Shown: positions 1-64,000 of the stretch, one piece after another
How positions within the stretch are numbered: the stretch's first letter is position 1
Layout: the number at the start of each line of letters is the position of its first letter
Assembly: GCA_024233435.1 (NCBI GenBank)
Contig: JACKPQ010000001.1
Coordinates: 260,829-324,828, forward strand
Reading direction: 5' to 3'
Source of the DNA: Chlamydiales bacterium
GTDB lineage: Bacteria; Chlamydiota; Chlamydiia; Chlamydiales; JACKPQ01
DNA: 64,000 nucleotides
Notes under the pieces: generated by a model
What the model saw: the letters and a program-made list of their open reading frames with translations, nothing else
Told to the model about the DNA's origin: nothing
Database searches by the model: none
Program-made: the position numbers and the translations under genes

Positions 1-1
1 T

Positions 2-112
2 ATAGTGAAAAAATGCGATTTTCACCTTCATATTCCGATGAAAGGACAGATCGATTCTCTCAATGTTTCACAGGCAACTTCTGTTTTTTTGAGTTTTCTT
101 TGTAGACATTAA
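2..112 (+). CDS. 3' end of a SpoU/TrmH-family RNA 2'-O-methyltransferase (5' part lies upstream of the window)
   Basis: Frame-2 translation IVKKCDFHLHIPMKGQIDSLNVSQATSVFLSFLCRH* ends at TAA 110-112. IPM.G...SLNVS.A is the C-terminal knot motif of SpoU/TrmH methyltransferases. Confidence 0.55.
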   Translation: MVKKCDFHLHIPMKGQIDSLNVSQATSVFLSFLCRH

Positions 113-162
113 CTTTACACTCTTGCTACAAGTAAAAAATAGATTTACTTGAGAGGAAGGGT

Positions 163-1023
163 ATGAACAAGAAGATCCGAATAGCACTGGGTATTTGCCT
201 TTTCATTACAGTTGTTTCTCTTCCTGTTTTTTTTATTGCAACACACAATGTCGATGTGCTCGACCCCAAGGGGATTATTGCGGATCAGCAGCGGCATCTT
301 TTGATCGTTGCTTCATCGCTTATGCTAGTTGTTGTGATTCCCACATTTTTTATGCTGTTGTTTTTTGCTTGGAAGTACCGCGAGCATAAAGGATCTAAAT
401 ACTCTCCTGATTGGGACTTTAATTTTTTAGCAGAGATTTGTTGGTGGGGTGTTCCTTTTGTCATTATCGTGGTTTTGAGCATCATCACATTTCAAACAAG
501 TCACTCCTTAAATCCTTTTAAGCCTTTAGAAAGCGATAAAAAGCCCATCGAGATTCAAGTGATCGCTCTACAATGGAAATGGCTTTTTATTTATCCTGAG
601 CAAGGGATTGCAACGGTTAACTATATCGAATTTCCCAAAGATACGCCGGTCAATTTCGAAATCACTGCCGATGCTCCGATGAATTCATTTTGGATTCCTC
701 AGCTTGGTGGTCAGATTTACGCGATGCCGGCAATGCGCTCGAAGCTGCACTTGATGGCAGATGAGCTGGGTTCCTATACGGGTGTTTCAGCTAATATTAG
801 TGGGTCAGGTTTTGCTGGAATGAAATTTACGGCTAAGGCCACGACTGATCAAGAATTTCAAAACTGGGTTTCTCAAGTGCGTGGATCGTCAAAAGCCTTG
901 GGGATGATGGAGTATGAAAATCTTGTGTTGCCAACAGAATATGTCCCCGTTTCTTACTATAGATTGCAAAAATACGATCTGTTCGATGCGGTTATCATGA
1001 AATACAAAATGCCAAGCAAGTGA
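163..1023 (+). CDS. cyoA: Quinol oxidase (bo3-type) subunit II
   Basis: Two N-terminal TM helices. The cupredoxin-domain segment [58 protein letters not shown] is nearly collinear with E. coli CyoA and lacks the CuA Cys/His ligands. First gene of the cyoABCD order. Confidence 0.9.
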
Positions 1024-1030
1024 GATTGAG

Positions 1031-2986
1031 ATGTTAGGAAGATTAACCCTTGAAGCCTTTAAACATGACTGGATTGAATATTTAGCAGGCGTGTCGATGT
1101 TTTTAGGAGCACTCGTTGCGGTGATCCTGATCACGAAATATAAAAAATGGGGCTATCTGTGGAGAGAGTGGTTCACAACAGTTGATCATAAAAAAATTGG
1201 GATCATGTACATCGTAGCTTCTGCAATCATGCTTGCCAAGGGACTCGTTGATGGTTTGATGATGAGAGCGCAGCTAGCTTTTGCTGTCGGTGATTCAATG
1301 GGGTATTTGGGAGCTGATCATTACCAGCAGATCTTTACAGCCCATGGCGTTACTATGATTTTTTTCGTGGGAATGGGCTTGATGTTTGGAATTATTAATT
1401 TGATTGTTCCTCTGCAAATAGGCGCACGCGATGTTGCATTTCCATTTTTAAACTCTCTTAGTTTCTGGTTATTTTCTTCAGGAGCGCTCTTTATTTTGGT
1501 CTCGCTAGTTGTGGGCGTCTATGCAGGTACAGGCTGGACGGCATATCCTCCCTTATCAGGAGCTGCCTATAATCCTGGAGTTGGCGTTGATTATTGGATC
1601 TGGAGCATCCAGATATCAGGAGTTGGAAGTTTGCTCTCCGGCGTGAATTTTTTAGCGACGATTGTCAAGATGCGCACCAAGGGAATGGACATGATGAAAA
1701 TGCCTATCTTTACTTGGACAGCGCTTGCAACGGTTATTTTAGTCGTATTCGCTTTTCCTATTTTAACTGCAAACTTAGCAATGCTTACCACCGACCGCAT
1801 GCTGGACACGCATATTTTCACAGCGGGTCATGGTGGTAATCCCATGATGTATATCAATTTATTTTGGGCATGGGGTCATCCTGAGGTTTACATCCTAGTC
1901 TTGCCAGCGTTTGGTATTTTTTCTGAAGTTGTCCCTGTGTTTTCTAAGAAGAGATTATTTGGATATACAACAATGGTATGGGCAACCATTGGAATCACTG
2001 TGCTTTCGTTTTTGGTCTGGTTGCATCATTTTTTCACAATGGGCGCTGGGGCCAATGTCAATGCGTTTTTTGGGATCATGACAATGATCATTGCTGTTCC
2101 AACAGGCGTGAAAGTTTTCAACTGGCTTTTCACCATGTGCCGAGGGCGCGTTACCTTTACAACACCCATGCTTTGGTTTATGGGTTTTATCTTTATTTTC
2201 GTGACAGGCGGCATGACAGGAGTATTGCTTTCAATTCCTGCATTCGACTTCCAAGCGCACAATAGCCTGTTTTTGATCGCCCACTTCCATTCGACAATTA
2301 TCGGGGGTGTGGTCTTTGGTTTCTTTGCTGGCTATACCTACTGGTTTCCAAAATTTACCGGATTTAAGCTCAACGAAAAGTTGGGGAAATATGCCTTTTG
2401 GTGTTGGTTTATCGGGTTTATTGTGGCATTCATGCCGCTGTATTTACTCGGGCTTATGGGAGCTACAAGGCGGCTTAATCATTACACCGAGACAAGCTGG
2501 CAGCCAATCTTTGTCTTTGCGGCCATTGGCGCGCTTATTATCGCAGCAGGCGTAGGATTTCAAGGGCTTCAGCTCTACCGGAGTATCAAAGATCGCAAGA
2601 ATAATCGCGATACAACAGGAGACCCATGGGATGGGCGCACTTTAGAGTGGTCGACAACCTCGCCGCCACCCTTTTACAATTTTGCCCACCTTCCAGAGGT
2701 GCAAACCCGAGATGCTTGGTGGTCGATGAAGCACTCTAAAAAACAAATATCGGGTGGGCCTTATCACGATATCCATATGCCGAAAAACACCTCGGCAGGA
2801 TTCTACATTGGGGCTTTGAGTTTTGTCTTTGGCTTTGCAATGGTTTGGCACATGTTTTGGCTAGTTTGGCTCTCTTTAGCTGGCATGATAGCCTGCGTGA
2901 TTAAACGTCTCTATGAAAAAGACACAGACTATTATGTGCCCGCCGATGAGGTGAAAAAAATTGAATCTAGGAAACAAACAGCATGA
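1031..2986 (+). CDS. cyoB: Heme-copper quinol oxidase subunit I
   Basis: 651 aa polytopic protein with [18 protein letters not shown] and [11 protein letters not shown] heme/CuB ligand motifs. Confidence 0.95.
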
Positions 2987-3558
2987 CACACGAGCATCAT
3001 GATCCTTATGAGAAAACCATTTTTGGATTTTGGGTATATCTGCTGACAGATTTTATCATGTTCGCAACACTATTTGCTGTCTACGCGGTTTTACGCGACA
3101 GCACATTTGGCGGCCCAGGAGCAAAAGATCTGTTTAATCTACCTCTTGTTTTAGTTCAAACGCTACTCCTGTTGGGGTGTAGTTTGACAAGTGGAGTTGC
3201 AAGTGTTTATGCTCACCGGGGTAACAAAAATGGCACTTTGCTCTACTTTGCTATCACCTTTGCGTTAGGCTTTATTTTTCTATGGATGGGACTTGCTGAT
3301 TTTCATCGCTTGATTGCAATGGATGCAAGTTGGAAAGTCAGTGGCTTTCTCTCCGGATATTTCTCGCTAGTTGGAACGCACACAGTCCATATTCTAATTG
3401 GACTTGCCTGGATTGTTGTTCTGCTGCTACCCGTCATCAAACAAGGGCTAAATGATGTACACATTAAGCGGATTACATGCCTTCGGATGTTTTGGCAATT
3501 TATGAACATCATTTGGATCTTTATTTATACGATTGTCTACTTAGTGGGGGTGAACTGA
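2983..3558 (+). CDS. cyoC: Quinol oxidase subunit III
   Basis: 191 aa, 5 TM. ATGA overlap with cyoB. Size, position and hydrophobic profile fit CyoC. Confidence 0.85.
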
Positions 3559-3559
3559 T

Positions 3560-3877
3560 ATGGACCAGAAAAATAATGTGTGGAACACAAGCTTTAAGCC
3601 GCTTTTTATAGGGTTTGGATTATCACTGGTTTTAGTTTTATTCGTTTATGGTGTCGTCGTTTACGATTTCTTGGAAACGAGTTTAGAATTTCCCGCAATC
3701 ATCTTTTTAGGGGCTTTGCAAGCAGTCCTACAACTGATCTATTTCTTCCATGTTGGGCTTGAATCAAACTCCAAATGGAACCTTCTGATGCTGCTATTTA
3801 TGATCTTTGTCGTATTCATCATCGTAGGAGGATCCATCTGGATCATGTACAACTTAAACTACGACCTTATGATCTAA
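3560..3877 (+). CDS. cyoD: Quinol oxidase subunit IV
   Basis: 105 aa, 3 TM, starting 1 nt after the cyoC stop. Called from operon position. Confidence 0.7.
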   Translation: MDQKNNVWNTSFKPLFIGFGLSLVLVLFVYGVVVYDFLETSLEFPAIIFLGALQAVLQLIYFFHVGLESNSKWNLLMLLFMIFVVFIIVGGSIWIMYNLNYDLMI

Positions 3878-3902
3878 CCGAACTCCATGAAATGAAGTTC
3901 GG
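3878..3902. terminator. Hairpin between convergent cyoD and the Cys-rich lipoprotein gene
   Basis: ccgaact (3878-3884) pairs with agttcgg (3896-3902), with an 11-nt loop. It starts directly after the cyoD TAA. No clear U-tract on either strand. Confidence 0.3.
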
Positions 3903-3918
3903 ATCAAAACTCTGGCCT

Positions 3919-4152
3919 TTAGTCTTTTGGTGCTGGACAGGTCTGTTTCGGCTCTGAGCATGTCTTTTTTGGTGCTGGACATGTAGGCGTCTCATTCTTC
4001 TTGCAGGCACAGCCTTTGCTGCAGCCGCATACTTCTTTGCATACGCACTCTATCTTATTGCAGTCTTCTTTAACTTCTTTTTCAACTTTAGCACACCCAA
4101 ACAAACAGGTGCACAATGCTATGAAAGCAATTTTTTTCTTGCATTGAATCAT
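3919..4152 (-). CDS. Small cysteine-rich lipoprotein (metallothionein-like / OmcA-like)
   Basis: ATG at 4152 with GGAGGA 6 nt upstream. Signal peptide MIQCKKKIAFIALCTCLFG followed by a lipobox Cys. The mature 58 aa carry 11 Cys in the pattern C-x4-CxC-x3-CxC-x3-CxC, followed by three TC(P/S)(A/E)PK repeats. Confidence 0.6.
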   Translation of the reverse strand: MIQCKKKIAFIALCTCLFGCAKVEKEVKEDCNKIECVCKEVCGCSKGCACKKNETPTCPAPKKTCSEPKQTCPAPKD

Positions 4153-4174
4153 AATGTTCCTCCATCTTGAACAT

Positions 4175-5047
4175 ATGGAAAAAGCAATAAATATACAACT
4201 GTTTCGCACATATTTTCAACTCGCAAAACCGGGGATTGTCTTTGGAAATGCAATGACAGCTGCCGGAGGTTTCTTTCTAGCAGCCCGGGGCAGCATTGAT
4301 GTGGTGACTCTGTTTGGAGCATTGATCGGACTTTGCTTTATTATGGGTTCTGGTTGTGTCTTTAACAATTACTTTGATCGAGCCCTTGATAAGCAGATGA
4401 AGCGCACTCAAATGCGCGCGCTTGTCAAAGGACTTGTAACGGTAAAGCAGAGTATTATCTACGCTCTTATCCTGCTTGCACTAGGCATCCTTTTTCTTGT
4501 GAGTTTTACCAATCCGCTAGCCCTAGGCATTGCCTTAGTTGGCTTTGTGATGTATGTGGTTGTCTATACTTATCTCAAGTATCGTACAAGGCACGCAACT
4601 TTAATAGGAAGCATTGCAGGAGCTGTCCCGCCCTTAGTTGGTTATTGCGCAGTCAAAGGCTCACTAGATCAGGCAGGGCTTCTTATTTTTACCATCATGG
4701 TGCTGTGGCAGATGCCTCATTTTTTTGCGATCTCTATCTACCGGCTAAAAGAATATACAAAAGCTAAGATTCCGTTGCTGCCCGTTGTCAAGGGAGTTAA
4801 AGCTACGAAAATCCAAATGGTGATCTACGCGGTTGCATTTTGTATCGCCATGGCGATGTTATCCGTATTGGGATATACAAATAGGCTCTATCTGATTGGA
4901 ACTTCATTTGTTGCCCTCTATTGGCTTTTTCTTTGTGTGCAAGGCTTTAAATGCGCAAATGATGTCAAGTGGGCTCGCAAAGTCTTTGGCTACTCGCTAG
5001 TTGTCGTTATGACATTTAGTTTAATGATCCCTTTTTGTTTAAGTTAA
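4175..5047 (+). CDS. cyoE: Protoheme IX farnesyltransferase (heme O synthase)
   Basis: UbiA-family polytopic protein with NNYFDRALDKQMKRTQMRAL (the Asp-rich prenyltransferase motif). The ORF opens at 4154. I prefer ATG 4175 but the start is uncertain. Confidence 0.9.
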   Translation: MEKAINIQLFRTYFQLAKPGIVFGNAMTAAGGFFLAARGSIDVVTLFGALIGLCFIMGSGCVFNNYFDRALDKQMKRTQMRALVKGLVTVKQSIIYALILLALGILFLVSFTNPLALGIALVGFVMYVVVYTYLKYRTRHATLIGSIAGAVPPLVGYCAVKGSLDQAGLLIFTIMVLWQMPHFFAISIYRLKEYTKAKIPLLPVVKGVKATKIQMVIYAVAFCIAMAMLSVLGYTNRLYLIGTSFVALYWLFLCVQGFKCANDVKWARKVFGYSLVVVMTFSLMIPFCLS

Positions 5048-5061
5048 TTCCAGGAGGCTGC

Positions 5062-5568
5062 ATGAGCGAAGTAAAATTCAAAGGTAAACCGACAAGGATT
5101 GTCGAGGGTTTTCCAAACATTGGAGATCAAGCCAAAGACTTTGAGCTTTTAAGGCCCGATTTAAGCACTGCTGGACTTAAAGATTTTGATGGCAAGATCA
5201 AACTGCTCAATATTTTTGTGAGTTTGGATACACCGGTCTGTGCAAAATCAATAACAGCCTTTGACACTGCCTCCAAAGCTTTTATGGATCTCATTGTACT
5301 GAACATTAGTATGGATTTGCCGTTTGCAGCTTCCCGCTTTTGCATATCATCACAGATGGAGCAAGCCGTTACGTTATCTACATTTCGTAGCGCGTTTCCT
5401 GATGACTATGGAGTGAGAATCGCTGATGGTCCGCTAAAAGGGCTCTGTGCTCGAGCGATCATCCTTTTAGGAAAGGATAACCGTGTGATCTACACCGAGC
5501 TTGTCGAAGAGATCACACAAGAGCCAAACTACGGCGCTGTTTTAGACGCAATCAAGCAGGTGGTCTAA
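5062..5568 (+). CDS. tpx: Thiol peroxidase (atypical 2-Cys peroxiredoxin)
   Basis: SLDTPVCAKS peroxidatic-Cys motif and Tpx-like length. AGGAGG precedes ATG 5062. Confidence 0.9.
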   Translation: MSEVKFKGKPTRIVEGFPNIGDQAKDFELLRPDLSTAGLKDFDGKIKLLNIFVSLDTPVCAKSITAFDTASKAFMDLIVLNISMDLPFAASRFCISSQMEQAVTLSTFRSAFPDDYGVRIADGPLKGLCARAIILLGKDNRVIYTELVEEITQEPNYGAVLDAIKQVV

Positions 5569-6884
5569 CCGCGGCCGCGTTTTTGAGGGCCGCGCCTCTT
5601 TTGGAAGCTTGACTTAGGGGCAAAAGATCGCTTGTTACCACCACCACCGCCACCTTTACGAGGGCCTTGTGGTTTGTTGTTAGACGGGCGACGCGGGCCT
5701 TTATTGCTGCGTGGGCCTTGTGAGTCTGATGCCTGCTTAGGCTTTTTACGTGGCTCAAGTCCTGGTACTTCCACAACGCTAATTGATTGACCCGTAAATT
5801 TTTCAATCTGTCTGATCAAGCTAGCATCACGTCCGCCTGCAAAGGAAAGGGCTATGCCTTTTGATCCAGCTCTGCCTGTTCGACCAATGCGATGAACATA
5901 ATCTTCGATGTGGTAGGGAAGGTCAAAGTTAATCACGTGGGTGATTGATTGCACGTCAATACCTCTTGCTGCAACATCGGTTGCGACAAGGGTCGTGATT
6001 TTTCCAGCCTTTAGCTGAGCAATTGTCCTTGTACGCTGACGCTGGTTCATGTCACCGTGAAGGGCAGCTGATAGGTGGCCTTTGTCTTTTAGCTCGCTGA
6101 CTAAGTGGTCAGCATGGCGTTTGGTTGATGTAAAAATGATGGTGTTTTCAACTTCGTCAGTGTTAAGGATGTGGTCCAATAACTTGTTTTTATGGTTGAT
6201 GTCATCAACGTAGTGAAGCCTTTGCTGGATGTTTTCATGCTTTGCATGTTTGGCATGGATGGCAATTTCAATGGGGTTATCCATCAGCTCTTCTGAGAGC
6301 TTAATGATCTTTTTTTCTAGCGTGGCTGAAAAGAGTAAAACTTGTCTCCCTTTAGGCGTAGCGTTGACAATCTGCTTAACAGGCTGAATAAAGCCCATAT
6401 CAAGCATGCGGTCTGCTTCATCAAGAACGACCATTTCAACAGACGATAGATCGATCTTTTTACGGGTTAGGTAGTCGATGAGTCTGCCAGGTGTGGCAAT
6501 GAGAATCTCGTAGGGGCGAGAGAGTTTGCTCAGTTGTTTGTGGTAGGGGACGCCTCCGCTCACGCAGACAGTTTTAACGCGATTCAAATATTTGCTATAT
6601 ATTTCTGCTTGAGTAGCAATCTGCATTGCAAGTTCACGTGTAGGAGCAAGGACTAAGACGGTGGGTCCCTTGCCTTTTCGGTGCTCAGTTTTAGCCAAGC
6701 GGTTCATAGCAGGCAATAGAAAGGCGGCGGTTTTACCGGTACCTGTTTGGGCTGAGGCTCTTATGCTGTGGCCTGCCAGAATTTTAGGGATAGCTTCTTT
6801 TTGAATTTCTGTGGGCTCAGTGTAGCCAGCTTCAGAAATCGATTGCAGAACCTTTGGGTCTAAGTCTAAATTATCAAAAAACAT
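5565..6884 (-). CDS. DEAD-box ATP-dependent RNA helicase with an Arg/Gly-rich C-terminal tail
   Basis: Motifs AQTGTGKTAAF, PTRELA, VLDEADRML, SAT and HRIGRTGRAG. The tail reads ...GPRKGGGGGGNKRSF...KRRGPQKRGRG. Confidence 0.9.
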   Translation of the reverse strand: MFFDNLDLDPKVLQSISEAGYTEPTEIQKEAIPKILAGHSIRASAQTGTGKTAAFLLPAMNRLAKTEHRKGKGPTVLVLAPTRELAMQIATQAEIYSKYLNRVKTVCVSGGVPYHKQLSKLSRPYEILIATPGRLIDYLTRKKIDLSSVEMVVLDEADRMLDMGFIQPVKQIVNATPKGRQVLLFSATLEKKIIKLSEELMDNPIEIAIHAKHAKHENIQQRLHYVDDINHKNKLLDHILNTDEVENTIIFTSTKRHADHLVSELKDKGHLSAALHGDMNQRQRTRTIAQLKAGKITTLVATDVAARGIDVQSITHVINFDLPYHIEDYVHRIGRTGRAGSKGIALSFAGGRDASLIRQIEKFTGQSISVVEVPGLEPRKKPKQASDSQGPRSNKGPRRPSNNKPQGPRKGGGGGGNKRSFAPKSSFQKRRGPQKRGRG

Positions 6885-6971
6885 TCAAAACTTCATTGTT
6901 GTATTGTTAGTGCTCTCTATCGTATCACAGCTTGGCTATTAAATGATAGACATGGATGAGGATTAACGAGT

Positions 6972-7433
6972 CTAGCAGTTGGAAATATGTCTAGCTGTTG
7001 AAGTGTTAGGCTGATCAAACTCATTAAGGATTAGAGTGTTATCATGACGTTCGATAGAGGGATCAATGTTAATAGAGGGATCAATGTTAACAGAAGAATC
7101 GCTATTGCTTGGGATAGGAGAGTTTGCAAAATGAAGAAACTGAGCTCCTAAGAGGTTTATAGCATGAGTTTGCTCTATTGAGGCCAGCTTATCATGCATT
7201 AGCACGACGGCAATGACCTCTTGATCAGAGAGACTGAGCTGTTCAGAGCGAGTCTGGCGATGGTGGCTAGTAATATTTACAGCAAAACAGAGGACCATGT
7301 TTGTGGTTCTGTCCTGTACCGAAAATCCCTCTACTGCTTGGCTTGGAGTTTCTAGATCTCTAAGAAGTGCCTGAGCAAGTGTAATCGGATTTTCAGGAGC
7401 AAGGGGTTGATTAACTTGTAAGTATCTTGGCAT
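6972..7433 (-). CDS. Hypothetical protein, 153 aa, acidic
   Basis: ORF only. ATG start 6 nt after the stop of the upstream ORF. Contains the tandem peptide SVNIDPSINIDPSI. No recognised motif. Confidence 0.5.
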   Translation of the reverse strand: MPRYLQVNQPLAPENPITLAQALLRDLETPSQAVEGFSVQDRTTNMVLCFAVNITSHHRQTRSEQLSLSDQEVIAVVLMHDKLASIEQTHAINLLGAQFLHFANSPIPSNSDSSVNIDPSINIDPSIERHDNTLILNEFDQPNTSTARHISNC

Positions 7434-7439
7434 AAAACT

Positions 7440-7832
7440 TTAGCGTGCAATTGTTTGTTGTGAATCATTAGTTGTAGATGGTGCATATTCAAGTTGTCGA
7501 CAAGCGGCCTCAAAATCACATAGATGTTTAGGAAACTTATCTTGGAGTGCCCGAGCAACGATCTTAATGGATTCGCAATCCTCAACACTAAGCTTTGGTT
7601 GTTGTGAGCTAGGCTTTGGTTGTTGTGGGCTAGATGGTATTATTCTTTCTGAATAAAAGTCCTTGCGGCCCTTTCTTGTAGCTATGAAAGTGATGAAACT
7701 AGTGGCGTATAAGCTTACAGTCTTATCTGTGGCTTGCGTCCTAATAGCTTTCTCCAAGTAATTTGCAAAAGCTAGGGGGCCAGCTCTTTCAGCTAGAAAG
7801 CGAGTGCTTAATCGATCAATATTAGCTGCCAT
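7440..7832 (-). CDS. Hypothetical protein, 130 aa
   Basis: ORF only. Contains the tandem peptide SSPQQPKP/SSQQPKL. Preceded by a sigma70-like promoter. Confidence 0.5.
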   Translation of the reverse strand: MAANIDRLSTRFLAERAGPLAFANYLEKAIRTQATDKTVSLYATSFITFIATRKGRKDFYSERIIPSSPQQPKPSSQQPKLSVEDCESIKIVARALQDKFPKHLCDFEAACRQLEYAPSTTNDSQQTIAR

Positions 7833-7861
7833 ATCAATTATTTATTTAGTTTAATAAGTTC

Positions 7862-7890
7862 ATTATGAACAAATGGAAATTAAAAGTCAA
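7862..7890 (-). promoter_or_regulatory. Candidate sigma70 promoter for the 130-aa/153-aa ORF pair
   Basis: Minus strand reads TTGACT (7890-7885), a 17-nt spacer, then CATAAT (7867-7862). It abuts the stop codon of the upstream carboxypeptidase gene. Confidence 0.4.
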
Positions 7891-9357
7891 TCATTTGTAT
7901 TTGTTAGTAAGGTACTGGCGGTAGGGTTGTGAAGATAGTGGTGATCCAGTGACGATCTGACAAAGTTCAGGGGCGCTGTAGAGGCGGCCGTGGCTGTGAA
8001 TTTGCTCTTTAAGCCAGGCGGTGATGAAGCGCAGATCGCCTGAGGCGATGCGGCTGGTGTAGTCAGGGTAGGTTTTCGTGAAGGTGGCAAAAAATTGCGC
8101 TGCGTAGAGATTCCCTAGAGAATAGGTGGGGAAGTAGCCGACATTGCCGCATGCCCAGTGCATGTCTTGCAAACATCCCAGGGCGTCATTTGGGGGCGTG
8201 ATCCCAAGATAGTCTTGCATTTTAGCATTCCAGGCGTCGGGGAGGTCTTTCGGATCAAGGGTATTGGTGAGCAGCTCTTTTTCAAGCTCATAGCGCAGGA
8301 TGACGTGGAGTGTGTATGTAATCTCGTCAGCATGGACGCGGATTAGCGAGGGGTGCACGCGGTTGATGGTTTGGTAGAAGTTATCGAGGGAAAAGTTTTG
8401 CAGTTGGTTGAAAGTCTTTTGAAGTTTAGGGTAGGCATATTCCCAAAATGGGCGGCTTTGTCCAATGATGACTTCCCAAAAACGGGATTGTGATTCATGA
8501 ATGCCTAAGGAAATGGAGTCGCAAAGGGGAGTTCCTGCAAACTTTATTGGCAGGCCTCGCTCATAAAGACAATGGCCGCCCTCGTGCATGACAGCTGAGA
8601 TGTTTGGAATAGGTGTGTCTGTTGTAACATGGGTTGTCATCCGCACATCTGTTGGATCAAGGGTTGTGCAAAAAGGATGAGCTGACATGTCCAGGCGCGT
8701 GTGATGAGGCTCGAGTCCCATTTCTTGGATGAGATCAGCAACATAGCTCATTTGAGCCTCGATGGGATAGGGGCCTGGTGGGAGTGATGTGGGATTGGAT
8801 GTGCTGCTGCTTGTCAGTTCGATAAGAAAGGGTTTTAGCTCATTAAAAAGTGTGTCAATTTGCTCTGCAGTAGCATTTGGCTCATATTCATCTAAAAGAG
8901 CGTCGTAAGGGTGCTCCTTATAACCGAAATGCTCGGCCCTTTCTTGAGAGAGCTCAAAAATGGTTTTTAGGTGAGGACAAAAGGCTTTAAAGTTGTTGTT
9001 TTCACGCGCAATTTGCCAGGCGTGGACTGCTTCAGCACAGGTGGCTGTCCACTTCTCTACAAATCGTTTGGGAAGTTTGGTCGCTTTGTCAAAATCGCGC
9101 TTCCACAAGTTGGCAGCAGCACTTTCTTCTTTGCTTAGATCTTTACAAGCGAGTAGTTCACTTAGAGCCTGCTCAAATTGAGGAGAGATGCTTTCTTGAT
9201 GTCGAAGGCCTGCAATGTATTCTTTTTGGGCAGATCGCGCTTTGATCCCAGCTTGAGGCATATGGGTTTCTTGATCCCACCCAAGTAGAGCGCTGACCTG
9301 ATTTAGGATGTAGGCTGGGCGATAGGCTGCTTTTGTTTTCTCAAAGAGCTTGTGCAT
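7891..9357 (-). CDS. Carboxypeptidase Taq-type metallopeptidase (MEROPS M32)
   Basis: HEGGHCLYE zinc motif, HPF, DVRMTT and HESQSRFWE motifs typical of M32. 488 aa. Confidence 0.9.
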   Translation of the reverse strand: MHKLFEKTKAAYRPAYILNQVSALLGWDQETHMPQAGIKARSAQKEYIAGLRHQESISPQFEQALSELLACKDLSKEESAAANLWKRDFDKATKLPKRFVEKWTATCAEAVHAWQIARENNNFKAFCPHLKTIFELSQERAEHFGYKEHPYDALLDEYEPNATAEQIDTLFNELKPFLIELTSSSTSNPTSLPPGPYPIEAQMSYVADLIQEMGLEPHHTRLDMSAHPFCTTLDPTDVRMTTHVTTDTPIPNISAVMHEGGHCLYERGLPIKFAGTPLCDSISLGIHESQSRFWEVIIGQSRPFWEYAYPKLQKTFNQLQNFSLDNFYQTINRVHPSLIRVHADEITYTLHVILRYELEKELLTNTLDPKDLPDAWNAKMQDYLGITPPNDALGCLQDMHWACGNVGYFPTYSLGNLYAAQFFATFTKTYPDYTSRIASGDLRFITAWLKEQIHSHGRLYSAPELCQIVTGSPLSSQPYRQYLTNKYK

Positions 9358-19568: not shown

Positions 19569-19589
19569 AAGCCCCTTAAATAGGGGCTT
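19569..19589 (-). terminator. Hairpin downstream of pnp
   Basis: aagcccct (19569-19576) pairs with aggggctt (19582-19589), with a 5-nt loop. No U-tract. Confidence 0.35.
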
Positions 19590-19594
19590 AATAA

Positions 19595-21844
19595 TTAGCG
19601 CTTTAGAGGTGGCGGAGCTATGATGTTGAGGGGAGTGGGCTTACGATCTCCACCTCTATCATCTGAACGGTTGCCGCCATCTCTGCGAGGGGGGCGAGAA
19701 TTGCGATCACGCGGTGGGCGTGGCGCTCTTTCTTGCTCTACATAGCCCTCAGGCTTAGGCAGCAGCACCTTGCGAGATAGACGCACGCCACGGTCTGTTT
19801 TTTCAACGTATTTCACTTCGAGCATTTCGCCTACTTTGTAGTGATCTTGGACGTTGTCGATTCTCTCGTAAGAAAGCTCGGAAACGTGACACAAGCCTTC
19901 TTGGCTATAGATTTGAACGAAGACGCCAAAGTCAGTTACAGAAGTGATCTTGCCTGTGTAGACTTTACCAACTTCTGGCTCAGCAGTGAGGTTATGGATC
20001 ATCTCTTTGGCTTTTTCCATGCCTTCTGCACTTGTGCAGGTGATGCTGACAAGGCCATCGTCATCGATATTGATTTCAGCGCCAGAGGTTTCGGTGATCT
20101 CACGGATCATTTTGCCTCCTGGGCCGATGACGGTTCCAATCTTGCTTGGAGCTACTTTAACAGTTTCAATACGCGGGGCGTATTTAGATAGACTCTCTGA
20201 AGCAATTGGGCAAGCATGAAGCATCTTGTTTAAGATGTGAATGCGACCCTCTTTAGCCTGCATCAAAGCCGTTTGCATGATTTTAGGGGTGATTCCTTCT
20301 ATTTTGATATCAAGTTGGAAGGCTGTGATTCCTTTTTCATCGCCAGCAATCTTAAAGTCCATATCTCCGAGGGCATCTTCCATTCCAAGGATATCGGATA
20401 GCACGGCAAAGCGCTCGTGGCTGTCCAAAATCAGTCCCATGGCAATTCCTGCTACAGGTCGTTTGATGGGCACACCAGCTCGCATTAGGGCGATACATCC
20501 ACCGCAAATAGAGGCCATTGATGAAGATCCATTTGACTCGGTGATGTTTGATTCTACACGGATTGTGTAGGGGAAGACTTCGCGTGAAGGGATCAACGGA
20601 GCAAGAGCGCGCTCAGCAAGCTTGCCATGCCCAACCTCTCGACGTCCGGGAGCGCCCATGCGGCCTACCTCTCCAACGGAGAACGGAGGGAATGAATATT
20701 GCAGGTAGAAATGTTGCTCGCCTTCTTCTTCAAGGTGTTCAAAACGTTGGGCCATATTGCCACCGCCGAGTGTACAGACGGCAATCGTTTGCGTTTCGCC
20801 TCTAGTAAATAGAGCACTGCCGTGAGTACGCGGTAGGAGATCGAGTTCGATGTCGATGGGGCGAATCTCTTCAGAGTTGCGGCCATCAGCGCGGACTTTG
20901 TCGGTTAAGATCATGTTGCGCATTTTTGATGCGACATATTTCTTAAAGGAGATGTTTGCATCCACTTTATTGAATTTTGCAACTTCACCTTCTGGAAAAA
21001 GCTGCGCCATTACATCTTCTTTGACTGCAGCAATGGACTCATCGCGCAAAGCTTTTTGCTTGATGCGCACATGTTCATCAATTCTGCCGCCGCAAATTTT
21101 TTCAATCTCTGCGTGTAGCTCTTTTGGTGGAATGCGGAAGATATCGCGCATTTTTGGCTTGCCAAGCACTTTTTGCCAGTCAGCAAGTTTTTCGCAGATG
21201 GTGCGAATGGCTTTTTGACCTTCATTGACAGCCTCTAGGACTTGCTCTTCTGTTAAAAAGTCGCAAAATCCTTCGATCATTAAAATCGCATCTTCAGTTC
21301 CTGCGATTAACAGATCGAGTTTTGACTCTTTCAGTTCAGTCACTGTTGGGTTAATCACAAAATTGTCATTGATCATACCAACGCGTACTGCACCTACGGG
21401 CTTAATGAGTGGAATTTCTGATAGCACAAGCGCTGCTGAAGCTGCGCAAATAGCTAGGGGTTCTGGAGCGTGCTCGTTGTCGTAGGATAGTACATAGGCC
21501 AGCACTTGTGTTTCGTTGTAATAGCCCTCTTCAAACATTGGGCGTAGAGGGCGGTCGATCAAGCGGCTCACTAAGATCTCGCGCTCTTTTGGTCTCCCTT
21601 CTCGTTTAATGAAGCCGCCGAGAGTTTTGCCAGCAGCTGAAAATTTTTCTGTATAGTCGACACGAAGAGGTAGGAAGTCGATGTCATCGCTACCTGTGGG
21701 GTTTGCACAGGCTGTGCCCATGACGATTGTTTCGCCGCAACGCACGAGGACGCATCCTCCAGCTTGGCGAGCGATTTTGCCAGTTTCGAAAGTCATTTCA
21801 CGGCCAGCAATTGTGACCGAAAGTGTTTCGCGTTTTAGTTCCAT
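19595..21844 (-). CDS. pnp: Polyribonucleotide nucleotidyltransferase (PNPase) with an Arg-rich C-terminal tail
   Basis: Two RNase PH domains plus KH and S1 domains. ATG 21844 follows AAAGGAAA (the ORF opens at TTG 21877). The tail reads RAPRPPRDRNSRPPRRDGGNRSDDRGGDRKP. Confidence 0.95.
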   Translation of the reverse strand: MELKRETLSVTIAGREMTFETGKIARQAGGCVLVRCGETIVMGTACANPTGSDDIDFLPLRVDYTEKFSAAGKTLGGFIKREGRPKEREILVSRLIDRPLRPMFEEGYYNETQVLAYVLSYDNEHAPEPLAICAASAALVLSEIPLIKPVGAVRVGMINDNFVINPTVTELKESKLDLLIAGTEDAILMIEGFCDFLTEEQVLEAVNEGQKAIRTICEKLADWQKVLGKPKMRDIFRIPPKELHAEIEKICGGRIDEHVRIKQKALRDESIAAVKEDVMAQLFPEGEVAKFNKVDANISFKKYVASKMRNMILTDKVRADGRNSEEIRPIDIELDLLPRTHGSALFTRGETQTIAVCTLGGGNMAQRFEHLEEEGEQHFYLQYSFPPFSVGEVGRMGAPGRREVGHGKLAERALAPLIPSREVFPYTIRVESNITESNGSSSMASICGGCIALMRAGVPIKRPVAGIAMGLILDSHERFAVLSDILGMEDALGDMDFKIAGDEKGITAFQLDIKIEGITPKIMQTALMQAKEGRIHILNKMLHACPIASESLSKYAPRIETVKVAPSKIGTVIGPGGKMIREITETSGAEINIDDDGLVSITCTSAEGMEKAKEMIHNLTAEPEVGKVYTGKITSVTDFGVFVQIYSQEGLCHVSELSYERIDNVQDHYKVGEMLEVKYVEKTDRGVRLSRKVLLPKPEGYVEQERAPRPPRDRNSRPPRRDGGNRSDDRGGDRKPTPLNIIAPPPLKR

Positions 21845-22019
21845 TTGATTTCCTTTATGGTTTATGGTGGTAGGCAATCAAATTTTTATCCCTATGATCT
21901 GATCTAATCAAGCTTAAAGCAGGTCATAGACATAAATTCCGATTGCCTAAAGAGTCGATTCTATCAAATGGTCCTTTTCAAGGCAACCCAACTGATATGA
22001 ATAAGTCAAAAATTAATAG

Positions 22020-22049
22020 AAAAAAGCCTTCCGAAGAGGAAGGCTTTTT
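22020..22049 (-). terminator. rpsO terminator / pnp attenuator hairpin
   Basis: agccttcc (22025-22032) pairs with ggaaggct (22038-22045). It is flanked by A6 and T5 runs, so it gives a U-tract on either strand. Confidence 0.6.
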
Positions 22050-22055
22050 AGAAAA

Positions 22056-22325
22056 TTACTTACGGAGTTTGAGGCGCTTGACCAGAGTTTGGTAGCGCTT
22101 AGTGTCTGTTGAGTTAAGATAGTCTAGTAGCTTGCGGCGCTGCCCAACCAGTTTGAGGAGAGCTAGACGTGAGCGGTGATCTTTCGGTGATAGTTTTAGG
22201 TGATCTGTGAGTTCAGTGATGCGCTCTGTTAAAATTGCAATCTGGACGTCTGCAGAACCTGTATCTTTTTCATGTAGTTGAAACTTTTTTGTAATTTCTT
22301 CTTTTGTACCTTTGTCTAAAGACAT
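22056..22325 (-). CDS. rpsO: 30S ribosomal protein S15
   Basis: [36 protein letters not shown]...HLK..PKDHRSR is the classic S15 sequence. rpsO-pnp linkage supports the call. Confidence 0.95.
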
Positions 22326-22431
22326 GGGGCTCTCCAATTTTTACGTATTTGTTTTACCTATGCTATCCATTGTATCACGTGGGGGTAATTCGATCAAGCC
22401 AACAATTATTTGTTTGTGTTAGGATGGTTGT

Positions 22432-22950
22432 ATGAGATTTATGAAAAGAGCTTTAGAGCTCGCTCAAATAGCTTTTAATGAGGGCGAGGTTCCTGTTGGC
22501 GCTGTGATTGTCTGTGATGAGTTGATTGTTGCAGAAGGGTATAACCAAACAGAATTTTTACTTGATCCTACCGCACATGCCGAGGTATTGGCGATTCGAG
22601 AGGCTTGCGATCTGCTGGGCAATTGGCGTTTGAGCAATTGCACCTTGTATACAACACTAGAGCCTTGCGCGATGTGCGCAGGTGCCATTTTGCAGGCGCG
22701 GTTAAAAAAAGTTGTATGGGCAGCCCCCGATATTCGATGTGGCGGTGGCGGAAGCTGGATCAATGTCTTAGATGGGGGATTTGAGATCCACAAAGTCGAG
22801 ATTGAAAAGGGCCTTTTAGCTGATGAGGCTTCACAGCTAATGAAAAATTTCTTTAAGGAGCGACGCAATGCTAGAGGAGATGATCGAGCAGCAAAGAGCC
22901 AAGCTGTTGAAATTGGGGCGGGAAATTATCCCTCATTTGACAAGCGATGA
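22432..22950 (+). CDS. tadA: tRNA-specific adenosine deaminase
   Basis: HAEVLAIREA and PCAMCAGA zinc-binding CDA motifs. Confidence 0.9.
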   Translation: MRFMKRALELAQIAFNEGEVPVGAVIVCDELIVAEGYNQTEFLLDPTAHAEVLAIREACDLLGNWRLSNCTLYTTLEPCAMCAGAILQARLKKVVWAAPDIRCGGGGSWINVLDGGFEIHKVEIEKGLLADEASQLMKNFFKERRNARGDDRAAKSQAVEIGAGNYPSFDKR

Positions 22951-23059
22951 CATTTTGCAACCGAATGACTTTCCAGAGCTGGAAAATCATCCGGTCTTTC
23001 GTTACGAAGAGGGCATTTTAGCTGGTTTGCTCGCGGCTCAGTTAGGGCTTGTCCGATAA
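22868..23059 (+). CDS. Small hypothetical protein, 63 aa, overlapping the tadA 3' end out of frame
   Basis: The ORF MLEEMIEQQRAKLLKLGREIIPHLTSDDILQPNDFPELENHPVFRYEEGILAGLLAAQLGLVR has a protein-like, non-low-complexity composition. No motif recognised. Confidence 0.45.
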   Translation: MLEEMIEQQRAKLLKLGREIIPHLTSDDILQPNDFPELENHPVFRYEEGILAGLLAAQLGLVR

Positions 23060-24042
23060 AAAGTGGTTTTGATCATCGCGTGATCTGAGATGTCGTTGTA
23101 ATTGGCAAACTCACTCACTTTTTCTGTAACCATCTTATGAGAGCCTGGTAAGCTGACGATGTTGTCAACGGCTTCTGGATCTTCACCAATATCTTGCTGG
23201 GTGTAATCACTTGGGCATAATTGGCGCGGGCTTTTATCTCCAGCACGATAAAATCCATCTTGCAACGCAGGGTTATCGGGGTGAAGGATACTCATTTCAC
23301 CATTTACGAACGTGTCGTCTGGATTTGTGCGATCGACGTTGAGATCACCACCAAAGGCGTTGATTTCGGCCGGTTCGGTAGCGTTTAGCTCTTCGAGCTT
23401 AGCAATGATTTCGCGCGCTTGTAGGTCTCGAATTTGAGCAGATGTCAAAGTCGCGCCCTCTCGAGACACTTCCTGCTCTTTGGTGGCTTTTCCTGATTGC
23501 AGGTGCGTGTTGGCAATACGCATGATTAATTTATCGTTGTCATCGCGGATTGAGAGAATTCCAAAGCCCTTATAGACGTATTTTCTGTCTGCGCCTCCAT
23601 CGATTGTGAACGGATGCATTTCAAAAGAGGTGTTTTTATAGCGTGTAGCTACTAGAAGGCCTGATCCGAGCACTTTTTGACCACGGAGTGTGTGGGTGTA
23701 GAAGGTGGAAAATTGATCGTTCAGCCCGTTGATGATGGTCTCATCGATCTGGTTGCCCTCATCGTGAACTTCTTGAAGGAGAAGGATGTCGGGTTGCTCT
23801 CTCCTGATGGCATTAAAAATTTTACTAATACGGCTATCTGCGTCTTGGACAGGATCTAGGAAATGGGGGCGTTTTTCTCGATCTGTTTGCTGTTTAGGAA
23901 AGCCCAAGATGTTGAAGGATAAGATTTTTGTATTGTCTTCAATGACAATGCTTTGCGCGGATCCCTCATGTGTTTGAAACGGGGCCACTGACGCCAGGGA
24001 GATTATTAAACCTAATAAAGCATGCTTGAGAATTGTAAACAT
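23038..24042 (-). CDS. Exported endonuclease/exonuclease/phosphatase (EEP) family protein
   Basis: Signal peptide MFTILKHALLGLIISLASVAPFQ. EEP catalytic motifs SFNILG, LLLQEV, NTHLQSG, GGDLNVD and SDHAMI. Confidence 0.8.
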   Translation of the reverse strand: MFTILKHALLGLIISLASVAPFQTHEGSAQSIVIEDNTKILSFNILGFPKQQTDREKRPHFLDPVQDADSRISKIFNAIRREQPDILLLQEVHDEGNQIDETIINGLNDQFSTFYTHTLRGQKVLGSGLLVATRYKNTSFEMHPFTIDGGADRKYVYKGFGILSIRDDNDKLIMRIANTHLQSGKATKEQEVSREGATLTSAQIRDLQAREIIAKLEELNATEPAEINAFGGDLNVDRTNPDDTFVNGEMSILHPDNPALQDGFYRAGDKSPRQLCPSDYTQQDIGEDPEAVDNIVSLPGSHKMVTEKVSEFANYNDISDHAMIKTTFYRTSPN

Positions 24043-24073
24043 GCAAGTAGTTTAGCATAAGCAGATAAAGATG

Positions 24074-24280
24074 TCAAGTCTTTTCTGGAGCAGGGTGGGA
24101 GCCGCTTAGAGCTCGGTCACAGGTTTCGCAGGCCACGTAGCCTAAAACGACGGTGACTACCGTATAGACGGCCTTAACCAATGGTGATTGAGTTGTGACG
24201 GCTGTGTAGAGGGTAGCGCTTGCAACACCTGTACAAGTGATGGCTTGCGCATAGCCCAATGCTCTATCAAGGGATGTCAT
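24074..24280 (-). CDS. Small membrane protein, 68 aa, with a bilobed hydrophobic segment
   Basis: ATG 24280 is preceded by GAGG 6 nt upstream. The sequence is MTSLDRALGYAQAITCTGVASATLYTAVTTQSPLVKAVYTVVTVVLGYVACETC.... The longer ORF-track version overlaps the rhomboid-like gene. Confidence 0.4.
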   Translation of the reverse strand: MTSLDRALGYAQAITCTGVASATLYTAVTTQSPLVKAVYTVVTVVLGYVACETCDRALSGSHPAPEKT

Positions 24281-24986
24281 TGTAAACCTCAAAGTTGTAG
24301 ATTTTTGTTTTTTTGCCACGAAGGCGATGAAGAAAGCGCTCAAAAGAGCGCAACCGAGCAAAGGGAGAATGAGTCTCCCAGGCGATGATCGCATACAGGT
24401 AGCCAAAAAGGATGGCCGTGAGACTGGCGATAAATTGTAGGTAAAGACCCGCGGCGACATCTAGGTAGAGTGTAACGGCAGCAGCTCCGAGTATGACCCA
24501 TTTGATGGGCATGGGGATGGCAAAAAACACGAGGACGCGCCCATGCTGGTTAGCGAGCATCCAGCCTATGAGAAGCCCGTAGAGGGCTGGTGTCCAGCCG
24601 GCTAGATGTCCAGTAGTATGCGTAAAGGTCAGCGTTAGAGCGGCGCAAGCTCCTCCAAAGACTCCACTGCCAAGGAATAGGAGCCAAAAATCTCGAAGAG
24701 ATTTTTGATGTGTGAGAGTTTTACCAATGGTCCAAAGGAGGTAAAGGGTAAATCCTGTATTGAAAAGAAACATGAGAGAGGCATCTGCGTCGGGGGTTGG
24801 TAGAAGAATATAGGTTGCAATTTGCCAAATAAAATATTTGTGCATACCCCAGTCGGATAGCCCAAGCCACATGTGTGGGTCATACCACTTTAGCCAGGTG
24901 GGAATAGGGCCTTTGAATATAAGCGAGATGGCCGTTGTCGCTGCTAAAATGATCAATAAATATTTGACCGATCGCTCTTTCATCAT
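24267..24986 (-). CDS. Rhomboid-like polytopic membrane protein, possibly catalytically inactive
   Basis: 6-7 TM with rhomboid-like spacing (FLFNTGFTLYLLW ... GSGVFGG ... HLAGWTPALYGLLIGW ... FIASLTAILFGY). In my by-eye alignment the GxSG Ser and the TM6 His are replaced. Confidence 0.6.
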   Translation of the reverse strand: MMKERSVKYLLIILAATTAISLIFKGPIPTWLKWYDPHMWLGLSDWGMHKYFIWQIATYILLPTPDADASLMFLFNTGFTLYLLWTIGKTLTHQKSLRDFWLLFLGSGVFGGACAALTLTFTHTTGHLAGWTPALYGLLIGWMLANQHGRVLVFFAIPMPIKWVILGAAAVTLYLDVAAGLYLQFIASLTAILFGYLYAIIAWETHSPFARLRSFERFLHRLRGKKTKIYNFEVYNDIP

Positions 24987-25062
24987 GCCCCTTGCGTTTA
25001 ATTAAATTTCTCGATAATCTTAAGTGTTTAGTAGTACAGTTGTCAACACATCAGGAGAAACA

Positions 25063-25416
25063 ATGAAAAAAGAAGGCCATCCCCCATACCAAGACGTCTT
25101 ATTCGTCGATACGGCGACAGGCACCAAATTTGTATGCGGCACAACCTTGCAGCCTAAAGAAACAGAAGTTTTTGAAGGTAACGAGTACCCCGTCTACCGC
25201 GTGCCGATTTCATCTGCATCGCACCCTTTCTTTACTGGAAGTCAGCAGTTTGTCGACACCGAAGGACGCGTCGATAAGTTCCGCAATCGTTATACAGCGA
25301 AAAAACCTGCTGCTCCTAAAGTAGAAGAGCCGAAAGAAGATAAAAAAGTCGCAGTTAAGGCAAAGAAAGCGCCTGCTAAAAAAGTAGCCGTCAAGAAAAA
25401 GCCAAGTGATTCGTGA
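25063..25416 (+). CDS. rpmE: 50S ribosomal protein L31 (no Zn ribbon) with a Lys/Ala-rich tail
   Basis: [28 protein letters not shown]...HPFFTG. AGGAGA precedes ATG 25063. The tail is [35 protein letters not shown]. Confidence 0.9.
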
Positions 25417-26477
25417 AAGATAAGGTAGATGCGCTTCTTGCGCGTTTTAACGAGATTGAAAGTGCTCTTGGTGATCCTGGGGCGCTTTCTGATCAAAAGC
25501 GATATAAAGAGTTAACCCAAGAGCACTCCTACCTATCTAATGTTAAAGATGTCCATGATAAGCTGAAGAAGGCGAAGGAGCAGCTTGCTGAAAATCGTGA
25601 GTTGCTAAAATCAGAATCTGATGAAGAGTTTCAGGGCATTATCAAAGATGAAATTGAAGTTTTAGAGACGCTTGTTCCTAAACTTGAACAAGAACTCGAA
25701 AGTCTACTTGTTCCGCCAGATCCCCATGATAATAACAATGTGATTTTAGAAATCCGTGCCGGTACCGGTGGCGATGAAGCGGCTTTGTTTGTAGGGGATT
25801 GCGCGCGCATGTACCGCTTATATGCAGACAAAAAGGGATGGAAATCTGAATTGCTGTCAGCATCCCACTCAGAGCAGGGTGGATATAAGGATTTTAGCGT
25901 TGTACTCTCAGGGCCTAACGTGTATCGATTAATGCGATTTGAGGCTGGTACACACAGAGTTCAGCGCGTTCCTGACACCGAGACTCAAGGACGTGTGCAC
26001 ACTTCAGCGATTACTGTGGCTGTATTGATGGAGCCTGACGAGGAAGAAGAAATTGATATTGATGAGAGTGATCTAAAAATCGATACCTATCGCGCTTCTG
26101 GGGCAGGTGGCCAACACGTTAATACTACAGATTCTGCAGTACGTATTACACATATCCCTACAGGAGTTGTTGTCTACTCACAAGAGGAGCGCTCGCAGCA
26201 TAAAAATAAAGCGAAATGCTTGCGCCTACTCAAGGCTAAAATTGCTGATGAACAGAGGCGCAAATCAGAGGCGAAAATGTCTTCTGAGCGTCTATCGCAA
26301 ATCGGCACTGGAGATCGATCGGAGCGCATTCGCACTTATAATTACCCTCAAAACCGTGTGACTGATCACCGCATCAACAAAACCCTTTATAAGCTCGACC
26401 AGGTGATGGAAGGGGATCTAGATGAATTCACTGAGGCCTTAGTCGCGGAAAACTATGCCAGACAGCTTGCCAACTGA
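25413..26477 (+). CDS. prfA: Peptide chain release factor 1
   Basis: [23 protein letters not shown] (GGQ motif). [18 protein letters not shown] places the codon-recognition tripeptide where RF1 has it. GTGA overlap with rpmE. Confidence 0.95.
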
Positions 26478-27063
26478 GATTGATTTCCTAGACTGCCGCA
26501 TTCGGTGGAATAATTCAACGTTGCTGCCTCGTGTAGAGACAGAATTTTTGCCCGAGCATGCTCTGCCCTATTTAGAAGCTGGGAAAGTTGCGTGGGATAT
26601 TTGTTGTGGCACCGGGTGTATCGGGCTTGCAATTAAAAAACTCATGCCAAGTCTTCATGTGACATTATCAGATATTGAGCCTCGGGCTGCTGCGTTGGCA
26701 AAAAGCAATGCTCAGCTGAATAATCTCGATGTTACGGTTCTATGCGGAGATCTTTTTGAGCCCTTCATTGGTCGCTGTGATTATCTTTTTTGCAATCCTC
26801 CGTATGTGACTGAATTGGAATATGGCGCATTAGAGCCAAGCGTTTTGAGTAACGAGCCAAAACTAGCATTGGTTTCAGGGCCGAGCGGACTGGAGTTTTA
26901 CAAGCGGATTCAAAAAGAAATGGGGCCGTATTTGAATCAAAATGCAAAATTATTTTTTGAGATTGGCACAGGTCAAGGGCCTGCTCTTCAAAAGATTTTT
27001 GGCAGCGGACAGGTGATTCAAGATTTAGCTGGTCATGATCGTTATTTCATTCTTGTAACCTAG
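26455..27063 (+). CDS. prmC: Release-factor glutamine N5-methyltransferase, short form
   Basis: SAM motif [10 protein letters not shown] and catalytic NPPY (LFCNPPYV). Only 202 aa. The start lies inside the prfA 3' end. Confidence 0.8.
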
Positions 27064-27088
27064 AATGTAGTATGCTATACTGGTGCAG

Positions 27089-28381
27089 ATGTTTGGTAAG
27101 TTAACTGAAAAGTTTAGTGATCTCTGCGCTTCCTTGCGTGGCAAGAAGCATTTAAGCGAAGATAATATCGCCGATGCTGTGCGTCAGGTGCGCCTGGCTT
27201 TGCTCGATGGCGATGTCAGCTACAAGGTTGTGTCGCGCTTTGTCGCTCGCGTAAAGGAAAAAGCATTAGGCGCCAACGTGTTGAAAAGCGTTGATCCAGG
27301 CGAGCAGTTCATCAAGCTTGTTCACGACGAGCTCGTTGAGCTGATGGGAAAAGATGAGGCGAGTTTGCGTTTAAATGGCAAGCCGTCGGTGATCATGGTT
27401 TGTGGGTTGCAAGGATCTGGTAAGACAACCACTTGCGCTAAGCTTGCAAATTATTTGAAGAAGCAGGGCAAGAGCGTGGCAATTGCAGCGCTTGATTTGC
27501 AAAGGCCTGCGGCGATTGATCAACTCGAGACGCTAGGTAAACAGGTTGGTGTCAACGTGATTGCAATGCGAGATAGCGATCCGGTCACCGTAGCTAAACA
27601 GGCGATGAAAACAGATTGCGATGTGCTGATCTGTGATACAGCTGGGAGATTGCACATTGATGAAAAATTGATGGCTGAGCTCAAGGCTGTCAAAGAGGTG
27701 TTAAAGCCTCATGAAGTGCTCTTTGTTGCGAGTGCTGCCATTGGGCAGGATGCTGTGAAAACAGCCAGCGAATTTGATGAGCAAATTGGAATGACGGGTT
27801 CGATTTTGACAATGCTCGATGGCAATGCCAGAGCAGGTGCTGCGATCTCAATTTTGGATGTCACTGGCAAACCTCTTAAATTTGAGGGCGTTGGTGAAAA
27901 GATTGATGATCTGCAACTATTCAATCCGCAGTCAATGGCTGATCGGATTTTAGGGTTTGGCGATGTGATCAACTTGGTCAAAAAAGCTGAAGCGCACATT
28001 GATGAGAAGCAAGCCAAAGAGCTTGAAGCGAAAATGAAAAAGGCCTCATTTACGTATGAGGACTACTTGTCGCAAATGAAAATGATGCGAAAAATGGGCT
28101 CACTTAAAGGTCTGTTGAGCATGATGCCTGGAGCATCGAAGCTCGGCGATTTGGATTTGCCTGAGAAAGAGATGCAACGCGTCGGCGCAATCATTGAGTC
28201 GATGACGCCGAAAGAGAGAACGGGAATTGATGAGCTGCTGCCGCCGAGAAGGTTGCGTATTGCAAAAGGAAGTGGCACAAATATTGACCAAGTGAATAAA
28301 CTGGTGAAGAGTCATAAACAAATGAAAAGCCTGATGAAAAAAACGAAAGGCATGAAAAATCTAATGAAGATGGTGAAGTAG
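27089..28381 (+). CDS. ffh: Signal recognition particle protein
   Basis: GLQGSGKTTT, DTAGR and the Met-rich M domain. First ATG at 27089 (the ORF opens at GTG 27083). Confidence 0.95.
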   Translation: MFGKLTEKFSDLCASLRGKKHLSEDNIADAVRQVRLALLDGDVSYKVVSRFVARVKEKALGANVLKSVDPGEQFIKLVHDELVELMGKDEASLRLNGKPSVIMVCGLQGSGKTTTCAKLANYLKKQGKSVAIAALDLQRPAAIDQLETLGKQVGVNVIAMRDSDPVTVAKQAMKTDCDVLICDTAGRLHIDEKLMAELKAVKEVLKPHEVLFVASAAIGQDAVKTASEFDEQIGMTGSILTMLDGNARAGAAISILDVTGKPLKFEGVGEKIDDLQLFNPQSMADRILGFGDVINLVKKAEAHIDEKQAKELEAKMKKASFTYEDYLSQMKMMRKMGSLKGLLSMMPGASKLGDLDLPEKEMQRVGAIIESMTPKERTGIDELLPPRRLRIAKGSGTNIDQVNKLVKSHKQMKSLMKKTKGMKNLMKMVK

Positions 28382-28389
28382 GAGAAACA

Positions 28390-28665
28390 ATGTTAAAAAT
28401 TCGTCTTAGACAACAAGGTGCGCGCAATAGCAAAACGTACCGACTCGTGGTCACAGATGCGAAGAAGCCACGTGGTGGCGCTTACATCGAGTGCGTAGGT
28501 TCATATGCACCACAGTCAAAAGAAGAGAAAAATGCTGAGCTAAATGAAGAGCGTCTTTGCCACTGGATTGGCCAAGGGGCTGAGCTAACAGAAAGTGCTG
28601 AATCGCTTGTGAAGCGCTATGCACCTGCTGCGTATAAATTACGCCGCGAGCAAAAGGCTAAGTAA
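28390..28665 (+). CDS. rpsP: 30S ribosomal protein S16
   Basis: MLKIRLRQQGARNSKTYRLVVTDAKKPRGG is the canonical S16 N-terminus. Confidence 0.95.
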   Translation: MLKIRLRQQGARNSKTYRLVVTDAKKPRGGAYIECVGSYAPQSKEEKNAELNEERLCHWIGQGAELTESAESLVKRYAPAAYKLRREQKAK

Positions 28666-28670
28666 ACGGT

Positions 28671-29354
28671 TTGGATATCGACATTTTGTCGCTTTTTCCT
28701 GAGTACTTTGAAAGCCCGCTCAGCGTAAGCATGCTCAAGCGGGCAAGAGAAAAGGGACTTGTAAACATTGCGTGTGTTAACATCCGCGATTTTGCAACCG
28801 ATAAGCACAAGACAGTCGATGATCGCCCGTATGGGGGAGGCCCTGGCATGCTTTTAAAAGCAGAGCCGGTGGTTAAAGCCATTCGGTCGAGGAGAAGAGA
28901 GGGCACCCATGTTGTCTATCTTTCTCCACAAGGCAAGGCGCTCAATGCAAACAAGTGCCAAGAGCTTGCTAAGTGCAAGCACTTAGTGTTGCTATGTGGC
29001 CATTATGAGGGCGTTGATGAAAGAGCGATTGCCGCTGAGGTTGACGAAGAGATTAGCATTGGCGACTATGTCCTGACAAGCGGGATGCCGGCAGCAAATG
29101 TGGTCATTGATGCTACTGTGAGGTTTATACCTGGAGTGCTTGGCCACGAAGAGTCGGCAAGGTGTGACACATTTGGCGAGGTGGGTTTTGACAGCCCCCA
29201 CTACACACGCCCTGAAGAATTTGAAGCTGTCAAAGTGCCCGAGGTGCTTCTCGGTGGCAACCACGCCCAAATTGAAGCGTGGAGAAAAGAGCAAGGATTA
29301 AACAAAATGTCGCAAGTGAGGCCGGACCTGCTTGCAAAGGAGAAACAAACATGA
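28671..29354 (+). CDS. trmD: tRNA (guanine37-N1)-methyltransferase
   Basis: [18 protein letters not shown] and [10 protein letters not shown] motifs. TTG start. Confidence 0.9.
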
Positions 29355-29788
29355 ATGCAATCGTAGAAGAGCTTGTTCTAGAGCAGCTCAGAAAGGACAT
29401 TCCCGAATTTGAAGTGGGTGATACAGTGCGTGTGCACGTGCGAATCATCGAAGGTGATAAAGAGCGTATTCAAGCCCTGACTGGGACTGTGATTGCGAAA
29501 AAAGGAAGAGGAATTTCTGAAACCTTTTCAATTTATCGAGTAGCCTATGGAATTTCCATGGAGCGTGTCTTTCCTCTTCATAGCCCACGTGTTGCGAAAA
29601 TTGAAGTTTTGCGCAAAGGTAAAACGCGTCGCTCTAAGCTTTACTTCCTCCGTGGAACGCAAGGTAAAAAAGCTCGCTTGCAAGAGCGCATCTTGATGAA
29701 AAAAGACGGTAAAGTTGCACCTGTCGTTGATGAAATTGAGGAAGAGATTCCTCCAGCATCTGAAAACGACAATCCTGTTGCAGAATAA
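29351..29788 (+). CDS. rplS: 50S ribosomal protein L19 with an acidic C-terminal extension
   Basis: [25 protein letters not shown]...FRV.. is the L19 core. ATGA overlap with trmD. The longer ORF-track start is rejected. Confidence 0.9.
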
Positions 29789-30386
29789 CTTCGAGCGAGA
29801 GCTAAATGATCGGGGATATCACCTGGTCGCAGGTGTTGACGAAGCTGGACGAGGGCCTTTAGCAGGCCCTGTTGTTGCAGCTGCGTGCATTTTGCCTCTC
29901 GACCTCAGAATAGAAGGTCTTAATGACAGCAAAAAGCTCACCCCAAAAACAAGGGCTGAGCTTTTTTTATTTCTTACCAGTCATCCAGCTATTCAATTTG
30001 GTATAGCCGAATGCTCTGCTCAAGAAATTGATGAGATCAACATTTTACAAGCCTCCCTCGAGGCGATGAAACGCGCTCTTTTGCAGCTCAGTCTAGTCCA
30101 TTACGCTCTTATTGACGGAAACAAGTGTCCCAACATCCATATCCCATGCCAAGCCATTATCAAAGGAGATAGCCTTTCTCCCTCAATTGCCGCAGCCTCG
30201 ATTTTGGCCAAAGAGACCCGCGATGCCCAAATGCTGAAATATCACGAGCAGTACCCCCAATATAACTTTGCTAAGCACAAAGGCTACCCAACCAAGGAAC
30301 ACATTGAGGCTCTTGCGCAGCATGGGCCAGCCCCAATTCATAGACGTTCTTTTGGTCCCGTCAATAAATTGACATCATCTCTATGA
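29778..30386 (+). CDS. rnhB: Ribonuclease HII (start uncertain: TTG 29778, ATG 29730 or 29715)
   Basis: [17 protein letters not shown] catalytic motif, plus DSKKLT and GYP..H. Confidence 0.85.
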
Positions 30387-30404
30387 CCTAGGTATAATCA
30401 GTCC

Positions 30405-31241
30405 ATGGCAAGACGCAGCATGACAGCATATGGTAGGGCAAGTGGGGGTGGCTATCAAATTGAAATTCACTCCGTAAATCGCAAAGGCCTTGAGATTAAC
30501 CTCAATGTGCCTCGCGAGCTTTTGTTTTGTGATATTGAGATTCGCAATACGATTAAAGAATATATTCACCGTGGAACCATTTTTGTGCGCATCAGTCGTG
30601 AAAAAGGGGAGTCGCTTGATTGCGAGCTGCCGAGCAAGGAAGCTTTAAGCGCCATTTTCAAGCACTTTATCAAAATAGGTTTTGATAAAAGTGAAATCAC
30701 ACTACCCTTTCTTTGTGAGCGTTACAGTGAAGCGAGTATTGCTCCTTCTGAGCCAGATAGCAAAGCGATTTTGAAAGGAGTATCCCAGGCAATTAATCAG
30801 CTTATCCACATGAAACAGAAAGAGGCCGAGCATCTCGTTGACGACATCAAAGAGAGGCTCCATGGATTGCAGTTGGGTGTCAAAGCTCTAAAAGAAGCAG
30901 CCCAAAGCGCCCCAGAGGCGCTCAGGCGAAAGCTAGATGATCGTTTAACAATGCTTGGCATTCCTCAAGAAGATGTAGCAAAAGAGGTGGTTCTATTTGC
31001 AGATAAATGCGATGTCACAGAAGAAATTGTGAGGCTCTGCTCTCACTTTAATCAATTTGATAGCCACCTTAAATCAAAGGAAATCTCAGTTGGCAGAACA
31101 CTTGATTTTTTGCTTGTTGAAATGATGCGTGAGTTGAATACCATTGGGGCAAAAGCGATTTTGCACGAAATGACAGATGCGATCCCCATTTTAAAAGCCG
31201 AAGCTGAAAAGATCCGTGAACAGGTGCAAAACATTGAGTAA
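30405..31241 (+). CDS. yicC: YicC-family protein (stress-induced, endoribonuclease family)
   Basis: N-terminal SMTAYGRA and C-terminal DFLLVEMMRELNTIGAKA match the YicC N- and C-terminal domains. Confidence 0.8.
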   Translation: MARRSMTAYGRASGGGYQIEIHSVNRKGLEINLNVPRELLFCDIEIRNTIKEYIHRGTIFVRISREKGESLDCELPSKEALSAIFKHFIKIGFDKSEITLPFLCERYSEASIAPSEPDSKAILKGVSQAINQLIHMKQKEAEHLVDDIKERLHGLQLGVKALKEAAQSAPEALRRKLDDRLTMLGIPQEDVAKEVVLFADKCDVTEEIVRLCSHFNQFDSHLKSKEISVGRTLDFLLVEMMRELNTIGAKAILHEMTDAIPILKAEAEKIREQVQNIE

Positions 31242-31785
31242 GGGAAAATTATTTGTAATTAGCGCTCCCTCTGGGTCTGGGAAGACAACACTTGCCCACA
31301 TGCTCGTTGAGCGTCACCCCTCGAAGATCGAGCAGAGCATCTCTTGCACAACAAGGCAGAAAAGAGATGAAGAGATACACGGTCGGCACTACCATTTTGT
31401 AGATCGCGATGAGTTTGAACAAAAGCGCTCCCAAAATGCTTTTCTAGAGTGGGCAGAGCTTTATGGCAACCTCTATGGAACGCTTAAGAGCGAAATAAAA
31501 AGAATCACCGATAGTGGCAAGCATGCGCTGCTTGTCATCGATACACAGGGCGCTGAGCAGCTCATGAAAAGCGCCGATGCGACCTTTATTTTTATCGAGC
31601 CGCCTTCTATGCAAGAATTAGAAAGCCGCCTAACTAAGCGAGGAGCTGAAAAGCTCAGTGAGAGGCTGTGTCTTGCTAAAAAAGAGCTGGAAAAAGCCAA
31701 GCTTTACGACTATCGTATTTGTAACGATGAATTAGAAAGCGCATGCCAAGAATTAGAAAAGATCATTTTAGGAGATGAAGCATGA
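31216..31785 (+). CDS. gmk: Guanylate kinase (start GTG 31216 or TTG 31234)
   Basis: P-loop SAPSGSGKTTL, plus TTR..R..E..G..Y.F. Confidence 0.9.
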   Translation: MNRCKTLSKGKLFVISAPSGSGKTTLAHMLVERHPSKIEQSISCTTRQKRDEEIHGRHYHFVDRDEFEQKRSQNAFLEWAELYGNLYGTLKSEIKRITDSGKHALLVIDTQGAEQLMKSADATFIFIEPPSMQELESRLTKRGAEKLSERLCLAKKELEKAKLYDYRICNDELESACQELEKIILGDEA

Positions 31786-32015
31786 AAAAACCAAAACTCA
31801 CAAACGAGATTTTGACAAAACTCTTTCGCAATAACTTTGAGCTTGCTCTGTATGCGATGGAAATTGCACGCCGCAACATCAAAGCTGGCAAAGAATTTAC
31901 ACTCGAGTCACTACTTACCGAGGTGCAAAATCACCCGCTGAAAGGTGATTTAGAAGAGCTTTTGGCTTCAAATAAACGAGCTGATGAAGCAAAGGCCGCT
32001 GAGGATGTTGCCTAA
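31782..32015 (+). CDS. rpoZ: Probable RNA polymerase omega subunit
   Basis: NNFELALYAMEIARRNIKAG resembles the omega motif NRFDLVLVAARRARQ. The gmk-rpoZ linkage is common. Confidence 0.55.
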   Translation: MKKPKLTNEILTKLFRNNFELALYAMEIARRNIKAGKEFTLESLLTEVQNHPLKGDLEELLASNKRADEAKAAEDVA

Positions 32016-33648
32016 GAGGGTTCTTATAACAGCCGCTTTGCCCTACGCAAACGGCCCGCTGCACTTTGGACACATTGCCGGTTGTTATCTGCCAGCGGAT
32101 GTGCATGCGCGCTTTCAGCGCATGCTGGGCGTGAAAACAGCCTTTATCAGTGGATCTGACGAGTATGGCGTCGCAATCACCTTAAGCGCTGAGCAAGAGG
32201 GGCGTAGTCCCCAAGAGCATGTCGATATCTATCACAAGATCAATCAAAAACTGTTCGAGCAATTGAACATTTCATTTGATCACTACTCTCGCACAACCAC
32301 ACCCATCCACACCAAAACAGCCCAAGAATTTTTCCTCACCCTCCATAAAAACGGCTACATTGAAGAAAAAGAAACCGAGCAACTTTTTTCCGAGGCTGAT
32401 AATCGCTTTTTAGCCGATCGCTATGTTATTGGGACTTGCCCAAGATGCAAATACCCTGAAGCCCGGGGTGATGAATGCACATCTTGTGGGGCTTCATACG
32501 AGGCTACAGATCTTATTGATCCTCGATCAAAAATCTCGAATGCACCACTCATCCTCAAAAAAACGACCCACTGGTTTATGCGCTTTGATAAATTTAAAGA
32601 TCAGCTACAAGAGTGGATTAAAGATAAGCCCTGGAAGAATAACGTTTTAAAATTCGCTCAGCACTACATTGATAACCTTCAGCCGCGCGCCATTACACGC
32701 GATTCAGAGTGGGGTATTCCTGTACCACTCGAACATGCAAAGGGCAAAGTCCTCTACGTGTGGTTTGATGCGCCCATCGGTTACATCTCCATGACCAAAG
32801 AATGGAGTCCTGAGCATTGGAAAGACTTTTGGCTTGATCTCGATACAAAACTGATCAACTTTGTTGGCAAAGACAACATCCCTTTTCACGCAATTTTCTT
32901 CCCAGCAATGCTCATGGGCACAAATGAGCTTTATAAACTCGTCGATGATCTTCCTGCTAATGAATTCTTGCAGCTCGAAGGACGTCAATTTAGCAAATCA
33001 GCAAACTGGACCATTGATCTTAACCGCTTTTTTCAAAACTTCACAGCCGATCAAATCCGCTATGTCCTTGCTGCAAATGCCCCCGAGTCTCAAGATAGTG
33101 AATTCACTTGGATTGACTTTAAGAATCGCTGTAACTCTGAGCTAGTTGGCAAACTAGGCAATTTTGCCAACCGCTCGCTGACATTTCTCAATCGCCAGCT
33201 CGAAGGCACAGCGCCAAAAGCCACCCTCTCACAAGAAGACGAGACCTTCCTATCCCAATGCCATGACCTGCTAAGCCAAATCAAAGATTCCTATACTCAC
33301 TATCATCTGCGCAAAGCCTCTCAGCTTCTCATGGAGCTTGCCCAAACCGGCAACGTCTATTTTGACCACAAGCAACCCTGGAAGGACAAACAAAGCGATG
33401 CCACCAAAGCAACCCTTTATTGCTGCCTGGAGTGTCTCAAATGTCTAGCGATCGCCGCCTATCCCATCATGCCTGTGGCAGCACAAGGCCTTTGGAAGCT
33501 TCTTGGATTTACATCTGAAATGACCATCTGGGATCAACCACCATTTCCCCCAGGCCAAAAACTCCCCGAGCCATCAGTCCTCTTCCAAAAAGTCGACGAC
33601 GACCTCATCGCCTCCGAAATCGAAAAATTACATTTATTTCTTAACTAA
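32005..33648 (+). CDS. metG: Methionyl-tRNA synthetase
   Basis: HIGH motif (PLHFGHIAG), KMSKS-like RQFSKS, and zinc knuckle CPRCKYPEARGDECTSCG. I prefer ATG 32005 over 31984. Confidence 0.95.
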   Translation: MLPKRVLITAALPYANGPLHFGHIAGCYLPADVHARFQRMLGVKTAFISGSDEYGVAITLSAEQEGRSPQEHVDIYHKINQKLFEQLNISFDHYSRTTTPIHTKTAQEFFLTLHKNGYIEEKETEQLFSEADNRFLADRYVIGTCPRCKYPEARGDECTSCGASYEATDLIDPRSKISNAPLILKKTTHWFMRFDKFKDQLQEWIKDKPWKNNVLKFAQHYIDNLQPRAITRDSEWGIPVPLEHAKGKVLYVWFDAPIGYISMTKEWSPEHWKDFWLDLDTKLINFVGKDNIPFHAIFFPAMLMGTNELYKLVDDLPANEFLQLEGRQFSKSANWTIDLNRFFQNFTADQIRYVLAANAPESQDSEFTWIDFKNRCNSELVGKLGNFANRSLTFLNRQLEGTAPKATLSQEDETFLSQCHDLLSQIKDSYTHYHLRKASQLLMELAQTGNVYFDHKQPWKDKQSDATKATLYCCLECLKCLAIAAYPIMPVAAQGLWKLLGFTSEMTIWDQPPFPPGQKLPEPSVLFQKVDDDLIASEIEKLHLFLN

Positions 33649-33689
33649 CTGTAAAACAATATGTTATCTAATGATGCTGAAGAGAGTTC

Positions 33690-33717
33690 TTGACATTAAA
33701 TATTAACCATGCATAAT
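33690..33717 (+). promoter_or_regulatory. Candidate sigma70 promoter of the second EEP gene
   Basis: TTGACA (33690-33695), a 16-nt spacer, then CATAAT (33712-33717). AAGGAG SD precedes ATG 33749. Confidence 0.45.
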
Positions 33718-33748
33718 TAAACTGTCTATAACCATAAAGGAGATCGCC

Positions 33749-34741
33749 ATGCCAATAAATTACAAAGTCGCAACATATAATACTGCATCAAATAGTGATT
33801 ATGCGCTCATACATGAGCAGAAGTATTCTAGAGATGCAAAATTGGGCCAAGTAGCATTTCGTGCTTTAGCAGATATGGGTATTGATTTCTTCTGCCTGCA
33901 AGAGGCTACCACATATGAAAAAGGCGATGTTTTTTTTGAAAAAAGCTCATGGATAAAAGATGATATACATTCCTCCCACACTAAAAGGTATGACTATATC
34001 CATAATACAAAGGGAATAGCTCTTGTATGGAATAATGAACAGTTTACCATAGTGGATAACTCAGTAAGGCGAAAGCAAGACTACCTTGTTGCTGATTTTT
34101 ATGATAAAACAAATCACAAAATCATACGCCTTGCTTCTATTCATATCAGCGGTTATTCGTTTAACGACCATCTTGGTAAGCAAAAATCTGAGAAAGAGTT
34201 TCAGGAGGATTTAGCAGACCAACACAAAACTGTTAGTCAGTTAATTCAAGACCTTAAATCAGATAACCGAGCAGATTTCACAATTATTGGCTCAGATACG
34301 AATTCAATTCCGGCTATTTATCCTGGACTACACCAAGCATTTGAATCGTCTGGGTATTCGTATGATAAAGAAAATTTTGAGCCAACAAATTATTTTGCTT
34401 TTTCGGCGTCTCCTAATAATAGTTGTTATAGAAGACTTGATTATATTTTTAACTCGTGGTTTCTGACTGCAAAACAATTAGATAGGCCTGATATAGGTTC
34501 ATTTAAGCTTAAGGACACCGAAAACCCAAGTGATCATATACCCGTTATTTATTCGATGACACAGAGTTTCATTTCGAGGTTGTTAAAGGTCCTTTGCGAT
34601 TTTTTTACTTGGAGGCCTTCAGTTGAAATTGAGCAATACAAAAGTTATAAAGATGAAACGCAGGGTTATAGCAGTATACTGGACCCCACAATGAGCTTTG
34701 TTGATGGACATGTGTCTAAAACTATAAAGATAAAGAGATAA
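33749..34741 (+). CDS. Endonuclease/exonuclease/phosphatase (EEP) family protein, AT-rich, effector-like
   Basis: EEP motifs VATYNTAS, FFCLQEAT, ASIHISG, GSDTNS and PSDHIPV. No signal peptide. The first 60 nt contain 20 G+C, against 30/60 in two core-gene samples I counted. Confidence 0.8.
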   Translation: MPINYKVATYNTASNSDYALIHEQKYSRDAKLGQVAFRALADMGIDFFCLQEATTYEKGDVFFEKSSWIKDDIHSSHTKRYDYIHNTKGIALVWNNEQFTIVDNSVRRKQDYLVADFYDKTNHKIIRLASIHISGYSFNDHLGKQKSEKEFQEDLADQHKTVSQLIQDLKSDNRADFTIIGSDTNSIPAIYPGLHQAFESSGYSYDKENFEPTNYFAFSASPNNSCYRRLDYIFNSWFLTAKQLDRPDIGSFKLKDTENPSDHIPVIYSMTQSFISRLLKVLCDFFTWRPSVEIEQYKSYKDETQGYSSILDPTMSFVDGHVSKTIKIKR

Positions 34742-34789
34742 GTATATTACTTTAGCTTTTTGAAGTTTGGCATAGGTCTTCTCTTATGC

Positions 34790-35013
34790 CAAAACTTTAC
34801 ATCTGACCTGATCCGCTATGCTCTCGCTACCAATGTGCCTGAATCCCCAGATAGCAGATTTATCTGGCTTTGAGTGCGTTGGCAAGCTGGGCAACGTCTA
34901 TTTTGACCACAAGCAGCCTAGGAAGAGGAAACACAAGCGATGCCACTAAAGCAACTCTCCATTCCTACGACGACCACATCGCCTCTGAAATCGAAGAGCT
35001 TCGAATCAATTAA
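34790..35013 (+). pseudogene. Decayed duplicate of the metG 3' end
   Basis: Three blocks align by hand to metG 33034-33117, 33139-33162 plus 33349-33425, and about 33597-33648, at roughly 80-90% identity. There are two internal deletions and in-frame stops. The copy ends in its own TAA at 35011-35013. Confidence 0.8.
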
Positions 35014-35239
35014 GCTATTCGTGACCGTCTGCTATAATGAAAGGCATGGGATTCCCACCAAAATTCACTCTTTCTAAGCCAATTTGAAACTCTTTAAAAT
35101 TGATGAGTATAAAGGACCAAACTGGGCGTCGTATGGCACTAACTTCTAACATCAATCGGACCGTGGGGGGCTGGAAACTTGTCTCAAGTTGTGAAGATAA
35201 GAGAATAAGACCGCTTAGGCTTTTTCAAACAGGCGTGTG

Positions 35240-36505
35240 TTAATGACTATAGCCGGTTGAGAGAAGGCGGCTACCATTGCAATCGAGGATCAGAAAGCGG
35301 TGAGCTTCTGTAGGCTGAGGCCATTGAAAACGCTCTAATTGTTTGTTGATGACTTCTTCTGCAATGGGGTGTTTTCTCGATTTGTTTCTCTTGCCTAGCT
35401 CGATTTTGTTTGGATGGAAGACAACAAGTGTGACTAGAGCATGATAATTTTCAGCTATGCGAATGATTTTTTCCCTCATCTCGCGTCGAAGATTTGTTGC
35501 ATCCCAGACGATTCGTTCTTTTTTACGCAGTTTTTCTTTTAGGCTCTCCATAGCGATGTTCAAAACTAGCGCGTTATTGCTTTGGTCTCCACGGTTTTTT
35601 GAGTGTAGCTCGCGTAGATCGTCTAGGGAAATTAAAGTGTGATCGGGAAGGGTTTGTTGAGCCCAAGTGCTTTTGCCTGATCCTCCTATTCCGCAGGTTA
35701 GAACTAACTCTGGATGGTGCTCTAAGTGCGGATATGCACGGGCAACAGCCTCATATGGAGTATGGATTAATCCATTTTCAAAGTCTTTAGCTCCATATCC
35801 TAATACATAGTCTATCAGCTCTGTAGAAGAGTTGGGCAACTCGTTTTTGATGGTGTCAGGCCATTCGCTATAAGGCCCTGCTTTTCCCCAAAGGCCATAC
35901 TCTTCAACATAGAGCCGGAACATATCGATATGCCCAACTTGCAGCTCTTTATCAATACATAAACGCCCGAGCATGTCAGCTTTTGTAAGGTAATACAGAA
36001 GTTCGAGGTCGGCTTGTCGAGCTAGCTTGTAGTACAAGGGCTTTCCAGCACCAGTAATGACTAGACGTTTTGGCACGATGTGGGCTGCTACAAGCTGCAG
36101 AATTTGATAGAGAACCCTATATGGGAGCCCACAATCTAGCAGGAGGGGCGCCAAATAAGAAGCTCCCATTTCCTCATGGTGTGGTGCCACAATACGCATC
36201 TGGCCATCTATTTCTTTTTCACGGGTTGTTAATGGTTTTGCGATATCATGAAAAGCTGTGGCCAGTATAAGAGCTAGCCGCCTCTGTGGCGTCAAAACAG
36301 CTTGTTCTTGGTTGAGAAGCTTGTAGAGTTCTTGAAGAACCCAGGAAGTGTGAACATAAACATCACCCTCAGCGTGCCAGTGAGGATCTTGAGATGTGTC
36401 TTTAAGCTTGCATAGCAAGGGGATAAAGGGAGAAAAGGTCTCTACAATTTCTTCTAAGGAAGGATTTTCACCATTGCTTATTCTATTTAATAAGATTTTA
36501 AGCAT
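35240..36505 (-). CDS. Bifunctional end-healing enzyme: N-terminal HD phosphoesterase plus C-terminal P-loop polynucleotide 5'-kinase (HD-Pnk architecture)
   Basis: HD domain signatures HWHAEGDVYVHT, FHDIAKP and HHEEMG. Kinase signatures GIGGSGKST, SLDDLR and WDATNLRREMR (T4 Pnk-like). ATGCTTAA overlap with the ligase gene. Confidence 0.8.
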   Translation of the reverse strand: MLKILLNRISNGENPSLEEIVETFSPFIPLLCKLKDTSQDPHWHAEGDVYVHTSWVLQELYKLLNQEQAVLTPQRRLALILATAFHDIAKPLTTREKEIDGQMRIVAPHHEEMGASYLAPLLLDCGLPYRVLYQILQLVAAHIVPKRLVITGAGKPLYYKLARQADLELLYYLTKADMLGRLCIDKELQVGHIDMFRLYVEEYGLWGKAGPYSEWPDTIKNELPNSSTELIDYVLGYGAKDFENGLIHTPYEAVARAYPHLEHHPELVLTCGIGGSGKSTWAQQTLPDHTLISLDDLRELHSKNRGDQSNNALVLNIAMESLKEKLRKKERIVWDATNLRREMREKIIRIAENYHALVTLVVFHPNKIELGKRNKSRKHPIAEEVINKQLERFQWPQPTEAHRFLILDCNGSRLLSTGYSH

Positions 36506-37145
36506 TTGGGTCCTTTAGCTTGTTAGGCACAATCTCCAACTCCATCCAGTGTTTGTTACTTTGTACATGGCCTTTTCGAACCCATTTAGCTACAGACTTA
36601 TGAAAATCACAATATGAAAATGCGTCTCGTATTCGCACAATGTATCCTTCGATCTCTTCGGTATTGAAATTCAAATTTCGAATTAGCTGCTCATTCCACA
36701 CCCCTTCAAAAAGAGTTCTTGGCGTCGGGATTCCTAAAAGCTGTGCCCATTCTAGGGTTTCATCCCAAGATAGGCAAATATTTTTCTCGTTCCAAACTGA
36801 AAATAAATAAAAGAACCCCTCCAAATTATCGTAGGCAATCGAATGTGTGGCATAAACGTTTTCACCACAGAGGCGCCAATTGTCTGGGATTTCTTGTTGA
36901 ATCCGGGCGTGGAGTTGTTTGGCTAGGCTTCTTGAAGGGTGATGCCCGCTGTCAATTGAGCGAGCATGCATTCCATCTGTGTAGAGGGTTGTATTTTCTC
37001 CATCGAGCTTTTCGGTAATGACAACTTGCTTATTTTTAAACTGATTTGTGTGAGTCATCTTGATGTCGTCATCGGTATTTCCAGGCGACCAGGGAAGATG
37101 GGGTGTTCGCGGGTATTTCCACCTCATATTGTGTTTGGGTTCCAT
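36498..37145 (-). CDS. ATP-dependent RNA/polynucleotide ligase, minimal nucleotidyltransferase domain (Rnl2-like superfamily)
   Basis: Covalent NTase motifs I EKLDGEN, III LCGENVYA, IIIa FYLFSVW, IV EGYIVR and V VAKWVRKGHV, with a KYPRTPHL N-terminus. I prefer start ATG 37145 (7 nt after the recD2 stop) over the ORF-track 37283. Confidence 0.8.
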   Translation of the reverse strand: MEPKHNMRWKYPRTPHLPWSPGNTDDDIKMTHTNQFKNKQVVITEKLDGENTTLYTDGMHARSIDSGHHPSRSLAKQLHARIQQEIPDNWRLCGENVYATHSIAYDNLEGFFYLFSVWNEKNICLSWDETLEWAQLLGIPTPRTLFEGVWNEQLIRNLNFNTEEIEGYIVRIRDAFSYCDFHKSVAKWVRKGHVQSNKHWMELEIVPNKLKDPNA

Positions 37146-37152
37146 ACCAACA

Positions 37153-39333
37153 TCACGCTGAATCAACAGAGGCGCTACAAGCAGACAGATCAAAAGAAAG
37201 CATAAGCTTGTCCATAAGACCTGTATGGCGCAAGAAGGCTTCGTTGTTTTTAATGGCAATGGCCAGGGCTTTTTTGGTGCCAATGAGAATCACGCGTTTT
37301 TTGCCACGGGTGATGCCGGTATAGAGCAAATTGCGGTAAAGAAGTTTGAAGTGGGAAGTATGCACTGGGATCACAACGCAGGGGCACTCGCTTCCTTGGT
37401 ACTTGTGAATTGAAACAGCGTAGGCTAAGACAAGCTCATCGAGCTCGGAAAAATCATAGGGGACTGTGAGCCCTTCAAAATCGACTTGGACCTCTTGATC
37501 AACCGTGTCAATTTTAACAATGCGTCCCACATCTCCATTGAAGACCTTTTTGTCATAGTTATTGCGGATTTGCATCACCTTATCCCCAAAATGAAAGCGG
37601 CGACCCATGCGCATAAGGGGGTTTTTGGAAGGGTTTAGCGTTGACTGAAGCACATGGTTGAGATTTTCTGTCCCAATAGGGCCTTTTTTCATAGGTGCAA
37701 GAACTTGAATATCATTAATAGCATCATAGCCATATTTTTCAGGAATACCTTTAGACACGAGGAAGTTGATTTTAGCTAAAATTTGCTCGGGCTCTTGTTC
37801 TTCGATAAAGGCAAAATCGCTTTTTTCTTCATATTCAAGATCAGGAAAGTAGCCTTTGTTGATGCTGTGGGCGCTGCGGATGATTTTTGAGCCTCGGGCT
37901 TGGCGAAAAATTTGAGTCAGACGTGTAACAGGGAGGACTTGTGACTCAATAATGTCTTTGAGAACCTTACCAGGGCCAACGCTTGGCAGCTGGTCAATGT
38001 CGCCAATAAGGATAACGCGCGCATTATCTGGGACAGCTTTTAGAAGGCTATACATCAACTGGGTGTCGATCATCGAAGCTTCGTCAATGATCAACAGGTC
38101 GCATGAAAGAGGATTTTCGCGGTTGCGTTTGAAGCCACCTTGTTGAAAATCAACCTCAAGAATGCTGTGAATGGTAAAGGCTTTACGACGGGTGATTTCG
38201 CTCATACGTTTAGCAGCGCGCCCTGTTGGAGCTGCAAGGATGACCTTGCTTGTAATTTTACTCAATATGGCAAGAATAGCTCGAGTGATCGTGCTCTTTC
38301 CTGTACCGGGGCCTCCAGTTAGAACATGCATCTTTTCACTGACGCTTTTTTTCACACCGTCGACCTGCTCGGGGGCTAAGTTAATGTAGAGTTTCTCCTG
38401 GACCCATTCGATGGCCTTTTCAATATCTAGATCACGGATAGAGCAGGGCTGGTCTGTTAAACGCTTGAGTTCGCGCACAATTCCAAGCTCTGCCATGAAA
38501 AGCGGCTTGATCCAAATTCGGCCTTGATCTTCAATAATGTGCTCATCTGTGACGAGTTTGGGCAAAGCATCTTCCACAAGCTTTGATTCAACTTCTAGCA
38601 TCTCGGTGACCCGCTCTAAAAGTTCATCTTTTGGAAAGCAGGTGTGGCCATCGCTACTGAGTTCCCAAAGCATATATTCAATGGCAGCCTCGATACGTAC
38701 AGGTGCATCTTTTGGAACGCCCAGTTTTTCGGCGATGCTATCTGCAGTTTTAAATCCCACGCCGTGAATTTCACGCGCTAGGCGATAGGGGTTATCTTGC
38801 ACCATATCGATGGCATCGTCGCTGTATTTACGATAAATTTTTTGCGCAAAAGAAGGGCTAATGCCATGGCCGCGCAAAAAGATAATCACATCGCGGATTG
38901 CTTTTTGCTCGCCCCAGCAATCTTGAATTTTTACAACGCGCTTTTCGCCAATGCCCTCAATTTCAAGGAGGCGGTAAGGAGTTTGGTCAATCACCTCCAA
39001 TGTTTTTACACCAAAGGCTTGCACGATTCTTTGGGCATAAACAGGCCCAATACCCTTCACCATTCCCGATTCAAGATATTTTTGAATTCCGATTACATCA
39101 GCTGGATAGTCGACCTCGTAGCTTGCAACTTCAAATTGCCTCCCAAAGGTAGGGTGGTGTTTCCATATGCCCTTTGCCCTTATCTTTTCGCCTGGGATGA
39201 TGCCTGGCATAGGGCCGACAACACAAGTGAGATCGGTGCATCGAGGCTGCTTTACGCGAGCTACGGTAAATCCTGTGTCCTCGCTAGAAAAAACAATTGA
39301 TTCAACAGAGCCAAAAAGATCATCCTGTTCCAT
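37153..39333 (-). CDS. recD: RecD2-type (RecD/YrrC-like) SF1B DNA helicase
   Basis: Walker A LTGGPGTGKST, LIIDEASMI and ILIGDIDQLPSVGPG. N-terminal HhH region and C-terminal SH3-like domain. First ATG at 39333 (the ORF opens at TTG 39357). Confidence 0.9.
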   Translation of the reverse strand: MEQDDLFGSVESIVFSSEDTGFTVARVKQPRCTDLTCVVGPMPGIIPGEKIRAKGIWKHHPTFGRQFEVASYEVDYPADVIGIQKYLESGMVKGIGPVYAQRIVQAFGVKTLEVIDQTPYRLLEIEGIGEKRVVKIQDCWGEQKAIRDVIIFLRGHGISPSFAQKIYRKYSDDAIDMVQDNPYRLAREIHGVGFKTADSIAEKLGVPKDAPVRIEAAIEYMLWELSSDGHTCFPKDELLERVTEMLEVESKLVEDALPKLVTDEHIIEDQGRIWIKPLFMAELGIVRELKRLTDQPCSIRDLDIEKAIEWVQEKLYINLAPEQVDGVKKSVSEKMHVLTGGPGTGKSTITRAILAILSKITSKVILAAPTGRAAKRMSEITRRKAFTIHSILEVDFQQGGFKRNRENPLSCDLLIIDEASMIDTQLMYSLLKAVPDNARVILIGDIDQLPSVGPGKVLKDIIESQVLPVTRLTQIFRQARGSKIIRSAHSINKGYFPDLEYEEKSDFAFIEEQEPEQILAKINFLVSKGIPEKYGYDAINDIQVLAPMKKGPIGTENLNHVLQSTLNPSKNPLMRMGRRFHFGDKVMQIRNNYDKKVFNGDVGRIVKIDTVDQEVQVDFEGLTVPYDFSELDELVLAYAVSIHKYQGSECPCVVIPVHTSHFKLLYRNLLYTGITRGKKRVILIGTKKALAIAIKNNEAFLRHTGLMDKLMLSFDLSACSASVDSA

Positions 39334-39402
39334 GGGCGTTACTGTACATGAGCGCAAAGCCTATTGCAATAAAAAGTGATTACTGGCAGAATAAATGAAT
39401 AT

Positions 39403-39475
39403 TCCGGATTAGCTCAGTTGGTAGAGCAACGGACTGTTAATCCGTTTGTCGCTGGTTCGAGTCCAGCATCCGGAG
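39403..39475 (+). tRNA. tRNA-Asn (anticodon GUU)
   Basis: Hand-folded cloverleaf: acceptor TCCGGAT/ATCCGGA, D arm GCTC/GAGC, anticodon arm ACGGA-CTGTTAA-TCCGT, T arm GCTGG-TTCGAGT-CCAGC, discriminator G. CCA is not encoded. Confidence 0.95.
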
Positions 39476-39480
39476 ACTTC

Positions 39481-39505
39481 AAGCCCCTCGCCCGAGGGGC
39501 TTTTT
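39481..39505 (+). terminator. Rho-independent terminator after tRNA-Asn
   Basis: aagcccctcg pairs with cgaggggctt and is followed by TTTTT. Confidence 0.75.
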
Positions 39506-39629
39506 ATAAAAATTTTATTATGAGTGCTTTGCTGTTTTTTAGCGTATCTTGACTTGTCAGCATAATTCTATAAATGAACAGATCGATCATCCAATAGCCG
39601 CACATAAAGAATGGTGCATGAACTTTTAG

Positions 39630-39821
39630 CTACTTTCTCTTTAACTTTGGATTTTCTGTTAACAAACCAAAATCGTCAATCTTATAGCTGTCATACAACT
39701 TACGATAATGGGCTCCATTAGGAACATCCTCCGAGGCCTGCCGAACAGACTTATTAGCAGCCTTTTTCTTCGGCTTCTTATTCTCTTCACGGAAATAGGG
39801 TTTTCGGTGCGACCTGCTCAT
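39630..39821 (-). CDS. Small, highly basic hypothetical protein, 63 aa
   Basis: The ORF is MSRSHRKPYFREENKKPKKKAANKSVRQASEDVPNGAHYRKLYDSYKIDDFGLLTENPKLKRK. A diverged paralog lies at 41197-41445. Confidence 0.5.
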   Translation of the reverse strand: MSRSHRKPYFREENKKPKKKAANKSVRQASEDVPNGAHYRKLYDSYKIDDFGLLTENPKLKRK

Positions 39822-40040
39822 TTAAACCTCTTTTTAAATTGCTATTTGTAGGGTCACAAAGCTTTGAAGGGTCTTTTTTTATTTTTAATTCAGACCTGTG
39901 ATGTTAATATAAAATGCTATGCAAATGAAGTGAGGAAGCCGTATTCTTGCAGAATGGGCATAAGAACGGTTGCAATCCATTCAGCAAATCACTTATGATC
40001 GTCCAAAACAACTTTAGAAGGCATGCTAAAAAAGAAGCAA
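39688..40040. repeat. Direct repeat copy 1 (small basic gene plus its upstream region)
   Basis: Aligns by hand with 41264-41495. The 99-bp core 39924-40022 matches 41377-41475 at 92/99. Copy 1 carries an extra 120 bp (39804-39923) that is absent from copy 2. Confidence 0.8.
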
Positions 40041-40143
40041 AGAGCTCAATCCAGGCAGTTGTCTTATTTAAACAAGAAGTAGAAGATGAATCAAATTTGC
40101 TGCCGTAGAAAATATATATTTTAGTTTTAACAGGAGTTTTTTT

Positions 40144-41091
40144 ATGATGAGCCTAGAAACACAGCAAGAAAGAGTCAGAATTACGGCCTACTTTCAAGGT
40201 GAGACAGAAAATCAGAAGTCTTCTCTAACACTTGGCCGTGTAATTCTCCAACTTCCAGATTCTAAAACCAGAATCACCCTTCTACTCCCAAAGGAATCCG
40301 TTCACGAGAGATCTGAACCTCTCAAATTTTGTGTGAAAAGAGAGGGGAATTGGAGGGAAGAACAACTTGAAGGGCTCCGACTCACCGTAGAAAAAGCAAA
40401 TCGCTTTGGTATGACCATTTATGTTTTCAAACATGGTGAAAATGTAGGCCCGATGATCCGACATCAAGATGGTACTACCTGCCAGCAACCGACAGTAAAA
40501 CGCTCTGAAAGTAAAGTGCAGGTTACGCGACCTGCGAAAATCGAACCGGGAGCTCATTATCGTTTGGAGATTACTTCCACAAACGGATCCAGTGCTGAAG
40601 CCAATCTAATAAAGATTGAAGGACCAATTCAAAAATCAAAAACTATGGGTGATGATTCAAAACTTTTCCGGAACGTGTATCCATCCATTATGGATTTACT
40701 CCGCCAGAAAGTTTTGGATGCTGAGAATCTCGTAAAGAAGTCCGTAGACTACGCCGATACTATTACCTTTAAATCAAGATTTAATGAAGAATTAGCAAAA
40801 CAATCTATCCTTACTGCAATAAACGGACTACACAGCGAAAAACGTGGTCAACTTGAGAAAATGTGCGAAACAGATAACTCAACACAAAATATTCCACTTG
40901 GCAGAAAGGCAGTCAGCCTTTTTCTTCTAGCCCTAGAAAGGACTGATATTGGACAGTTGCTGCAAGATCAGCTAGAGGCTGCGGTTGGTAAGGATTACCC
41001 TATTCTACTTGGAATTGTCTACAATGATATATTAGTACCTTTTATTGATGAAATCAAATTCATGGCTAGACAATATGACAACGAAATCTAA
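40144..41091 (+). CDS. Hypothetical protein, 315 aa, bracketed by the direct repeats
   Basis: Long ORF with AGGAG upstream. The N-terminal half looks beta-rich and the C-terminal half helical. No motif recognised. Confidence 0.6.
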   Translation: MMSLETQQERVRITAYFQGETENQKSSLTLGRVILQLPDSKTRITLLLPKESVHERSEPLKFCVKREGNWREEQLEGLRLTVEKANRFGMTIYVFKHGENVGPMIRHQDGTTCQQPTVKRSESKVQVTRPAKIEPGAHYRLEITSTNGSSAEANLIKIEGPIQKSKTMGDDSKLFRNVYPSIMDLLRQKVLDAENLVKKSVDYADTITFKSRFNEELAKQSILTAINGLHSEKRGQLEKMCETDNSTQNIPLGRKAVSLFLLALERTDIGQLLQDQLEAAVGKDYPILLGIVYNDILVPFIDEIKFMARQYDNEI

Positions 41092-41196
41092 AGGTTGCCC
41101 GCAAAGCAAACCTTATGATGATTTCTTTTGGGCTACTTTTTGTCCGGGCATGACACTAGGGTGAGGGGTTGTATAGATAGTCGAAACTTGTATGCA

Positions 41197-41445
41197 CTAT
41201 AGAGAGTAAAGGAAATAGCTGCTGCAATTTCCTTGGAGCTCCCAATTCTTTTCATGGGTATGGCTGTCATGCAACTTACGATAGTGGATGCCATCATGAA
41301 CATCCTCCGAGGCCTGCCGAACAGACTTATTAGCAGCTTTTCTTGATTTCTTGTTCTCTTCATGAAAGTAGGGCTTAATGAAGTGAGAAAGCCGTTTTCT
41401 TGCAGAATGGGCATAAGAACGGTTGCACCCCATTGAGCAAATCAC
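41197..41445 (-). pseudogene. Diverged or rearranged paralog of the small basic protein gene
   Basis: ...HFIKPYFHEENKKSRKAANKSVRQASEDVHDGIHYRKLHDS... matches the 39630-39821 product. The N-terminus is fused to upstream repeat sequence (GTG start) and the C-terminus is unrelated. Which copy is ancestral is unclear. Confidence 0.4.
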
Positions 41446-41495
41446 TTATGATCGCCCAAAGCAACTTTAGAAGGCGTGAAAATCAAGGAATCAAA
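41264..41495. repeat. Direct repeat copy 2
   Basis: See copy 1. The repeat runs into the first codons of the MazG-like ORF. Copy 1 retains only a 19-codon stub of that start (ATGCTAAAAAAGAAG... at 40023). Confidence 0.8.
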
Positions 41496-41496
41496 A

Positions 41497-41880
41497 ATGT
41501 GTAAATTTAGACCTTTTTTCTCGATGTTTGTTTGTCTAGTGGCCTTTTCGGTAAAAGTAGTAGGGGCAGAGAGCCACACGTATCAAGATCAACGGAAGCA
41601 GCTGGATTACGATGAAGAATATTTTGAAATCAACGAGGGATTTGAAAAGCTCCGTCATATTTTGCTGCATTTGATGAAATCAACTGGTAAGATAGCAGCT
41701 TATTGTGAGATAAAGGAGCATGGAAGAGAAGTCAGTGAAACCCAACTTCTTGATGAGGCGCTTCCAGATTTGTATATGCATGCTTTGCAGATTGCTAATT
41801 TGTTTGAGTTGGATCTAGGCGCCAAGTATGAAGAGCGAATTGCCAGTAACATTGCCCGCTTTGGAGGTGTGTCGAAATGA
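41497..41880 (+). CDS. MazG-like all-alpha NTP-pyrophosphohydrolase-fold protein with an N-terminal signal or anchor (weak call)
   Basis: LLHLMKSTGKIAAYCE...DEALPDLYMHALQIANLFELDLGAKYEERIASNIAR aligns by eye with MazG-like helices, but the EExxE metal motif is not conserved. Hydrophobic N-terminus MCKFRPFFSMFVCLVAFSVKVVGA. Confidence 0.4.
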   Translation: MCKFRPFFSMFVCLVAFSVKVVGAESHTYQDQRKQLDYDEEYFEINEGFEKLRHILLHLMKSTGKIAAYCEIKEHGREVSETQLLDEALPDLYMHALQIANLFELDLGAKYEERIASNIARFGGVSK

Positions 41881-41908
41881 GCTTAGTCCGTGATTTTAAG
41901 AAGGTTTT

Positions 41909-43309
41909 ATGAACATAGTTAAATCCAAGCGCTCGATCAGAATCTTTACCCTGACAATGATTAACATCGCTGCTACTTGCAGCATTCAGAATTGGCCTTT
42001 GACGGCCGAGTACGGCTTTTCTTCCCTATTTTTCTCTTTGCTCAGCGCTTTGGTTTTCTTTATTCCTGTCTCTTTGGTGTCTGCAGAGTTGGCTACAGGC
42101 TGGCCAGAGCGTGGAGGCGTTTTCACATGGGTCAAAGAAGCTATGGGCCACAGGATGGGGTTTTTAGCGGTTTGGCTTCAATGGGCAGAAAACGTTATCT
42201 GGTACCCGACTATTTTATCCTTTATCGGGGCTGCTATTGCTTATAGCTTTAATCCTGCACTAGCAAACAACAATGTCTATATGGGAATTGTGATTATCGC
42301 AGCTTTTTGGGGTGCTACGCTGATGAATTTATGCGGCATGAAAATATCGGGGCTTATTAGCTCTGTTGGTGTTATTGTTGGTACGATCATCCCAGGGGCG
42401 CTTATTATTTGCTTAGGACTCATATGGCTATTTGGAAGCCAACCCCTGCAAATCGAGCTGAGCTGGGATGCGCTTTTACCAGATTTAAGCTCTCCCTATC
42501 AGCTTTCTTTGCTAGTGGGAGTATTAACTGGTTTTACTGGGATGGAAATGTCCGCTGTGCATGCCCGTGATGTCATCAACCCCCAGAAAAATTATCCACG
42601 AGCGATTTTCCTATCAGCACTCATTGTTCTCTTTTTGTTTGTTTTAGGAACACTTTCTATTGCATTTGTTATTCCACAGAAGGAAATCAGCCTTGTTGGA
42701 GGGGCGCTGGAGGCGCTTTCCCATTTTATGCGTCGTTATGGACTTGGCTCATCGGTTCCCATTCTAGCTATTCTTGTTGCTTTTGGAGCGTTAGGCAGTA
42801 TGAGCACTTGGGCAGCGGGGCCAATTAAAGGGCTATTGGCAGCTGCGCAAAGCGGGGAATTCCCTCCGATTTTGCACCGTGTTAATAAAAATGACATGCC
42901 AGTAGCGATGATGATTATGCAAGGCGTCATCGTGTCTCTTTTGTCACTTGTTTTTGTCTTGATGCGCGATGTCAATATTTCATTTTGGATTCTTTTGGTT
43001 TTGATGTCGCAGCTGTATTTGATTATGTATGTGTTGATGTTTGTTGCAGCGATTATTTTGCGCTACAAAAGGGCGAATGTGCAACGGGCTTATACAATAC
43101 CTGGAGGGCGGCTTGGCATGTGGTTTGTCGCAGGTGTAGGGGCTTTAGGTTCACTAGCTGCGCTGATCATTAGCTTTTTTCCTCCACGTCAGATCAATAC
43201 AGGTAATGTTCTTTTCTATGAGCTATTTTTGCTGATTGGCATCGTGACGGTCTGCACGATACCGTTTGTGATTCTGCTCTTTAAGAAACCCAGTTGGGAC
43301 AAACCCTAG
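41909..43309 (+). CDS. gadC: APC-family glutamate:GABA antiporter-like permease
   Basis: 12 TM. Shares GGVFTWV, TIPGG and SFFPP segments and overall collinearity with E. coli GadC as I recall it. Lacks the ~35-aa C-terminal plug. Confidence 0.8.
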   Translation: MNIVKSKRSIRIFTLTMINIAATCSIQNWPLTAEYGFSSLFFSLLSALVFFIPVSLVSAELATGWPERGGVFTWVKEAMGHRMGFLAVWLQWAENVIWYPTILSFIGAAIAYSFNPALANNNVYMGIVIIAAFWGATLMNLCGMKISGLISSVGVIVGTIIPGALIICLGLIWLFGSQPLQIELSWDALLPDLSSPYQLSLLVGVLTGFTGMEMSAVHARDVINPQKNYPRAIFLSALIVLFLFVLGTLSIAFVIPQKEISLVGGALEALSHFMRRYGLGSSVPILAILVAFGALGSMSTWAAGPIKGLLAAAQSGEFPPILHRVNKNDMPVAMMIMQGVIVSLLSLVFVLMRDVNISFWILLVLMSQLYLIMYVLMFVAAIILRYKRANVQRAYTIPGGRLGMWFVAGVGALGSLAALIISFFPPRQINTGNVLFYELFLLIGIVTVCTIPFVILLFKKPSWDKP

Positions 43310-43547
43310 CGCGTGGCATTGGCTTTGAATATAGCTGTTTTATGTCATTTATAATTAGGCGTATATAGATTTATAACTCATAAATGAGCTATAACATGAG
43401 TTATATAAGAGAGGTTTATGCATCATGAATTGGAATTGGAAATTACCTAGTTAGCCAACTTTTTGCTATGGTCCATCCAAGGTTGCCGATTTAGAAAAGC
43501 AATTTCATATGGAAATTGGCACCACTTTTGCATATCTCAAAATCAGC

Positions 43548-44177
43548 TCAATCTAGAATGCTGACAGCTCCTGTGTGCATGTCGTAGTATCCTGCGTAGA
43601 CTTTGAGGCTGCCTTTTGATACAAGGTTTGCAATCGCCTTTGTTTTTAAGAGGGTATTTTTCATGTTGATGGCGTTTGTTTTAATGGCTGCTTCTAAAAG
43701 TGGGCGGGAGCGTTCTTTTTCGACTTTTTGCACGGCAGGCTCTATGAGTTTTGCAATTGTGGGGATGGTTTCTGTTGTATCTTTGATCACAGCATCTACT
43801 GCGCCGCAGTTTTCGTGTCCAAGGACAAGAATGATCGATGAGTGCAAGTGAAGAGCTGAGTAGTTAATGCTTTGTAGTTCAATAGGGCCTATCACATTGC
43901 CGGCAACGCGTACGACGAACAGATCGCCAATTCCTTGGTCAAAAATAATTTCTGGAGCAACGCGGGAGTCAGCGCAGCTGACGATAATGGCAAAGGGCTC
44001 TTGGCTAGCTGTGAGTGCTTGGCGGCTTTCAGCTGTTCGATTGGGATGCTCGAGAGAGTCTTGGACATAGCGTTTATTCCCTTCCATTAACTGCTCTAAT
44101 GGAGTCTGTGCGAATAATCCAAAACTAACTAATCCAATAAGAATTATCCTCATATTTTTTTTAATAATTATTTTCAT
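43548..44177 (-). CDS. Beta-class carbonic anhydrase with a signal peptide
   Basis: CADSRV and HENCGAV zinc-ligand motifs. N-terminus MKIIIKKNMRIILIGLVSFGLFAQ. ATG 44177 (the ORF opens at TTG 44189). Confidence 0.85.
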   Translation of the reverse strand: MKIIIKKNMRIILIGLVSFGLFAQTPLEQLMEGNKRYVQDSLEHPNRTAESRQALTASQEPFAIIVSCADSRVAPEIIFDQGIGDLFVVRVAGNVIGPIELQSINYSALHLHSSIILVLGHENCGAVDAVIKDTTETIPTIAKLIEPAVQKVEKERSRPLLEAAIKTNAINMKNTLLKTKAIANLVSKGSLKVYAGYYDMHTGAVSILD

Positions 44178-44218
44178 ATAAATTGTCAAATTGTCTATGA
44201 ATGGAATAAAGGGGTTTT

Positions 44219-45601
44219 ATGCAGAAAAAAGATGATTCAGATAAAGGGCATGCCAGTACATATAGCTCTCGTTATTTTACCAAAGACATTCCAAAGCATA
44301 AAATGCCTGTGCAGAGCATGCCTGCTAATGCAGTCTATCAATTGATTCATGACGAGTTGAATATGGATTGTAATCCAGCTCTTAATTTGGCAAGCTTTTG
44401 CACGACGTGGATGGAGCCAGAAGCGCAGCAAATTTATAAGGAAAATGTTCACAAAAATTTTATCGATCACGACCAGTATCCTCAAACAGAGGTGATTCAT
44501 AAGCGGTGCATCAATATGCTTGCTCATTTGTTTAATGCCCCAGATGATTGCAAAACGATTGGGTCTGCAACGATTGGTTCATCAGAGGCGATTATGCTTG
44601 CTCTTTTAGGCCACAAATGGACCTGGAAAAAGCGGCGCGAGCAAGAGGGAAAAGCAACGGACAAGCCTAACATTATTTTTGGTGCAGATGTTCATATTTG
44701 TTGGGATAAGTTTGCCAAGTATTTTGATGTCGAAATGAGAATTATTCCGATGGAGAAAGATTGCTATGTCATTTCAGCAGAAAAGGTGAAACCTCTCATT
44801 GATGAAAATACAATTTGTGTAGGAGCAATTCTTGGAACAACGTTTACTGGGCAGGCTGATCCTATTGAAGAGATCAATAACTTGCTGTTAAAAGTGAAAA
44901 AAGAAAAAGGCTGGGATATTCCCGTTCATGTTGACGGTGCAAGTGGAGGCTTTGTCACTCCGTTTACACAACCAGATCTTCTTTGGGATTTCCGCCTTGA
45001 GCAGGTCAAATCCATCAATGTTTCTGGTCATAAATTTGGTCTGGTTTATCCTGGGCTTGGCTGGGTTTTATGGAAAGATGAAAAGGATTTTCCAGAGGAT
45101 TTGATTTTTCATGTTAATTACCTGGGTGGTTCGATGCCGACATACACGCTCAATTTTTCTCGCAATAGCGTTGGAATATATGGGCAGTATTACAATTTCT
45201 TGCGCCTTGGAAAAGAAGGGTATACCCGCATCATGAACAACTGTCTGGAAAACGCTCAGTACTTAGCAAAGAAGCTTTCGGAATTGAAAGAGTTTCACAT
45301 GATCAACGAAAGCCAAATGCTGCCCATTGTAGCTATCCGTTTGACTGACGATGTAAAAAATTACACAGTTTTTGATCTTTCTCATAAGTTGCGTGAGCGA
45401 GGATGGGTCATCTCTGCATATACCTTGCCTGCTAATGCTCAAGATACGGCCATCATGCGTATTGTTGTTCGCGAGCATTTAAGCCGTGATATGGTAGAGA
45501 TTCTTTTTGCCGATATCCAAAATGCGATTAAAGCACTTGAAACCGGACAGAAAACAACTGGTAATGGAAGCTCTCCTCGAAAAGGCCAGCATGTTTGTTG
45601 A
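44219..45601 (+). CDS. gadB: Glutamate decarboxylase (PLP-dependent, group II)
   Basis: 460 aa with the PLP-lysine motif SGHKFGLVYPGLGW and N-terminal ...MPANAVYQLIHDELNMDCNPALNLASFCTTWMEPEA, typical of GAD. Confidence 0.9.
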   Translation: MQKKDDSDKGHASTYSSRYFTKDIPKHKMPVQSMPANAVYQLIHDELNMDCNPALNLASFCTTWMEPEAQQIYKENVHKNFIDHDQYPQTEVIHKRCINMLAHLFNAPDDCKTIGSATIGSSEAIMLALLGHKWTWKKRREQEGKATDKPNIIFGADVHICWDKFAKYFDVEMRIIPMEKDCYVISAEKVKPLIDENTICVGAILGTTFTGQADPIEEINNLLLKVKKEKGWDIPVHVDGASGGFVTPFTQPDLLWDFRLEQVKSINVSGHKFGLVYPGLGWVLWKDEKDFPEDLIFHVNYLGGSMPTYTLNFSRNSVGIYGQYYNFLRLGKEGYTRIMNNCLENAQYLAKKLSELKEFHMINESQMLPIVAIRLTDDVKNYTVFDLSHKLRERGWVISAYTLPANAQDTAIMRIVVREHLSRDMVEILFADIQNAIKALETGQKTTGNGSSPRKGQHVC

Positions 45602-45602
45602 T

Positions 45603-64000: not shown

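Follow-up and report, generated by a model that had tools for sequence, protein, structure and literature searches.

A small cysteine-rich, metallothionein-like predicted lipoprotein encoded antisense to the cyo oxidase genes of environmental chlamydiae

The DNA analysed here (the window) is a stretch of 64,000 nucleotides from a contig of a Chlamydiales bacterium (JACKPQ010000001.1, positions 260,829 to 324,828) and carries cyoABCD followed by cyoE, all on the plus strand (Table 1). In translation CyoA is without the Cys ligands for CuA and CyoB retains HPEVY and HH, and the cyoABCD product is read from these sequences as a quinol oxidase of the bo3 type in which CuB is the sole copper site. 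Of the two possible starts of cyoE 4175 is likelier than 4154, because the family model begins only at residues 16-19 of the longer protein and because the related locus L001 keeps MEK. A thiol peroxidase (Redoxin) gene lies directly 3' of cyoE. The initial annotation had described a minus-strand ORF between cyoD and cyoE with a strong Shine-Dalgarno sequence, a lipobox (LFG before the Cys) and a 58-aa mature part in which 11 Cys are arranged as C-x4-CxC-x3-CxC-x3-CxC plus three TCPAPK-like repeats, and each of these elements was found as described. The distance between its ATG and the start of cyoE, given there as 1-22 nt, is 1 nt with the ATG at 4154 and 22 nt with that at 4175.

Table 1. 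Genes and sequence features of the cyo locus, in window coordinates
Feature	Positions	Strand	Remarks
cyoA	163-1023	plus	Pfam COX2/COX_ARM
cyoB	1031-2986	plus	Pfam COX1
cyoC	2983-3558	plus	Pfam COX3
cyoD	3560-3877	plus	PF03626 (COX4_pro), TIGR02847
Hairpin, 11-bp arms	3878-3902		in the 41 nt between the convergent stops of cyoD and the small gene
CDS, 77-aa Cys-rich predicted small lipoprotein	3919-4152	minus	ATG at 4152; stop codon 3919-3921
C-terminal tail, three 7-residue Cys-Pro-Lys repeats (TCPAPKK, TCSEPKQ, TCPAPKD)	3922-3984	minus	lineage-specific expansion
Cys cluster core, residues 31-50, C-x4-C-x-C-x3-C-x-C-x3-C-x-C	4003-4062	minus	same spacing in 8 members
Cys20 codon, predicted lipid-modified first mature residue	4093-4095	minus	invariant column in the 18-member alignment
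Signal peptide, residues 1-19 (predicted)	4096-4152	minus	n-region KKK, hydrophobic core, lipobox L-F-G; from sequence
Shine-Dalgarno sequence GGAGGA of the small gene	4158-4163	minus	5 nt 5' of the ATG; present in L001
cyoE, heme O synthase	4175-5047 (alternative start 4154)	plus	NF003348, 347 bits
Candidate sigma-70-like promoter, TTGAAA-18-TATATT	4190-4219	minus	10/12 matches; inside the first cyoE codons; tentative

The 77-aa product is identical to GenBank MCP5491641.1, annotated as 'hypothetical protein H7A40_01185'. Its N-terminus has a charged n-region (KKK at residues 5-7), a hydrophobic core (IAFIALCTCLF) and, within the first ~35 residues, a lipobox (L17-F18-G19-C20; consensus used [LVI][ASTVI][GAS]C), features that strongly suggest lipoprotein export as a substrate of signal peptidase II. 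The Phe at position -2 is a less common residue. The LPAM_1 model (PF08139) matched 3 of 18 family members, and a PDB profile search with the family aligned it to the N-termini of solved lipoproteins, their signal peptides being the sole matches. The Cys of the mature part are at residues 20, 31, 36, 38, 42, 44, 48, 50, 58, 65 and 72; after the first, the predicted lipid-bearing one, there follow 57 residues with 10 Cys (18%), three CxC, no Phe, Trp or Tyr and no His. The repeats of the tail derive from a 42-nt tandem duplication (direct repeat 3910-3942 / 3952-3984); the tail of L001 has one Cys-Pro-Lys unit only, and Pro/Lys-rich Cys repeats are tandemly expanded also in L004. AlphaFold2 modelling from a 7-sequence alignment gave no fold (pLDDT 45), a value as expected for an apo-metallothionein and compatible with such a protein, not diagnostic of it.

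The ORF is short and without a family match, and might on that account have arisen by chance in a non-coding spacer. When the spacer was shuffled 20,000 times, 1.2% of the shuffles gave an ORF of 77 aa or more and none gave one with 14 or more Cys; Cys makes up 18% of the 77-aa protein as against 1.3% of the long ORFs in the window. Comparison with its 77%-identical relative in L001 gave a pN/pS of 0.19, next to 0.16 for cyoD and 0.18 for cyoE, with 25 of the 39 differences falling at third codon positions, and a second pair (L013 and L083) gave 0.19 again. No Cys was lost among four close variants, including P0002, P0012 and P0013. With the ORF also kept across distant chlamydiae, a chance origin is extremely improbable: the ORF is a true protein-coding gene under purifying selection.

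About 26 divergent relatives were found, all on chlamydial-looking contigs, and together they form an uncharacterised family that is conserved in many environmental chlamydiae. They share the signal peptide, the lipobox, a linker of ~10-25 residues and then the CxC cluster. Cys makes up 13-27% of the mature parts (9% for L018's truncated second copy), which are 26-57 residues long and have 0-2 aromatic residues, and outside the Cys the sequence is weakly kept, with a mean column identity of 22%. GGAG-like motifs precede most of the genes. At +2, directly behind the predicted lipid Cys, most members have Ala, Ser, Asn or Thr and the Simkania-like ones Asp. Searches of the 77-aa protein and 18 relatives against Pfam and NCBIfam returned only signal-peptide-type or sub-threshold matches. 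The family has almost escaped record because its genes are so small and lie on the 'wrong' strand of a spacer within an operon: no family model exists for it, the majority of its members have not been annotated as genes, and its profile found only 7 matches in 5.8 billion proteins and 8 in 1.84 billion representatives, a yield of 7-8 clusters among billions of database proteins. A metagenome scan with five close members as query found one locus only, identical to L001. There was no match in Rfam at E <= 1 over 3400-4700, nor among plasmids by megablast with the first 8 kb of the window, and the literature on lipoprotein metallothioneins, chlamydial cyo-linked Cys-rich proteins and Simkania transcript maps yielded nothing relevant. 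Readings of the gene as a type I toxin or as a RiPP or bacteriocin, for which a YxzE match in a single family member (E = 0.002) was the sole support, were dropped on the conserved lipobox and Cys array.

In every relative for which the context was examined the small gene adjoins cyo genes and lies on the opposite strand. Four arrangements occur: in the cyoD-cyoE spacer, upstream of a cyoE that stands alone (L017 and L018, without cyoD), downstream of cyoE (L019, L032 and L082) and divergent from cyoA (P0011). A pattern scan of 915 kb of CyoE-related, mostly chlamydial contigs found members only within ~1.3 kb of cyoE and always on the opposite strand. Ten clusters were retrieved through the small protein alone and all ten lie beside cyo genes, so the linkage is not a product of how the loci were collected. 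Both checks that followed from the initial annotation came out in its favour, the ORF being kept in frame under purifying selection and the gene keeping its place beside cyo; with the signal peptide, lipobox and CxC cluster retained in the homologues, the proposal of a genuine Cys-rich, metallothionein-like lipoprotein gene, antisense in the cyo operon and tied in function to the oxidase, is supported. Some 60 of 80 sampled chlamydial cyo loci are without the small gene within 6 kb, which makes it dispensable for the oxidase, and six-frame inspection of long gene-less cyoD-cyoE spacers (L033, L059, L039, L041 and L065) revealed no degraded copy. The L065 spacer holds a toxin-antitoxin-like pair instead. 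Loci L032 and L087 have the small gene immediately upstream of, and co-directional with, a gene for a lipoprotein beta-carbonic anhydrase, both genes being right beside cyoE, and their small proteins carry 3-4 His. Simkania-like loci have a Pro_CA gene at one or two positions past cyoE, and the genome of the window encodes a signal-peptide beta-carbonic anhydrase 40 kb from the small gene.

Across 13 loci the stop-to-stop distance between the small gene and cyoD ranges from -41 to +46 nt, and in 7 of them the two overlap. The start codons of the small gene and cyoE are 22-109 nt apart in all but one of the 13, the exception being L077 with 1093 nt, and 187-194 nt apart where cyoE stands alone. 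With packing this tight, convergent with cyoD and head-to-head with cyoE, transcripts of the small gene and of cyoD-cyoE could hardly avoid antisense overlap, and as judged from this geometry expression of the small gene and of cyoABCDE is probably coupled. Random windows score as well as the promoter candidate in 1% of cases; its -10 element is not kept in L001, and promoter-like sites 5' of the homologues were not consistently better than random, a promoter for the gene being discernible in the window only. On the plus strand, 3900-4175 contains no promoter-like site for cyoE. The hairpin next to the stop of cyoD (-16.7 kcal/mol on the minus strand, z = -2.8, no U-tract) is absent from L001, where the stop codons of cyoD and the small gene overlap, and a scan for intrinsic terminators predicted none.

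Of known proteins the metallothioneins, above all the Cu(I)-thioneins (fungal Neurospora-type, mammalian beta-domain, mycobacterial MymT), are close in make-up: the family, with 13-27% Cys as CxC-x3-5-CxC-x3-CxC, resembles them in very small size, Cys arrangement, near lack of aromatics, absence of a predicted fold without metal and modular tandem expansion. The 77-aa protein has the low mass, the Cys content of at least ~15% in CxC/CxxC and the few or no aromatics by which metallothioneins are operationally recognised. The family differs in its signal peptide and lipobox, and is thus predicted to be exported and lipid-anchored, whereas the bacterial metallothioneins SmtA and MymT are cytosolic (PMC7558416). 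The best matches to metallothionein families were at E = 8.3 in Pfam (one member) and E = 7.5 in the PDB (wheat Ec-1), while a mammalian metallothionein as positive control hit PF00131 at 5.6e-23; the resemblance is compositional only.

The copper chaperones of oxidases, Cox11/CtaG, Sco/SenC, PCuAC and the B. subtilis lipoprotein CtaK, likewise are anchored at the outer face of the cytoplasmic membrane and employ Cys ligands, and their genes keep company with those for oxidases and heme O/A synthases. One example is Paracoccus, where ctaB for heme O synthase adjoins ctaG (Cox11). In all contexts examined the small gene, too, is linked to genes of a heme-copper oxidase or of heme O synthase. 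The chaperones are folded Ig-like, thioredoxin-like or cupredoxin-like domains with one or two metal sites, whereas the small lipoprotein is a poly-Cys peptide of 30-60 residues encoded on the opposite strand and accompanies a CuB-only quinol oxidase; no Cox11, Sco or PCuAC/CtaK domain was matched by the 77-aa protein or 18 members in Pfam or NCBIfam. Csp1 of methanotrophs is comparable as an exported store that holds multiple Cu(I) by Cys thiolates outside the cytoplasm, but it is a pre-folded, Tat-exported tetramer of four-helix bundles with ~120 residues per chain, neither a lipoprotein nor a CxC peptide. The FeoB-associated Cys-rich membrane protein (PF12669) is also tiny and membrane-anchored, with a C-terminal Cys cluster, and is encoded beside a metal-handling system; its anchor is a transmembrane segment and not a lipobox, it belongs to iron transport rather than to an oxidase, and its match in one family member (E = 0.014) is below any threshold.

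The reading we prefer, with chances that we judge to be about even, is that of a periplasm-facing, lipid-anchored metal-thiolate protein, probably binding Cu(I), which serves the CuB-only bo3-type oxidase. Signal peptidase II would cleave before Cys20, and the lipid would hold a 58-residue unstructured peptide on the periplasmic face of the membrane, where the array CxC-x3-CxC-x3-CxC would fold around a metal-thiolate cluster. Such folding is the likeliest course for a peptide with no aromatics, no detectable fold and a metallothionein-typical pattern. Among metals Cu(I) would be likeliest, given that genes of the family always adjoin cyo genes, and the all-Cys, His-free composition of most clusters also favours it. 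The only copper of the oxidase is the buried CuB next to heme o3, with heme O made by the product of cyoE, and the small lipoprotein might buffer periplasmic Cu(I), donate it when the oxidase is metallated or protect against copper around the enzyme. The cyoABCDE transcript would run antisense through the small gene. That the peptide binds metal, that this metal is copper, that the oxidase is its client and that the antisense arrangement has any effect are all inferences; copper binding or delivery, with Zn as the alternative, is proposed from composition and synteny. A thiol-rich lipoprotein in an oxidising periplasm could also simply form disulfides. Against a dedicated assembly factor stands its orientation, as such factors are more usually co-oriented with their operon.

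Precedent exists both for membrane-tethered extracytoplasmic copper chaperones (CtaK, Cox11, Sco) and for periplasmic Cys-lined storage of Cu(I) (Csp1), and the route of CuB insertion into quinol oxidases is an open question in the literature (PMC7558416, PMC13344008). Quinol oxidases are without CuA and their operons without Cox11/Sco-type genes (PMC13344008, PMC7558416). A small poly-Cys lipoprotein always encoded with cyo genes is a concrete candidate for the copper supply of CuB. Its mature peptide is short enough to synthesise, co-expression with the cyo operon in E. coli is feasible, and the predicted antisense overlap makes the locus a natural model for convergent transcription within operons of chlamydiae. 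If metal binding holds true, the range of metallothionein-like proteins would take in the bacterial cell envelope. A bolder version, which we consider somewhat unlikely, is that environmental chlamydiae possess a lipid-anchored periplasmic metallothionein as dedicated Cu(I) donor to CuB, the gene being kept antisense to coordinate the supply of copper and heme O. This would be a class not described in bacteria, and the antisense gene would let copper and heme O supply to the binuclear centre be reciprocally or conditionally coordinated.

It is also conceivable that selection mainly maintains the antisense arrangement, with the peptide secondary. As in Listeria-type excludons and cis-antisense pairs, a gene of opposite orientation lies in or abuts an operon with overlap expected from gene geometry, and its transcription would interfere with or process the cyoD-cyoE mRNA and so uncouple heme O synthase from cyoABCD. 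That no member shares the strand of cyo, the tightness of the packing, the lack of a plus-strand cyoE promoter-like site in 3900-4175, a hairpin that is not conserved and the lack of a predicted terminator are consistent with this. Here, unlike in those systems, the embedded small gene is a strongly selected protein-coding gene, and the transcript overlap is a prediction from gene positions. Purifying selection on the peptide is as strong as on the neighbouring enzymes, and together with the retention of Cys and lipobox in very divergent members it identifies the protein as the selected entity; members downstream of cyoE or divergent from cyoA have no operon-internal overlap. An arrangement kept chiefly for interference is thus distinctly unlikely as the main cause, and is compatible with a metal-thiolate lipoprotein, not exclusive of it. 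The chlamydial host suggests another function, that of a structural envelope protein disulfide-crosslinked into the outer-membrane complex like OmcA, itself a 9-kDa Cys-rich lipoprotein of that complex (PMC2811131), with the cyo synteny merely inherited. The +2 residues of most members favour the outer membrane by the E. coli rule, and tandemly duplicated Pro/Lys-rich Cys repeats are a typical trait of surface proteins. The likeness to OmcA (Chlam_OMP3), raised in the initial annotation, is that of one small Cys-rich chlamydial lipoprotein to another, a resemblance only, and it failed at the level of the family: PF03503 matched neither the 77-aa protein (E <= 1) nor any of 18 members (E <= 10), while OmcA of C. 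trachomatis as control scored 8.7e-38. OmcA has a CC/CxxC pattern as opposed to the regular, metallothionein-type CxC spacing of these short mature parts, Asp at +2 in the Simkania-like members is an inner-membrane retention signal, and in none of the four arrangements is the gene beside omcB, its immediate neighbours being cyoD and cyoE in the window and cyo genes in the relatives. We regard an envelope function as unlikely.

Strict cyo linkage would equally suit an accessory of the oxidase that binds no metal, such as an extra lipoprotein subunit, an assembly helper or a sacrificial thiol or redox buffer against oxidants, and the Redoxin gene directly after cyoE in the window agrees with such a role. 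Respiratory complexes with lipoprotein subunits are known. Subunits needed in stoichiometric amounts are as a rule transcribed together, whereas the small gene is always on the other strand and is missing from most chlamydial cyo operons, and a mean column identity of 22% argues against a specific protein-protein interface; such a role is improbable. The His-bearing subgroup beside a Zn-enzyme gene means that the metal could be Zn or the role general, and a periplasmic buffer of Zn(II) or of soft metals at large, for instance for an exported beta-carbonic anhydrase and not specific to copper or the oxidase, would agree with the L032/L087 arrangement, with the Pro_CA gene near cyoE in Simkania-like loci and with the signal-peptide carbonic anhydrase of the window genome. 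We think this quite improbable, since the small gene and carbonic anhydrase of L032 and L087 are themselves right beside cyoE, most members have the all-Cys, His-free clusters that favour Cu(I), and in the window genome 40 kb separate the carbonic anhydrase from the small gene, which stays in the cyo operon.

A heme-copper quinol oxidase operon, complete and encoded on the plus strand, lies at the start of the window. The ligand motifs of the CuA and CuB centres of heme-copper oxidases are well established. Read from the translations, CyoA has no Cys ligands at the position where CuA oxidases have theirs and CyoB retains HPEVY and the HH pair, so CuB is the only copper of this enzyme. The initial annotation had placed a minus-strand ORF with a strong ribosome-binding site in the cyoD-cyoE gap, and both are present. 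The 77-aa product begins with MIQCKKKIAFIALCTCLFG followed by the lipobox Cys, and its core (C-x4-CxC-x3-CxC-x3-CxC) and three TCPAPK-like repeats also read as described; the 7-residue repeats (TCPAPKK, TCSEPKQ, TCPAPKD) originated in a 42-nt tandem duplication. A distance of 1-22 nt to the cyoE start had been given, and it is 1 or 22 nt depending on the start chosen. Gene callers prefer ATG 4154 (297 aa, starts 1 nt apart), but 4175 (290 aa, 22 nt apart) is the more probable, because residues 16-19 of the long form are where the family model starts and L001, the nearest relative, keeps the MEK start.

Coordinates of the features in the window
Feature	Position	Strand	Remarks
cyoA	163-1023	+	COX2 and COX_ARM
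cyoB	1031-2986	+	COX1, E = 3.7e-150
cyoC	2983-3558	+	COX3
cyoD	3560-3877	+	COX4_pro; TIGR02847 CyoD
11-bp hairpin	3878-3902		between convergent stop codons of cyoD and the small gene (41 nt)
Small Cys-rich lipoprotein ORF	3919-4152	-	77 aa; sequence reading
Ribosome-binding site GGAGGA	4158-4163	-	5 nt upstream of ATG
cyoE, heme O synthase	start 4154 or 4175	+	beyond the gap after cyoD; NF003348, 347 bits
Candidate small-gene promoter TTGAAA-18-TATATT	4219-4190	-	promoter-like site
Ser/Thr protein kinase domain, eukaryote-type	18071-19480	-	
Signal-peptide beta-carbonic anhydrase	43548-44189	-	in 41909-45601 cluster
Protein-tyrosine phosphatase domain	45659-46663	+	

The ORF is a protein-coding gene under selection, more than a chance reading frame, as had been proposed. 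When the spacer was shuffled an ORF as long arose in 1.2% of cases, whereas one with at least 14 Cys arose in 0 of 20,000, and Cys makes up 18% of the ORF compared with 1.3% of the window's long ORFs. An identical protein has been deposited from a Chlamydiales MAG under the label 'hypothetical protein' (MCP5491641.1), and a 77% identical one (P0002) occupies the same site and orientation in the independent contig L001. The window and L001 genes differ at 39 nucleotides, 25 of them third positions of codons in the minus-strand frame, and their pN/pS is 0.19, compared with 0.16 and 0.18 for the flanking cyoD and cyoE. Four of the five alternative frames gave ratios of 1.4-2.0; the fifth (rc1) gave 0.27, but both sequences have a stop codon within it. 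A second, unrelated pair of loci (L013 and L083) also gave 0.19, and the close variants P0012 and P0013 retain all Cys.

The distribution of the gene was studied in 80 loci from species-representative genomes, most labelled Chlamydiota, fetched via CyoE (46-55% identical). In about 55 of these cyoD and cyoE abut (gap <60 nt), and a gap of about 190 nt or more almost always holds a minus-strand ORF of the same build, with signal peptide, lipobox, short polar linker and CxC cluster (L004, L010, L011, L012, L013, L021, L028, L051, L054, L063, L069 and L077). The long-gap exceptions (L033, L059, L039 and L065) have no gene remnant in the spacer. An HMM from the spacer ORFs and an independent pattern scan of all 915 kb placed further members upstream of a cyoE that is without cyoD (L017, and two in tandem in L018) or downstream of cyoE (L019, L082 and L032, the last ahead of a lipoprotein beta-carbonic anhydrase). 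The pattern scan found no true match in the 915 kb away from these cyo-linked positions, and the window's remaining 60 kb hold no second copy. The sole other match, in L044, was an off-frame ORF inside cyoE and was judged a false positive by inspection. As a control for cyoE-based sampling, members retrieved by way of the small protein only (P0001-P0008, P0010 and P0011; P0009 was left out) were considered, and 10/10 adjoin cyo genes; P0011 is divergent from cyoA, and P0010 is still beside cyoE despite a ParE/Phd module inserted next to cyoD. The suggested tie to the operon extends to every context examined, always with the small gene on the strand opposite the cyo genes. The family is cyo-linked and has so far been found only in chlamydial-type contigs; it is essentially unannotated, reaches well beyond this window and, in many environmental chlamydiae, has a fixed place at the cyo locus. 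In a CyoE neighbour-joining tree, whose long, star-like branches make it indicative only, carriers gather mainly in one half, the one with the Simkania-labelled genomes, where non-carriers are mixed in among them; in the other half cyoD and cyoE are tightly joined, and the only three members there all lie downstream of cyoE.

Other genes, too, have repeatedly landed in the cyoD-cyoE spacer, including a ParE/Phd toxin-antitoxin pair (L089:4146-4673), a putative HicA/HicB-like pair recognised by eye (L065:5540-6007) and a 264-aa ORF with no function assigned (L077:5002-5796). The tandem copies in L018 (2197-2514, minus strand) read MKKIVSILLLLAVCVGC...CGCGCSCSSCGCAS and MKTGGCIFILIVTCLGC...CGCGC..., the second having one short Cys cluster only. 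In L004 (5590-5925, minus strand) repeats of CKSCPRSGKCTKCE(S/T)KPAPA, which are CxxC and not CxC units, have lengthened the homologue to 111 aa; in this clade, tandem duplication therefore drives fast evolution of the Cys-Pro-Lys tail seen in the window protein.

Conservation across about 26 sequences is limited to the initiator Met and to the Cys of the lipobox and of the cluster (mean column identity 22%). Mature parts span 26-57 residues (95 in the repeat-expanded L004) and contain 13-27% Cys (9% in the truncated second copy of L018), with 0-2 aromatic residues and 0-4 His per member. Eight members have exactly C-x4-C-x-C-x3-C-x-C-x3-C-x-C and the Simkania-like group has C-x-C-x5-C-x3-C-x-C-x-C, which is the spacing seen in Cu-thioneins and the mammalian beta-domain. 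No family match was found in Pfam, NCBIfam or PDB; every PDB profile match was to the N-terminal signal peptide of a solved lipoprotein, in support of the export signal. AlphaFold2 gave no fold (pLDDT 45). Directly behind the lipid Cys most members have Ala, Ser, Asn or Thr and the Simkania-like ones Asp, so uniform membrane sorting cannot be inferred.

Geometry was measured in 13 loci where the gene stands between cyoD and cyoE. Convergent stop codons lie -41 to +46 nt apart, overlapping in 7/13, and divergent start codons 22-109 nt apart in 12/13 (1093 nt in L077 through an insertion); where cyoE has no upstream operon the start-to-start distance is 187-194 nt. In the window no terminator was predicted, no plus-strand promoter-like site was found ahead of cyoE, and the hairpin, which is not conserved, lacks a U-tract. 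Most simply, the operon promoter would still drive transcription of cyoE, straight across the small gene in antisense, and the promoter of the small gene itself would sit within the first codons of cyoE; the candidate there is not clearly conserved.

Both what the initial annotation observed and its core interpretation hold, with the function predicted. The product would, on strong indications, be exported, cut by signal peptidase II and lipid-anchored, and its Cys array probably holds a soft-metal thiolate cluster. The likeness drawn to OmcA stops at a small, Cys-rich chlamydial lipoprotein; as a family assignment it was rejected, since PF03503 matched 0 of 18 aligned members (control OmcA 8.7e-38) and the genomic partner is cyo, not omcB. 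Of the metallothionein comparison the composition stood, but there is no homology to described families and metal binding is putative. Known bacterial metallothioneins, SmtA and MymT, are cytosolic (PMC7558416), unlike this predicted lipid-anchored export. With Cox11, Sco, PCuAC and the lipoprotein CtaK the product shares a predicted tethered extracytoplasmic location, putative Cys ligands and a genomic tie to genes for the oxidase and for heme O synthase, but it is not homologous to them and differs greatly in architecture. CuB assembly has been called 'less clear', and the B. subtilis quinol oxidase must be served by factors other than CtaG (PMC13344008). No paper describing this lipoprotein family was found in the literature searched. 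The protein is best called metallothionein-like or copper-chaperone-like, with a predicted cellular location and a gene arrangement that are both new.

The likeliest metal is Cu(I), because the ligands are all Cys in most members and the binuclear centre of the neighbouring enzyme needs heme O, from cyoE, and one copper. The main alternative is Zn, suggested by a His-bearing subgroup (P0005 and P0007; 3-4 His) whose genes directly precede, in the same direction, that of a lipoprotein beta-carbonic anhydrase (L032:6691-7725 and L087:5389-6435), the pair being convergent with cyoE; this arrangement is a hint that the protein has to do with Zn or with metals more generally. Because the gene is missing from most chlamydial cyo operons, the lipoprotein is an accessory and not an essential subunit, perhaps of use inside hosts when copper is scarce or causes stress.

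Elsewhere in the window, a thiol peroxidase-type Redoxin/AhpC-TSA gene (5035-5568, plus strand) overlaps the cyoE end in the direction of the operon; the identical Logan contig L002 also has it at this position, and L001 apparently does not. Two adjacent minus-strand ORFs at 6972-7832 (153 and 130 aa, no Pfam match) with short internal repeats (NIDPSINIDPSI; SSPQQPKPSSQQPK) could encode lineage-specific secreted or effector proteins. The clustered amino-acid permease, signal-peptide beta-carbonic anhydrase and PLP-dependent amino-acid decarboxylase at 41909-45601 resemble an acid-resistance or pH-homeostasis module. The Ser/Thr kinase and tyrosine phosphatase domains are typical of chlamydial host-interaction or signalling genes.

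Follow-up and report, generated by a model that had tools for sequence, protein, structure and literature searches.

How do single genes come to lie between two diverged copies of resident DNA with no integrase or transposase nearby? We asked this of two loci in a 64-kb stretch (the window) of the MAG 'Chlamydiales bacterium' H7A40. One is downstream of metG (locus 1, carrying cargo 1) and the other is beside a tRNA-Asn gene (locus 2, carrying cargo 2). An earlier note had read both as genes gained by Campbell-type integration. We found that the topology of a single crossover and the lack of a nearby recombinase hold at both loci, that gain of a new function is not supported at locus 1, and that gain is not established at locus 2. 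We assign a probability of about 0.6 to the reading that this uncultured environmental chlamydia has, at both loci, accessory-gene slots that vary between strains, in which host homologous recombination adds, swaps and removes single-gene cassettes by way of diverged anchor copies. The direct repeats at both loci are probably the junction scars of such homologous recombination events.

Two cargo genes and their flanking repeats

Each of the two cargo genes is bracketed by diverged direct repeats, as had been claimed, and the repeats are far beyond what is expected by chance (Table 1). At locus 1, pieces of the second copy match the metG 3' end with 74%, 84% and 93% identity (best piece E 1e-19). 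At locus 2, the module copies align in two pieces with 85% (E 1e-34) and 92% (E 4e-40) identity. There was no third copy of either repeat within the window, and the sole other repeat there is an internal tandem repeat within a gene.

Table 1. Features of the two loci, with positions counted from the first nucleotide of the window
Feature	Positions	Strand	Remark
metG, methionyl-tRNA synthetase, intact	31984-33648	+	Pfam tRNA-synt_1g, E 1e-147
Locus 1 repeat copy 1, ~600-bp metG 3' segment, species' resident allele	33027-33628	+	
Start of hypervariable segment: new 5-codon metG tail, stop codon, spacer with promoter	33629-33748	+	
Cargo 1, EEP-fold (endonuclease/exonuclease/phosphatase) protein, 330 aa	33749-34741	+	
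End of unit 1: ~24 nt homologous to the spacer after the old EEP gene, then ~17-nt junction	34742-34782	+	
Locus 1 repeat copy 2, decayed metG 3' remnant with internal deletions	34783-35016	+	
Ancestral metG-downstream intergenic DNA and first ~20 Fic codons (ATG 35046), truncated	35014-35105	+	
Older EEP allele, 3'-end remnant	35097-35208	+	
HD/AAA_33 kinase gene, conserved right flank of the variable slot	35240-36505	-	99.8% aa identity to L011
tRNA-Asn (GTT), followed by a terminator hairpin; not duplicated	39402-39477	+	
Module copy 1 (~220-bp module split by 120 nt)	39683-40025	+	
40-nt identical core in both module copies	39722-39761 / 41298-41337	+	Inferred crossover interval
Cargo 2: 315-aa gene (40144-41091), conserved 48-nt leader, 167-nt tail; GC 40%	40026-41258	+	
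Module copy 2, 220 bp, contiguous, left-truncated	41259-41478	+	

Cargo 1 is a divergent member of the EEP superfamily. Its GC content is 35.6%, compared to 44-46% in the flanks, and it has a predicted promoter (TTGACA-16-CATAAT, 33690-33717) that scored 11/12 in a promoter scan. There was no match to Pfam even at E<=10, and the PF03372 model did not detect the protein, which is why we call this EEP member divergent. In a Foldseek search of the PDB with an AF2 model (pTM 0.71), EEP-family structures were on top: 3mpr, nocturnin and TDP2 matched with E values of 7e-11 (the best) to 1e-8 and a probability of 1.0. The catalytic motifs D183/N185 and S261-D262-H263 are invariant. The homologues form only three clusters, all chlamydial and with 39-50% identity. 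No second gene, such as an immunity partner, was found in the 1,154-bp insert.

Cargo 2 had been described as an orphan. Five clusters of homologues with 56-62% identity in other chlamydiae show that it is not. The module that flanks it is duplicated, as had been proposed, although 120 nt that are absent from copy 2 split copy 1 in two. Copy 1 consists of a small-ORF part (39683-39803), the 120-nt segment (39804-39923), and an element that we call D1 (39924-40025). The 63-aa small ORF (39630-39821, minus strand) has its ATG in the 120-nt segment. D1 contains a promoter-like site oriented toward cargo 2. Copy 2 is without the 120-nt segment and a 3-nt segment, and is directly upstream of a 127-aa ORF (41497-41880) and a permease gene. 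Each module copy thereby places a predicted promoter-like D1 element before the gene on its right.

Older occupants downstream of metG

The metG remnant is the older of the two metG 3' copies: its stop codon, the intergenic DNA that follows, and the start of Fic match the DNA downstream of metG in L004, which carries another species' allele. In L004, the native stop, intergenic DNA and Fic start run collinear with the remnant, which is not so for the intact metG copy, and the Fic-side remnant region is 81% identical to L004 over 136 nt, again collinear. The intact 303-aa gene after metG in L004 is read as a putative Fic-domain gene from its HPFxDGNGR motif alone. The remnant ends in the ancestral-type tail EIEEL-RIN* (stop codon 35011-35013). 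The metG gene of the window is a short form that ends in ...EIEKL-HLFLN* and is without the C-terminal tRNA-binding domain; the homologue in L036 has an additional PF01588 domain.

Beyond the truncated Fic sequence, joined to it at the microhomology AAAATTGAT, is the remnant of an older EEP gene, of which the last 39 nt, from 35170 on, are identical to the end of a sibling's EEP gene. Because this older EEP remnant lies behind the metG/Fic remnant, we conclude that cargo 1 replaced an earlier arrangement of Fic and EEP and was not newly gained. The decayed copy is the ancestral one, and the supposed gene gain at locus 1 is better described as allele displacement.

At locus 1, one unit (metG 3' end, EEP gene, short spacer) is present twice in tandem, in versions that have diverged. 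Of these, the upstream unit is intact, with the resident metG allele and the new tail. The downstream unit (metG 3' end with native stop, Fic, older EEP) has at least four deletions and is now 426 bp. Positions 34713-34765, at the end of the upstream unit, align to 35180-35230 and to the end of the EEP gene and spacer in L023 (p<0.002); an extension of the metG remnant into 34742-34782 was unsupported (p 0.5-0.7). Within the remnant, ~370 of ~600 nt are gone by internal deletions, with a GGCAA microhomology at one of them. Changes specific to the remnant are spread across all codon positions, as expected if they arose by neutral decay.

The remnant is a mosaic of two ages, with the left part old and the right part young. 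The left segment has nine synonymous states in common with L004 and one with the window's intact copy, in contrast to three and 13, respectively, for the middle and right segments (p=0.0008). If the locus were purely a reciprocal chimera, the two halves of the repeat should have diverged equally. This was not seen, indicating at least one extra event at locus 1.

Locus 1 also varies among close strains. metG is 98-100% identical to that of the siblings L023 and L025 as far as ~33627, where identity to L023 falls sharply and L025 has the window-type junction. A 99%-identical sibling strain carries a third EEP allele with 50% amino acid identity to cargo 1 (seen in L023 and L011), and in comparisons to the window this haplotype has sharp breakpoints at 33627 and 35170.

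Based on these patterns, we propose that a related strain was the source of DNA that contained a metG 3' fragment together with another EEP allele, that this DNA integrated by recombination anchored in metG, and that the previous occupants were pushed downstream and then decayed. Later gene conversion or a second event may have made the remnant a mosaic. Separately, near-identical strains swap complete haplotypes of this slot through ordinary double crossovers in the conserved sequence on either side (breakpoints 33627 and 35170). Locus 1 has an older and more complex history than locus 2.

The topology of locus 1 would be accounted for equally well by one-sided homology-facilitated illegitimate recombination (HFIR), in which linear DNA of a relative has a homologous anchor on one side and an illegitimate join on the other, such that recipient sequence is duplicated and old genes are displaced. 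HFIR predicts the same order of metG with a new tail, new EEP, old metG 3' end, and Fic, and it is a proposed mechanism for comparable displacement arrays (PMC5361080). We could recognise no homology partner for the left edge of the remnant (34782/34783), which could be the illegitimate join. However, the allele of the intact metG 3' end belongs to the species itself and is not foreign, so an HFIR crossover would need to sit right where metG ends. For locus 2, the HFIR expectation is a copy 2 that is wholly resident, but the left part of copy 2 differs from copy 1 at 8/~39 sites. Because this part is diverged even though the single copy in a sibling (L033) matches the right half with 99% identity, we reject HFIR at locus 2 as a recent event. 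Taking the two loci together, we regard HFIR as an unlikely explanation.

The probable crossover interval at the tRNA-Asn locus

At locus 2, relatives with an empty site were available for the comparison that the earlier note had proposed, and the outcome is as predicted. Three sibling contigs (L033, L034 and L035) have one module and no cargo 2, and this single module is exactly the product that reciprocal recombination between the window's two copies would give. To the left of the 40-nt core, the sibling sequence is that of copy 1 at 7/7 two-state informative sites and continues as the copy-1 flank. To the right, it is that of copy 2 at 17/18 sites and at the 3-nt and 120-nt indels, and continues as the copy-2 flank. 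The exact probability of the 7:0 versus 1:17 split is 1.7e-5 (5.8e-6 with a tally of 8:0). The core is the longest identical run between the module copies, which is where recombination between DNAs of ~88% identity would be expected to fall. As these alignments show, the two-copy and one-copy states differ by exactly one reciprocal crossover inside the core. Such a crossover amounts to the Campbell-type integration of a 1,576-bp unit made up of the gene and one module copy, or to the looping-out of that unit. We infer that the recombination was of the RecA type and not the work of a site-specific enzyme, and the first origin of the two-copy state is likewise something that we infer.

The direction of the event at locus 2 can be argued both ways. 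Copy 1 has the ancestral form of the small gene, with the ATG in the 120-nt segment and a KPKKK motif, as in the outgroup L036 and in P0014-16. The cargo 2 family adjoins groESL-DUF748 in distant relatives, with conservation equal to or greater than that of its neighbours. The ancestral copy 1 and the groESL-DUF748 placement favour a two-copy state that is old and from which the siblings lost cargo 2 by pop-out. Conversely, gain is favoured by the local tree, ((window, L033), L035), which is weak, and by the fact that both indels are in frame. The pattern expected from gain would also result if the siblings had undergone such a loss, and because the cargo 2 family is found in the same groESL neighbourhood in distant relatives, the gain that had been claimed is not established.

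Site-specific recombination, with the cargos as tiny mobilisable cassettes, an integrase acting in trans, and the identical core as the att site, is very unlikely. It would fit an identical core with diverged arms that adjoins a tRNA gene, and in outgroups the small ORF is beside AbiEi/AbiEii and an IS element, a mobile-element context. Against it, the arms share homology over ~39 nt to one side of the core and ~180 nt to the other, as homologous partners should. In simulations of 220 nt at ~88% identity, identical runs of at least 47 nt arose with p 0.05-0.12; a 40-nt run would be commoner and is not unusual for such a module. The locus 1 repeat, in which the longest identical run between the copies is 26 nt, is unrelated to that of locus 2. 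As the earlier note had stated, neither an integrase nor a transposase is present: domain searches found no integrase, transposase or recombinase domain in any gene of the 64 kb or in either cargo, although a recombinase could be encoded elsewhere in the genome. The fold of cargo 2 has no likeness to a recombinase, and no plasmid or phage relatives of either cargo were found. The 3'-terminal 28-mer of the tRNA-Asn gene occurs once in the window, even with three mismatches allowed. An integrase-mediated genomic islet at the tRNA gene was rejected, as there is neither a recombinase in the window nor a repeat of the tRNA 3' end.

Duplication in place, assembly, and known systems

Tandem duplication of resident DNA in situ, followed by divergence and deletions and involving no foreign or allelic DNA, is highly improbable. 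The layout of locus 1, with two tandem versions of one unit, would fit it, and the changes in the remnant resemble neutral decay. But the remnant is about equally far from the window allele (57/233), from L023, and from the other species' allele in L004 (54/233), and the intact copy differs from L025 at 7/219 and from L023 at 16/233 positions. These distances exclude a recent, simple local tandem duplication, which had been named as the outcome that would speak against integration. Furthermore, the left part of the remnant sides with another species in its synonymous states, and the EEP versions and tails are highly diverged, whereas strains differ by ~1%. Duplication at locus 1 would also need clean removal of Fic from the first unit, and duplication at locus 2 an extra precise deletion to leave the cargo between the copies.

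An assembly artefact that stitched two strain haplotypes in tandem is the least probable explanation. In its favour, the window comes from a MAG, and public samples contain several coexisting haplotypes of both loci. The locus 2 repeats also interrupt the Logan contigs, so that only the MAG assembly links the two sides of the 40-nt core. Against it, locus 1 was reproduced end to end at 100% identity in two independent Logan assemblies (L008 and L009). At locus 2, L010 independently links D1 of copy 1, cargo 2, and, as far as the core, the left part of copy 2, which is unique to that copy and absent from every one-copy strain.

Processes of this kind are known. ComEC-dependent DNA uptake and lateral transfer have been described in Chlamydia (PMC6686042). 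In experiments with Chlamydia suis, circular vectors bearing one homology arm integrated in their entirety and looped out again; arms of 0.5 kb gave no integration (PMC10715202). As in Campbell-type integration, including insertion-duplication mutagenesis and the C. suis vectors, direct repeats at our loci bracket the insert, the target gene is intact, the process would be reversible by looping-out, and no dedicated recombinase would be needed. At locus 2, each repeat is also a reciprocal chimera when compared with the one-copy siblings, and it switches at a single point. Unlike the vector experiments, the events in the window are natural, and involve short (~220-600 bp) and diverged (~75-92%) homology; no circular intermediate was observed.

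Locus 1 resembles displacement arrays (Rhs C-terminal displacement, CDI orphan modules and T6SS effector-immunity arrays). In T6SS and Rhs loci, a conserved anchor has its earlier occupants displaced downstream (Kirchberger et al. 2017, PMC5361080, which cites Jackson et al. 2009). The likeness is that a variable module directly follows a conserved upstream anchor, that old occupants and an anchor fragment are left downstream as remnants, and that close strains carry different modules swapped by plain homologous recombination. The differences are that the anchor at locus 1 is the 3' end of a housekeeping gene, metG, instead of a toxin gene's constant part, that the module is a separate EEP-fold gene with its own predicted promoter and no toxin-immunity pair, and that the displaced genes decay and are not retained. 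HFIR, for which PMC5361080 cites de Vries and Wackernagel 2002, Prudhomme et al. 2002, and Meier and Wackernagel 2003, likewise takes in foreign DNA through a single homologous anchor without mobile-element enzymes. Unlike in HFIR, both junctions at locus 2 are homologous and reciprocal; locus 1 fits HFIR and Campbell-type integration alike. Based on these comparisons, we believe that the scars around swappable genes in this environmental chlamydia are a new example of already known processes of recombination and displacement.

One-copy and two-copy states of the module at locus 2

Sequence comparison confirmed both repeat pairs: the one around a cargo gene of the endonuclease/exonuclease/phosphatase (EEP) fold after metG (locus 1) and the one around a 315-aa gene near tRNA-Asn (locus 2). 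The earlier note had read both as footprints of Campbell-type integration, in which a circle enters by a single crossover, and as gene gain. At locus 2, the relationship between one-copy and two-copy states that this reading implies was well supported by a chimera test; the claimed direction of change was not.

Features of the two loci and effector-like genes (window positions)
Feature	Position	Remarks
metG	31984-33648	Pfam
Spacer after metG	100 nt	Strong promoter-like site at 33690-33717, 11/12 match
EEP-fold cargo gene, 330 aa	33749-34741	GC 35.6%
metG remnant	34783-35013	Pieces of last ~600 nt; 74-93% identity; internal deletions
Fic-gene remnant	35046-35105	Joined at microhomology AAAATTGAT to older EEP end
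Older EEP gene, 3' end only	35097-35208	Downstream of Fic remnant
tRNA-Asn	39402-39477	Terminator next
Module copy 1, first part	39683-39803
Module copy 1, 120-nt segment	39804-39923
Module copy 1, D1 (right-hand part)	39924-40025
315-aa gene	40144-41091
Module copy 2	41259-41478	Contiguous; directly upstream of 127-aa ORF and permease
Effector-like/eukaryote-like genes, as a group	18071-19480 (minus strand), 45659-46663, 61831-62349

A single reciprocal crossover separates the one-copy from the two-copy state; it falls in a 40-nt core that is identical in the two module copies (39722-39761 and 41298-41337). Sibling contigs L033, L034 and L035 have one module each and no 315-aa gene, and the strain represented by L033/L034 is 99% identical to the window over 41259-44084. 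In a three-way alignment recounted by hand, seven two-state informative sites (and one three-state site besides) lie left of the core; at all seven this sibling matched copy 1, and its left flank runs on as that of copy 1. On the other side of the core it matched copy 2 at 17 of 18 sites and at both indels, its right flank likewise being that of copy 2. A split like this has an exact probability of 1.7e-5. Based on these results, we conclude that such a crossover would integrate or loop out a unit of 1,576 bp, and that the one-copy siblings, which the earlier note had proposed to examine as empty sites, are reciprocal recombinants of the window's two copies. Campbell-type single-crossover integration and excision fit both the topology and the outcome of the chimera test. 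Homology-facilitated illegitimate recombination (HFIR) predicts a copy 2 that is wholly resident; the right part of copy 2 is indeed 99% resident, but its left part departs from the resident sequence at 8 of about 39 sites, and the prediction therefore fails.

Whether the siblings lost the cargo or the window gained it stands at roughly even odds. The minus strand of the module carries a small basic ORF, and the 63-aa form of this ORF (ATG inside the 120-nt segment, KPKKK motif), found in the outgroup L036 and in protein homologues P0014-16, is ancestral. Copy 1 has this ancestral form and the one-copy strains have a derived form without the 120-nt and 3-nt segments, as expected if the cargo was lost. 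Additionally, cargo homologues in two other contigs (L018 and L022) adjoin groESL-DUF748, as in the window, and are 59-62% identical versus 48-55% for the neighbouring housekeeping genes, so the 315-aa gene looks like an old resident. Gain, on the other hand, accords with the single copy in three of the four sampled haplotypes and with both indels being in frame. Two polarisable sites in D1 give ((window, L033), L035), that is, one gain versus two losses, in a strain parsimony that has four informative sites only and in which this grouping is weakly supported. A search for a distant outgroup of the small ORF that could polarise the locus found none, the family being confined to the species group; L036 fixes the ancestral form of the ORF but has neither the cargo nor the right-hand neighbours.

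A promoter scan placed a promoter-like site in D1 of copy 1 only, pointing to the gene on its right; for D1 of copy 2, TTGCAC/TATGAT hexamers were picked out by visual inspection. D1 was also considered as the 3' remnant of an AbiEii toxin gene, because of the AbiEi/AbiEii neighbours in the outgroups, and was rejected for want of protein or DNA similarity.

The left flank of the module varies among three near-identical strains (window 39506-39682; L033 546-866; L035 380-929). It holds tRNA-Asn in the window and, by eye, the 3' end of a GNAT-like gene in L033/L034; in L035 a putative truncated amidohydrolase-type gene, also read by eye, is fused in frame to the small ORF. These differing flanks mark a second variable junction at 39572 or 39652. 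Four independent contigs with the closest 315-aa homologue (L018, at 10952-11013, and the ends of L019, L020 and L021) break off no more than about 60 nt past its stop codon, which suggests a repeat or strain-variable junction there too.

Probable displacement of an older allele at locus 1

The metG locus carries two diverged versions of one unit in tandem. The window's metG remnant and the DNA that follows it are collinear (81% over 136 nt) with L004, a relative whose MetRS is 88% identical to that of the window, across its native metG stop, the adjoining intergenic DNA and the first part of a putative Fic-domain gene. The intact metG end in the window is not collinear with the L004 DNA downstream of metG. 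The final 39 nt of the older EEP end are identical to the EEP gene of sibling strains, and the intact EEP 3' end and about 24 nt of spacer are homologous to the old EEP end and its spacer (p<0.002). From this homology and the collinearity with L004, we conclude that the upstream unit (metG 3' end, EEP, spacer) is intact, and that the downstream unit (metG 3' end, Fic, EEP, spacer), cut to 426 bp by deletions, is the older. We rejected a metG remnant reaching left as far as the EEP stop codon, since the added stretch aligned no better than shuffled sequence (p 0.5-0.7); that stretch continues the EEP 3' end and spacer homology instead. Locus 1 thus records displacement of an older allele, as the remnant's collinearity with L004 indicates, and not the new gene gain claimed for it; Campbell-type integration is plausible here, but not uniquely supported.

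All four known metG ends diverge directly after the codons EIEKL, reading HLFLN in the window, KIT in the sibling L023, RSD in L004 and RIN in the remnant, each followed by a stop. A further sibling, L025, has the same metG-tail junction as the window, in a contig that stops four bases into the tail.

The remnant is not a recent copy of the resident allele. Over 233 aligned columns, the intact metG copy had 7 differences from L025, 16 from L023 and 46 from L004, whereas the remnant was about equidistant from the window copy (57), L023 (55) and L004 (54). Remnant-specific changes hit all three codon positions, as neutral decay would predict. The part of the remnant that aligns with 33027-33120 shared nine synonymous states with L004 versus one with the window copy, and its middle and right segments shared three with L004 versus 13 with the window copy (Fisher p=0.0008, across segments). 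The remnant is therefore a mosaic. If it were the product of one reciprocal exchange alone, its two halves should be equally diverged, so we have to assume gene conversion at a later time or a second event. We also rejected a foreign origin for the 3' half of intact metG, identity to L004 being flat along the gene; the intact 3' segment is the resident allele, as it is 93-99% identical to the siblings.

Whole slot haplotypes have been exchanged between strains by ordinary double crossover. Siblings L011 and L023 are 98.9% identical to the window over the HD-kinase, RNA ligase and RecD2 genes and 98-100% over metG, and their slot holds a different EEP allele (313 aa, 50% amino acid identity) with a homologous spacer promoter and no remnants. 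The breakpoints in the conserved flanks are sharp: identity is lost at about 33627 and resumes at exactly 35170. Elsewhere, short patches of 85-95% identity to L023 (29000-29100, 29750-29900, 30050-30150 and 33150-33450) lie inside 98-100% sequence, a mosaic typical of frequent within-species homologous recombination.

Locus 1 resembles Rhs, CDI and T6SS effector loci, in which an incoming module lands behind a conserved anchor and earlier occupants are pushed downstream, with HFIR as the proposed mechanism (PMC5361080). It differs from them in that its anchor is a housekeeping gene, its module is a free-standing EEP gene rather than a toxin-immunity pair, and its remnants are decaying rather than retained.

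Locus 1 was reproduced exactly in two independent Logan assemblies (L008 and L009). The source is an uncultured chlamydia; in NCBI the exact cargo proteins bear the name 'MAG: Chlamydiales bacterium' and locus tags H7A40_01375 to 01385, and the closest relatives of metG are from chlamydial MAGs. The 330-aa protein had no Pfam match, even at E<=10; its structural model (pTM 0.71) had matches among EEP-family structures (E 7e-11), and the catalytic motifs of the EEP fold are unchanged throughout its four-member family. Other EEP homologues adjoin ileS. A second, canonical Exo_endo_phos (PF03372) gene lies at ~23040-24040 (placed from L023 1257-2261), ~10 kb upstream of the divergent EEP cargo, and further effector-like or eukaryote-like genes in the window encode a Ser/Thr protein kinase, a tyrosine phosphatase and a PLD-like protein.

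The metG genes of the window, L023 and L004 stop just after the anticodon-binding domain, with 3-5 variable codons (window 33620-33648). That of the outgroup L036 (15800-17842) encodes 680 aa with a C-terminal tRNA_bind (PF01588) domain, and the hypervariable slot starts exactly at the position of the missing domain. An HD/AAA_33 kinase and RNA ligase pair, RNA-repair cassette-like, sits between the EEP slot and recD2 in the window (35240-37283, minus strand). In L036, metG abuts recD2 with nothing between, and their maximal ORFs even overlap (15800-15860); because the kinase and ligase genes are absent there, the pair is itself accessory.

Recombinases, mobile elements and other repeats

The earlier statement that the window has no integrase or transposase was borne out: no such domain was found in any gene of the 64 kb. 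There is no tRNA-derived att repeat at locus 2, the tRNA 3' end occurring unrepeated in the window. The 315-aa protein as a hidden recombinase was rejected, having no Pfam match and no PDB fold match at E<=0.001. Plasmid and viral sources for the module or cargos were likewise rejected, with no PLSDB match by DNA or protein and no IMG/VR match; the small ORF and both cargos have no plasmid or viral relatives in these databases. In two distant relatives (L036 587-10189, and a JGI 3300056388 contig by its gene table), the small ORF (63-77 aa) directly follows an AbiEi/AbiEii toxin-antitoxin pair, and in L036 an IS (DDE_Tnp_1) and a 1,840-aa RHS-repeat protein with DUF687 are nearby.

A 675-aa ORF without a Pfam match (15981-18008, minus strand) contains a ~600-nt tandem unit (16463-17653; 75-85% identity, three register-shifted blocks) that brackets no cargo; since the repeat lies within the ORF, its product looks internally repetitive.

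Renewal of host-interaction genes in chlamydiae

Chlamydiae live only inside host cells and have few mobile elements, which makes the renewal of their host-interaction genes a practical question. To our knowledge, evidence for recombination of the kind described here is scarce in this phylum. The two loci are a well-resolved natural example of known recombination processes, recorded at base level, and reveal no new mechanism. Homology that is short and diverged (about 220-600 bp, 75-92% identity) seems to suffice for the host's recombination system to exchange, insert or remove single genes among strains otherwise about 99% identical, and earlier occupants remain as datable remnants.

This natural record complements laboratory work in Chlamydia suis, in which circular vectors carrying a single homology arm are integrated whole and apparently looped out again (PMC10715202). 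ComEC-dependent DNA uptake and lateral transfer are described for Chlamydia (PMC6686042). We consider it improbable, at about one chance in eight, that environmental chlamydiae use an integrase-free, homology-addressed cassette system, in which circles would be looped out, moved by natural DNA uptake between co-infecting strains and re-inserted by single crossover, each small circle being one effector-like gene plus one copy of a chromosomal anchor or promoter module. If so, promoter-bearing anchors would act like integron attachment sites without an integrase. Our results suggest that strain-variable effector slots should be sought at the 3' ends of housekeeping genes and at promoter modules.

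Follow-up and report, generated by a model that had tools for sequence, protein, structure and literature searches.

The metG/recD2 Locus and Its Features

The window analysed here is a stretch of 64,000 nucleotides from the MAG of an uncultured chlamydia, whose strain is called W below and was compared with related contigs labelled L001–L028. Among them, L010 and L024 are the sister strains of W, 97–99% identical to it in both flanks, and L014, L018, L019 and L025 form the L014 type, a relative 88% identical in MetG. Between the intact metG gene and an RNA-repair gene pair, the window carries a single-gene cassette and the remains of three genes, arranged as follows.

31984–33648, forward strand: intact metG (554 aa from the first ATG; Pfam tRNA-synt_1g, E 1e-147)
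33012–33627, forward strand: Repeat A, the portion of intact metG duplicated in the relic (blastn and repeat finder)
33628–34764, forward strand: AT-rich single-gene cassette, comprising the new metG tail, promoter, RBS, EEP ORF and a spacer of about 23 nt of the EEP-HDK type
33690–33717, forward strand: sigma-70-like promoter, TTGACA-16-CATAAT (11/12 consensus match)
33749–34741, forward strand: gene for EEP_W, 330 aa, with a predicted EEP fold (AF2 and Foldseek)
34704–34764, forward strand: Repeat B, the last 12 codons and stop of EEP_W with the spacer of about 23 nt, aligning to 35171–35228
34765–35013, forward strand: Repeat A′, the decayed, 5′-truncated metG 3′ end (blastn and repeat finder; TAA at 35011–35013)
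35014–35105, forward strand: relic of the ancestral metG-fic spacer and of the first 20 fic codons (81–83% nucleotide identity to L014, L018 and L025)
35106–35170, no strand assigned: segment of 65 nt between the fic stub and the EEP stub
35171–35228, forward strand: Repeat B′, the 3′-end relic of an older, L024-type EEP allele with its spacer to HDK
35240–37283, reverse strand: right flank, with an HD-domain/Pnkp-like kinase gene (35240–36505) and an RNA ligase gene (36498–37283)

All homology of the W metG to other metG genes stops at 33626/33627. The collinear alignment with L018 (82.8%) ends at 33627, and identity to L024 is 98% through 33626 and about 67% beyond. The final seven codons of metG (33628–33648, LHLFLN and stop) are lineage-specific and continuous with the AT-rich cassette. 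A separate comparison of the 3′ 600 bp and the 5′ part of the gene had been proposed in order to see which copy of the metG end is foreign. The divergence was computed, and the 3′ part does not look foreign. It matches the sister strain at 98% identity, at 4-fold sites it diverges less from the L014 type (0.45) than the 5′ part does (0.59), and neither sliding identity nor 4-fold-site divergence against L018 breaks at 33012. By these sequence measures, a foreign origin of the present metG 3′ 600 bp is not detectable, except in the last seven codons, which have no metG homology.

The AT-Rich Cassette and the EEP_W Protein

The left edge of the cassette (33627) is the point where homology to L018 and L024 is lost, and its right edge is the start of the relic at about 34765. 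The GC content is 0.31–0.36, against 0.44 for the window, and the EEP ORF (GC 0.356; GC3 0.305, the median being 0.416) ranks lowest of the 31 window ORFs of at least 250 aa, which bears out the first-pass annotation of an AT-rich segment. The consensus-like promoter noticed at that stage can likewise be recognised in the sequence, followed by AAGGAG at 33737–33742, 7 nt ahead of the EEP ATG; the L024 allele has TTGACG-17-TATAAT at an equal distance from its own ATG.

The assignment to the EEP family rests on structure prediction, which supports the fold, and not on a profile match: EEP_W had no match in Pfam, NCBIfam or the PDB sequences at E up to 10, and PADLOC found nothing in it. Since the alignment holds just four sequences, the AF2 model is of moderate quality (pTM 0.71, pLDDT 62.7). 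Foldseek returned 144 PDB matches for this model at E up to 1e-3, of which the best 50 are all EEP proteins; the top matches (TM 0.5–0.6, E about 1e-10) include 3mpr, nocturnin, TDP2, ANGEL2 and INPP5B. The catalytic and metal-binding positions lie in the motifs YNT (N11), CLQE (E52), GSDTN (D183, N185), LDYIF (D231) and PSDH (D262, H263) and at H132, and the canonical residues (N, E, H, D-x-N, D, D-H) are conserved in every aligned allele. The link to PF03372 is transitive, through the profile relatives P0128–P0139, whose matches (E 1e-5 to 4e-4) lie close to the gathering score. EEP_W is accordingly predicted, on the model, to be a metal-dependent phosphoesterase of the EEP fold.

In addition, the family has a conserved C-terminal amphipathic helix (about 274–287) and a variable disordered tail. 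In the model, the first β-strand of the catalytic domain begins at residue 4 and there is no disordered N-terminal leader, which argues weakly against type III secretion of EEP_W; no signal peptide is apparent in the sequence. Comparison with the sister allele gives a dN/dS of about 0.28, so that the gene appears to be under purifying selection. The other EEP gene of the window (23038–24042) is not a recognisable paralogue (BLASTP E 7.6). The family is small and restricted to Chlamydiales, with four close homologues among 5.8e9 proteins. Its members L003, L008 and L028 lie between lepB and ileS. The region upstream of the W cassette resembles that of L003 with weak significance (7/500 shuffles), and its similarity to that of L008 is not significant. 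Metagenome and viral scans added one further locus of the L008 type and no viral contig carrying the family.

The Displaced 3′ End of metG

A blastn search of 34742–35100 against the window recovered four collinear blocks matching metG: 34771–34870 to 33012–33114 (68%, E 3e-9), 34871–34894 to 33138–33161 (79%), 34890–34966 to 33349–33424 (84%; E 4e-16 against the whole window and 1e-17 against metG alone) and 34967–34995 to 33596–33624 (93%). The last three segments (D1–D3) were also recovered by the independent repeat finder. The decayed duplicate described by the first-pass annotation behind the EEP gene is therefore real and far beyond chance (E 1e-17), and it does keep its own terminal TAA; several details have to be revised. 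The true start is not 34790 but about 25 nt earlier, at about 34765–34771; there are four blocks instead of three, with identities that vary from 68 to 93% by block instead of a uniform 80–90%; and three internal deletions, not two, are found, of 23 nt (33113–33135), 192 nt (33162–33353) and 171 nt (33425–33595). The proposed GGCAA microhomology holds for the 192-nt deletion, which is flanked by two GGCAA repeats, and not for the others. Relic-specific substitutions amount to about 14%, and their even spread over the codon positions (8/11/9) indicates neutral decay. Near its start, at 34768–34789, the relic contains a hairpin.

The ancestral context of this relic is preserved in the L014 type, where metG ends in EKLRSD and a stop and is followed directly by sequence homologous to window 34969–35104 (81% identity). 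That is to say, this part of the window corresponds to the tail of the relic, its stop, a spacer and the start of fic, and the suggestion that the relic is the displaced old metG 3′ end is upheld. It would have been contradicted by relatives that lack the EEP gene and still carry the relic; those without the gene have no relic.

The Stubs of fic and of an Older EEP Allele

Downstream of the relic, a stub of a SoFic-like fic gene spans 35046–35105 and contains an in-frame stop. In tblastn it reads MGFPPKFTLSKPI*NSLKLM against MGFSPKFTLSKSISNSLRLI, and the L014 Fic itself matches SoFic in PADLOC with E 1.5e-58. The next 65 nt (35106–35170) gave no significant local alignment to fic, to any EEP allele or to their flanks; a 13-nt match, AAAATTGATGAGT, between window 35096–35108 and the L024-type EEP is indistinguishable from chance.

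Then follow the last 12 codons of an older EEP gene, AGNLSQVVKIRE, with a stop (35170–35208). Repeat B′, to which they belong, is the left edge of a right flank 98.9% identical to the sister strains: L010 732–3448 and L024 10904–14317 align to the window gap-free from 35170 at 98.9%, and the EEP ORFs of both end inside the segment equivalent to 35171–35228. Repeats B and B′ align with a score of 18.5, compared with 8.2 ± 1.4 for shuffled sequences (0/2000 shuffles reach the score), and the two EEP 3′ ends are about 67% identical, equal to the identity of the full alleles.

The two repeat pairs are interleaved in the order A, B, A′, B′: metG 3′ end, EEP and spacer come first, and then metG 3′ end, fic, EEP 3′ end and spacer. 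By its sequence, the locus reads as two tandem versions of one locus. The segment had at first been taken for a first-time insertion of horizontally gained DNA, and this has to be given up, since an older EEP 3′ end with its spacer already sits at 35171–35228. The incoming DNA would thus have been another version of the same locus, which makes the event a displacement. The resident arrangement metG-fic-EEP-HDK was found in no genome examined; in the L014-type locus, fic is followed by an IS240 fragment and NUDIX genes. In the sister strain L024, alignments of the metG-EEP spacer (9877–10000) gave no significant evidence either of the old metG-fic spacer or of a fic remnant.

Such a composite could in principle be an assembly or binning artefact, in which reads of two co-occurring strains, e.g., an EEP type and a fic type, were joined. 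The sequence comes from a MAG, its run (SRR12358675) also contains a second member of the family, from a different chlamydia, and contigs of relatives often break at this locus. However, the structure of the relic zone is base-for-base identical in L001 and L002, two independent run assemblies that agree with the window over 14.4 kb and 5.1 kb and cover the zone from end to end. Moreover, the pieces of the relic have decayed: they carry about 14% unique substitutions, deletions and an in-frame stop and match no intact strain sequence, so that a chimeric join could not produce them. An artefact is therefore extremely unlikely.

Divergent Alleles in Near-Identical Sister Strains

L010 and L024 carry a different EEP allele at the same site, and the relic is absent from them. 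This allele is 50–55% identical to EEP_W in amino acids and 65–67% in nucleotides; in the flanks, metG is 98% identical and the sequence from 35170 on 98.9%. The breakpoints are sharp, at 33626 and 35170. The dS between W and the sister is 1.30 for EEP, compared with 0.070 for metG and 0.014 for HDK. Judged by these sequence distances, the EEP alleles appear far older than the strains carrying them, and horizontal exchange of the EEP gene, already suspected by the first-pass annotation, is supported both by its AT-richness and by the divergent allele in near-identical sisters.

The claim that the relic dates the event can also be retained. Since its specific substitutions (about 14%) exceed the flank dS of 0.014–0.07, the comparison supports a relic older than the split of W and its sister strains. 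Upstream, the differences between W and L024 fall in clustered patches, evidence that homologous recombination is active; no clear L018-like patches were found upstream of metG in either strain.

Chimeric Ancestry of the Relic

The relic does not have a single ancestry. Positions 34765–34868 group with the L014-type lineage, and positions 34869–34998 with the W/L024-type metG. In the part corresponding to 33004–33105, 10 states are common to the relic and the L014 type and differ from W/L024, and L018-only sites number just 2; several of the shared states are derived, as polarised with L020 and L021. In 33144–33627 the counts are reversed, 1 against 14. With about 27 informative sites in all, the switch is significant (Fisher p = 7.7e-5), and the relic itself appears to be chimeric, its first block being of another lineage's type and the remainder of the resident metG type.

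This bears on an in-situ origin, in which the metG 3′ end, fic, EEP and spacer were duplicated in tandem, the two units decayed differentially and the EEP allele was replaced later. The order A, B, A′, B′ is what a tandem duplication yields, and relic blocks 2–4 are near the intact copy (84–93%). However, block 1 has derived synonymous states in common with the L014 type and not with the intact copy next to it, the two EEP 3′ ends differ as much as two full alleles do, and unit 1 has no trace of fic. Because block 1 and the EEP 3′ ends require at least one import from another lineage anyway, an origin by local duplication is considered unlikely.

The metG/recD2 Junction as a Site of Gene Exchange

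When the metG-recD2 interval was compared among relatives, as had been recommended, its content proved different in every one examined.

L011: empty, gene ends overlap
L012: 540 bp, ORF-free
L015: single ORF
L013: 5.5 kb
L021 and L022: AAA_14 ATPase and PIN/Phd
L020 and L014 type: fic
L026: nrdBA

The HD/Pnkp-like kinase and RNA ligase genes of the right flank (Pfam HD, AAA_33 and RNA_ligase; partial NCBIfam match to bacter_Pnkp) are themselves cargo of the interval, since they are missing from it in L011, L012, L015 and L021. The convergent metG/recD2 junction is a hotspot of gene gain across a whole clade, with cargo of defence or toxin type, such as the SoFic-like Fic, PIN/Phd, the AAA_14 ATPase and the RNA-repair pair.

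Integration into the 3′ end of metG by DNA supplying a replacement 3′ end, as the first-pass annotation proposed, is right as to the layout and the displaced end, and not as to an island of the integrase type. Such an island would have entered site-specifically with an attP that carried the replacement end, and would have lost its integrase gene later. An intact gene, cargo and a 5′-truncated displaced 3′ end are the classic attL/attR layout, direct repeats of the target gene do surround the cargo (33012–33627 and 34765–35013), and an attR, with element sequence left of the core and recipient sequence right of it, would also be chimeric, as observed. On the other hand, no integrase, transposase or recombinase Pfam domain is recorded in any gene of window 25065–39439, i.e., 8 kb upstream and 4 kb downstream, in agreement with the earlier remark that no integrase remains. 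The cassette holds one ORF and no recombinase gene or remnant; this gene and the roughly 23 nt of native spacer behind it give no pointer to an integrase. The bracketing repeats are 620 bp long, decayed and interleaved with a second repeat pair. Furthermore, the cargo ends on the right with native EEP-HDK spacer, and past the relic comes the 3′ end of an older EEP gene, from which it follows that what came in was this same chromosomal locus in another copy. Neither an integrase nor a duplicated gene end accompanies the lepB/ileS members of the family, and the family is on no viral contig. There is no tRNA gene at the site, the nearest being tRNA-Asn at 39402, and an Rfam search of 33400–35400 gave no known RNA family. 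A former genomic island is thus a quite unlikely origin.

Proposed Course of the Displacement

With a probability of roughly 60%, window 33628–35228 is a scar left by a cassette displacement that took place without an integrase at the metG/recD2 recombination hotspot. The best explanation offered by the analysis is displacement by homologous and illegitimate recombination, as at the Rhs and T6SS effector loci. What the sequences show directly is the relics with their ancestral context, the two interleaved pairs of repeats, the chimera, a polymorphism of alleles with sharp breakpoints, and the hotspot; in what order things happened, through what intermediate and from which donor, we infer.

A copy of about 1.76 kb of the same locus, from a related chlamydia, would have been placed in tandem upstream of the resident version. 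It would have consisted of the metG 3′ 620 bp, the AT-rich EEP gene with its promoter and the EEP-HDK spacer of about 23 nt. One joint would have formed through metG homology, the crossover being visible as the ancestry switch inside the relic, and the other would have been illegitimate, joining the spacer (34764) to metG position about 33004 (34765). The scar thus shows a homology anchor in the metG 3′ end, a non-homologous joint at 34764/34765 and, downstream, an orphaned resident module of metG 3′, fic 5′ and EEP 3′ relics in ancestral order. A circularised fragment may have entered by a Campbell-type single crossover, or the recombination may have been unequal or of the homology-facilitated illegitimate kind. 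A single crossover has one weakness: the intact copy downstream of the crossover does not have the donor (L014-like) states predicted by it; these may have been lost afterwards, as the core gene was homogenised or as one copy converted the other. No donor with an EEP_W-like allele was found in any of the collections searched.

After the displacement, the upstream metG copy would have remained functional, and the displaced unit, i.e., the metG 3′ end, the SoFic-like fic and the older EEP allele, would have decayed by at least four deletions and about 14% substitutions. This decay would have removed most of the homology able to loop the new EEP gene out again. Later, ordinary homologous recombination in the population may have made the core flanks uniform right up to the borders of the non-homologous insert, and the locus would now have at least two ancient alleles, the whole insert being one of them.

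Where alleles are far older than the strains carrying them, the genes are usually ones that face hosts, phages or competitors. It is speculated, although this is doubtful, that the EEP family is a cassette for host interaction or defence, with alleles of about 50% divergence kept under balancing or diversifying selection and spread between the 3′ ends of core genes by integrase-free displacement, the sites being metG/recD2 here and lepB/ileS elsewhere and the anchor being the neighbouring housekeeping gene. If true, this would be an effector-swapping system of the Rhs/T6SS style in obligate intracellular bacteria.

Comparison with Known Systems

The locus keeps a base-level record of how an uncultured obligate intracellular chlamydia exchanges single genes without mobile-element machinery, with the order of events preserved in the layered stubs of three genes. 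The protein exchanged belongs to a small non-Pfam EEP family whose alleles are older than the strains. EEP_W resembles the EEP (DNase I-like) superfamily, PF03372, in predicted fold and in all canonical catalytic positions; unlike typical members, it has no sequence match, and its relatives are a handful of proteins, all from Chlamydiales MAGs.

In layout, the locus resembles the islands of tyrosine recombinases at the 3′ ends of tRNA and protein genes, which also show an intact gene, cargo and a 5′-truncated duplicate of the 3′ end. It differs from them in the absence of a recombinase, in a cargo of one gene (1.1 kb) and in a duplicate of about 620 bp; in addition, the DNA that came in terminates in native EEP-HDK spacer and took the place of an older EEP allele.

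[quoted passage not shown] 2017, PMC5361080; see also Jackson et al. 2009, cited therein). As at those loci, homology to a conserved upstream part of a gene anchors the new module, the former 3′ part and cargo are pushed downstream as orphaned, decaying stubs, no integrase takes part, complex arrays spread between strains by ordinary homologous recombination, and the alleles are old and highly divergent. In contrast to those cases, a housekeeping aminoacyl-tRNA synthetase gene serves as the anchor in place of a polymorphic toxin, what varies is an independent gene with a promoter of its own instead of a toxin tip fused to the anchor, the immunity gene is absent, so that there is no obvious selection to keep the orphan, and the organism is an obligate intracellular chlamydia. 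In summary, the scar reflects recombination at a hotspot of gene exchange and not a novel type of mobile element; both the mechanism and the type of scar are already known in other bacteria, and the case mainly extends known principles to a new lineage.

Layout of the metG–EEP region

The features of the region are as follows:

31984-33648, +, metG, intact, with every MetRS domain found
33690-33717, +, promoter TTGACA-16-CATAAT, 11/12 match
33749-34741, +, EEP (endonuclease/exonuclease/phosphatase fold) ORF, 330 aa
35046-35105, fic stub (first 20 codons), with an in-frame stop inside

The 100 nt between metG and the EEP ORF has 31% GC, AAGGAG lies 7 nt upstream of the ATG, and the ORF itself (GC 0.356) has the lowest GC3 (0.305) among the 31 window ORFs of at least 250 aa, in agreement with the first-pass annotation of an AT-rich segment with its own consensus-like promoter. 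The 498 nt downstream contains no ORF, and beyond it are the convergent genes of an HD/Pnkp-like kinase (HDK), an RNA ligase and RecD2. Protein comparison with 31984-33648 also showed that MetG of the window clade is about 545 aa long and has no PF01588 tRNA-binding domain at its C-terminus, which most other chlamydial MetG (660–690 aa) carry.

The metG relic and its ancestry

Behind the EEP ORF lies a decayed metG 3′ end (the relic), of which 34771-34995 was aligned by blastn to metG 33012-33624 in four collinear blocks of 68, 79, 84 and 93% identity; the top E-value was 4e-16 against the whole window and 1e-17 against metG only, and a repeat finder found the same pairs again. The similarity noticed by hand is significant, with four blocks at 68–93% in place of three at 80–90%, and three internal deletions (23, 192 and 171 nt) in place of two, of which only the 192-nt one is flanked by GGCAA repeats; the terminal TAA (35011-35013) is present as described. 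Of 205 aligned positions, 28 carry changes specific to the relic; these fall 8/11/9 on the codon positions, a distribution that indicates neutral decay. At the 5′ end of the relic (34768-34789), about 27 nt downstream of the EEP stop, there is an imperfect hairpin, GGCATAG-N8-TTATGCC, a candidate that may nowadays terminate the EEP gene.

In the L014-type relatives (L014, L018 and L019 are the same, and L025 has the full locus), MetG is 88% identical to that of the window, and the DNA is collinear for 9.4 kb at 82.8% identity until the alignment ends at 33627. Their metG ends in ...EKLRSD* and is directly followed by a homologue of window 34969-35104 (81% identity), that is, the relic tail (...EELRIN*), stop, 32-nt spacer and the start of a 303-aa Fic gene, whose product is SoFic-like (PADLOC E 1.5e-58). 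Since an orthologous fic is likewise behind metG in L020, a 78% relative, the metG–fic arrangement is ancestral for the group. Judged from these alignments, the relic is the ancestral metG 3′ end, displaced as had been proposed, and the derived part is the 7-codon tail (LHLFLN*) of the intact window metG.

At metG coordinates 33004-33105, the relic and the L014 type together differ from the window and the sister contig L024 at 10 sites and the L014 type alone at 2, while at 33144-33627 the counts are 1 and 14. This ancestry switch (Fisher p = 7.7e-5, about 27 informative sites) falls at the 23-nt deletion, and several shared states of the first block are derived, as polarised by the outgroups L020 and L021. 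The relic is a chimera, left by a crossover within the stretch of metG homology or else by gene conversion at a later time. The replacement metG 3′ end had been ascribed to the incoming DNA; its 4-fold-site divergence from L018 is 0.45, compared with 0.59 for the 5′ part, with no excess over the backbone. The best reading of its present sequence is core genome that was homogenised up to the insert edge.

Allele exchange and the tandem structure

Two sister strains, L010 (an NCBI MAG) and L024 (a Logan contig of 17.9 kb), have a metG 98% identical to that of the window (32 mismatches in 1640 nt) and match it without gaps at 98.9% identity from 35170 as far as the data reach. Between these flanks are the end of metG (545 aa, ...EKLKIT*), 124 nt, an EEP gene of 313 aa, 31 nt and HDK; no relic is present at this locus, as is also true of relatives that lack the EEP gene, and nothing of the old fic spacer was recognised in the L024 spacer. 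Their EEP allele is only 50–55% identical in protein and 65–67% in DNA. The dS between window and sister is 1.30 for EEP, 0.070 for metG and 0.014 for HDK, so the alleles are far older than the strains; dN/dS of about 0.28 means that both are under purifying selection. The contrast with the flanks indicates that the insert was swapped as one block, and horizontal exchange of the AT-rich EEP gene, as first suggested, is borne out.

Upstream of metG (24251-33626), the differences between window and L024 are bunched in patches (e.g., 25125-25392, 26039-26162, 28012-28258, 29015-29126, 29792-29903 and 30071-30170), which is the usual sign of homologous recombination, here a mosaic in an uncultured environmental chlamydia. 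A second hypervariable patch beside an EEP gene, 24088-24297, lies between the first EEP gene (23038-24042, PF03372) and a rhomboid-like gene, where window and L024 are only about 60% identical, against 97–99% in the flanks.

Window 34704-34764, which takes in the final 12 codons of the EEP ORF, the stop and about 23 nt beyond, has a homologous counterpart at 35171-35228 (score 18.5; shuffles 8.2 ± 1.4; 0/2000 reaching 18.5). Because the sister EEP ORF ends within the shared right flank, 35171-35208 reads as an EEP 3′ stub. The order is as follows:

Unit 1: metG 3′ (A), EEP body, EEP 3′ end and spacer (B)
Unit 2: metG 3′ relic (A′), fic stub, 65 nt, EEP 3′ stub and spacer (B′), HDK

The 65 nt (35106-35170) matched none of the sequences tested. 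The order A-B-A′-B′ represents two versions of one locus, head to tail; a purely in-situ duplication fits less well. What came in was not a dedicated mobile element but this very locus, as a copy of about 1.76 kb taken from a relative that already had the EEP gene between metG and HDK. Integration of foreign DNA at the metG 3′ end thus stands as regards the displaced relic, and has to be revised as regards what came in, an older EEP 3′ end lying beyond the relic.

A false assembly join is excluded, since two independent run assemblies agree with the window base for base over the entire zone. An integrase-borne island also fits less well: no integrase, transposase or tRNA gene is present at the window metG/recD2 site, the lack of an integrase having been noted before. 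The most direct account of the chimera would be a circularised fragment and a Campbell-type crossover, and a linear event of homology-facilitated illegitimate recombination with gene conversion would be nearly as good. Among the relatives searched, neither a donor nor an intact metG–fic–EEP–HDK haplotype was found.

The metG/recD2 hotspot

The convergent metG/recD2 junction has different content in every sampled relative: it is empty in L011 (gene ends overlapping by 4 nt), and holds 540 bp without an ORF in L012, one ORF in L015, 5.5 kb of genes in L013, an AAA_14 ATPase with PIN/Phd in L021/L022, fic in L020, fic, an IS240 fragment and NUDIX genes in the L014 type (L025), and nrdBA instead in L026. 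The IS240 fragment (DDE_Tnp_IS240, L025 11322-11645) is behind fic, where recD2 synteny is lost, and is probably why short-read contigs of the L014 type break at fic. At 35240-37283 (−), the HD-domain/Pnkp-like kinase and RNA ligase genes overlap by 8 nt as an RNA-repair-like pair, which occurs in the interval only in the window and sister strains and is therefore also hotspot cargo. Just past recD2 and tRNA-Asn, a 315-aa ORF (40144-41091, +) that is matched by nothing in Pfam, NCBIfam or PADLOC ranks second from the bottom of the window in GC3 (0.339) and is a candidate for a further acquired gene. Toxin–antitoxin pairs (HicA-like, L026 4225-4835; PIN/Phd, L021 4443-5116) are at different insertion points in the otherwise conserved prfA...metG row.

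The EEP cargo protein

The EEP ORF has no sequence match in Pfam, NCBIfam, PADLOC or PDB, and a search of 5.8e9 proteins gave only four close homologues, each from a Chlamydiales MAG; in L003, L008 and L028 the gene is instead between lepB and ileS, and every family member is AT-rich relative to its own locus. The AF2 model (pLDDT 62.7, pTM 0.71) matches EEP-fold structures only (E ~1e-10), including 3mpr, nocturnin, TDP2, ANGEL2 and INPP5B, and conservation extends to the canonical N, E, H, D-x-N, D and D-H residues. Profile search of 1.84e9 representatives gave 169 relatives; the nearer of them have weak hits to PF03372, and one carries the annotation of an EEP protein from Ca. Neptunochlamydia. 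Paralogy with the other EEP gene of the window (23038-24042) was rejected. The catalytic domain begins at residue 4, leaving no obvious N-terminal leader, and is followed by a conserved amphipathic helix (~274-287) and then by a tail that is variable and disordered. The protein may be an effector; since other cargo of the hotspot is of defence or toxin type, a defence-related nuclease would be an equally open option.

Comparison with known systems

On the whole, the initial observation is confirmed and its interpretation partly supported: the locus shows, in good preservation, a type of recombination scar that is already known, with a little-known EEP family as its cargo. The closest systems are the Rhs, CDI and T6SS effector loci, in which an incoming module, anchored through homology upstream, pushes aside the resident 3′ part and leaves it as an orphan (Kirchberger et al., 2017, PMC5361080). 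Unlike in those loci, the anchor here is a housekeeping gene, there is no immunity gene, and the cargo is encoded separately, under a promoter of its own.

Follow-up and report, generated by a model that had tools for sequence, protein, structure and literature searches.

A ligase and HD-Pnk gene pair packed behind recD2 in a chlamydial species is probably a mobile healing and sealing cassette

Introduction

Within the window, the 64,000-nucleotide stretch of DNA analysed here, recD2 is followed on the minus strand by a small ligase gene and then by HD-Pnk. Does this order mark a helicase-coupled break-repair module, as a preliminary description of the locus had proposed, or did a self-contained gene pair come to rest behind a helicase gene? 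We consider it probable that the pair is a widespread mobile healing and sealing cassette, that it lies next to recD2 because of where it happened to land, and that read-through from recD2 most likely serves it. The ligase/HD-Pnk pair is already known from Runella and from a Deinococcus cassette, and its link to recD2 was found in one species only.

Results

Three genes are packed on one strand

Direct reading of the sequence bore out the reported packing of recD2, ligase and HD-Pnk, with 7 nt at the first junction and an 8-nt overlap at the second (Table 1). In the NCBI annotation of this MAG the ligase begins at its second Met (ATG 37127, 209 aa; P0241), which widens the recD2–ligase gap from the 7 nt counted from ATG 37145 to 25 nt. 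The 7-nt spacer contains no Shine-Dalgarno-like sequence. An AAGGA stretch precedes the HD-Pnk ATG by 5 nt. Translation of HD-Pnk is likely to be coupled to that of the ligase by way of the overlap. An in-frame TTG at 39357, upstream of the recD2 ATG, is the mechanical start of that open reading frame.

Table 1. Coordinates of the features discussed, in window positions.
Feature	Position	Strand	Basis or remark
metG, conserved left border of the variable metG–recD2 slot	31984..33648	+	NCBI name MCP5491672.1
EEP (endonuclease/exonuclease/phosphatase) family gene, low-GC, convergent with the cassette	33749..34741	+	NCBI name MCP5491673.1
Scar: duplicate of the metG 3′ end, decayed to three fragments	34790..34995	+	blastn of the window against itself
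Remnant: last 12 codons of an alternative (replaced) EEP allele	35170..35205	+	tblastn, L033 downstream ORF, 12/12 identity
HD-Pnk, 421 aa, N-terminal HD phosphoesterase and C-terminal P-loop polynucleotide kinase	35240..36505	-	PF01966 + PF13671
HD-Pnk P-loop G272–T280 (GIGGSGKST)	35692-35666	-	kinase domain
HD-Pnk H86-D87 dyad	36250-36245	-	HD domain
Ligase/HD-Pnk overlap ATGCTTAA	36498..36505	-	8 nt; HD-Pnk ATG 36505 inside ligase 3′ end
Stand-alone ATP-dependent ligase-type adenylyltransferase, 215 aa, DRB0100/LigB-type, Pfam RNA_ligase	36498..37145	-	PF09414
Ligase start ATG and stop TAA	37145; 36500-36498	-	sequence read
Spacer, recD2 TGA to first ligase ATG	37146..37152	-	7 nt; sequence read directly
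recD2 stop TGA	37155-37153	-	sequence read directly
recD2, SF1B DNA helicase, 726 aa from ATG 39333	37153..39333	-	TIGR01448
tRNA-Asn (GUU), divergent from recD2, 68 nt upstream of its ATG	39402..39477	+	ARAGORN; Rfam RF00005, 73.3 bits

The ligase and HD-Pnk retain their catalytic motifs

Profile searches returned matches for every domain assigned from the letters alone (RecD2, PF09414, HD and AAA_33). The helicase matched TIGR01448 (helicase_RecD2) at 887.5 bits against a cut-off of 500, with OB_YrrC, HHH_RecD2, AAA_19/30, SH3_13 and UvrD_C_2 domains, and its nearest relatives are chlamydial (95% identity, then 73–76%).

The ligase matched PF09414 over residues 40–189 of 215 (E = 3.4e-30), carries motif I as EK46LDGEN (K46 codon at 37010-37008), and keeps 54/54 invariant columns of a 31-sequence alignment. 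AlphaFold2 modelled it as a single compact domain (pLDDT 90.9, pTM 0.88), in keeping with the predicted single-domain architecture lacking a C-terminal module. The best Foldseek matches were NgrRnl, archaeal Rnl3 and T4 Rnl2 (E about 1e-6 to 1e-4), at an identity of only 12–21% and a query-normalised TM-score of about 0.5; no sequence-level match was found in the PDB.

Its partner has the HD-plus-kinase architecture proposed for it, matching PF01966 at 25.1 bits (cut-off 22) and PF13671 (AAA_33) at E = 7e-24; the kinase domain also matched the Clostridium thermocellum Pnkp kinase 4jst (E = 7.7e-13). A defective KLDGEN lysine or P-loop had been named as a possible objection, and both motifs proved intact, with HD-Pnk keeping every invariant column of a 17-sequence alignment. 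By analogy with characterised homologs, the HD domain would strip 2′,3′-cyclic, 3′ or 2′ phosphates and the kinase would phosphorylate 5′-OH ends.

Probable transcription of the pair from recD2

A sequence scan detected no promoter- or terminator-like site at the recD2/ligase or ligase/HD-Pnk junction, and such sites occurred across the region at the count expected from shuffled sequence. The junctions leave no room for the separate promoters or terminators that would have split the genes. Given a gap of only 7–25 nt with no terminator in it, transcription that starts at the recD2 promoter most likely reads through into the pair; the single transcript suggested earlier is likewise likely for recD2 and the cassette, judging by the geometry of the packing.

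A promoter in the 3′ end of recD2 could instead make the pair its own transcription unit, with the two genes alone coupled and no three-gene operon. The cassette moves as a self-contained unit into many contexts, some of them downstream of divergent or unrelated genes, and so must often carry a promoter with it or pick one up locally. However, we regard such a unit as unlikely here: no minus-strand promoter-like match fell within the final 450 nt of recD2 in a sigma-70 consensus scan, which captures chlamydial promoters poorly, and the nearby minus-strand matches lie only inside the ligase gene. Moreover, with no terminator after recD2, read-through would happen anyway.

The pair is widespread and its link to recD2 was seen in one species only

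We surveyed the neighborhoods of 173 ligase loci, a limited sample with flanks of ≤8 kb and many shorter contigs, and ran a genome scan, which gave at least 22 loci. In 35 fetched loci HD-Pnk directly followed the ligase on the same strand, and in 22 of these the spacing was −42 to +39 nt. A RecD2-like gene was near the ligase in just two of the 173, L033 and L034, both assemblies of the window's own species (98.9% and 100% DNA identity to the window, respectively); none was found in the fetched flanks (≤8 kb) of any ligase or HD-Pnk locus outside that species. Between the window and L033, the ligase genes differ by a single synonymous change and the HD-Pnk genes by four synonymous changes and one non-synonymous change.

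In the sister lineage L028, whose RecD2 is 95% identical in amino acids and 85% in nucleotides, homology is lost at window position 37174, which is 19 nt short of the recD2 stop; beyond it comes an unrelated convergent ORF, with no ligase behind recD2. Other genes also follow recD2 in relatives at 74% identity. The congener L032, three of whose housekeeping proteins are 90–95% identical to those of the window's MAG, does carry the cassette, with a 75% identical ligase and a disrupted HD-Pnk. That copy sits in an island of ~12.6 kb that also holds an RHS toxin, an ankyrin-repeat gene and an IS630-type transposase, at a site that is empty in the window's species.

These observations bear on the helicase-coupled module, in which RecD2 would unwind or present broken ends and supply nucleic-acid binding, the three genes forming one system. 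Its appeal lies in the terminator-free packing (7–25 nt and −8 nt), in a junction kept in three assemblies of the species, in the radiation-resistance link of the Deinococcus radiodurans homologs (PMC6300522), and in the missing partner postulated for this ligase family, whose members have no nucleic-acid-binding domain and fail to ligate alone (PMC1997131, PMC6097658). Against it, the linkage is missing from 171 of 171 other ligase loci, 33 ligase/HD-Pnk pairs included, and so from every other genome found with the pair (flanks ≤8 kb); it is also missing in L028, the closest other lineage, and the congener holds its cassette at a different, island-like site. RecD2 itself is an ordinary housekeeping ortholog that occurs without the cassette across Chlamydiae. 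We therefore judge the module proposed in the preliminary description to be very improbable. Since the linkage was seen in one species only and is missing in L028, and L032 carries its cassette in a separate island, the adjacency to RecD2 appears fortuitous. A point against this reading is that the junction is stable in all three assemblies and falls within a block of low divergence that takes in the last ~450 nt of recD2; the arrangement is therefore not being selected against.

The cassette occupies a variable slot beside an insertion scar

As we propose the history of the locus, the two-gene cassette would have landed in a variable slot between convergent metG and recD2, flush with the recD2 stop codon, and one species-level group of environmental Chlamydiales would have acquired it there. 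The order gmk, 77-aa ORF, metG is common to the window and L029, which holds other cargo between metG and recD2; the metG–recD2 distance is 3–3.5 kb in both, which accords with the direct metG–recD neighbourhood that the preliminary description gave for C. trachomatis.

The insertion scar noticed beside the cassette was substantiated by two sets of remains. Three decayed metG fragments, at 34790-34854, 34890-34966 and 34967-34995, match 33034-33098 (74%), 33349-33424 (84%) and 33596-33624 (93%), and the scar is also matched by metG of L029 (tblastx). A second remnant, from an alternative EEP allele, begins where window–L033 homology stops (35170, blastn). The EEP gene now present has a GC of 0.356 and a GC3 of 0.305, against 0.44 GC for the window, and shares only 50% amino acid identity with the L033 allele, although the L033 cassette is about 99% identical. 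This gene is context and stands outside the cassette.

RNA ends are the slightly favored substrate

RtcB (release type)–PrfH lies immediately 5′ of the pair in 3/22 loci, an Ntox50 toxin and an immunity-like gene lie upstream of it in L023, and phage-like contigs often carry members of the ligase family. Together with the RHS island of L032 and the Tpt1 gene of Runella, these contexts make RNA breaks, from ribotoxin or stress damage, a somewhat better candidate substrate than DNA ends. The sealing step is an assumption, because in vitro only self-adenylylation, and no ligation of standard substrates, was seen for Runella LIG (PMC6097658) and DRB0100 (PMC1997131).

The cassette may instead mend DNA breaks with 3′-phosphate and 5′-OH ends, expression from the recD2 promoter placing it in a DNA-repair context; we hold this to be rather unlikely, if still a credible second choice. 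recD2 does adjoin the cassette here, and Munir and Shuman reportedly found in 2017 that HD-Pnk heals DNA 3′-PO4 and 5′-OH ends too. The same work is said to have found activity on 2′,3′-cyclic and 2′-phosphate ends, however, and such ends are specific to RNA. By fold and by family, the ligase comes nearest to RNA ligases, and the contexts elsewhere (RtcB–PrfH, Tpt1, polymorphic toxins) point to RNA. In favor of DNA, radiation induces the D. radiodurans DRB0100-DRB0099-DRB0098 operon, and DRB0098 mutants are sensitive to ionising radiation (PMC6300522, PMC11833690), but loss of DraRnl, a bona fide RNA ligase, is reported to cause radiation sensitivity as well (PMC5397189). The D. radiodurans radiation link fits DNA repair and, with it, a pairing with a DNA helicase that has functional meaning.

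Comparison with known systems

The Runella slithyformis precedent named in the preliminary description, the cluster of Munir and Shuman (2017), is correct: there, a ligase ORF lies immediately 5′ of HD-Pnk and its 3′ end overlaps the HD-Pnk start (PMC6097658). Compared by description, the two systems share two genes, their order and overlap, an HD domain with a P-loop 5′-OH kinase, and a small ATP-dependent adenylyltransferase as the ligase. The Runella cluster also has Tpt1 and a methyltransferase-HIT gene upstream (PMC6097658), whereas in the window recD2 takes that place and Tpt1 is absent.

In Deinococcus radiodurans, the primers for DRB0100 (LigB/DdrP) encode MRVKYP... and VVTE-K40-LDG (PMC1997131); the KYP signature and its spacing to K40 equal those of the window ligase counted from the second Met, and on these sequence signatures DRB0100 is in the same ligase family. 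It too is an adenylation-domain-only ligase, first in its operon, and DRB0098 has the HD-plus-kinase architecture. DRB0099 (PARG/macro) separates the two, unlike the direct 8-nt overlap here, and the Deinococcus operon is known to be induced by radiation.

The RtcB2–PrfH module for ribosome rescue and rRNA repair, absent from the window, has the theme of ribotoxin-damage repair in common with the pair, and RtcB–PrfH is known as a repair module for colicin-E3 damage (PMC9223846, PMC9304027). Its enzymes and chemistry are unrelated, RtcB joining 3′-P to 5′-OH directly. The window ligase shares the nucleotidyltransferase fold and motifs I, III, IIIa, IV and V with NgrRnl/Rnl5 (Naegleria), archaeal Rnl3 and T4 Rnl2, but has none of the further domains that those enzymes carry (N-terminal OB in Rnl5, C-terminal in Rnl2, dimerisation and C-terminal in Rnl3). 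The Clostridium thermocellum Pnkp/Hen1 RNA repair system provides the closest solved relative of the window kinase (4jst). Although Pnkp unites three activities in one polypeptide, has as its phosphatase a binuclear metallophosphoesterase in place of the HD domain and partners with the Hen1 methyltransferase, it shares with the pair the logic of 5′ kinase, 3′ end healing and adenylyltransferase ligase.

Packing of the genes behind recD2

On the minus strand, recD2 is followed by a ligase gene and an HD-Pnk gene, the last two forming a cassette. Identification of the first gene as recD2 was confirmed by a full-length match of its product to the equivalog model TIGR01448 (887.5 bits; cut-off, 500; residues 16–715) and by the presence of all the accessory domains of a RecD2 ortholog (OB_YrrC, HHH_RecD2, SH3_13 and UvrD_C_2). 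Direct reading of the sequence also showed that the coordinates and junctions given in the preliminary description were correct, and that the ligase and HD-Pnk frames overlap by 8 nt, sharing the stretch ATGCTTAA. Because the NCBI annotation of the MAG that contains the window starts the ligase at its second methionine (ATG 37127, 209 aa; P0241), the recD2–ligase spacer is either 7 or 25 nt. The N-termini of ligase homologs in a 31-sequence alignment are compatible with both starts. A consensus scan detected no promoter-like or terminator-like sites separating the genes at the recD2/ligase and ligase/HD-Pnk junctions, and the counts of consensus sites in the region equalled those expected from shuffled sequence (9 versus 9.2 expected and 6 versus 5.7 expected). 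With spacings of 7–25 nt and −8 nt and junctions free of consensus sites, the proposed recD2–rnl–hdpnk operon is probable. This geometry suggests that the cassette would be transcribed by read-through from recD2 and that HD-Pnk would be translationally coupled to the ligase.

Coordinates of the features discussed (window positions unless a locus is named)
Feature	Position	Strand	Remarks
recD2 / ligase / HD-Pnk, three co-directional ORFs	39333-35240	minus	ORF reading
recD2 stop TGA	37155-37153	minus	direct sequence reading
Ligase ORF, 215 codons	ATG 37145; TAA 36500-36498	minus	sequence; ATG 7 bases past recD2 stop
HD-Pnk ORF	ATG 36505 to 35240	minus	sequence
Low-GC endonuclease/exonuclease/phosphatase (EEP) family gene	33749-34741	(+)	convergent with cassette; GC 0.356, GC3 0.305
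EEP allele of L033	L033 2679-3448	(-)	50% protein identity to window allele
Decayed duplicates of metG 3′ end	34790-34854, 34890-34966, 34967-34995		74-93% identity to 33034-33624

Both cassette proteins retain their catalytic motifs

The architecture proposed for HD-Pnk, an HD phosphoesterase joined to a T4-Pnk-like kinase, was upheld by profile and structure matches. Its N-terminal HD domain matched PF01966 (25.1 bits; cut-off, 22; residues 50–147), and its kinase domain matched AAA_33 (PF13671; E = 7e-24) and the bacter_Pnkp model TIGR04075 (E = 7.6e-19), with the kinase domain of Clostridium thermocellum Pnkp as the best solved relative (PDB 4jst; E = 7.7e-13). Every invariant residue of a 17-sequence alignment is retained, namely H44, the H86-D87 dyad, H142 and D177 in the HD domain, and D295, R298, D335, R344 and the P-loop G272-x-x-G-x-GKS, including K278-S279, in the kinase domain, whose P-loop accordingly appears intact in the alignment. 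The protein is 421 aa long, and homologs of 404–449 aa share its domain order at 94–100% query coverage. Judged by its HD domain, Pnkp-type kinase and size, it probably belongs to the HD-Pnk end-healing enzymes.

For the ligase, the sole Pfam match was RNA_ligase (PF09414; E = 3.4e-30; residues 40–189), which completes the expected HMMER assignment of PF09414, HD and AAA_33. The protein retains 54/54 invariant columns of the 31-sequence alignment, including motif I (EK46LDGEN), CGE95N, F115, E166GYxVR171 and K187xVR190; the KLDGEN lysine, K46, is thus predicted to be functional as an intact residue in an invariant column. AlphaFold2 modelled a single compact domain (pLDDT 90.9; pTM 0.88). PDB sequences gave no significant match to the ligase in either single-sequence or profile searches, so we turned to a fold search. 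The best Foldseek matches in the PDB were nucleotidyltransferase (NTase) domains of ATP-dependent RNA ligases (Naegleria NgrRnl, archaeal Rnl3, T4 Rnl2, T4 Rnl1 and fungal Trl1), at 12–21% identity and a query-normalised TM-score of about 0.5. For matches with E ≤ 0.001, target-normalised TM-scores (0.27–0.40) were lower than query-normalised ones (0.43–0.54), indicating that in these longer ligases the match extends over the NTase domain alone. Neither Pfam nor the AlphaFold2 model revealed an OB domain or a C-terminal nucleic-acid-binding domain in the 215 aa, in agreement with the earlier reading of a protein with all NTase motifs and no additional C-terminal domain. The ligase is therefore a ligase-type adenylyltransferase without an accessory domain. 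PADLOC models matched neither the ligase nor HD-Pnk.

The recD2 linkage was found in one species only

Loci around HD-Pnk or ligase homologs were taken from GTDB genomes, JGI metagenomes, IMG/VR and individual contigs. Scanning GTDB genomes with the HD-Pnk alignment yielded at least 22 loci, of which about 10 are genuine pairs, one pattern also matching generic HD domains; no chlamydial genome was among the matches listed. Pairing of the two cassette genes is conserved: in 35 of the loci fetched, the gene immediately preceding HD-Pnk in the same orientation encodes the ligase, and in 22 of those 35 the spacing is −42 to +39 nt. Linkage to RecD2 is not. Among the 173 loci listed with a ligase of ≥40% identity and flanks reaching up to 8 kb either way, a RecD2-like gene (tblastn, E ≤ 1e-5) occurs near the ligase only in L033 and L034, which represent the window's own species because their DNA is 98.9% and 100% identical to the window, respectively.

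The closest other RecD2 (P0121), encoded at a sister-lineage locus (L028), shares 95% aa and 85% nt identity with that of the window. L028 aligns to the window only from 39375 to 37174, the match breaking off 19 nt before the recD2 stop, and continues into an unrelated convergent ORF; both proteins reach ...MDKLMLSFDL and differ in the last few residues. At two loci of more distant RecD2 relatives (74% identity each), other genes come after recD2: in L029 those for a 422-aa hypothetical protein and a permease, and in L030 a GFO_IDH_MocA-type gene. The 422-aa gene was rejected as an HD-Pnk relative, showing no relation. L029 and the window have the gmk / 77-aa ORF / metG order in common, and in L029 metG again lies about 3 kb from recD2 with other cargo in between. 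Because the recD2 relatives have other neighbours, the interval that separates metG from recD2, two convergent genes, is a variable slot, a plasticity zone in these genomes, with the cassette as one of several occupants. The genes flanking recD2 differ in all relatives examined (L028, L029 and L030) and are often mobile or toxin–antitoxin-like. L029, for example, has a zeta-toxin-like kinase and Fic, and L030 a DDE transposase fragment and an HI1420-downstream-type gene. By these differing flanks, recD2 itself belongs to a plasticity zone of this chlamydial group.

Thus, the preliminary description is partly supported. The gene identifications hold, as do the precedent in Runella, the insertion scar and, as probable, the operon. 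The helicase-coupled break-repair module of RecD2, ligase and HD-Pnk is unsupported by the refuting test that the preliminary description itself set, as the linkage is missing from the surveyed loci outside the window's species, including L028 and a congener (L032). This distribution indicates that the linkage of recD2 to the cassette is probably a local accident. It is very improbable, in our judgement, that the insertion was co-opted in this species, with the pair expressed together with the helicase through read-through from recD2, and with RecD2 handling strands for a ligase too poor in domains to do so itself. If true, RecD2 would be the missing partner explaining why ligases of the type of Deinococcus radiodurans DRB0100 self-adenylylate without sealing in vitro, and an open biochemical question would be answered; the comparative evidence is against it.

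The cassette occupies different sites within a chlamydial genus

The window lies on a 726-kb contig of an NCBI MAG labelled Chlamydiales bacterium (MetG, MCP5491672.1). Its second-closest ligase relative (P0242; 75% aa identity) is encoded on L032, a 922-kb contig, which we assign to a congener because the products of three housekeeping genes nearby (a TRAM-domain protein, an ABC ATPase and a thioredoxin reductase) are 90–95% identical to window-MAG proteins. Here, a ~12.6-kb island (L032 65–12650) between SPOUT methyltransferase and TRAM genes carries a gene for a 1813-aa RHS/YD-repeat protein, four small ORFs, an ankyrin-repeat gene and an IS630-type DDE_3 transposase, after all of which come the ligase and HD-Pnk. 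The C-terminal tip of the RHS toxin and the small ORFs behind it had no Pfam match, and the HD-Pnk gene is disrupted, carrying a frame shift, an in-frame stop and an additional stretch of about 140 bases. In L195, a contig of the window's species that encodes its exact TRAM protein, the SPOUT methyltransferase gene leads directly to a 156-aa ORF and then TRAM, and collinearity with L032 (80% nt identity) holds only from L032 position 12652 on. The island site is therefore empty in the window's species (L195 2288–2324).

The window and L032 cassettes lie at different loci and share 70% DNA identity, compared with 85% for recD2 (window and L028) and 80% for the flanks (L032 and L195); divergence between the cassettes therefore exceeds that of the genome background. 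Taken together, the cassette moves within this chlamydial genus, occupying two different sites, one of which has an empty-site counterpart. The closest HD-Pnk (P0002; 62% identity; accompanying ligase, 72%) is found in L023, where the pair lies directly behind a polymorphic-toxin C-terminus (L023 1–1064; Pfam Ntox50, E = 3.5e-25). A small ORF between this toxin and the pair carries a precomputed MafI2 (immunity protein) tag and gave no hit in our own Pfam scan. In a Parachlamydiaceae MAG, a divergent hypothetical gene precedes the pair. No direct or inverted repeats (target-site duplications or IS ends) were found bracketing the window cassette, whose composition (GC 0.43–0.44 and GC3 0.40–0.43, versus a window GC of 0.44) is ordinary and gives no sign of recent transfer.

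Strain variation and the adjacent scar

Between the window and L033, the ligase has one synonymous difference, and HD-Pnk has four synonymous and one non-synonymous differences; the cassette genes are intact and constrained. The two strains differ at 30 of 2717 aligned bases, 21 of them within 37600–37861. This distribution is mosaic within recD2: the stretch of about 290 nt that precedes 37600 (37600–37886) holds 21 differences and the next 2430 nt hold 9, which indicates a recombination breakpoint near 37600, inside recD2. A drop in divergence at the recD2/ligase junction was thereby ruled out. Through the low divergence past 37600, the cassette forms one block with the final ~450 nt of recD2, and the recD2–cassette junction is older than the split of, or exchange between, the window strain and L033.

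Downstream of HD-Pnk, homology to L033 stops at 35170, where L033 enters its EEP-family gene; the last 12 codons of that gene persist in the window at 35170–35205. The two strains, about 99% identical in the cassette, carry EEP alleles of only 50% protein identity, which suggests allele replacement or diversifying selection, as for a secreted effector or toxin. The metG fragments are situated between the window EEP gene and this remnant of the alternative allele. The insertion scar beside the cassette is accordingly real, consisting of the metG fragments and the EEP remnant, and records replacement of the EEP allele, not arrival of the cassette. The EEP gene is no recurrent cassette partner, as it was found near the cassette only in the same species.

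On the other side of recD2, beyond tRNA-Asn, two repeat families (D1 and D2; 39683–40034 and 41259–41487) comprise segments of about 80–110 nt at 89% identity, 1.45–1.58 kb apart. They cover a very basic 63-aa ORF (39630–39821) and a degenerate second copy (41197–41445), and flank a 315-aa ORF without a family match in a low-GC stretch just past the tRNA. This stretch may be a small island at tRNA-Asn.

Candidate substrate and role

By homology, HD-Pnk would turn 2′,3′-cyclic-phosphate or 3′-phosphate and 5′-OH ends into 3′-OH and 5′-PO4 ends, and the ligase, adenylylated at K46, is predicted to seal them. We lean towards RNA as the substrate, because the ligase belongs with the RNA ligases by family and by fold and because RtcB of the release-factor-associated type and PrfH are encoded immediately upstream of the pair (positions −3 to −1) in 3/22 loci (L002, L035 and L052). 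The RtcB–PrfH module repairs colicin-E3-cut ribosomes (PMC9223846, PMC9304027), and RtcB, PrfH, ligase and HD-Pnk may form a four-gene RNA repair cluster. The linkage of Tpt1 in Runella, the toxin loci adjoining the two closest relatives and the abundance of the ligase family on phage-like contigs and in PHROGs favor RNA as well. On phage-like contigs that lack HD-Pnk, members of the ligase clade (48–59% identical) are frequent (L115–L194, from IMG/VR, and many of L035–L114); IMG/VR has 335 matching stretches, and there are strong matches to phrog_34045 and phrog_24030. Judged by eye, the genes that recur beside the ligase there encode a larger ATP-dependent-ligase-like protein and HNH-like proteins, joined at a few loci by one for an RtcB-like protein.

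A role of the cassette in DNA repair, which we consider less likely, would fit Deinococcus genetics: the operon encoding DRB0100 is radiation-induced, and DRB0098 is required for radiation resistance (PMC6300522). In a further report, this operon is discussed as an RNA/DNA end-repair module, and the title raises a possible defence module against toxic attack (PMC11833690). For the RNA reading, the two sites in one genus and the contexts with an RHS toxin and transposase, Ntox50 and RtcB–PrfH support the view that the pair of a DRB0100/LIG-type ligase and HD-Pnk may act as a mobile countermeasure to RNA-targeting toxins.

Relation to known ligases and ligase/HD-Pnk pairs

T4 Rnl2 has a signature C-terminal domain and Rnl5 a signature N-terminal OB domain, whereas the window ligase has a counterpart of neither, which excludes membership in both groups; with no residues outside the NTase domain, it would work like Rnl2 and Rnl5 but belongs to neither. 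Its NTase motifs, single domain and position directly upstream of HD-Pnk instead suggest a stand-alone ligase of the DRB0100/Runella-LIG type, the RNA_ligase clade that bears the KYPRTPHLPWS signature. DRB0100 is an adenylation-domain-only "ligase" that is adenylylated at K40, ligates neither DNA nor RNA, and is encoded in one operon with DRB0099 and DRB0098, of which DRB0098 combines an HD phosphatase with a kinase (PMC1997131). The primers used for its cloning and mutagenesis encode MRVKYP... and VVTE-K-LDG (PMC1997131). Read from its second methionine, the window ligase begins MRWKYP... and has its motif I lysine at position 40 as in DRB0100; because the N-terminal signature and lysine position agree, we place both in the same family.

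The precedent from Runella slithyformis was borne out by PMC6097658, which describes a cluster of HD-Pnk, Tpt1, a methyltransferase-HIT gene and a putative ATP-dependent ligase. That paper reports that the Runella ligase forms ligase-AMP and ligated none of the standard substrates tried, so that, within it and the Deinococcus study, adenylylation is the only activity shown for homologs of the window ligase (PMC6097658, PMC1997131). The ligase/HD-Pnk pair is a cassette already known from Runella and Deinococcus, to which the window adds a chlamydial example, of little significance as it stands. In the Runella cluster, the ligase ORF lies immediately upstream of HD-Pnk and its 3′ end overlaps the HD-Pnk 5′ end (PMC6097658); the window pair, with its 8-nt overlap, is arranged alike.

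Follow-up and report, generated by a model that had tools for sequence, protein, structure and literature searches.

A predicted glutamate-based acid-resistance gene pair with a lineage-specific gene order in an uncultured chlamydia

Introduction

In a Chlamydiales metagenome-assembled genome, the genes of a GadC-type antiporter and a glutamate decarboxylase (GadB) flank a carbonic anhydrase (CA) gene on the opposite strand, and a small MazG-like ORF lies upstream of gadC. Do these four genes form one acid-resistance module, or is this a known glutamate decarboxylase (GAD) system beside genes with other jobs? A preliminary description favored a module, in which an exported CA buffers the CO2 released by GadB as in Helicobacter. 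Here, we analyze the locus within a 64,000-nucleotide stretch of that genome (the window) and compare it with related loci.

A GAD system with an antiporter has already been reported in Simkaniaceae metagenome-assembled genomes (‘Ca. Andegerimia’; Commun Biol 2021, PMC8382752), and Chlamydiaceae carry the AaxABC arginine/agmatine system (PMC2720952). In Waddlia chondrophila, a CA and a carbonate permease are proposed to serve pH homeostasis (PMC2878342). The periplasmic α-CA of H. pylori supports urease-based acid acclimation, according to Marcus et al. (2005, as cited in PMC9062700).

Results

The gene content and the coordinates in the preliminary description are correct. The locus comprises a MazG-like ORF, a GadC-type antiporter, a β-CA, and GadB (Table 1).

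Table 1 Features of the locus and its flanks, numbered by position in the window.
Feature	Coordinates	Strand	Basis or position
tRNA-Asn(GTT)	39402-39477	+	ARAGORN, Rfam
Small ORF, 127 aa (134 aa from GTG at 41476), signal-like N-terminus and putative all-α MazG-like domain	41497-41880	+	
GadC-type amino-acid antiporter (APC superfamily), 466 aa, without C-terminal plug	41909-43309	+	AA_permease_2, NCBIfam
Convergent spacer, 238 nt, AT-rich, between gadC and CA stop codons	43310-43547	.	Sequence
β-class carbonic anhydrase (CA), 201 aa, Sec-type signal-like N-terminus	43548-44153	-	Pro_CA, ortholog alignment
Divergent intergenic region, 65 nt	44154-44218	.	Sequence and alignment with sister
GadB, glutamate decarboxylase, 460 aa	44219-45601	+	TIGR01788
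Tyrosine-phosphatase-domain protein gene	45659-46663	+	3′ of gadB
DUF8085 protein gene	46660-47202	+	3′ of tyrosine-phosphatase gene

GadB matches TIGR01788 with 652.5 bits, about 270 bits above the equivalog cut-off of 380.4. The PLP-lysine motif SGHK (NVSGHKFGLVYPG in the translation) is aligned with the same motif of Arabidopsis GAD1. Among solved structures, GAD1 (PDB 3hbx) scores 524 bits and E. coli GadB (PDB 1pmm) scores 401 bits. The chlamydial homologs are 67-79% identical to the window GadB. The C-terminal tail ends with GQHVC, and a His is present within the last six residues in 99 of the 120 GadB homologs, with KH(R/P)PIC as the typical tail. In E. coli GadB, the C-terminal tail containing His465 is responsible for autoinhibition at neutral pH.

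GadC scores 233 bits against AA_permease_2. Its best NCBIfam matches are both GadC models, TIGR03813 (495.7 bits, cut-off 650) and NF053662 (465.2 bits, cut-off 640), and it scores 301 bits against TIGR00910 (cut-off 673.5); none of these three equivalog cut-offs is reached. The gadB-adjacent chlamydial permeases are also sub-threshold on the GadC models (533-551 bits), with the same model ranking. GadC is predicted to be a glutamate/GABA exchanger. Its nearest relatives are permeases of Chlamydiota and Spartobacteria (47-55% identity). Identity to the gadB-adjacent chlamydial GadCs is 46-49%, and these are 68-77% identical among themselves. GadC is unusually divergent, whereas the divergence of GadB is normal. 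Therefore, the substrate range of GadC is less certain. The model matches of both proteins bear out the earlier assignment of a glutamate-dependent system to a chlamydia outside the Chlamydiaceae.

GadC is aligned to residues 19-464 of the 511 residues of E. coli GadC (PDB 4dji; E value 7e-66). Because the alignment stops at residue 464 and only about 10 query residues remain, the C-plug (about residues 477-511 in E. coli) is absent, in agreement with the preliminary description. The absence is a trait of the GadC subfamily of 453-479 aa and not peculiar to this locus; the gadB-adjacent chlamydial GadCs are 453-472 aa in length.

The pair shares with the E. coli AR2 system (GadA/GadB and GadC) a PLP-dependent decarboxylase, an antiporter that, among solved structures, matches E. 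coli GadC best, and a His near the C-terminus of GadB. In contrast to AR2, the window GadC has no C-plug, the window GadB is nearer to plant GAD1, and the window gadB and gadC are not co-transcribed. In addition, no GadE/GadX/GadW-type regulators are seen. AaxABC also combines a decarboxylase with an antiporter in the same phylum, but the substrate is different. The AaxABC enzyme is pyruvoyl-dependent, the system has a porin of its own, and no aax genes are seen in the window.

In the window, gadC is paired with gadB at a distance of 909 nt from stop codon to start codon, with the opposite-strand CA gene in between. In three other chlamydial genomes (L043, L044 from Simkania sp., and L045), gadC and gadB are contiguous and co-directional without a CA gene, whereas in the window the CA gene intervenes and GadC is more divergent. 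The two genes also adjoin in two metagenome loci (L029 and L030). The gene of the next closest GadB (79% identity; L042) adjoins a fumarase gene and neither gadC nor a CA gene. The linkage of CA and gadB is absent from these six other gadB contexts and from four other CA contexts.

A sister genome (L024), whose GadB and CA are 91% and 83% identical to those of the window, has the order GroEL...DUF748-DUF8085-PTP-gadB<>CA. It has no gadC, and the small ORF is present only as a 58-aa remnant, with Fic genes in that position. The similarity between the window and the sister breaks directly after the CA stop codon. The tRNA-Asn gene is the left edge of a segment (positions 39478-43547) with different gene content in the two genomes; the sister has the same tRNA-Asn and other genes between it and the CA gene. 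This tRNA-linked variable segment contains repeats. A strain variant (L038) has the same layout as the window, and its gadC is 100% identical over the 148 covered residues. On the other side, the tyrosine-phosphatase and DUF8085 genes are kept after gadB in the sister genome. They may be co-transcribed with gadB and have no part in GAD function. The juxtaposition of the CA gene with gadB appears confined to the species of the window, its strain variant, and one sister genome, and, with no more than six independent gadB and four CA contexts sampled, is not confirmed to reflect more than chance.

The CA scores 118.3 bits against Pfam Pro_CA (gathering threshold 25.7) and contains the zinc motifs CxDxR and HxxC; SCADSRV and GHENCG do not vary among the orthologs. 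Its closest solved relative is M. tuberculosis Rv3588c (CanB; PDB 2a5v and 1ym3; E value 8e-31, 110 bits), which shares both zinc-site motifs. Unlike Rv3588c, the chlamydial CA has a hydrophobic signal-like leader, made up of the 17-20 N-terminal residues that precede the aligned core. The N-terminus (MRIILIGLVSFGLFA/QTP) resembles a signal peptide and is positioned ahead of the first conserved helix. A hydrophobic stretch at this position, defined as a 10-aa window with a mean Kyte-Doolittle value of at least 2.0, is present in 107 of the 116 CA orthologs. Typical S/L-x-A cleavage contexts occur among the orthologs, and two orthologs are lipoprotein-like; in a few orthologs, a lipobox-like Cys replaces the leader. 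The CA looks like a putative periplasmic enzyme with an export-type N-terminus. Of the earlier claim of an exported CA, the signal-like N-terminus stands, and actual export is what we infer from it.

CA orthologs with 56-65% identity and the same hydrophobic leader are located in four unrelated contexts (L025, L027, L046, and L047) that have neither gadB nor gadC within 8 kb. In addition, an ortholog from Waddliaceae (P0101) is 59-60% identical. The comparison suggests that the exported-type CA gene is widely conserved in chlamydiae, with a different neighborhood in each sampled genome.

The sister genome and the strain variant share the CA start codon ATG at position 44153; the ATG at 44177 and the start at 44189 are not conserved. 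Therefore, the divergent spacer is 65 nt, rather than the previously given distance of about 41 nt between the CA and gadB starts. Read from the sequence, the minus strand contains TTGACA (44189-44184) and TATTAA (44166-44161) separated by 17 nt and ending 7 nt before the CA ATG, and the corresponding sequence of the sister is TTGACT-17-TATCAA. Just 5′ of the gadB ATG, the plus strand reads AAAGGGG. In a consensus promoter scan, sites are no more frequent than in shuffled sequence. Therefore, the TTGACA/TATTAA and AAAGGGG sites are only candidates. Since the divergent CA-gadB pair and its 65-nt spacer are kept in both genomes that have the pair, regulation may be shared. The convergent spacer between gadC and the CA gene contains a 10-nt perfect inverted repeat (43372-43381 and 43396-43405); it has no Rfam match, and no consensus terminator is reported in it.

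The small ORF is on the same strand as gadC, 28 nt upstream, and starts with a signal-like segment (MCKFRPFFSMFVCLVAFSVKVVGA/E). Several of its 52 homologs are named ‘NTP pyrophosphatase (non-canonical NTP hydrolase)’ by JGI. When the AF2 model of the protein (pLDDT 86) is compared with the PDB by Foldseek, the top 14 matches are all MazG-like (probability 0.96-0.98, E value 0.2-0.4), led by DCTPP1/RS21-C6, YpjD, and DR2231, and the best have target-normalised TM-scores of 0.63-0.72. A profile search of the PDB is concordant at non-significant E values (0.09-0.26), with six of seven matches in the MazG-like superfamily. A MazG-like all-α four-helix fold is moderately supported by these data. 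Of the earlier claim of an exported MazG-like protein, the signal-like N-terminus and, from the model, the fold are retained, but none of 27 family members has a Pfam match.

The predicted four-helix fold is shared with MazG-like NTP pyrophosphohydrolases such as DCTPP1/RS21-C6, B. subtilis YpjD, and DR2231, and the helix (E)xxLxDLxxxxLxxAN of the small ORF matches their EExxD helix. In contrast to MazG proteins, the small ORF has an N-terminal signal or anchor, and EExGE is replaced by (M/V)K(S/T)xGK in a weak profile alignment; in a weak alignment to PDB 5ie9, EEMGE corresponds to MKSTGK. The metal-binding motifs ExxE...ExxD are not preserved in the family, where D91, from the second motif, is the sole motif residue that does not vary. 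Because the first acidic motif is replaced and the invariant residues are His, Cys, and Lys-rich, NTPase activity is doubtful. The family is found at 21 genome loci in Chlamydiota, Babeliales, Legionellales, and DPANN archaea, and two further relatives (P0003 and P0005) are located upstream of xseA-xseB-NAD kinase. None of the 23 other loci contains GAD or CA genes, which argues against the small ORF as a fourth member of the module.

Discussion

The locus is probably a conventional chlamydial GAD pair that was split by rearrangement, with a CA whose job is independent of GAD. GadC would import glutamate, cytoplasmic GadB would decarboxylate it with consumption of one proton and release of CO2, and GABA would be exported via GadC. 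The ancestral state would be a two-gene gadC-gadB operon, as in other Chlamydiota today. A local rearrangement beside the tRNA-Asn-linked variable segment, in the lineage of the window and the sister, would have placed the CA gene between gadC and gadB in the opposite orientation, a direction of change that we infer. Parted from gadC, gadB would need its own promoter. As a member of the exported-type β-CAs that are widespread in environmental chlamydiae, the CA most likely performs general periplasmic CO2/bicarbonate interconversion, for bicarbonate supply or pH handling. The small, putatively exported MazG-like protein is part of a separate protein family from host-associated microbes and neighbors gadC only in the window lineage.

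In some lactic acid bacteria, electrogenic glutamate/GABA exchange together with decarboxylation generates a proton-motive force. It is possible but unlikely that GadB and GadC of the window mainly serve energy conservation of this kind, or GABA/glutamate metabolism on host glutamate, rather than strong-acid survival. In accordance with such roles, gadB has no adjacent gadC beside the fumarase gene and in the sister genome, GadB is nearer to GAD1 than to the acid-specialised E. coli enzyme, and a plug-less GadC may, judging from work on E. coli GadC, be active nearer neutral pH. However, the conserved His-containing tail is similar to the tail that gates E. coli GadB by pH and would fit acid activation, the tight gadC-gadB operon of other Chlamydiota is the classical acid-resistance layout, and gabT and gabD are not seen in the window.

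Functional coupling, as proposed in the preliminary description, is distinctly unlikely. The exported CA would be co-regulated with gadB from the 65-nt region and buffer GadB-derived CO2 in the periplasm, in a three-part module analogous to urease and α-CA of H. pylori. The location of the CA gene between gadC and gadB, the short spacer kept in the sister, the export-type N-terminus, and the CO2 release by GadB, which is established enzymology, are consistent with coupling, as is the pH-homeostasis role already suggested for the CA of Waddlia. In that case too, a chlamydial β-CA is proposed to act in phagocytes, but a link to GAD is not proposed (PMC2878342), and no carbonate permease is found in the window. 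The window shares with H. pylori an exported-type CA and a cytoplasmic enzyme that releases CO2 and consumes protons. However, the window CA is β-class and not α-class, the partner reaction yields no NH3, genetic linkage is not conserved, and no urease or deiminase genes are among the scanned window ORFs.

The products of GadB are GABA and CO2 only, and the pKa of CO2/HCO3- is about 6.1-6.4. Hydration of CO2 would be unfavorable below about pH 6.1. GAD has no counterpart to the NH3 that serves as exported base in H. pylori, so a periplasmic CA supplied with CO2 from GadB alone would be unable to raise periplasmic pH, and the Helicobacter-like buffering step does not carry over. Coupling is also at odds with the gene order. 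The linkage is missing from every other sampled chlamydial gadB or CA context, other Chlamydiota have gadC and gadB as a simple two-gene unit, and the sister retains the divergent CA-gadB pair yet has no adjacent gadC. The promoter scan at the level of shuffled sequence likewise speaks against it. Because the CA gene lies between gadC and gadB only in a narrow lineage, its position does not demonstrate that CA and GAD cooperate; their coupling is unproven and unlikely.

Gradual functional decay of gadC, and perhaps also of gadB, after the operon split is very improbable: the sister has lost gadC and has a shortened small ORF, the window GadC is anomalously divergent, and the locus adjoins a variable segment with repeats, but all three ORFs are intact and full length, GadB is highly identical between the two genomes and far above its cut-off, and the strain variant is unchanged in layout and in the covered part of gadC.

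The comparative data do not support a four-gene module. The locus carries an ordinary pair of genes predicted to serve glutamate-based acid resistance in an uncultured chlamydia and represents a known GAD system in a lineage-specific gene order.

Identities of the GAD genes

The four open reading frames of the preliminary description (a small ORF, gadC, a minus-strand β-carbonic anhydrase (CA) gene, and gadB) are all found in the window, which belongs to a Chlamydiales metagenome-assembled genome (locus tags H7A40_). Their layout recurs in two Logan assemblies (L001 and L002) and in a 1.75-kb metagenome contig from a strain variant (L038).

Features of the gadC–CA–gadB region (window coordinates, except the last two rows, which are positions in the sister genome L024)
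Feature	Coordinates	Strand	Basis or content
AAA_33/KTI12-like kinase-domain gene	35240-36505	-	
RNA ligase-domain gene	36498-37283	-	
Variable segment, window	39402-43547		63-aa ORF, 315-aa ORF, small ORF, gadC
Short ORF	39630-39821	-	
Direct repeat, first copy	39683-40034		
315-aa ORF	40144-41091		
Short ORF	41197-41445	-	
Direct repeat, second copy	41259-41487		
Small ORF	41497-41880	+	ORF call
GadC-type permease, 466 aa	41909-43309	+	ORF call, NCBIfam, PDB search
β-CA, Pro_CA	43548-44153	-	Pro_CA 118 bits; start at conserved ATG 44153
CA/gadB spacer	44154-44218		
GadB decarboxylase, 460 aa	44219-45601	+	TIGR01788
Tyrosine-phosphatase-domain protein	45659-46663		
AccA	57714-58676		
Variable segment, L024	8607-11840		Cyclase, small-ORF remnant, two Fic genes, DUF4172 gene, 123-aa ORF
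gadC position, L024	8660-10632		Two Fic-domain genes, DUF4172 gene, 123-aa ORF

The identity of GadB is secure by sequence: the protein scores 652.5 bits against the NCBIfam model TIGR01788 (cut-off, 380.4 bits), and the PLP motif SGHK is in place. Among solved relatives, Arabidopsis GAD1 (PDB 3hbx) is the best match with 524 bits, ahead of E. coli GadA/GadB with ~400 bits (GadB, 401 bits); the chlamydial protein is without the calmodulin-binding extension of the plant enzyme. Close homologs also include GADs of Patescibacteria. The GadBs of this clade share a conserved basic C-terminal tail that contains a His and ends in Cys (KH(R/P)PIC; GQHVC in the window), and a His is positioned within the last six residues in 99 of 120 homologs (P0173–P0292). 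The tail is reminiscent of that of E. coli GadB, in which the tail with His465 is autoinhibitory.

The permease is an APC antiporter of the GadC type. In NCBIfam it matches two GadC models best (~470–480 aa), both with scores below the equivalog cut-offs, and among solved structures E. coli GadC (PDB 4dji; E = 7e-66) comes closest, aligned over residues 19–464 of 511. The alignment ends at residue 464; therefore, the C-plug is absent, in accordance with the preliminary description. The chlamydial permeases that abut gadB are 453–472 aa long, score 533–551 bits, are also sub-threshold, and rank the families identically. On this comparison, the missing plug and the sub-threshold score are ordinary for the GadC subfamily. 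The window GadC is 46–49% identical to the chlamydial GadCs, which are 68–77% identical among themselves; the corresponding values for GadB are 67–75% and 72–81%, respectively. By these identities, GadC is disproportionately divergent and GadB tracks normally. In an exhaustive search of 1.8 billion representatives, the sequences nearest to GadC are from a Chlamydiota MAG (55%), Spartobacteria (51%), and Chlamydiae (47%), so there is no sign that gadC was recently imported from beyond the phylum and its relatives.

Export of the CA and the divergent spacer

The CA has intact CxDxR and HxxC motifs, and its closest solved relative is M. tuberculosis Rv3588c. The N-terminus, MRIILIGLVSFGLFA/QTP, directly precedes the first conserved helix. 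Among 116 close homologs whose N-terminal sequence is long enough to judge, 107 carry a strongly hydrophobic 10-residue window at this position; S/L-x-A cleavage contexts are frequent, and two of the proteins resemble lipoproteins. A signal-like N-terminus of the CA is thus supported, and export is predicted to be a family trait.

The start codon at 44153 is kept in L024 and L038, but the ATG at 44177 is not. The earlier value of ~41 nt between the CA and gadB starts rests on the latter, and the spacer is 65 nt. On the CA strand, a putative promoter read by eye, TTGACA-17-TATTAA, ends 7 nt 5' of the CA ATG; its L024 counterpart is TTGACT-17-TATCAA. In a consensus scan, promoters and terminators are no more numerous than in shuffled sequence, and an Rfam search of the spacers for regulatory RNAs or riboswitches gives no match at any E-value up to 1.

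Gene order of the GAD and CA genes in other genomes

Chlamydial GadB homologs are numerous (67–79% identity), Simkaniaceae and a Simkania sp. among them. In three of the gadB contexts (L043, L044, and L045), gadC and gadB are immediate neighbors on the same strand, separated by 3 nt or slightly overlapping, with no CA; gadB also adjoins gadC in two metagenome loci (L029 and L030). In L042, which has the nearest GadB after that of L024 (79%), gadB has a fumarase gene as its neighbor, and both gadC and the CA are missing. Conversely, CA orthologs (56–65% identity) in four other genomes are positioned in four differing neighborhoods, none with a GAD gene within 8 kb. Membership of the CA in a GAD module, as first proposed, is thus contradicted by the comparative evidence.

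The divergent gadB–CA pair is found in only one other genome sampled, the sister genome L024 (GadB, 91%; CA, 83% identity), in which gadC is absent, the small ORF is cut to a 58-aa remnant, and Fic genes fill the space. The similarity between the window and L024 ends exactly at the CA stop codon. These gene orders are most simply read as a local rearrangement that, within a single shallow lineage, split an ancestral gadC–gadB operon. Relaxed or altered constraint following the operon split is a possible cause of the faster divergence of GadC.

Alternatively, the exported CA could have been recruited to the GAD locus and co-regulated with gadB from the 65-nt region, giving a three-component acid module. 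A possible rationale for such a module is that, with the CA kept outside the cytoplasm, CO2 from GadB would not be rehydrated there and the consumed proton would not be returned; CO2 hydration and dehydration would be moved to the periplasm or vacuole. We consider recruitment improbable. A conserved four-gene module is rejected on the sampled contexts of gadB, the CA, and the small ORF.

The segment that differs in content between the window and L024 is bordered in both by a tRNA-Asn (GTT in the window) and behaves like a small variable island. A ~0.35-kb direct repeat (two blocks, 83 and 111 nt, at 89% identity) flanks the unannotated 315-aa ORF on both sides, with its second copy ending 10 nt short of the small ORF start. 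The same upstream sequence is thereby placed ahead of both ORFs, and the repeat accounts for the two similar short ORFs on the minus strand.

Directly 3' of gadB is a tyrosine-phosphatase-domain protein that faintly matches XopH, a type III effector. With only 53% identity to its L024 ortholog, against 83–91% for the flanking genes, it is a fast-evolving candidate effector. Elsewhere in the window, beside RecD2, the RNA ligase-domain and kinase-domain genes may form an RNA repair pair.

Chemistry of the proposed CO2/bicarbonate coupling

The periplasmic CA of H. pylori is effective because NH3 comes from urease as well, and the periplasm is then buffered by the CO2/HCO3- couple (pKa ~6.1–6.4). 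In contrast, the products of GadB are GABA and CO2 only. Hydration of CO2 is unfavorable below pH 6 and proton-releasing above it, so a CA would not be able to raise the periplasmic pH from GadB-derived CO2. The H. pylori-like buffering suggested initially would therefore fail on chemical grounds. Given bicarbonate from the host, the exported CA could still take up protons; it could also provide bicarbonate for carboxylases. Neither role would depend on GAD. An AccA gene is present in the window. A GAD-independent role fits the wide conservation of the CA among unrelated gene neighborhoods, as well as a previous proposal that the CA of Waddlia acts in pH homeostasis (PMC2878342).

The small ORF belongs to a family with a predicted MazG-like fold

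The small ORF has 52 homologs of ~125 aa, which share a signal-like N-terminus and the invariant core FEKLRHxLLHLxKxxGK...YCExKEHG...PDLxxHALQxAN...KYxxR. Single-protein searches of Pfam, NCBIfam, and PDB give no match. The AlphaFold model (pLDDT 86) matches DCTPP1/RS21-C6, YpjD, and DR2231 in a fold search, with probabilities of 0.96–0.98 but E-values of only 0.2–0.4, and a PDB profile search retrieves the same superfamily with non-significant E-values. The label MazG-like thus appears to hold at the level of the predicted fold. In the weak alignment from the profile search, MKSTGK apparently takes the place of the first acidic motif (canonical EExGE), making canonical NTPase chemistry doubtful.

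Loci of the family comprise the window, L003–L023, L048, and L050, and the members known to date come from host-dependent lineages (Chlamydiota, Babeliales, Legionellales, and DPANN archaea). No GAD or CA gene is near the family at 21 genome loci, and in two chlamydia-like contigs the further relatives P0003 and P0005 lie just upstream of xseA-xseB-NAD kinase. By genomic context, the small ORF is not a GAD component, contrary to the initial proposal.

Implications

A GAD system with its antiporter has been reported in Simkaniaceae MAGs and read as acid tolerance (PMC8382752), and glutamate-dependent systems are common among environmental Chlamydiota, whereas Chlamydiaceae have the arginine-based AaxABC instead (PMC2720952). 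In the open-access literature, we found no paper that ties a CA to a gadBC locus and none on gadC in Chlamydiae. The locus is therefore, as judged from sequence comparison, a known system in an unusual, lineage-restricted gene order. Little rests on the locus itself, and the juxtaposition of CA and GAD would matter only if the two were shown to be co-regulated. The β-CA with an export-type N-terminus, present in most environmental Chlamydiota, could matter for bicarbonate supply or vacuole pH. The more useful outcome may be the conserved, unannotated MazG-fold family, with its signal-like N-termini and its core rich in His, Cys, and Lys.
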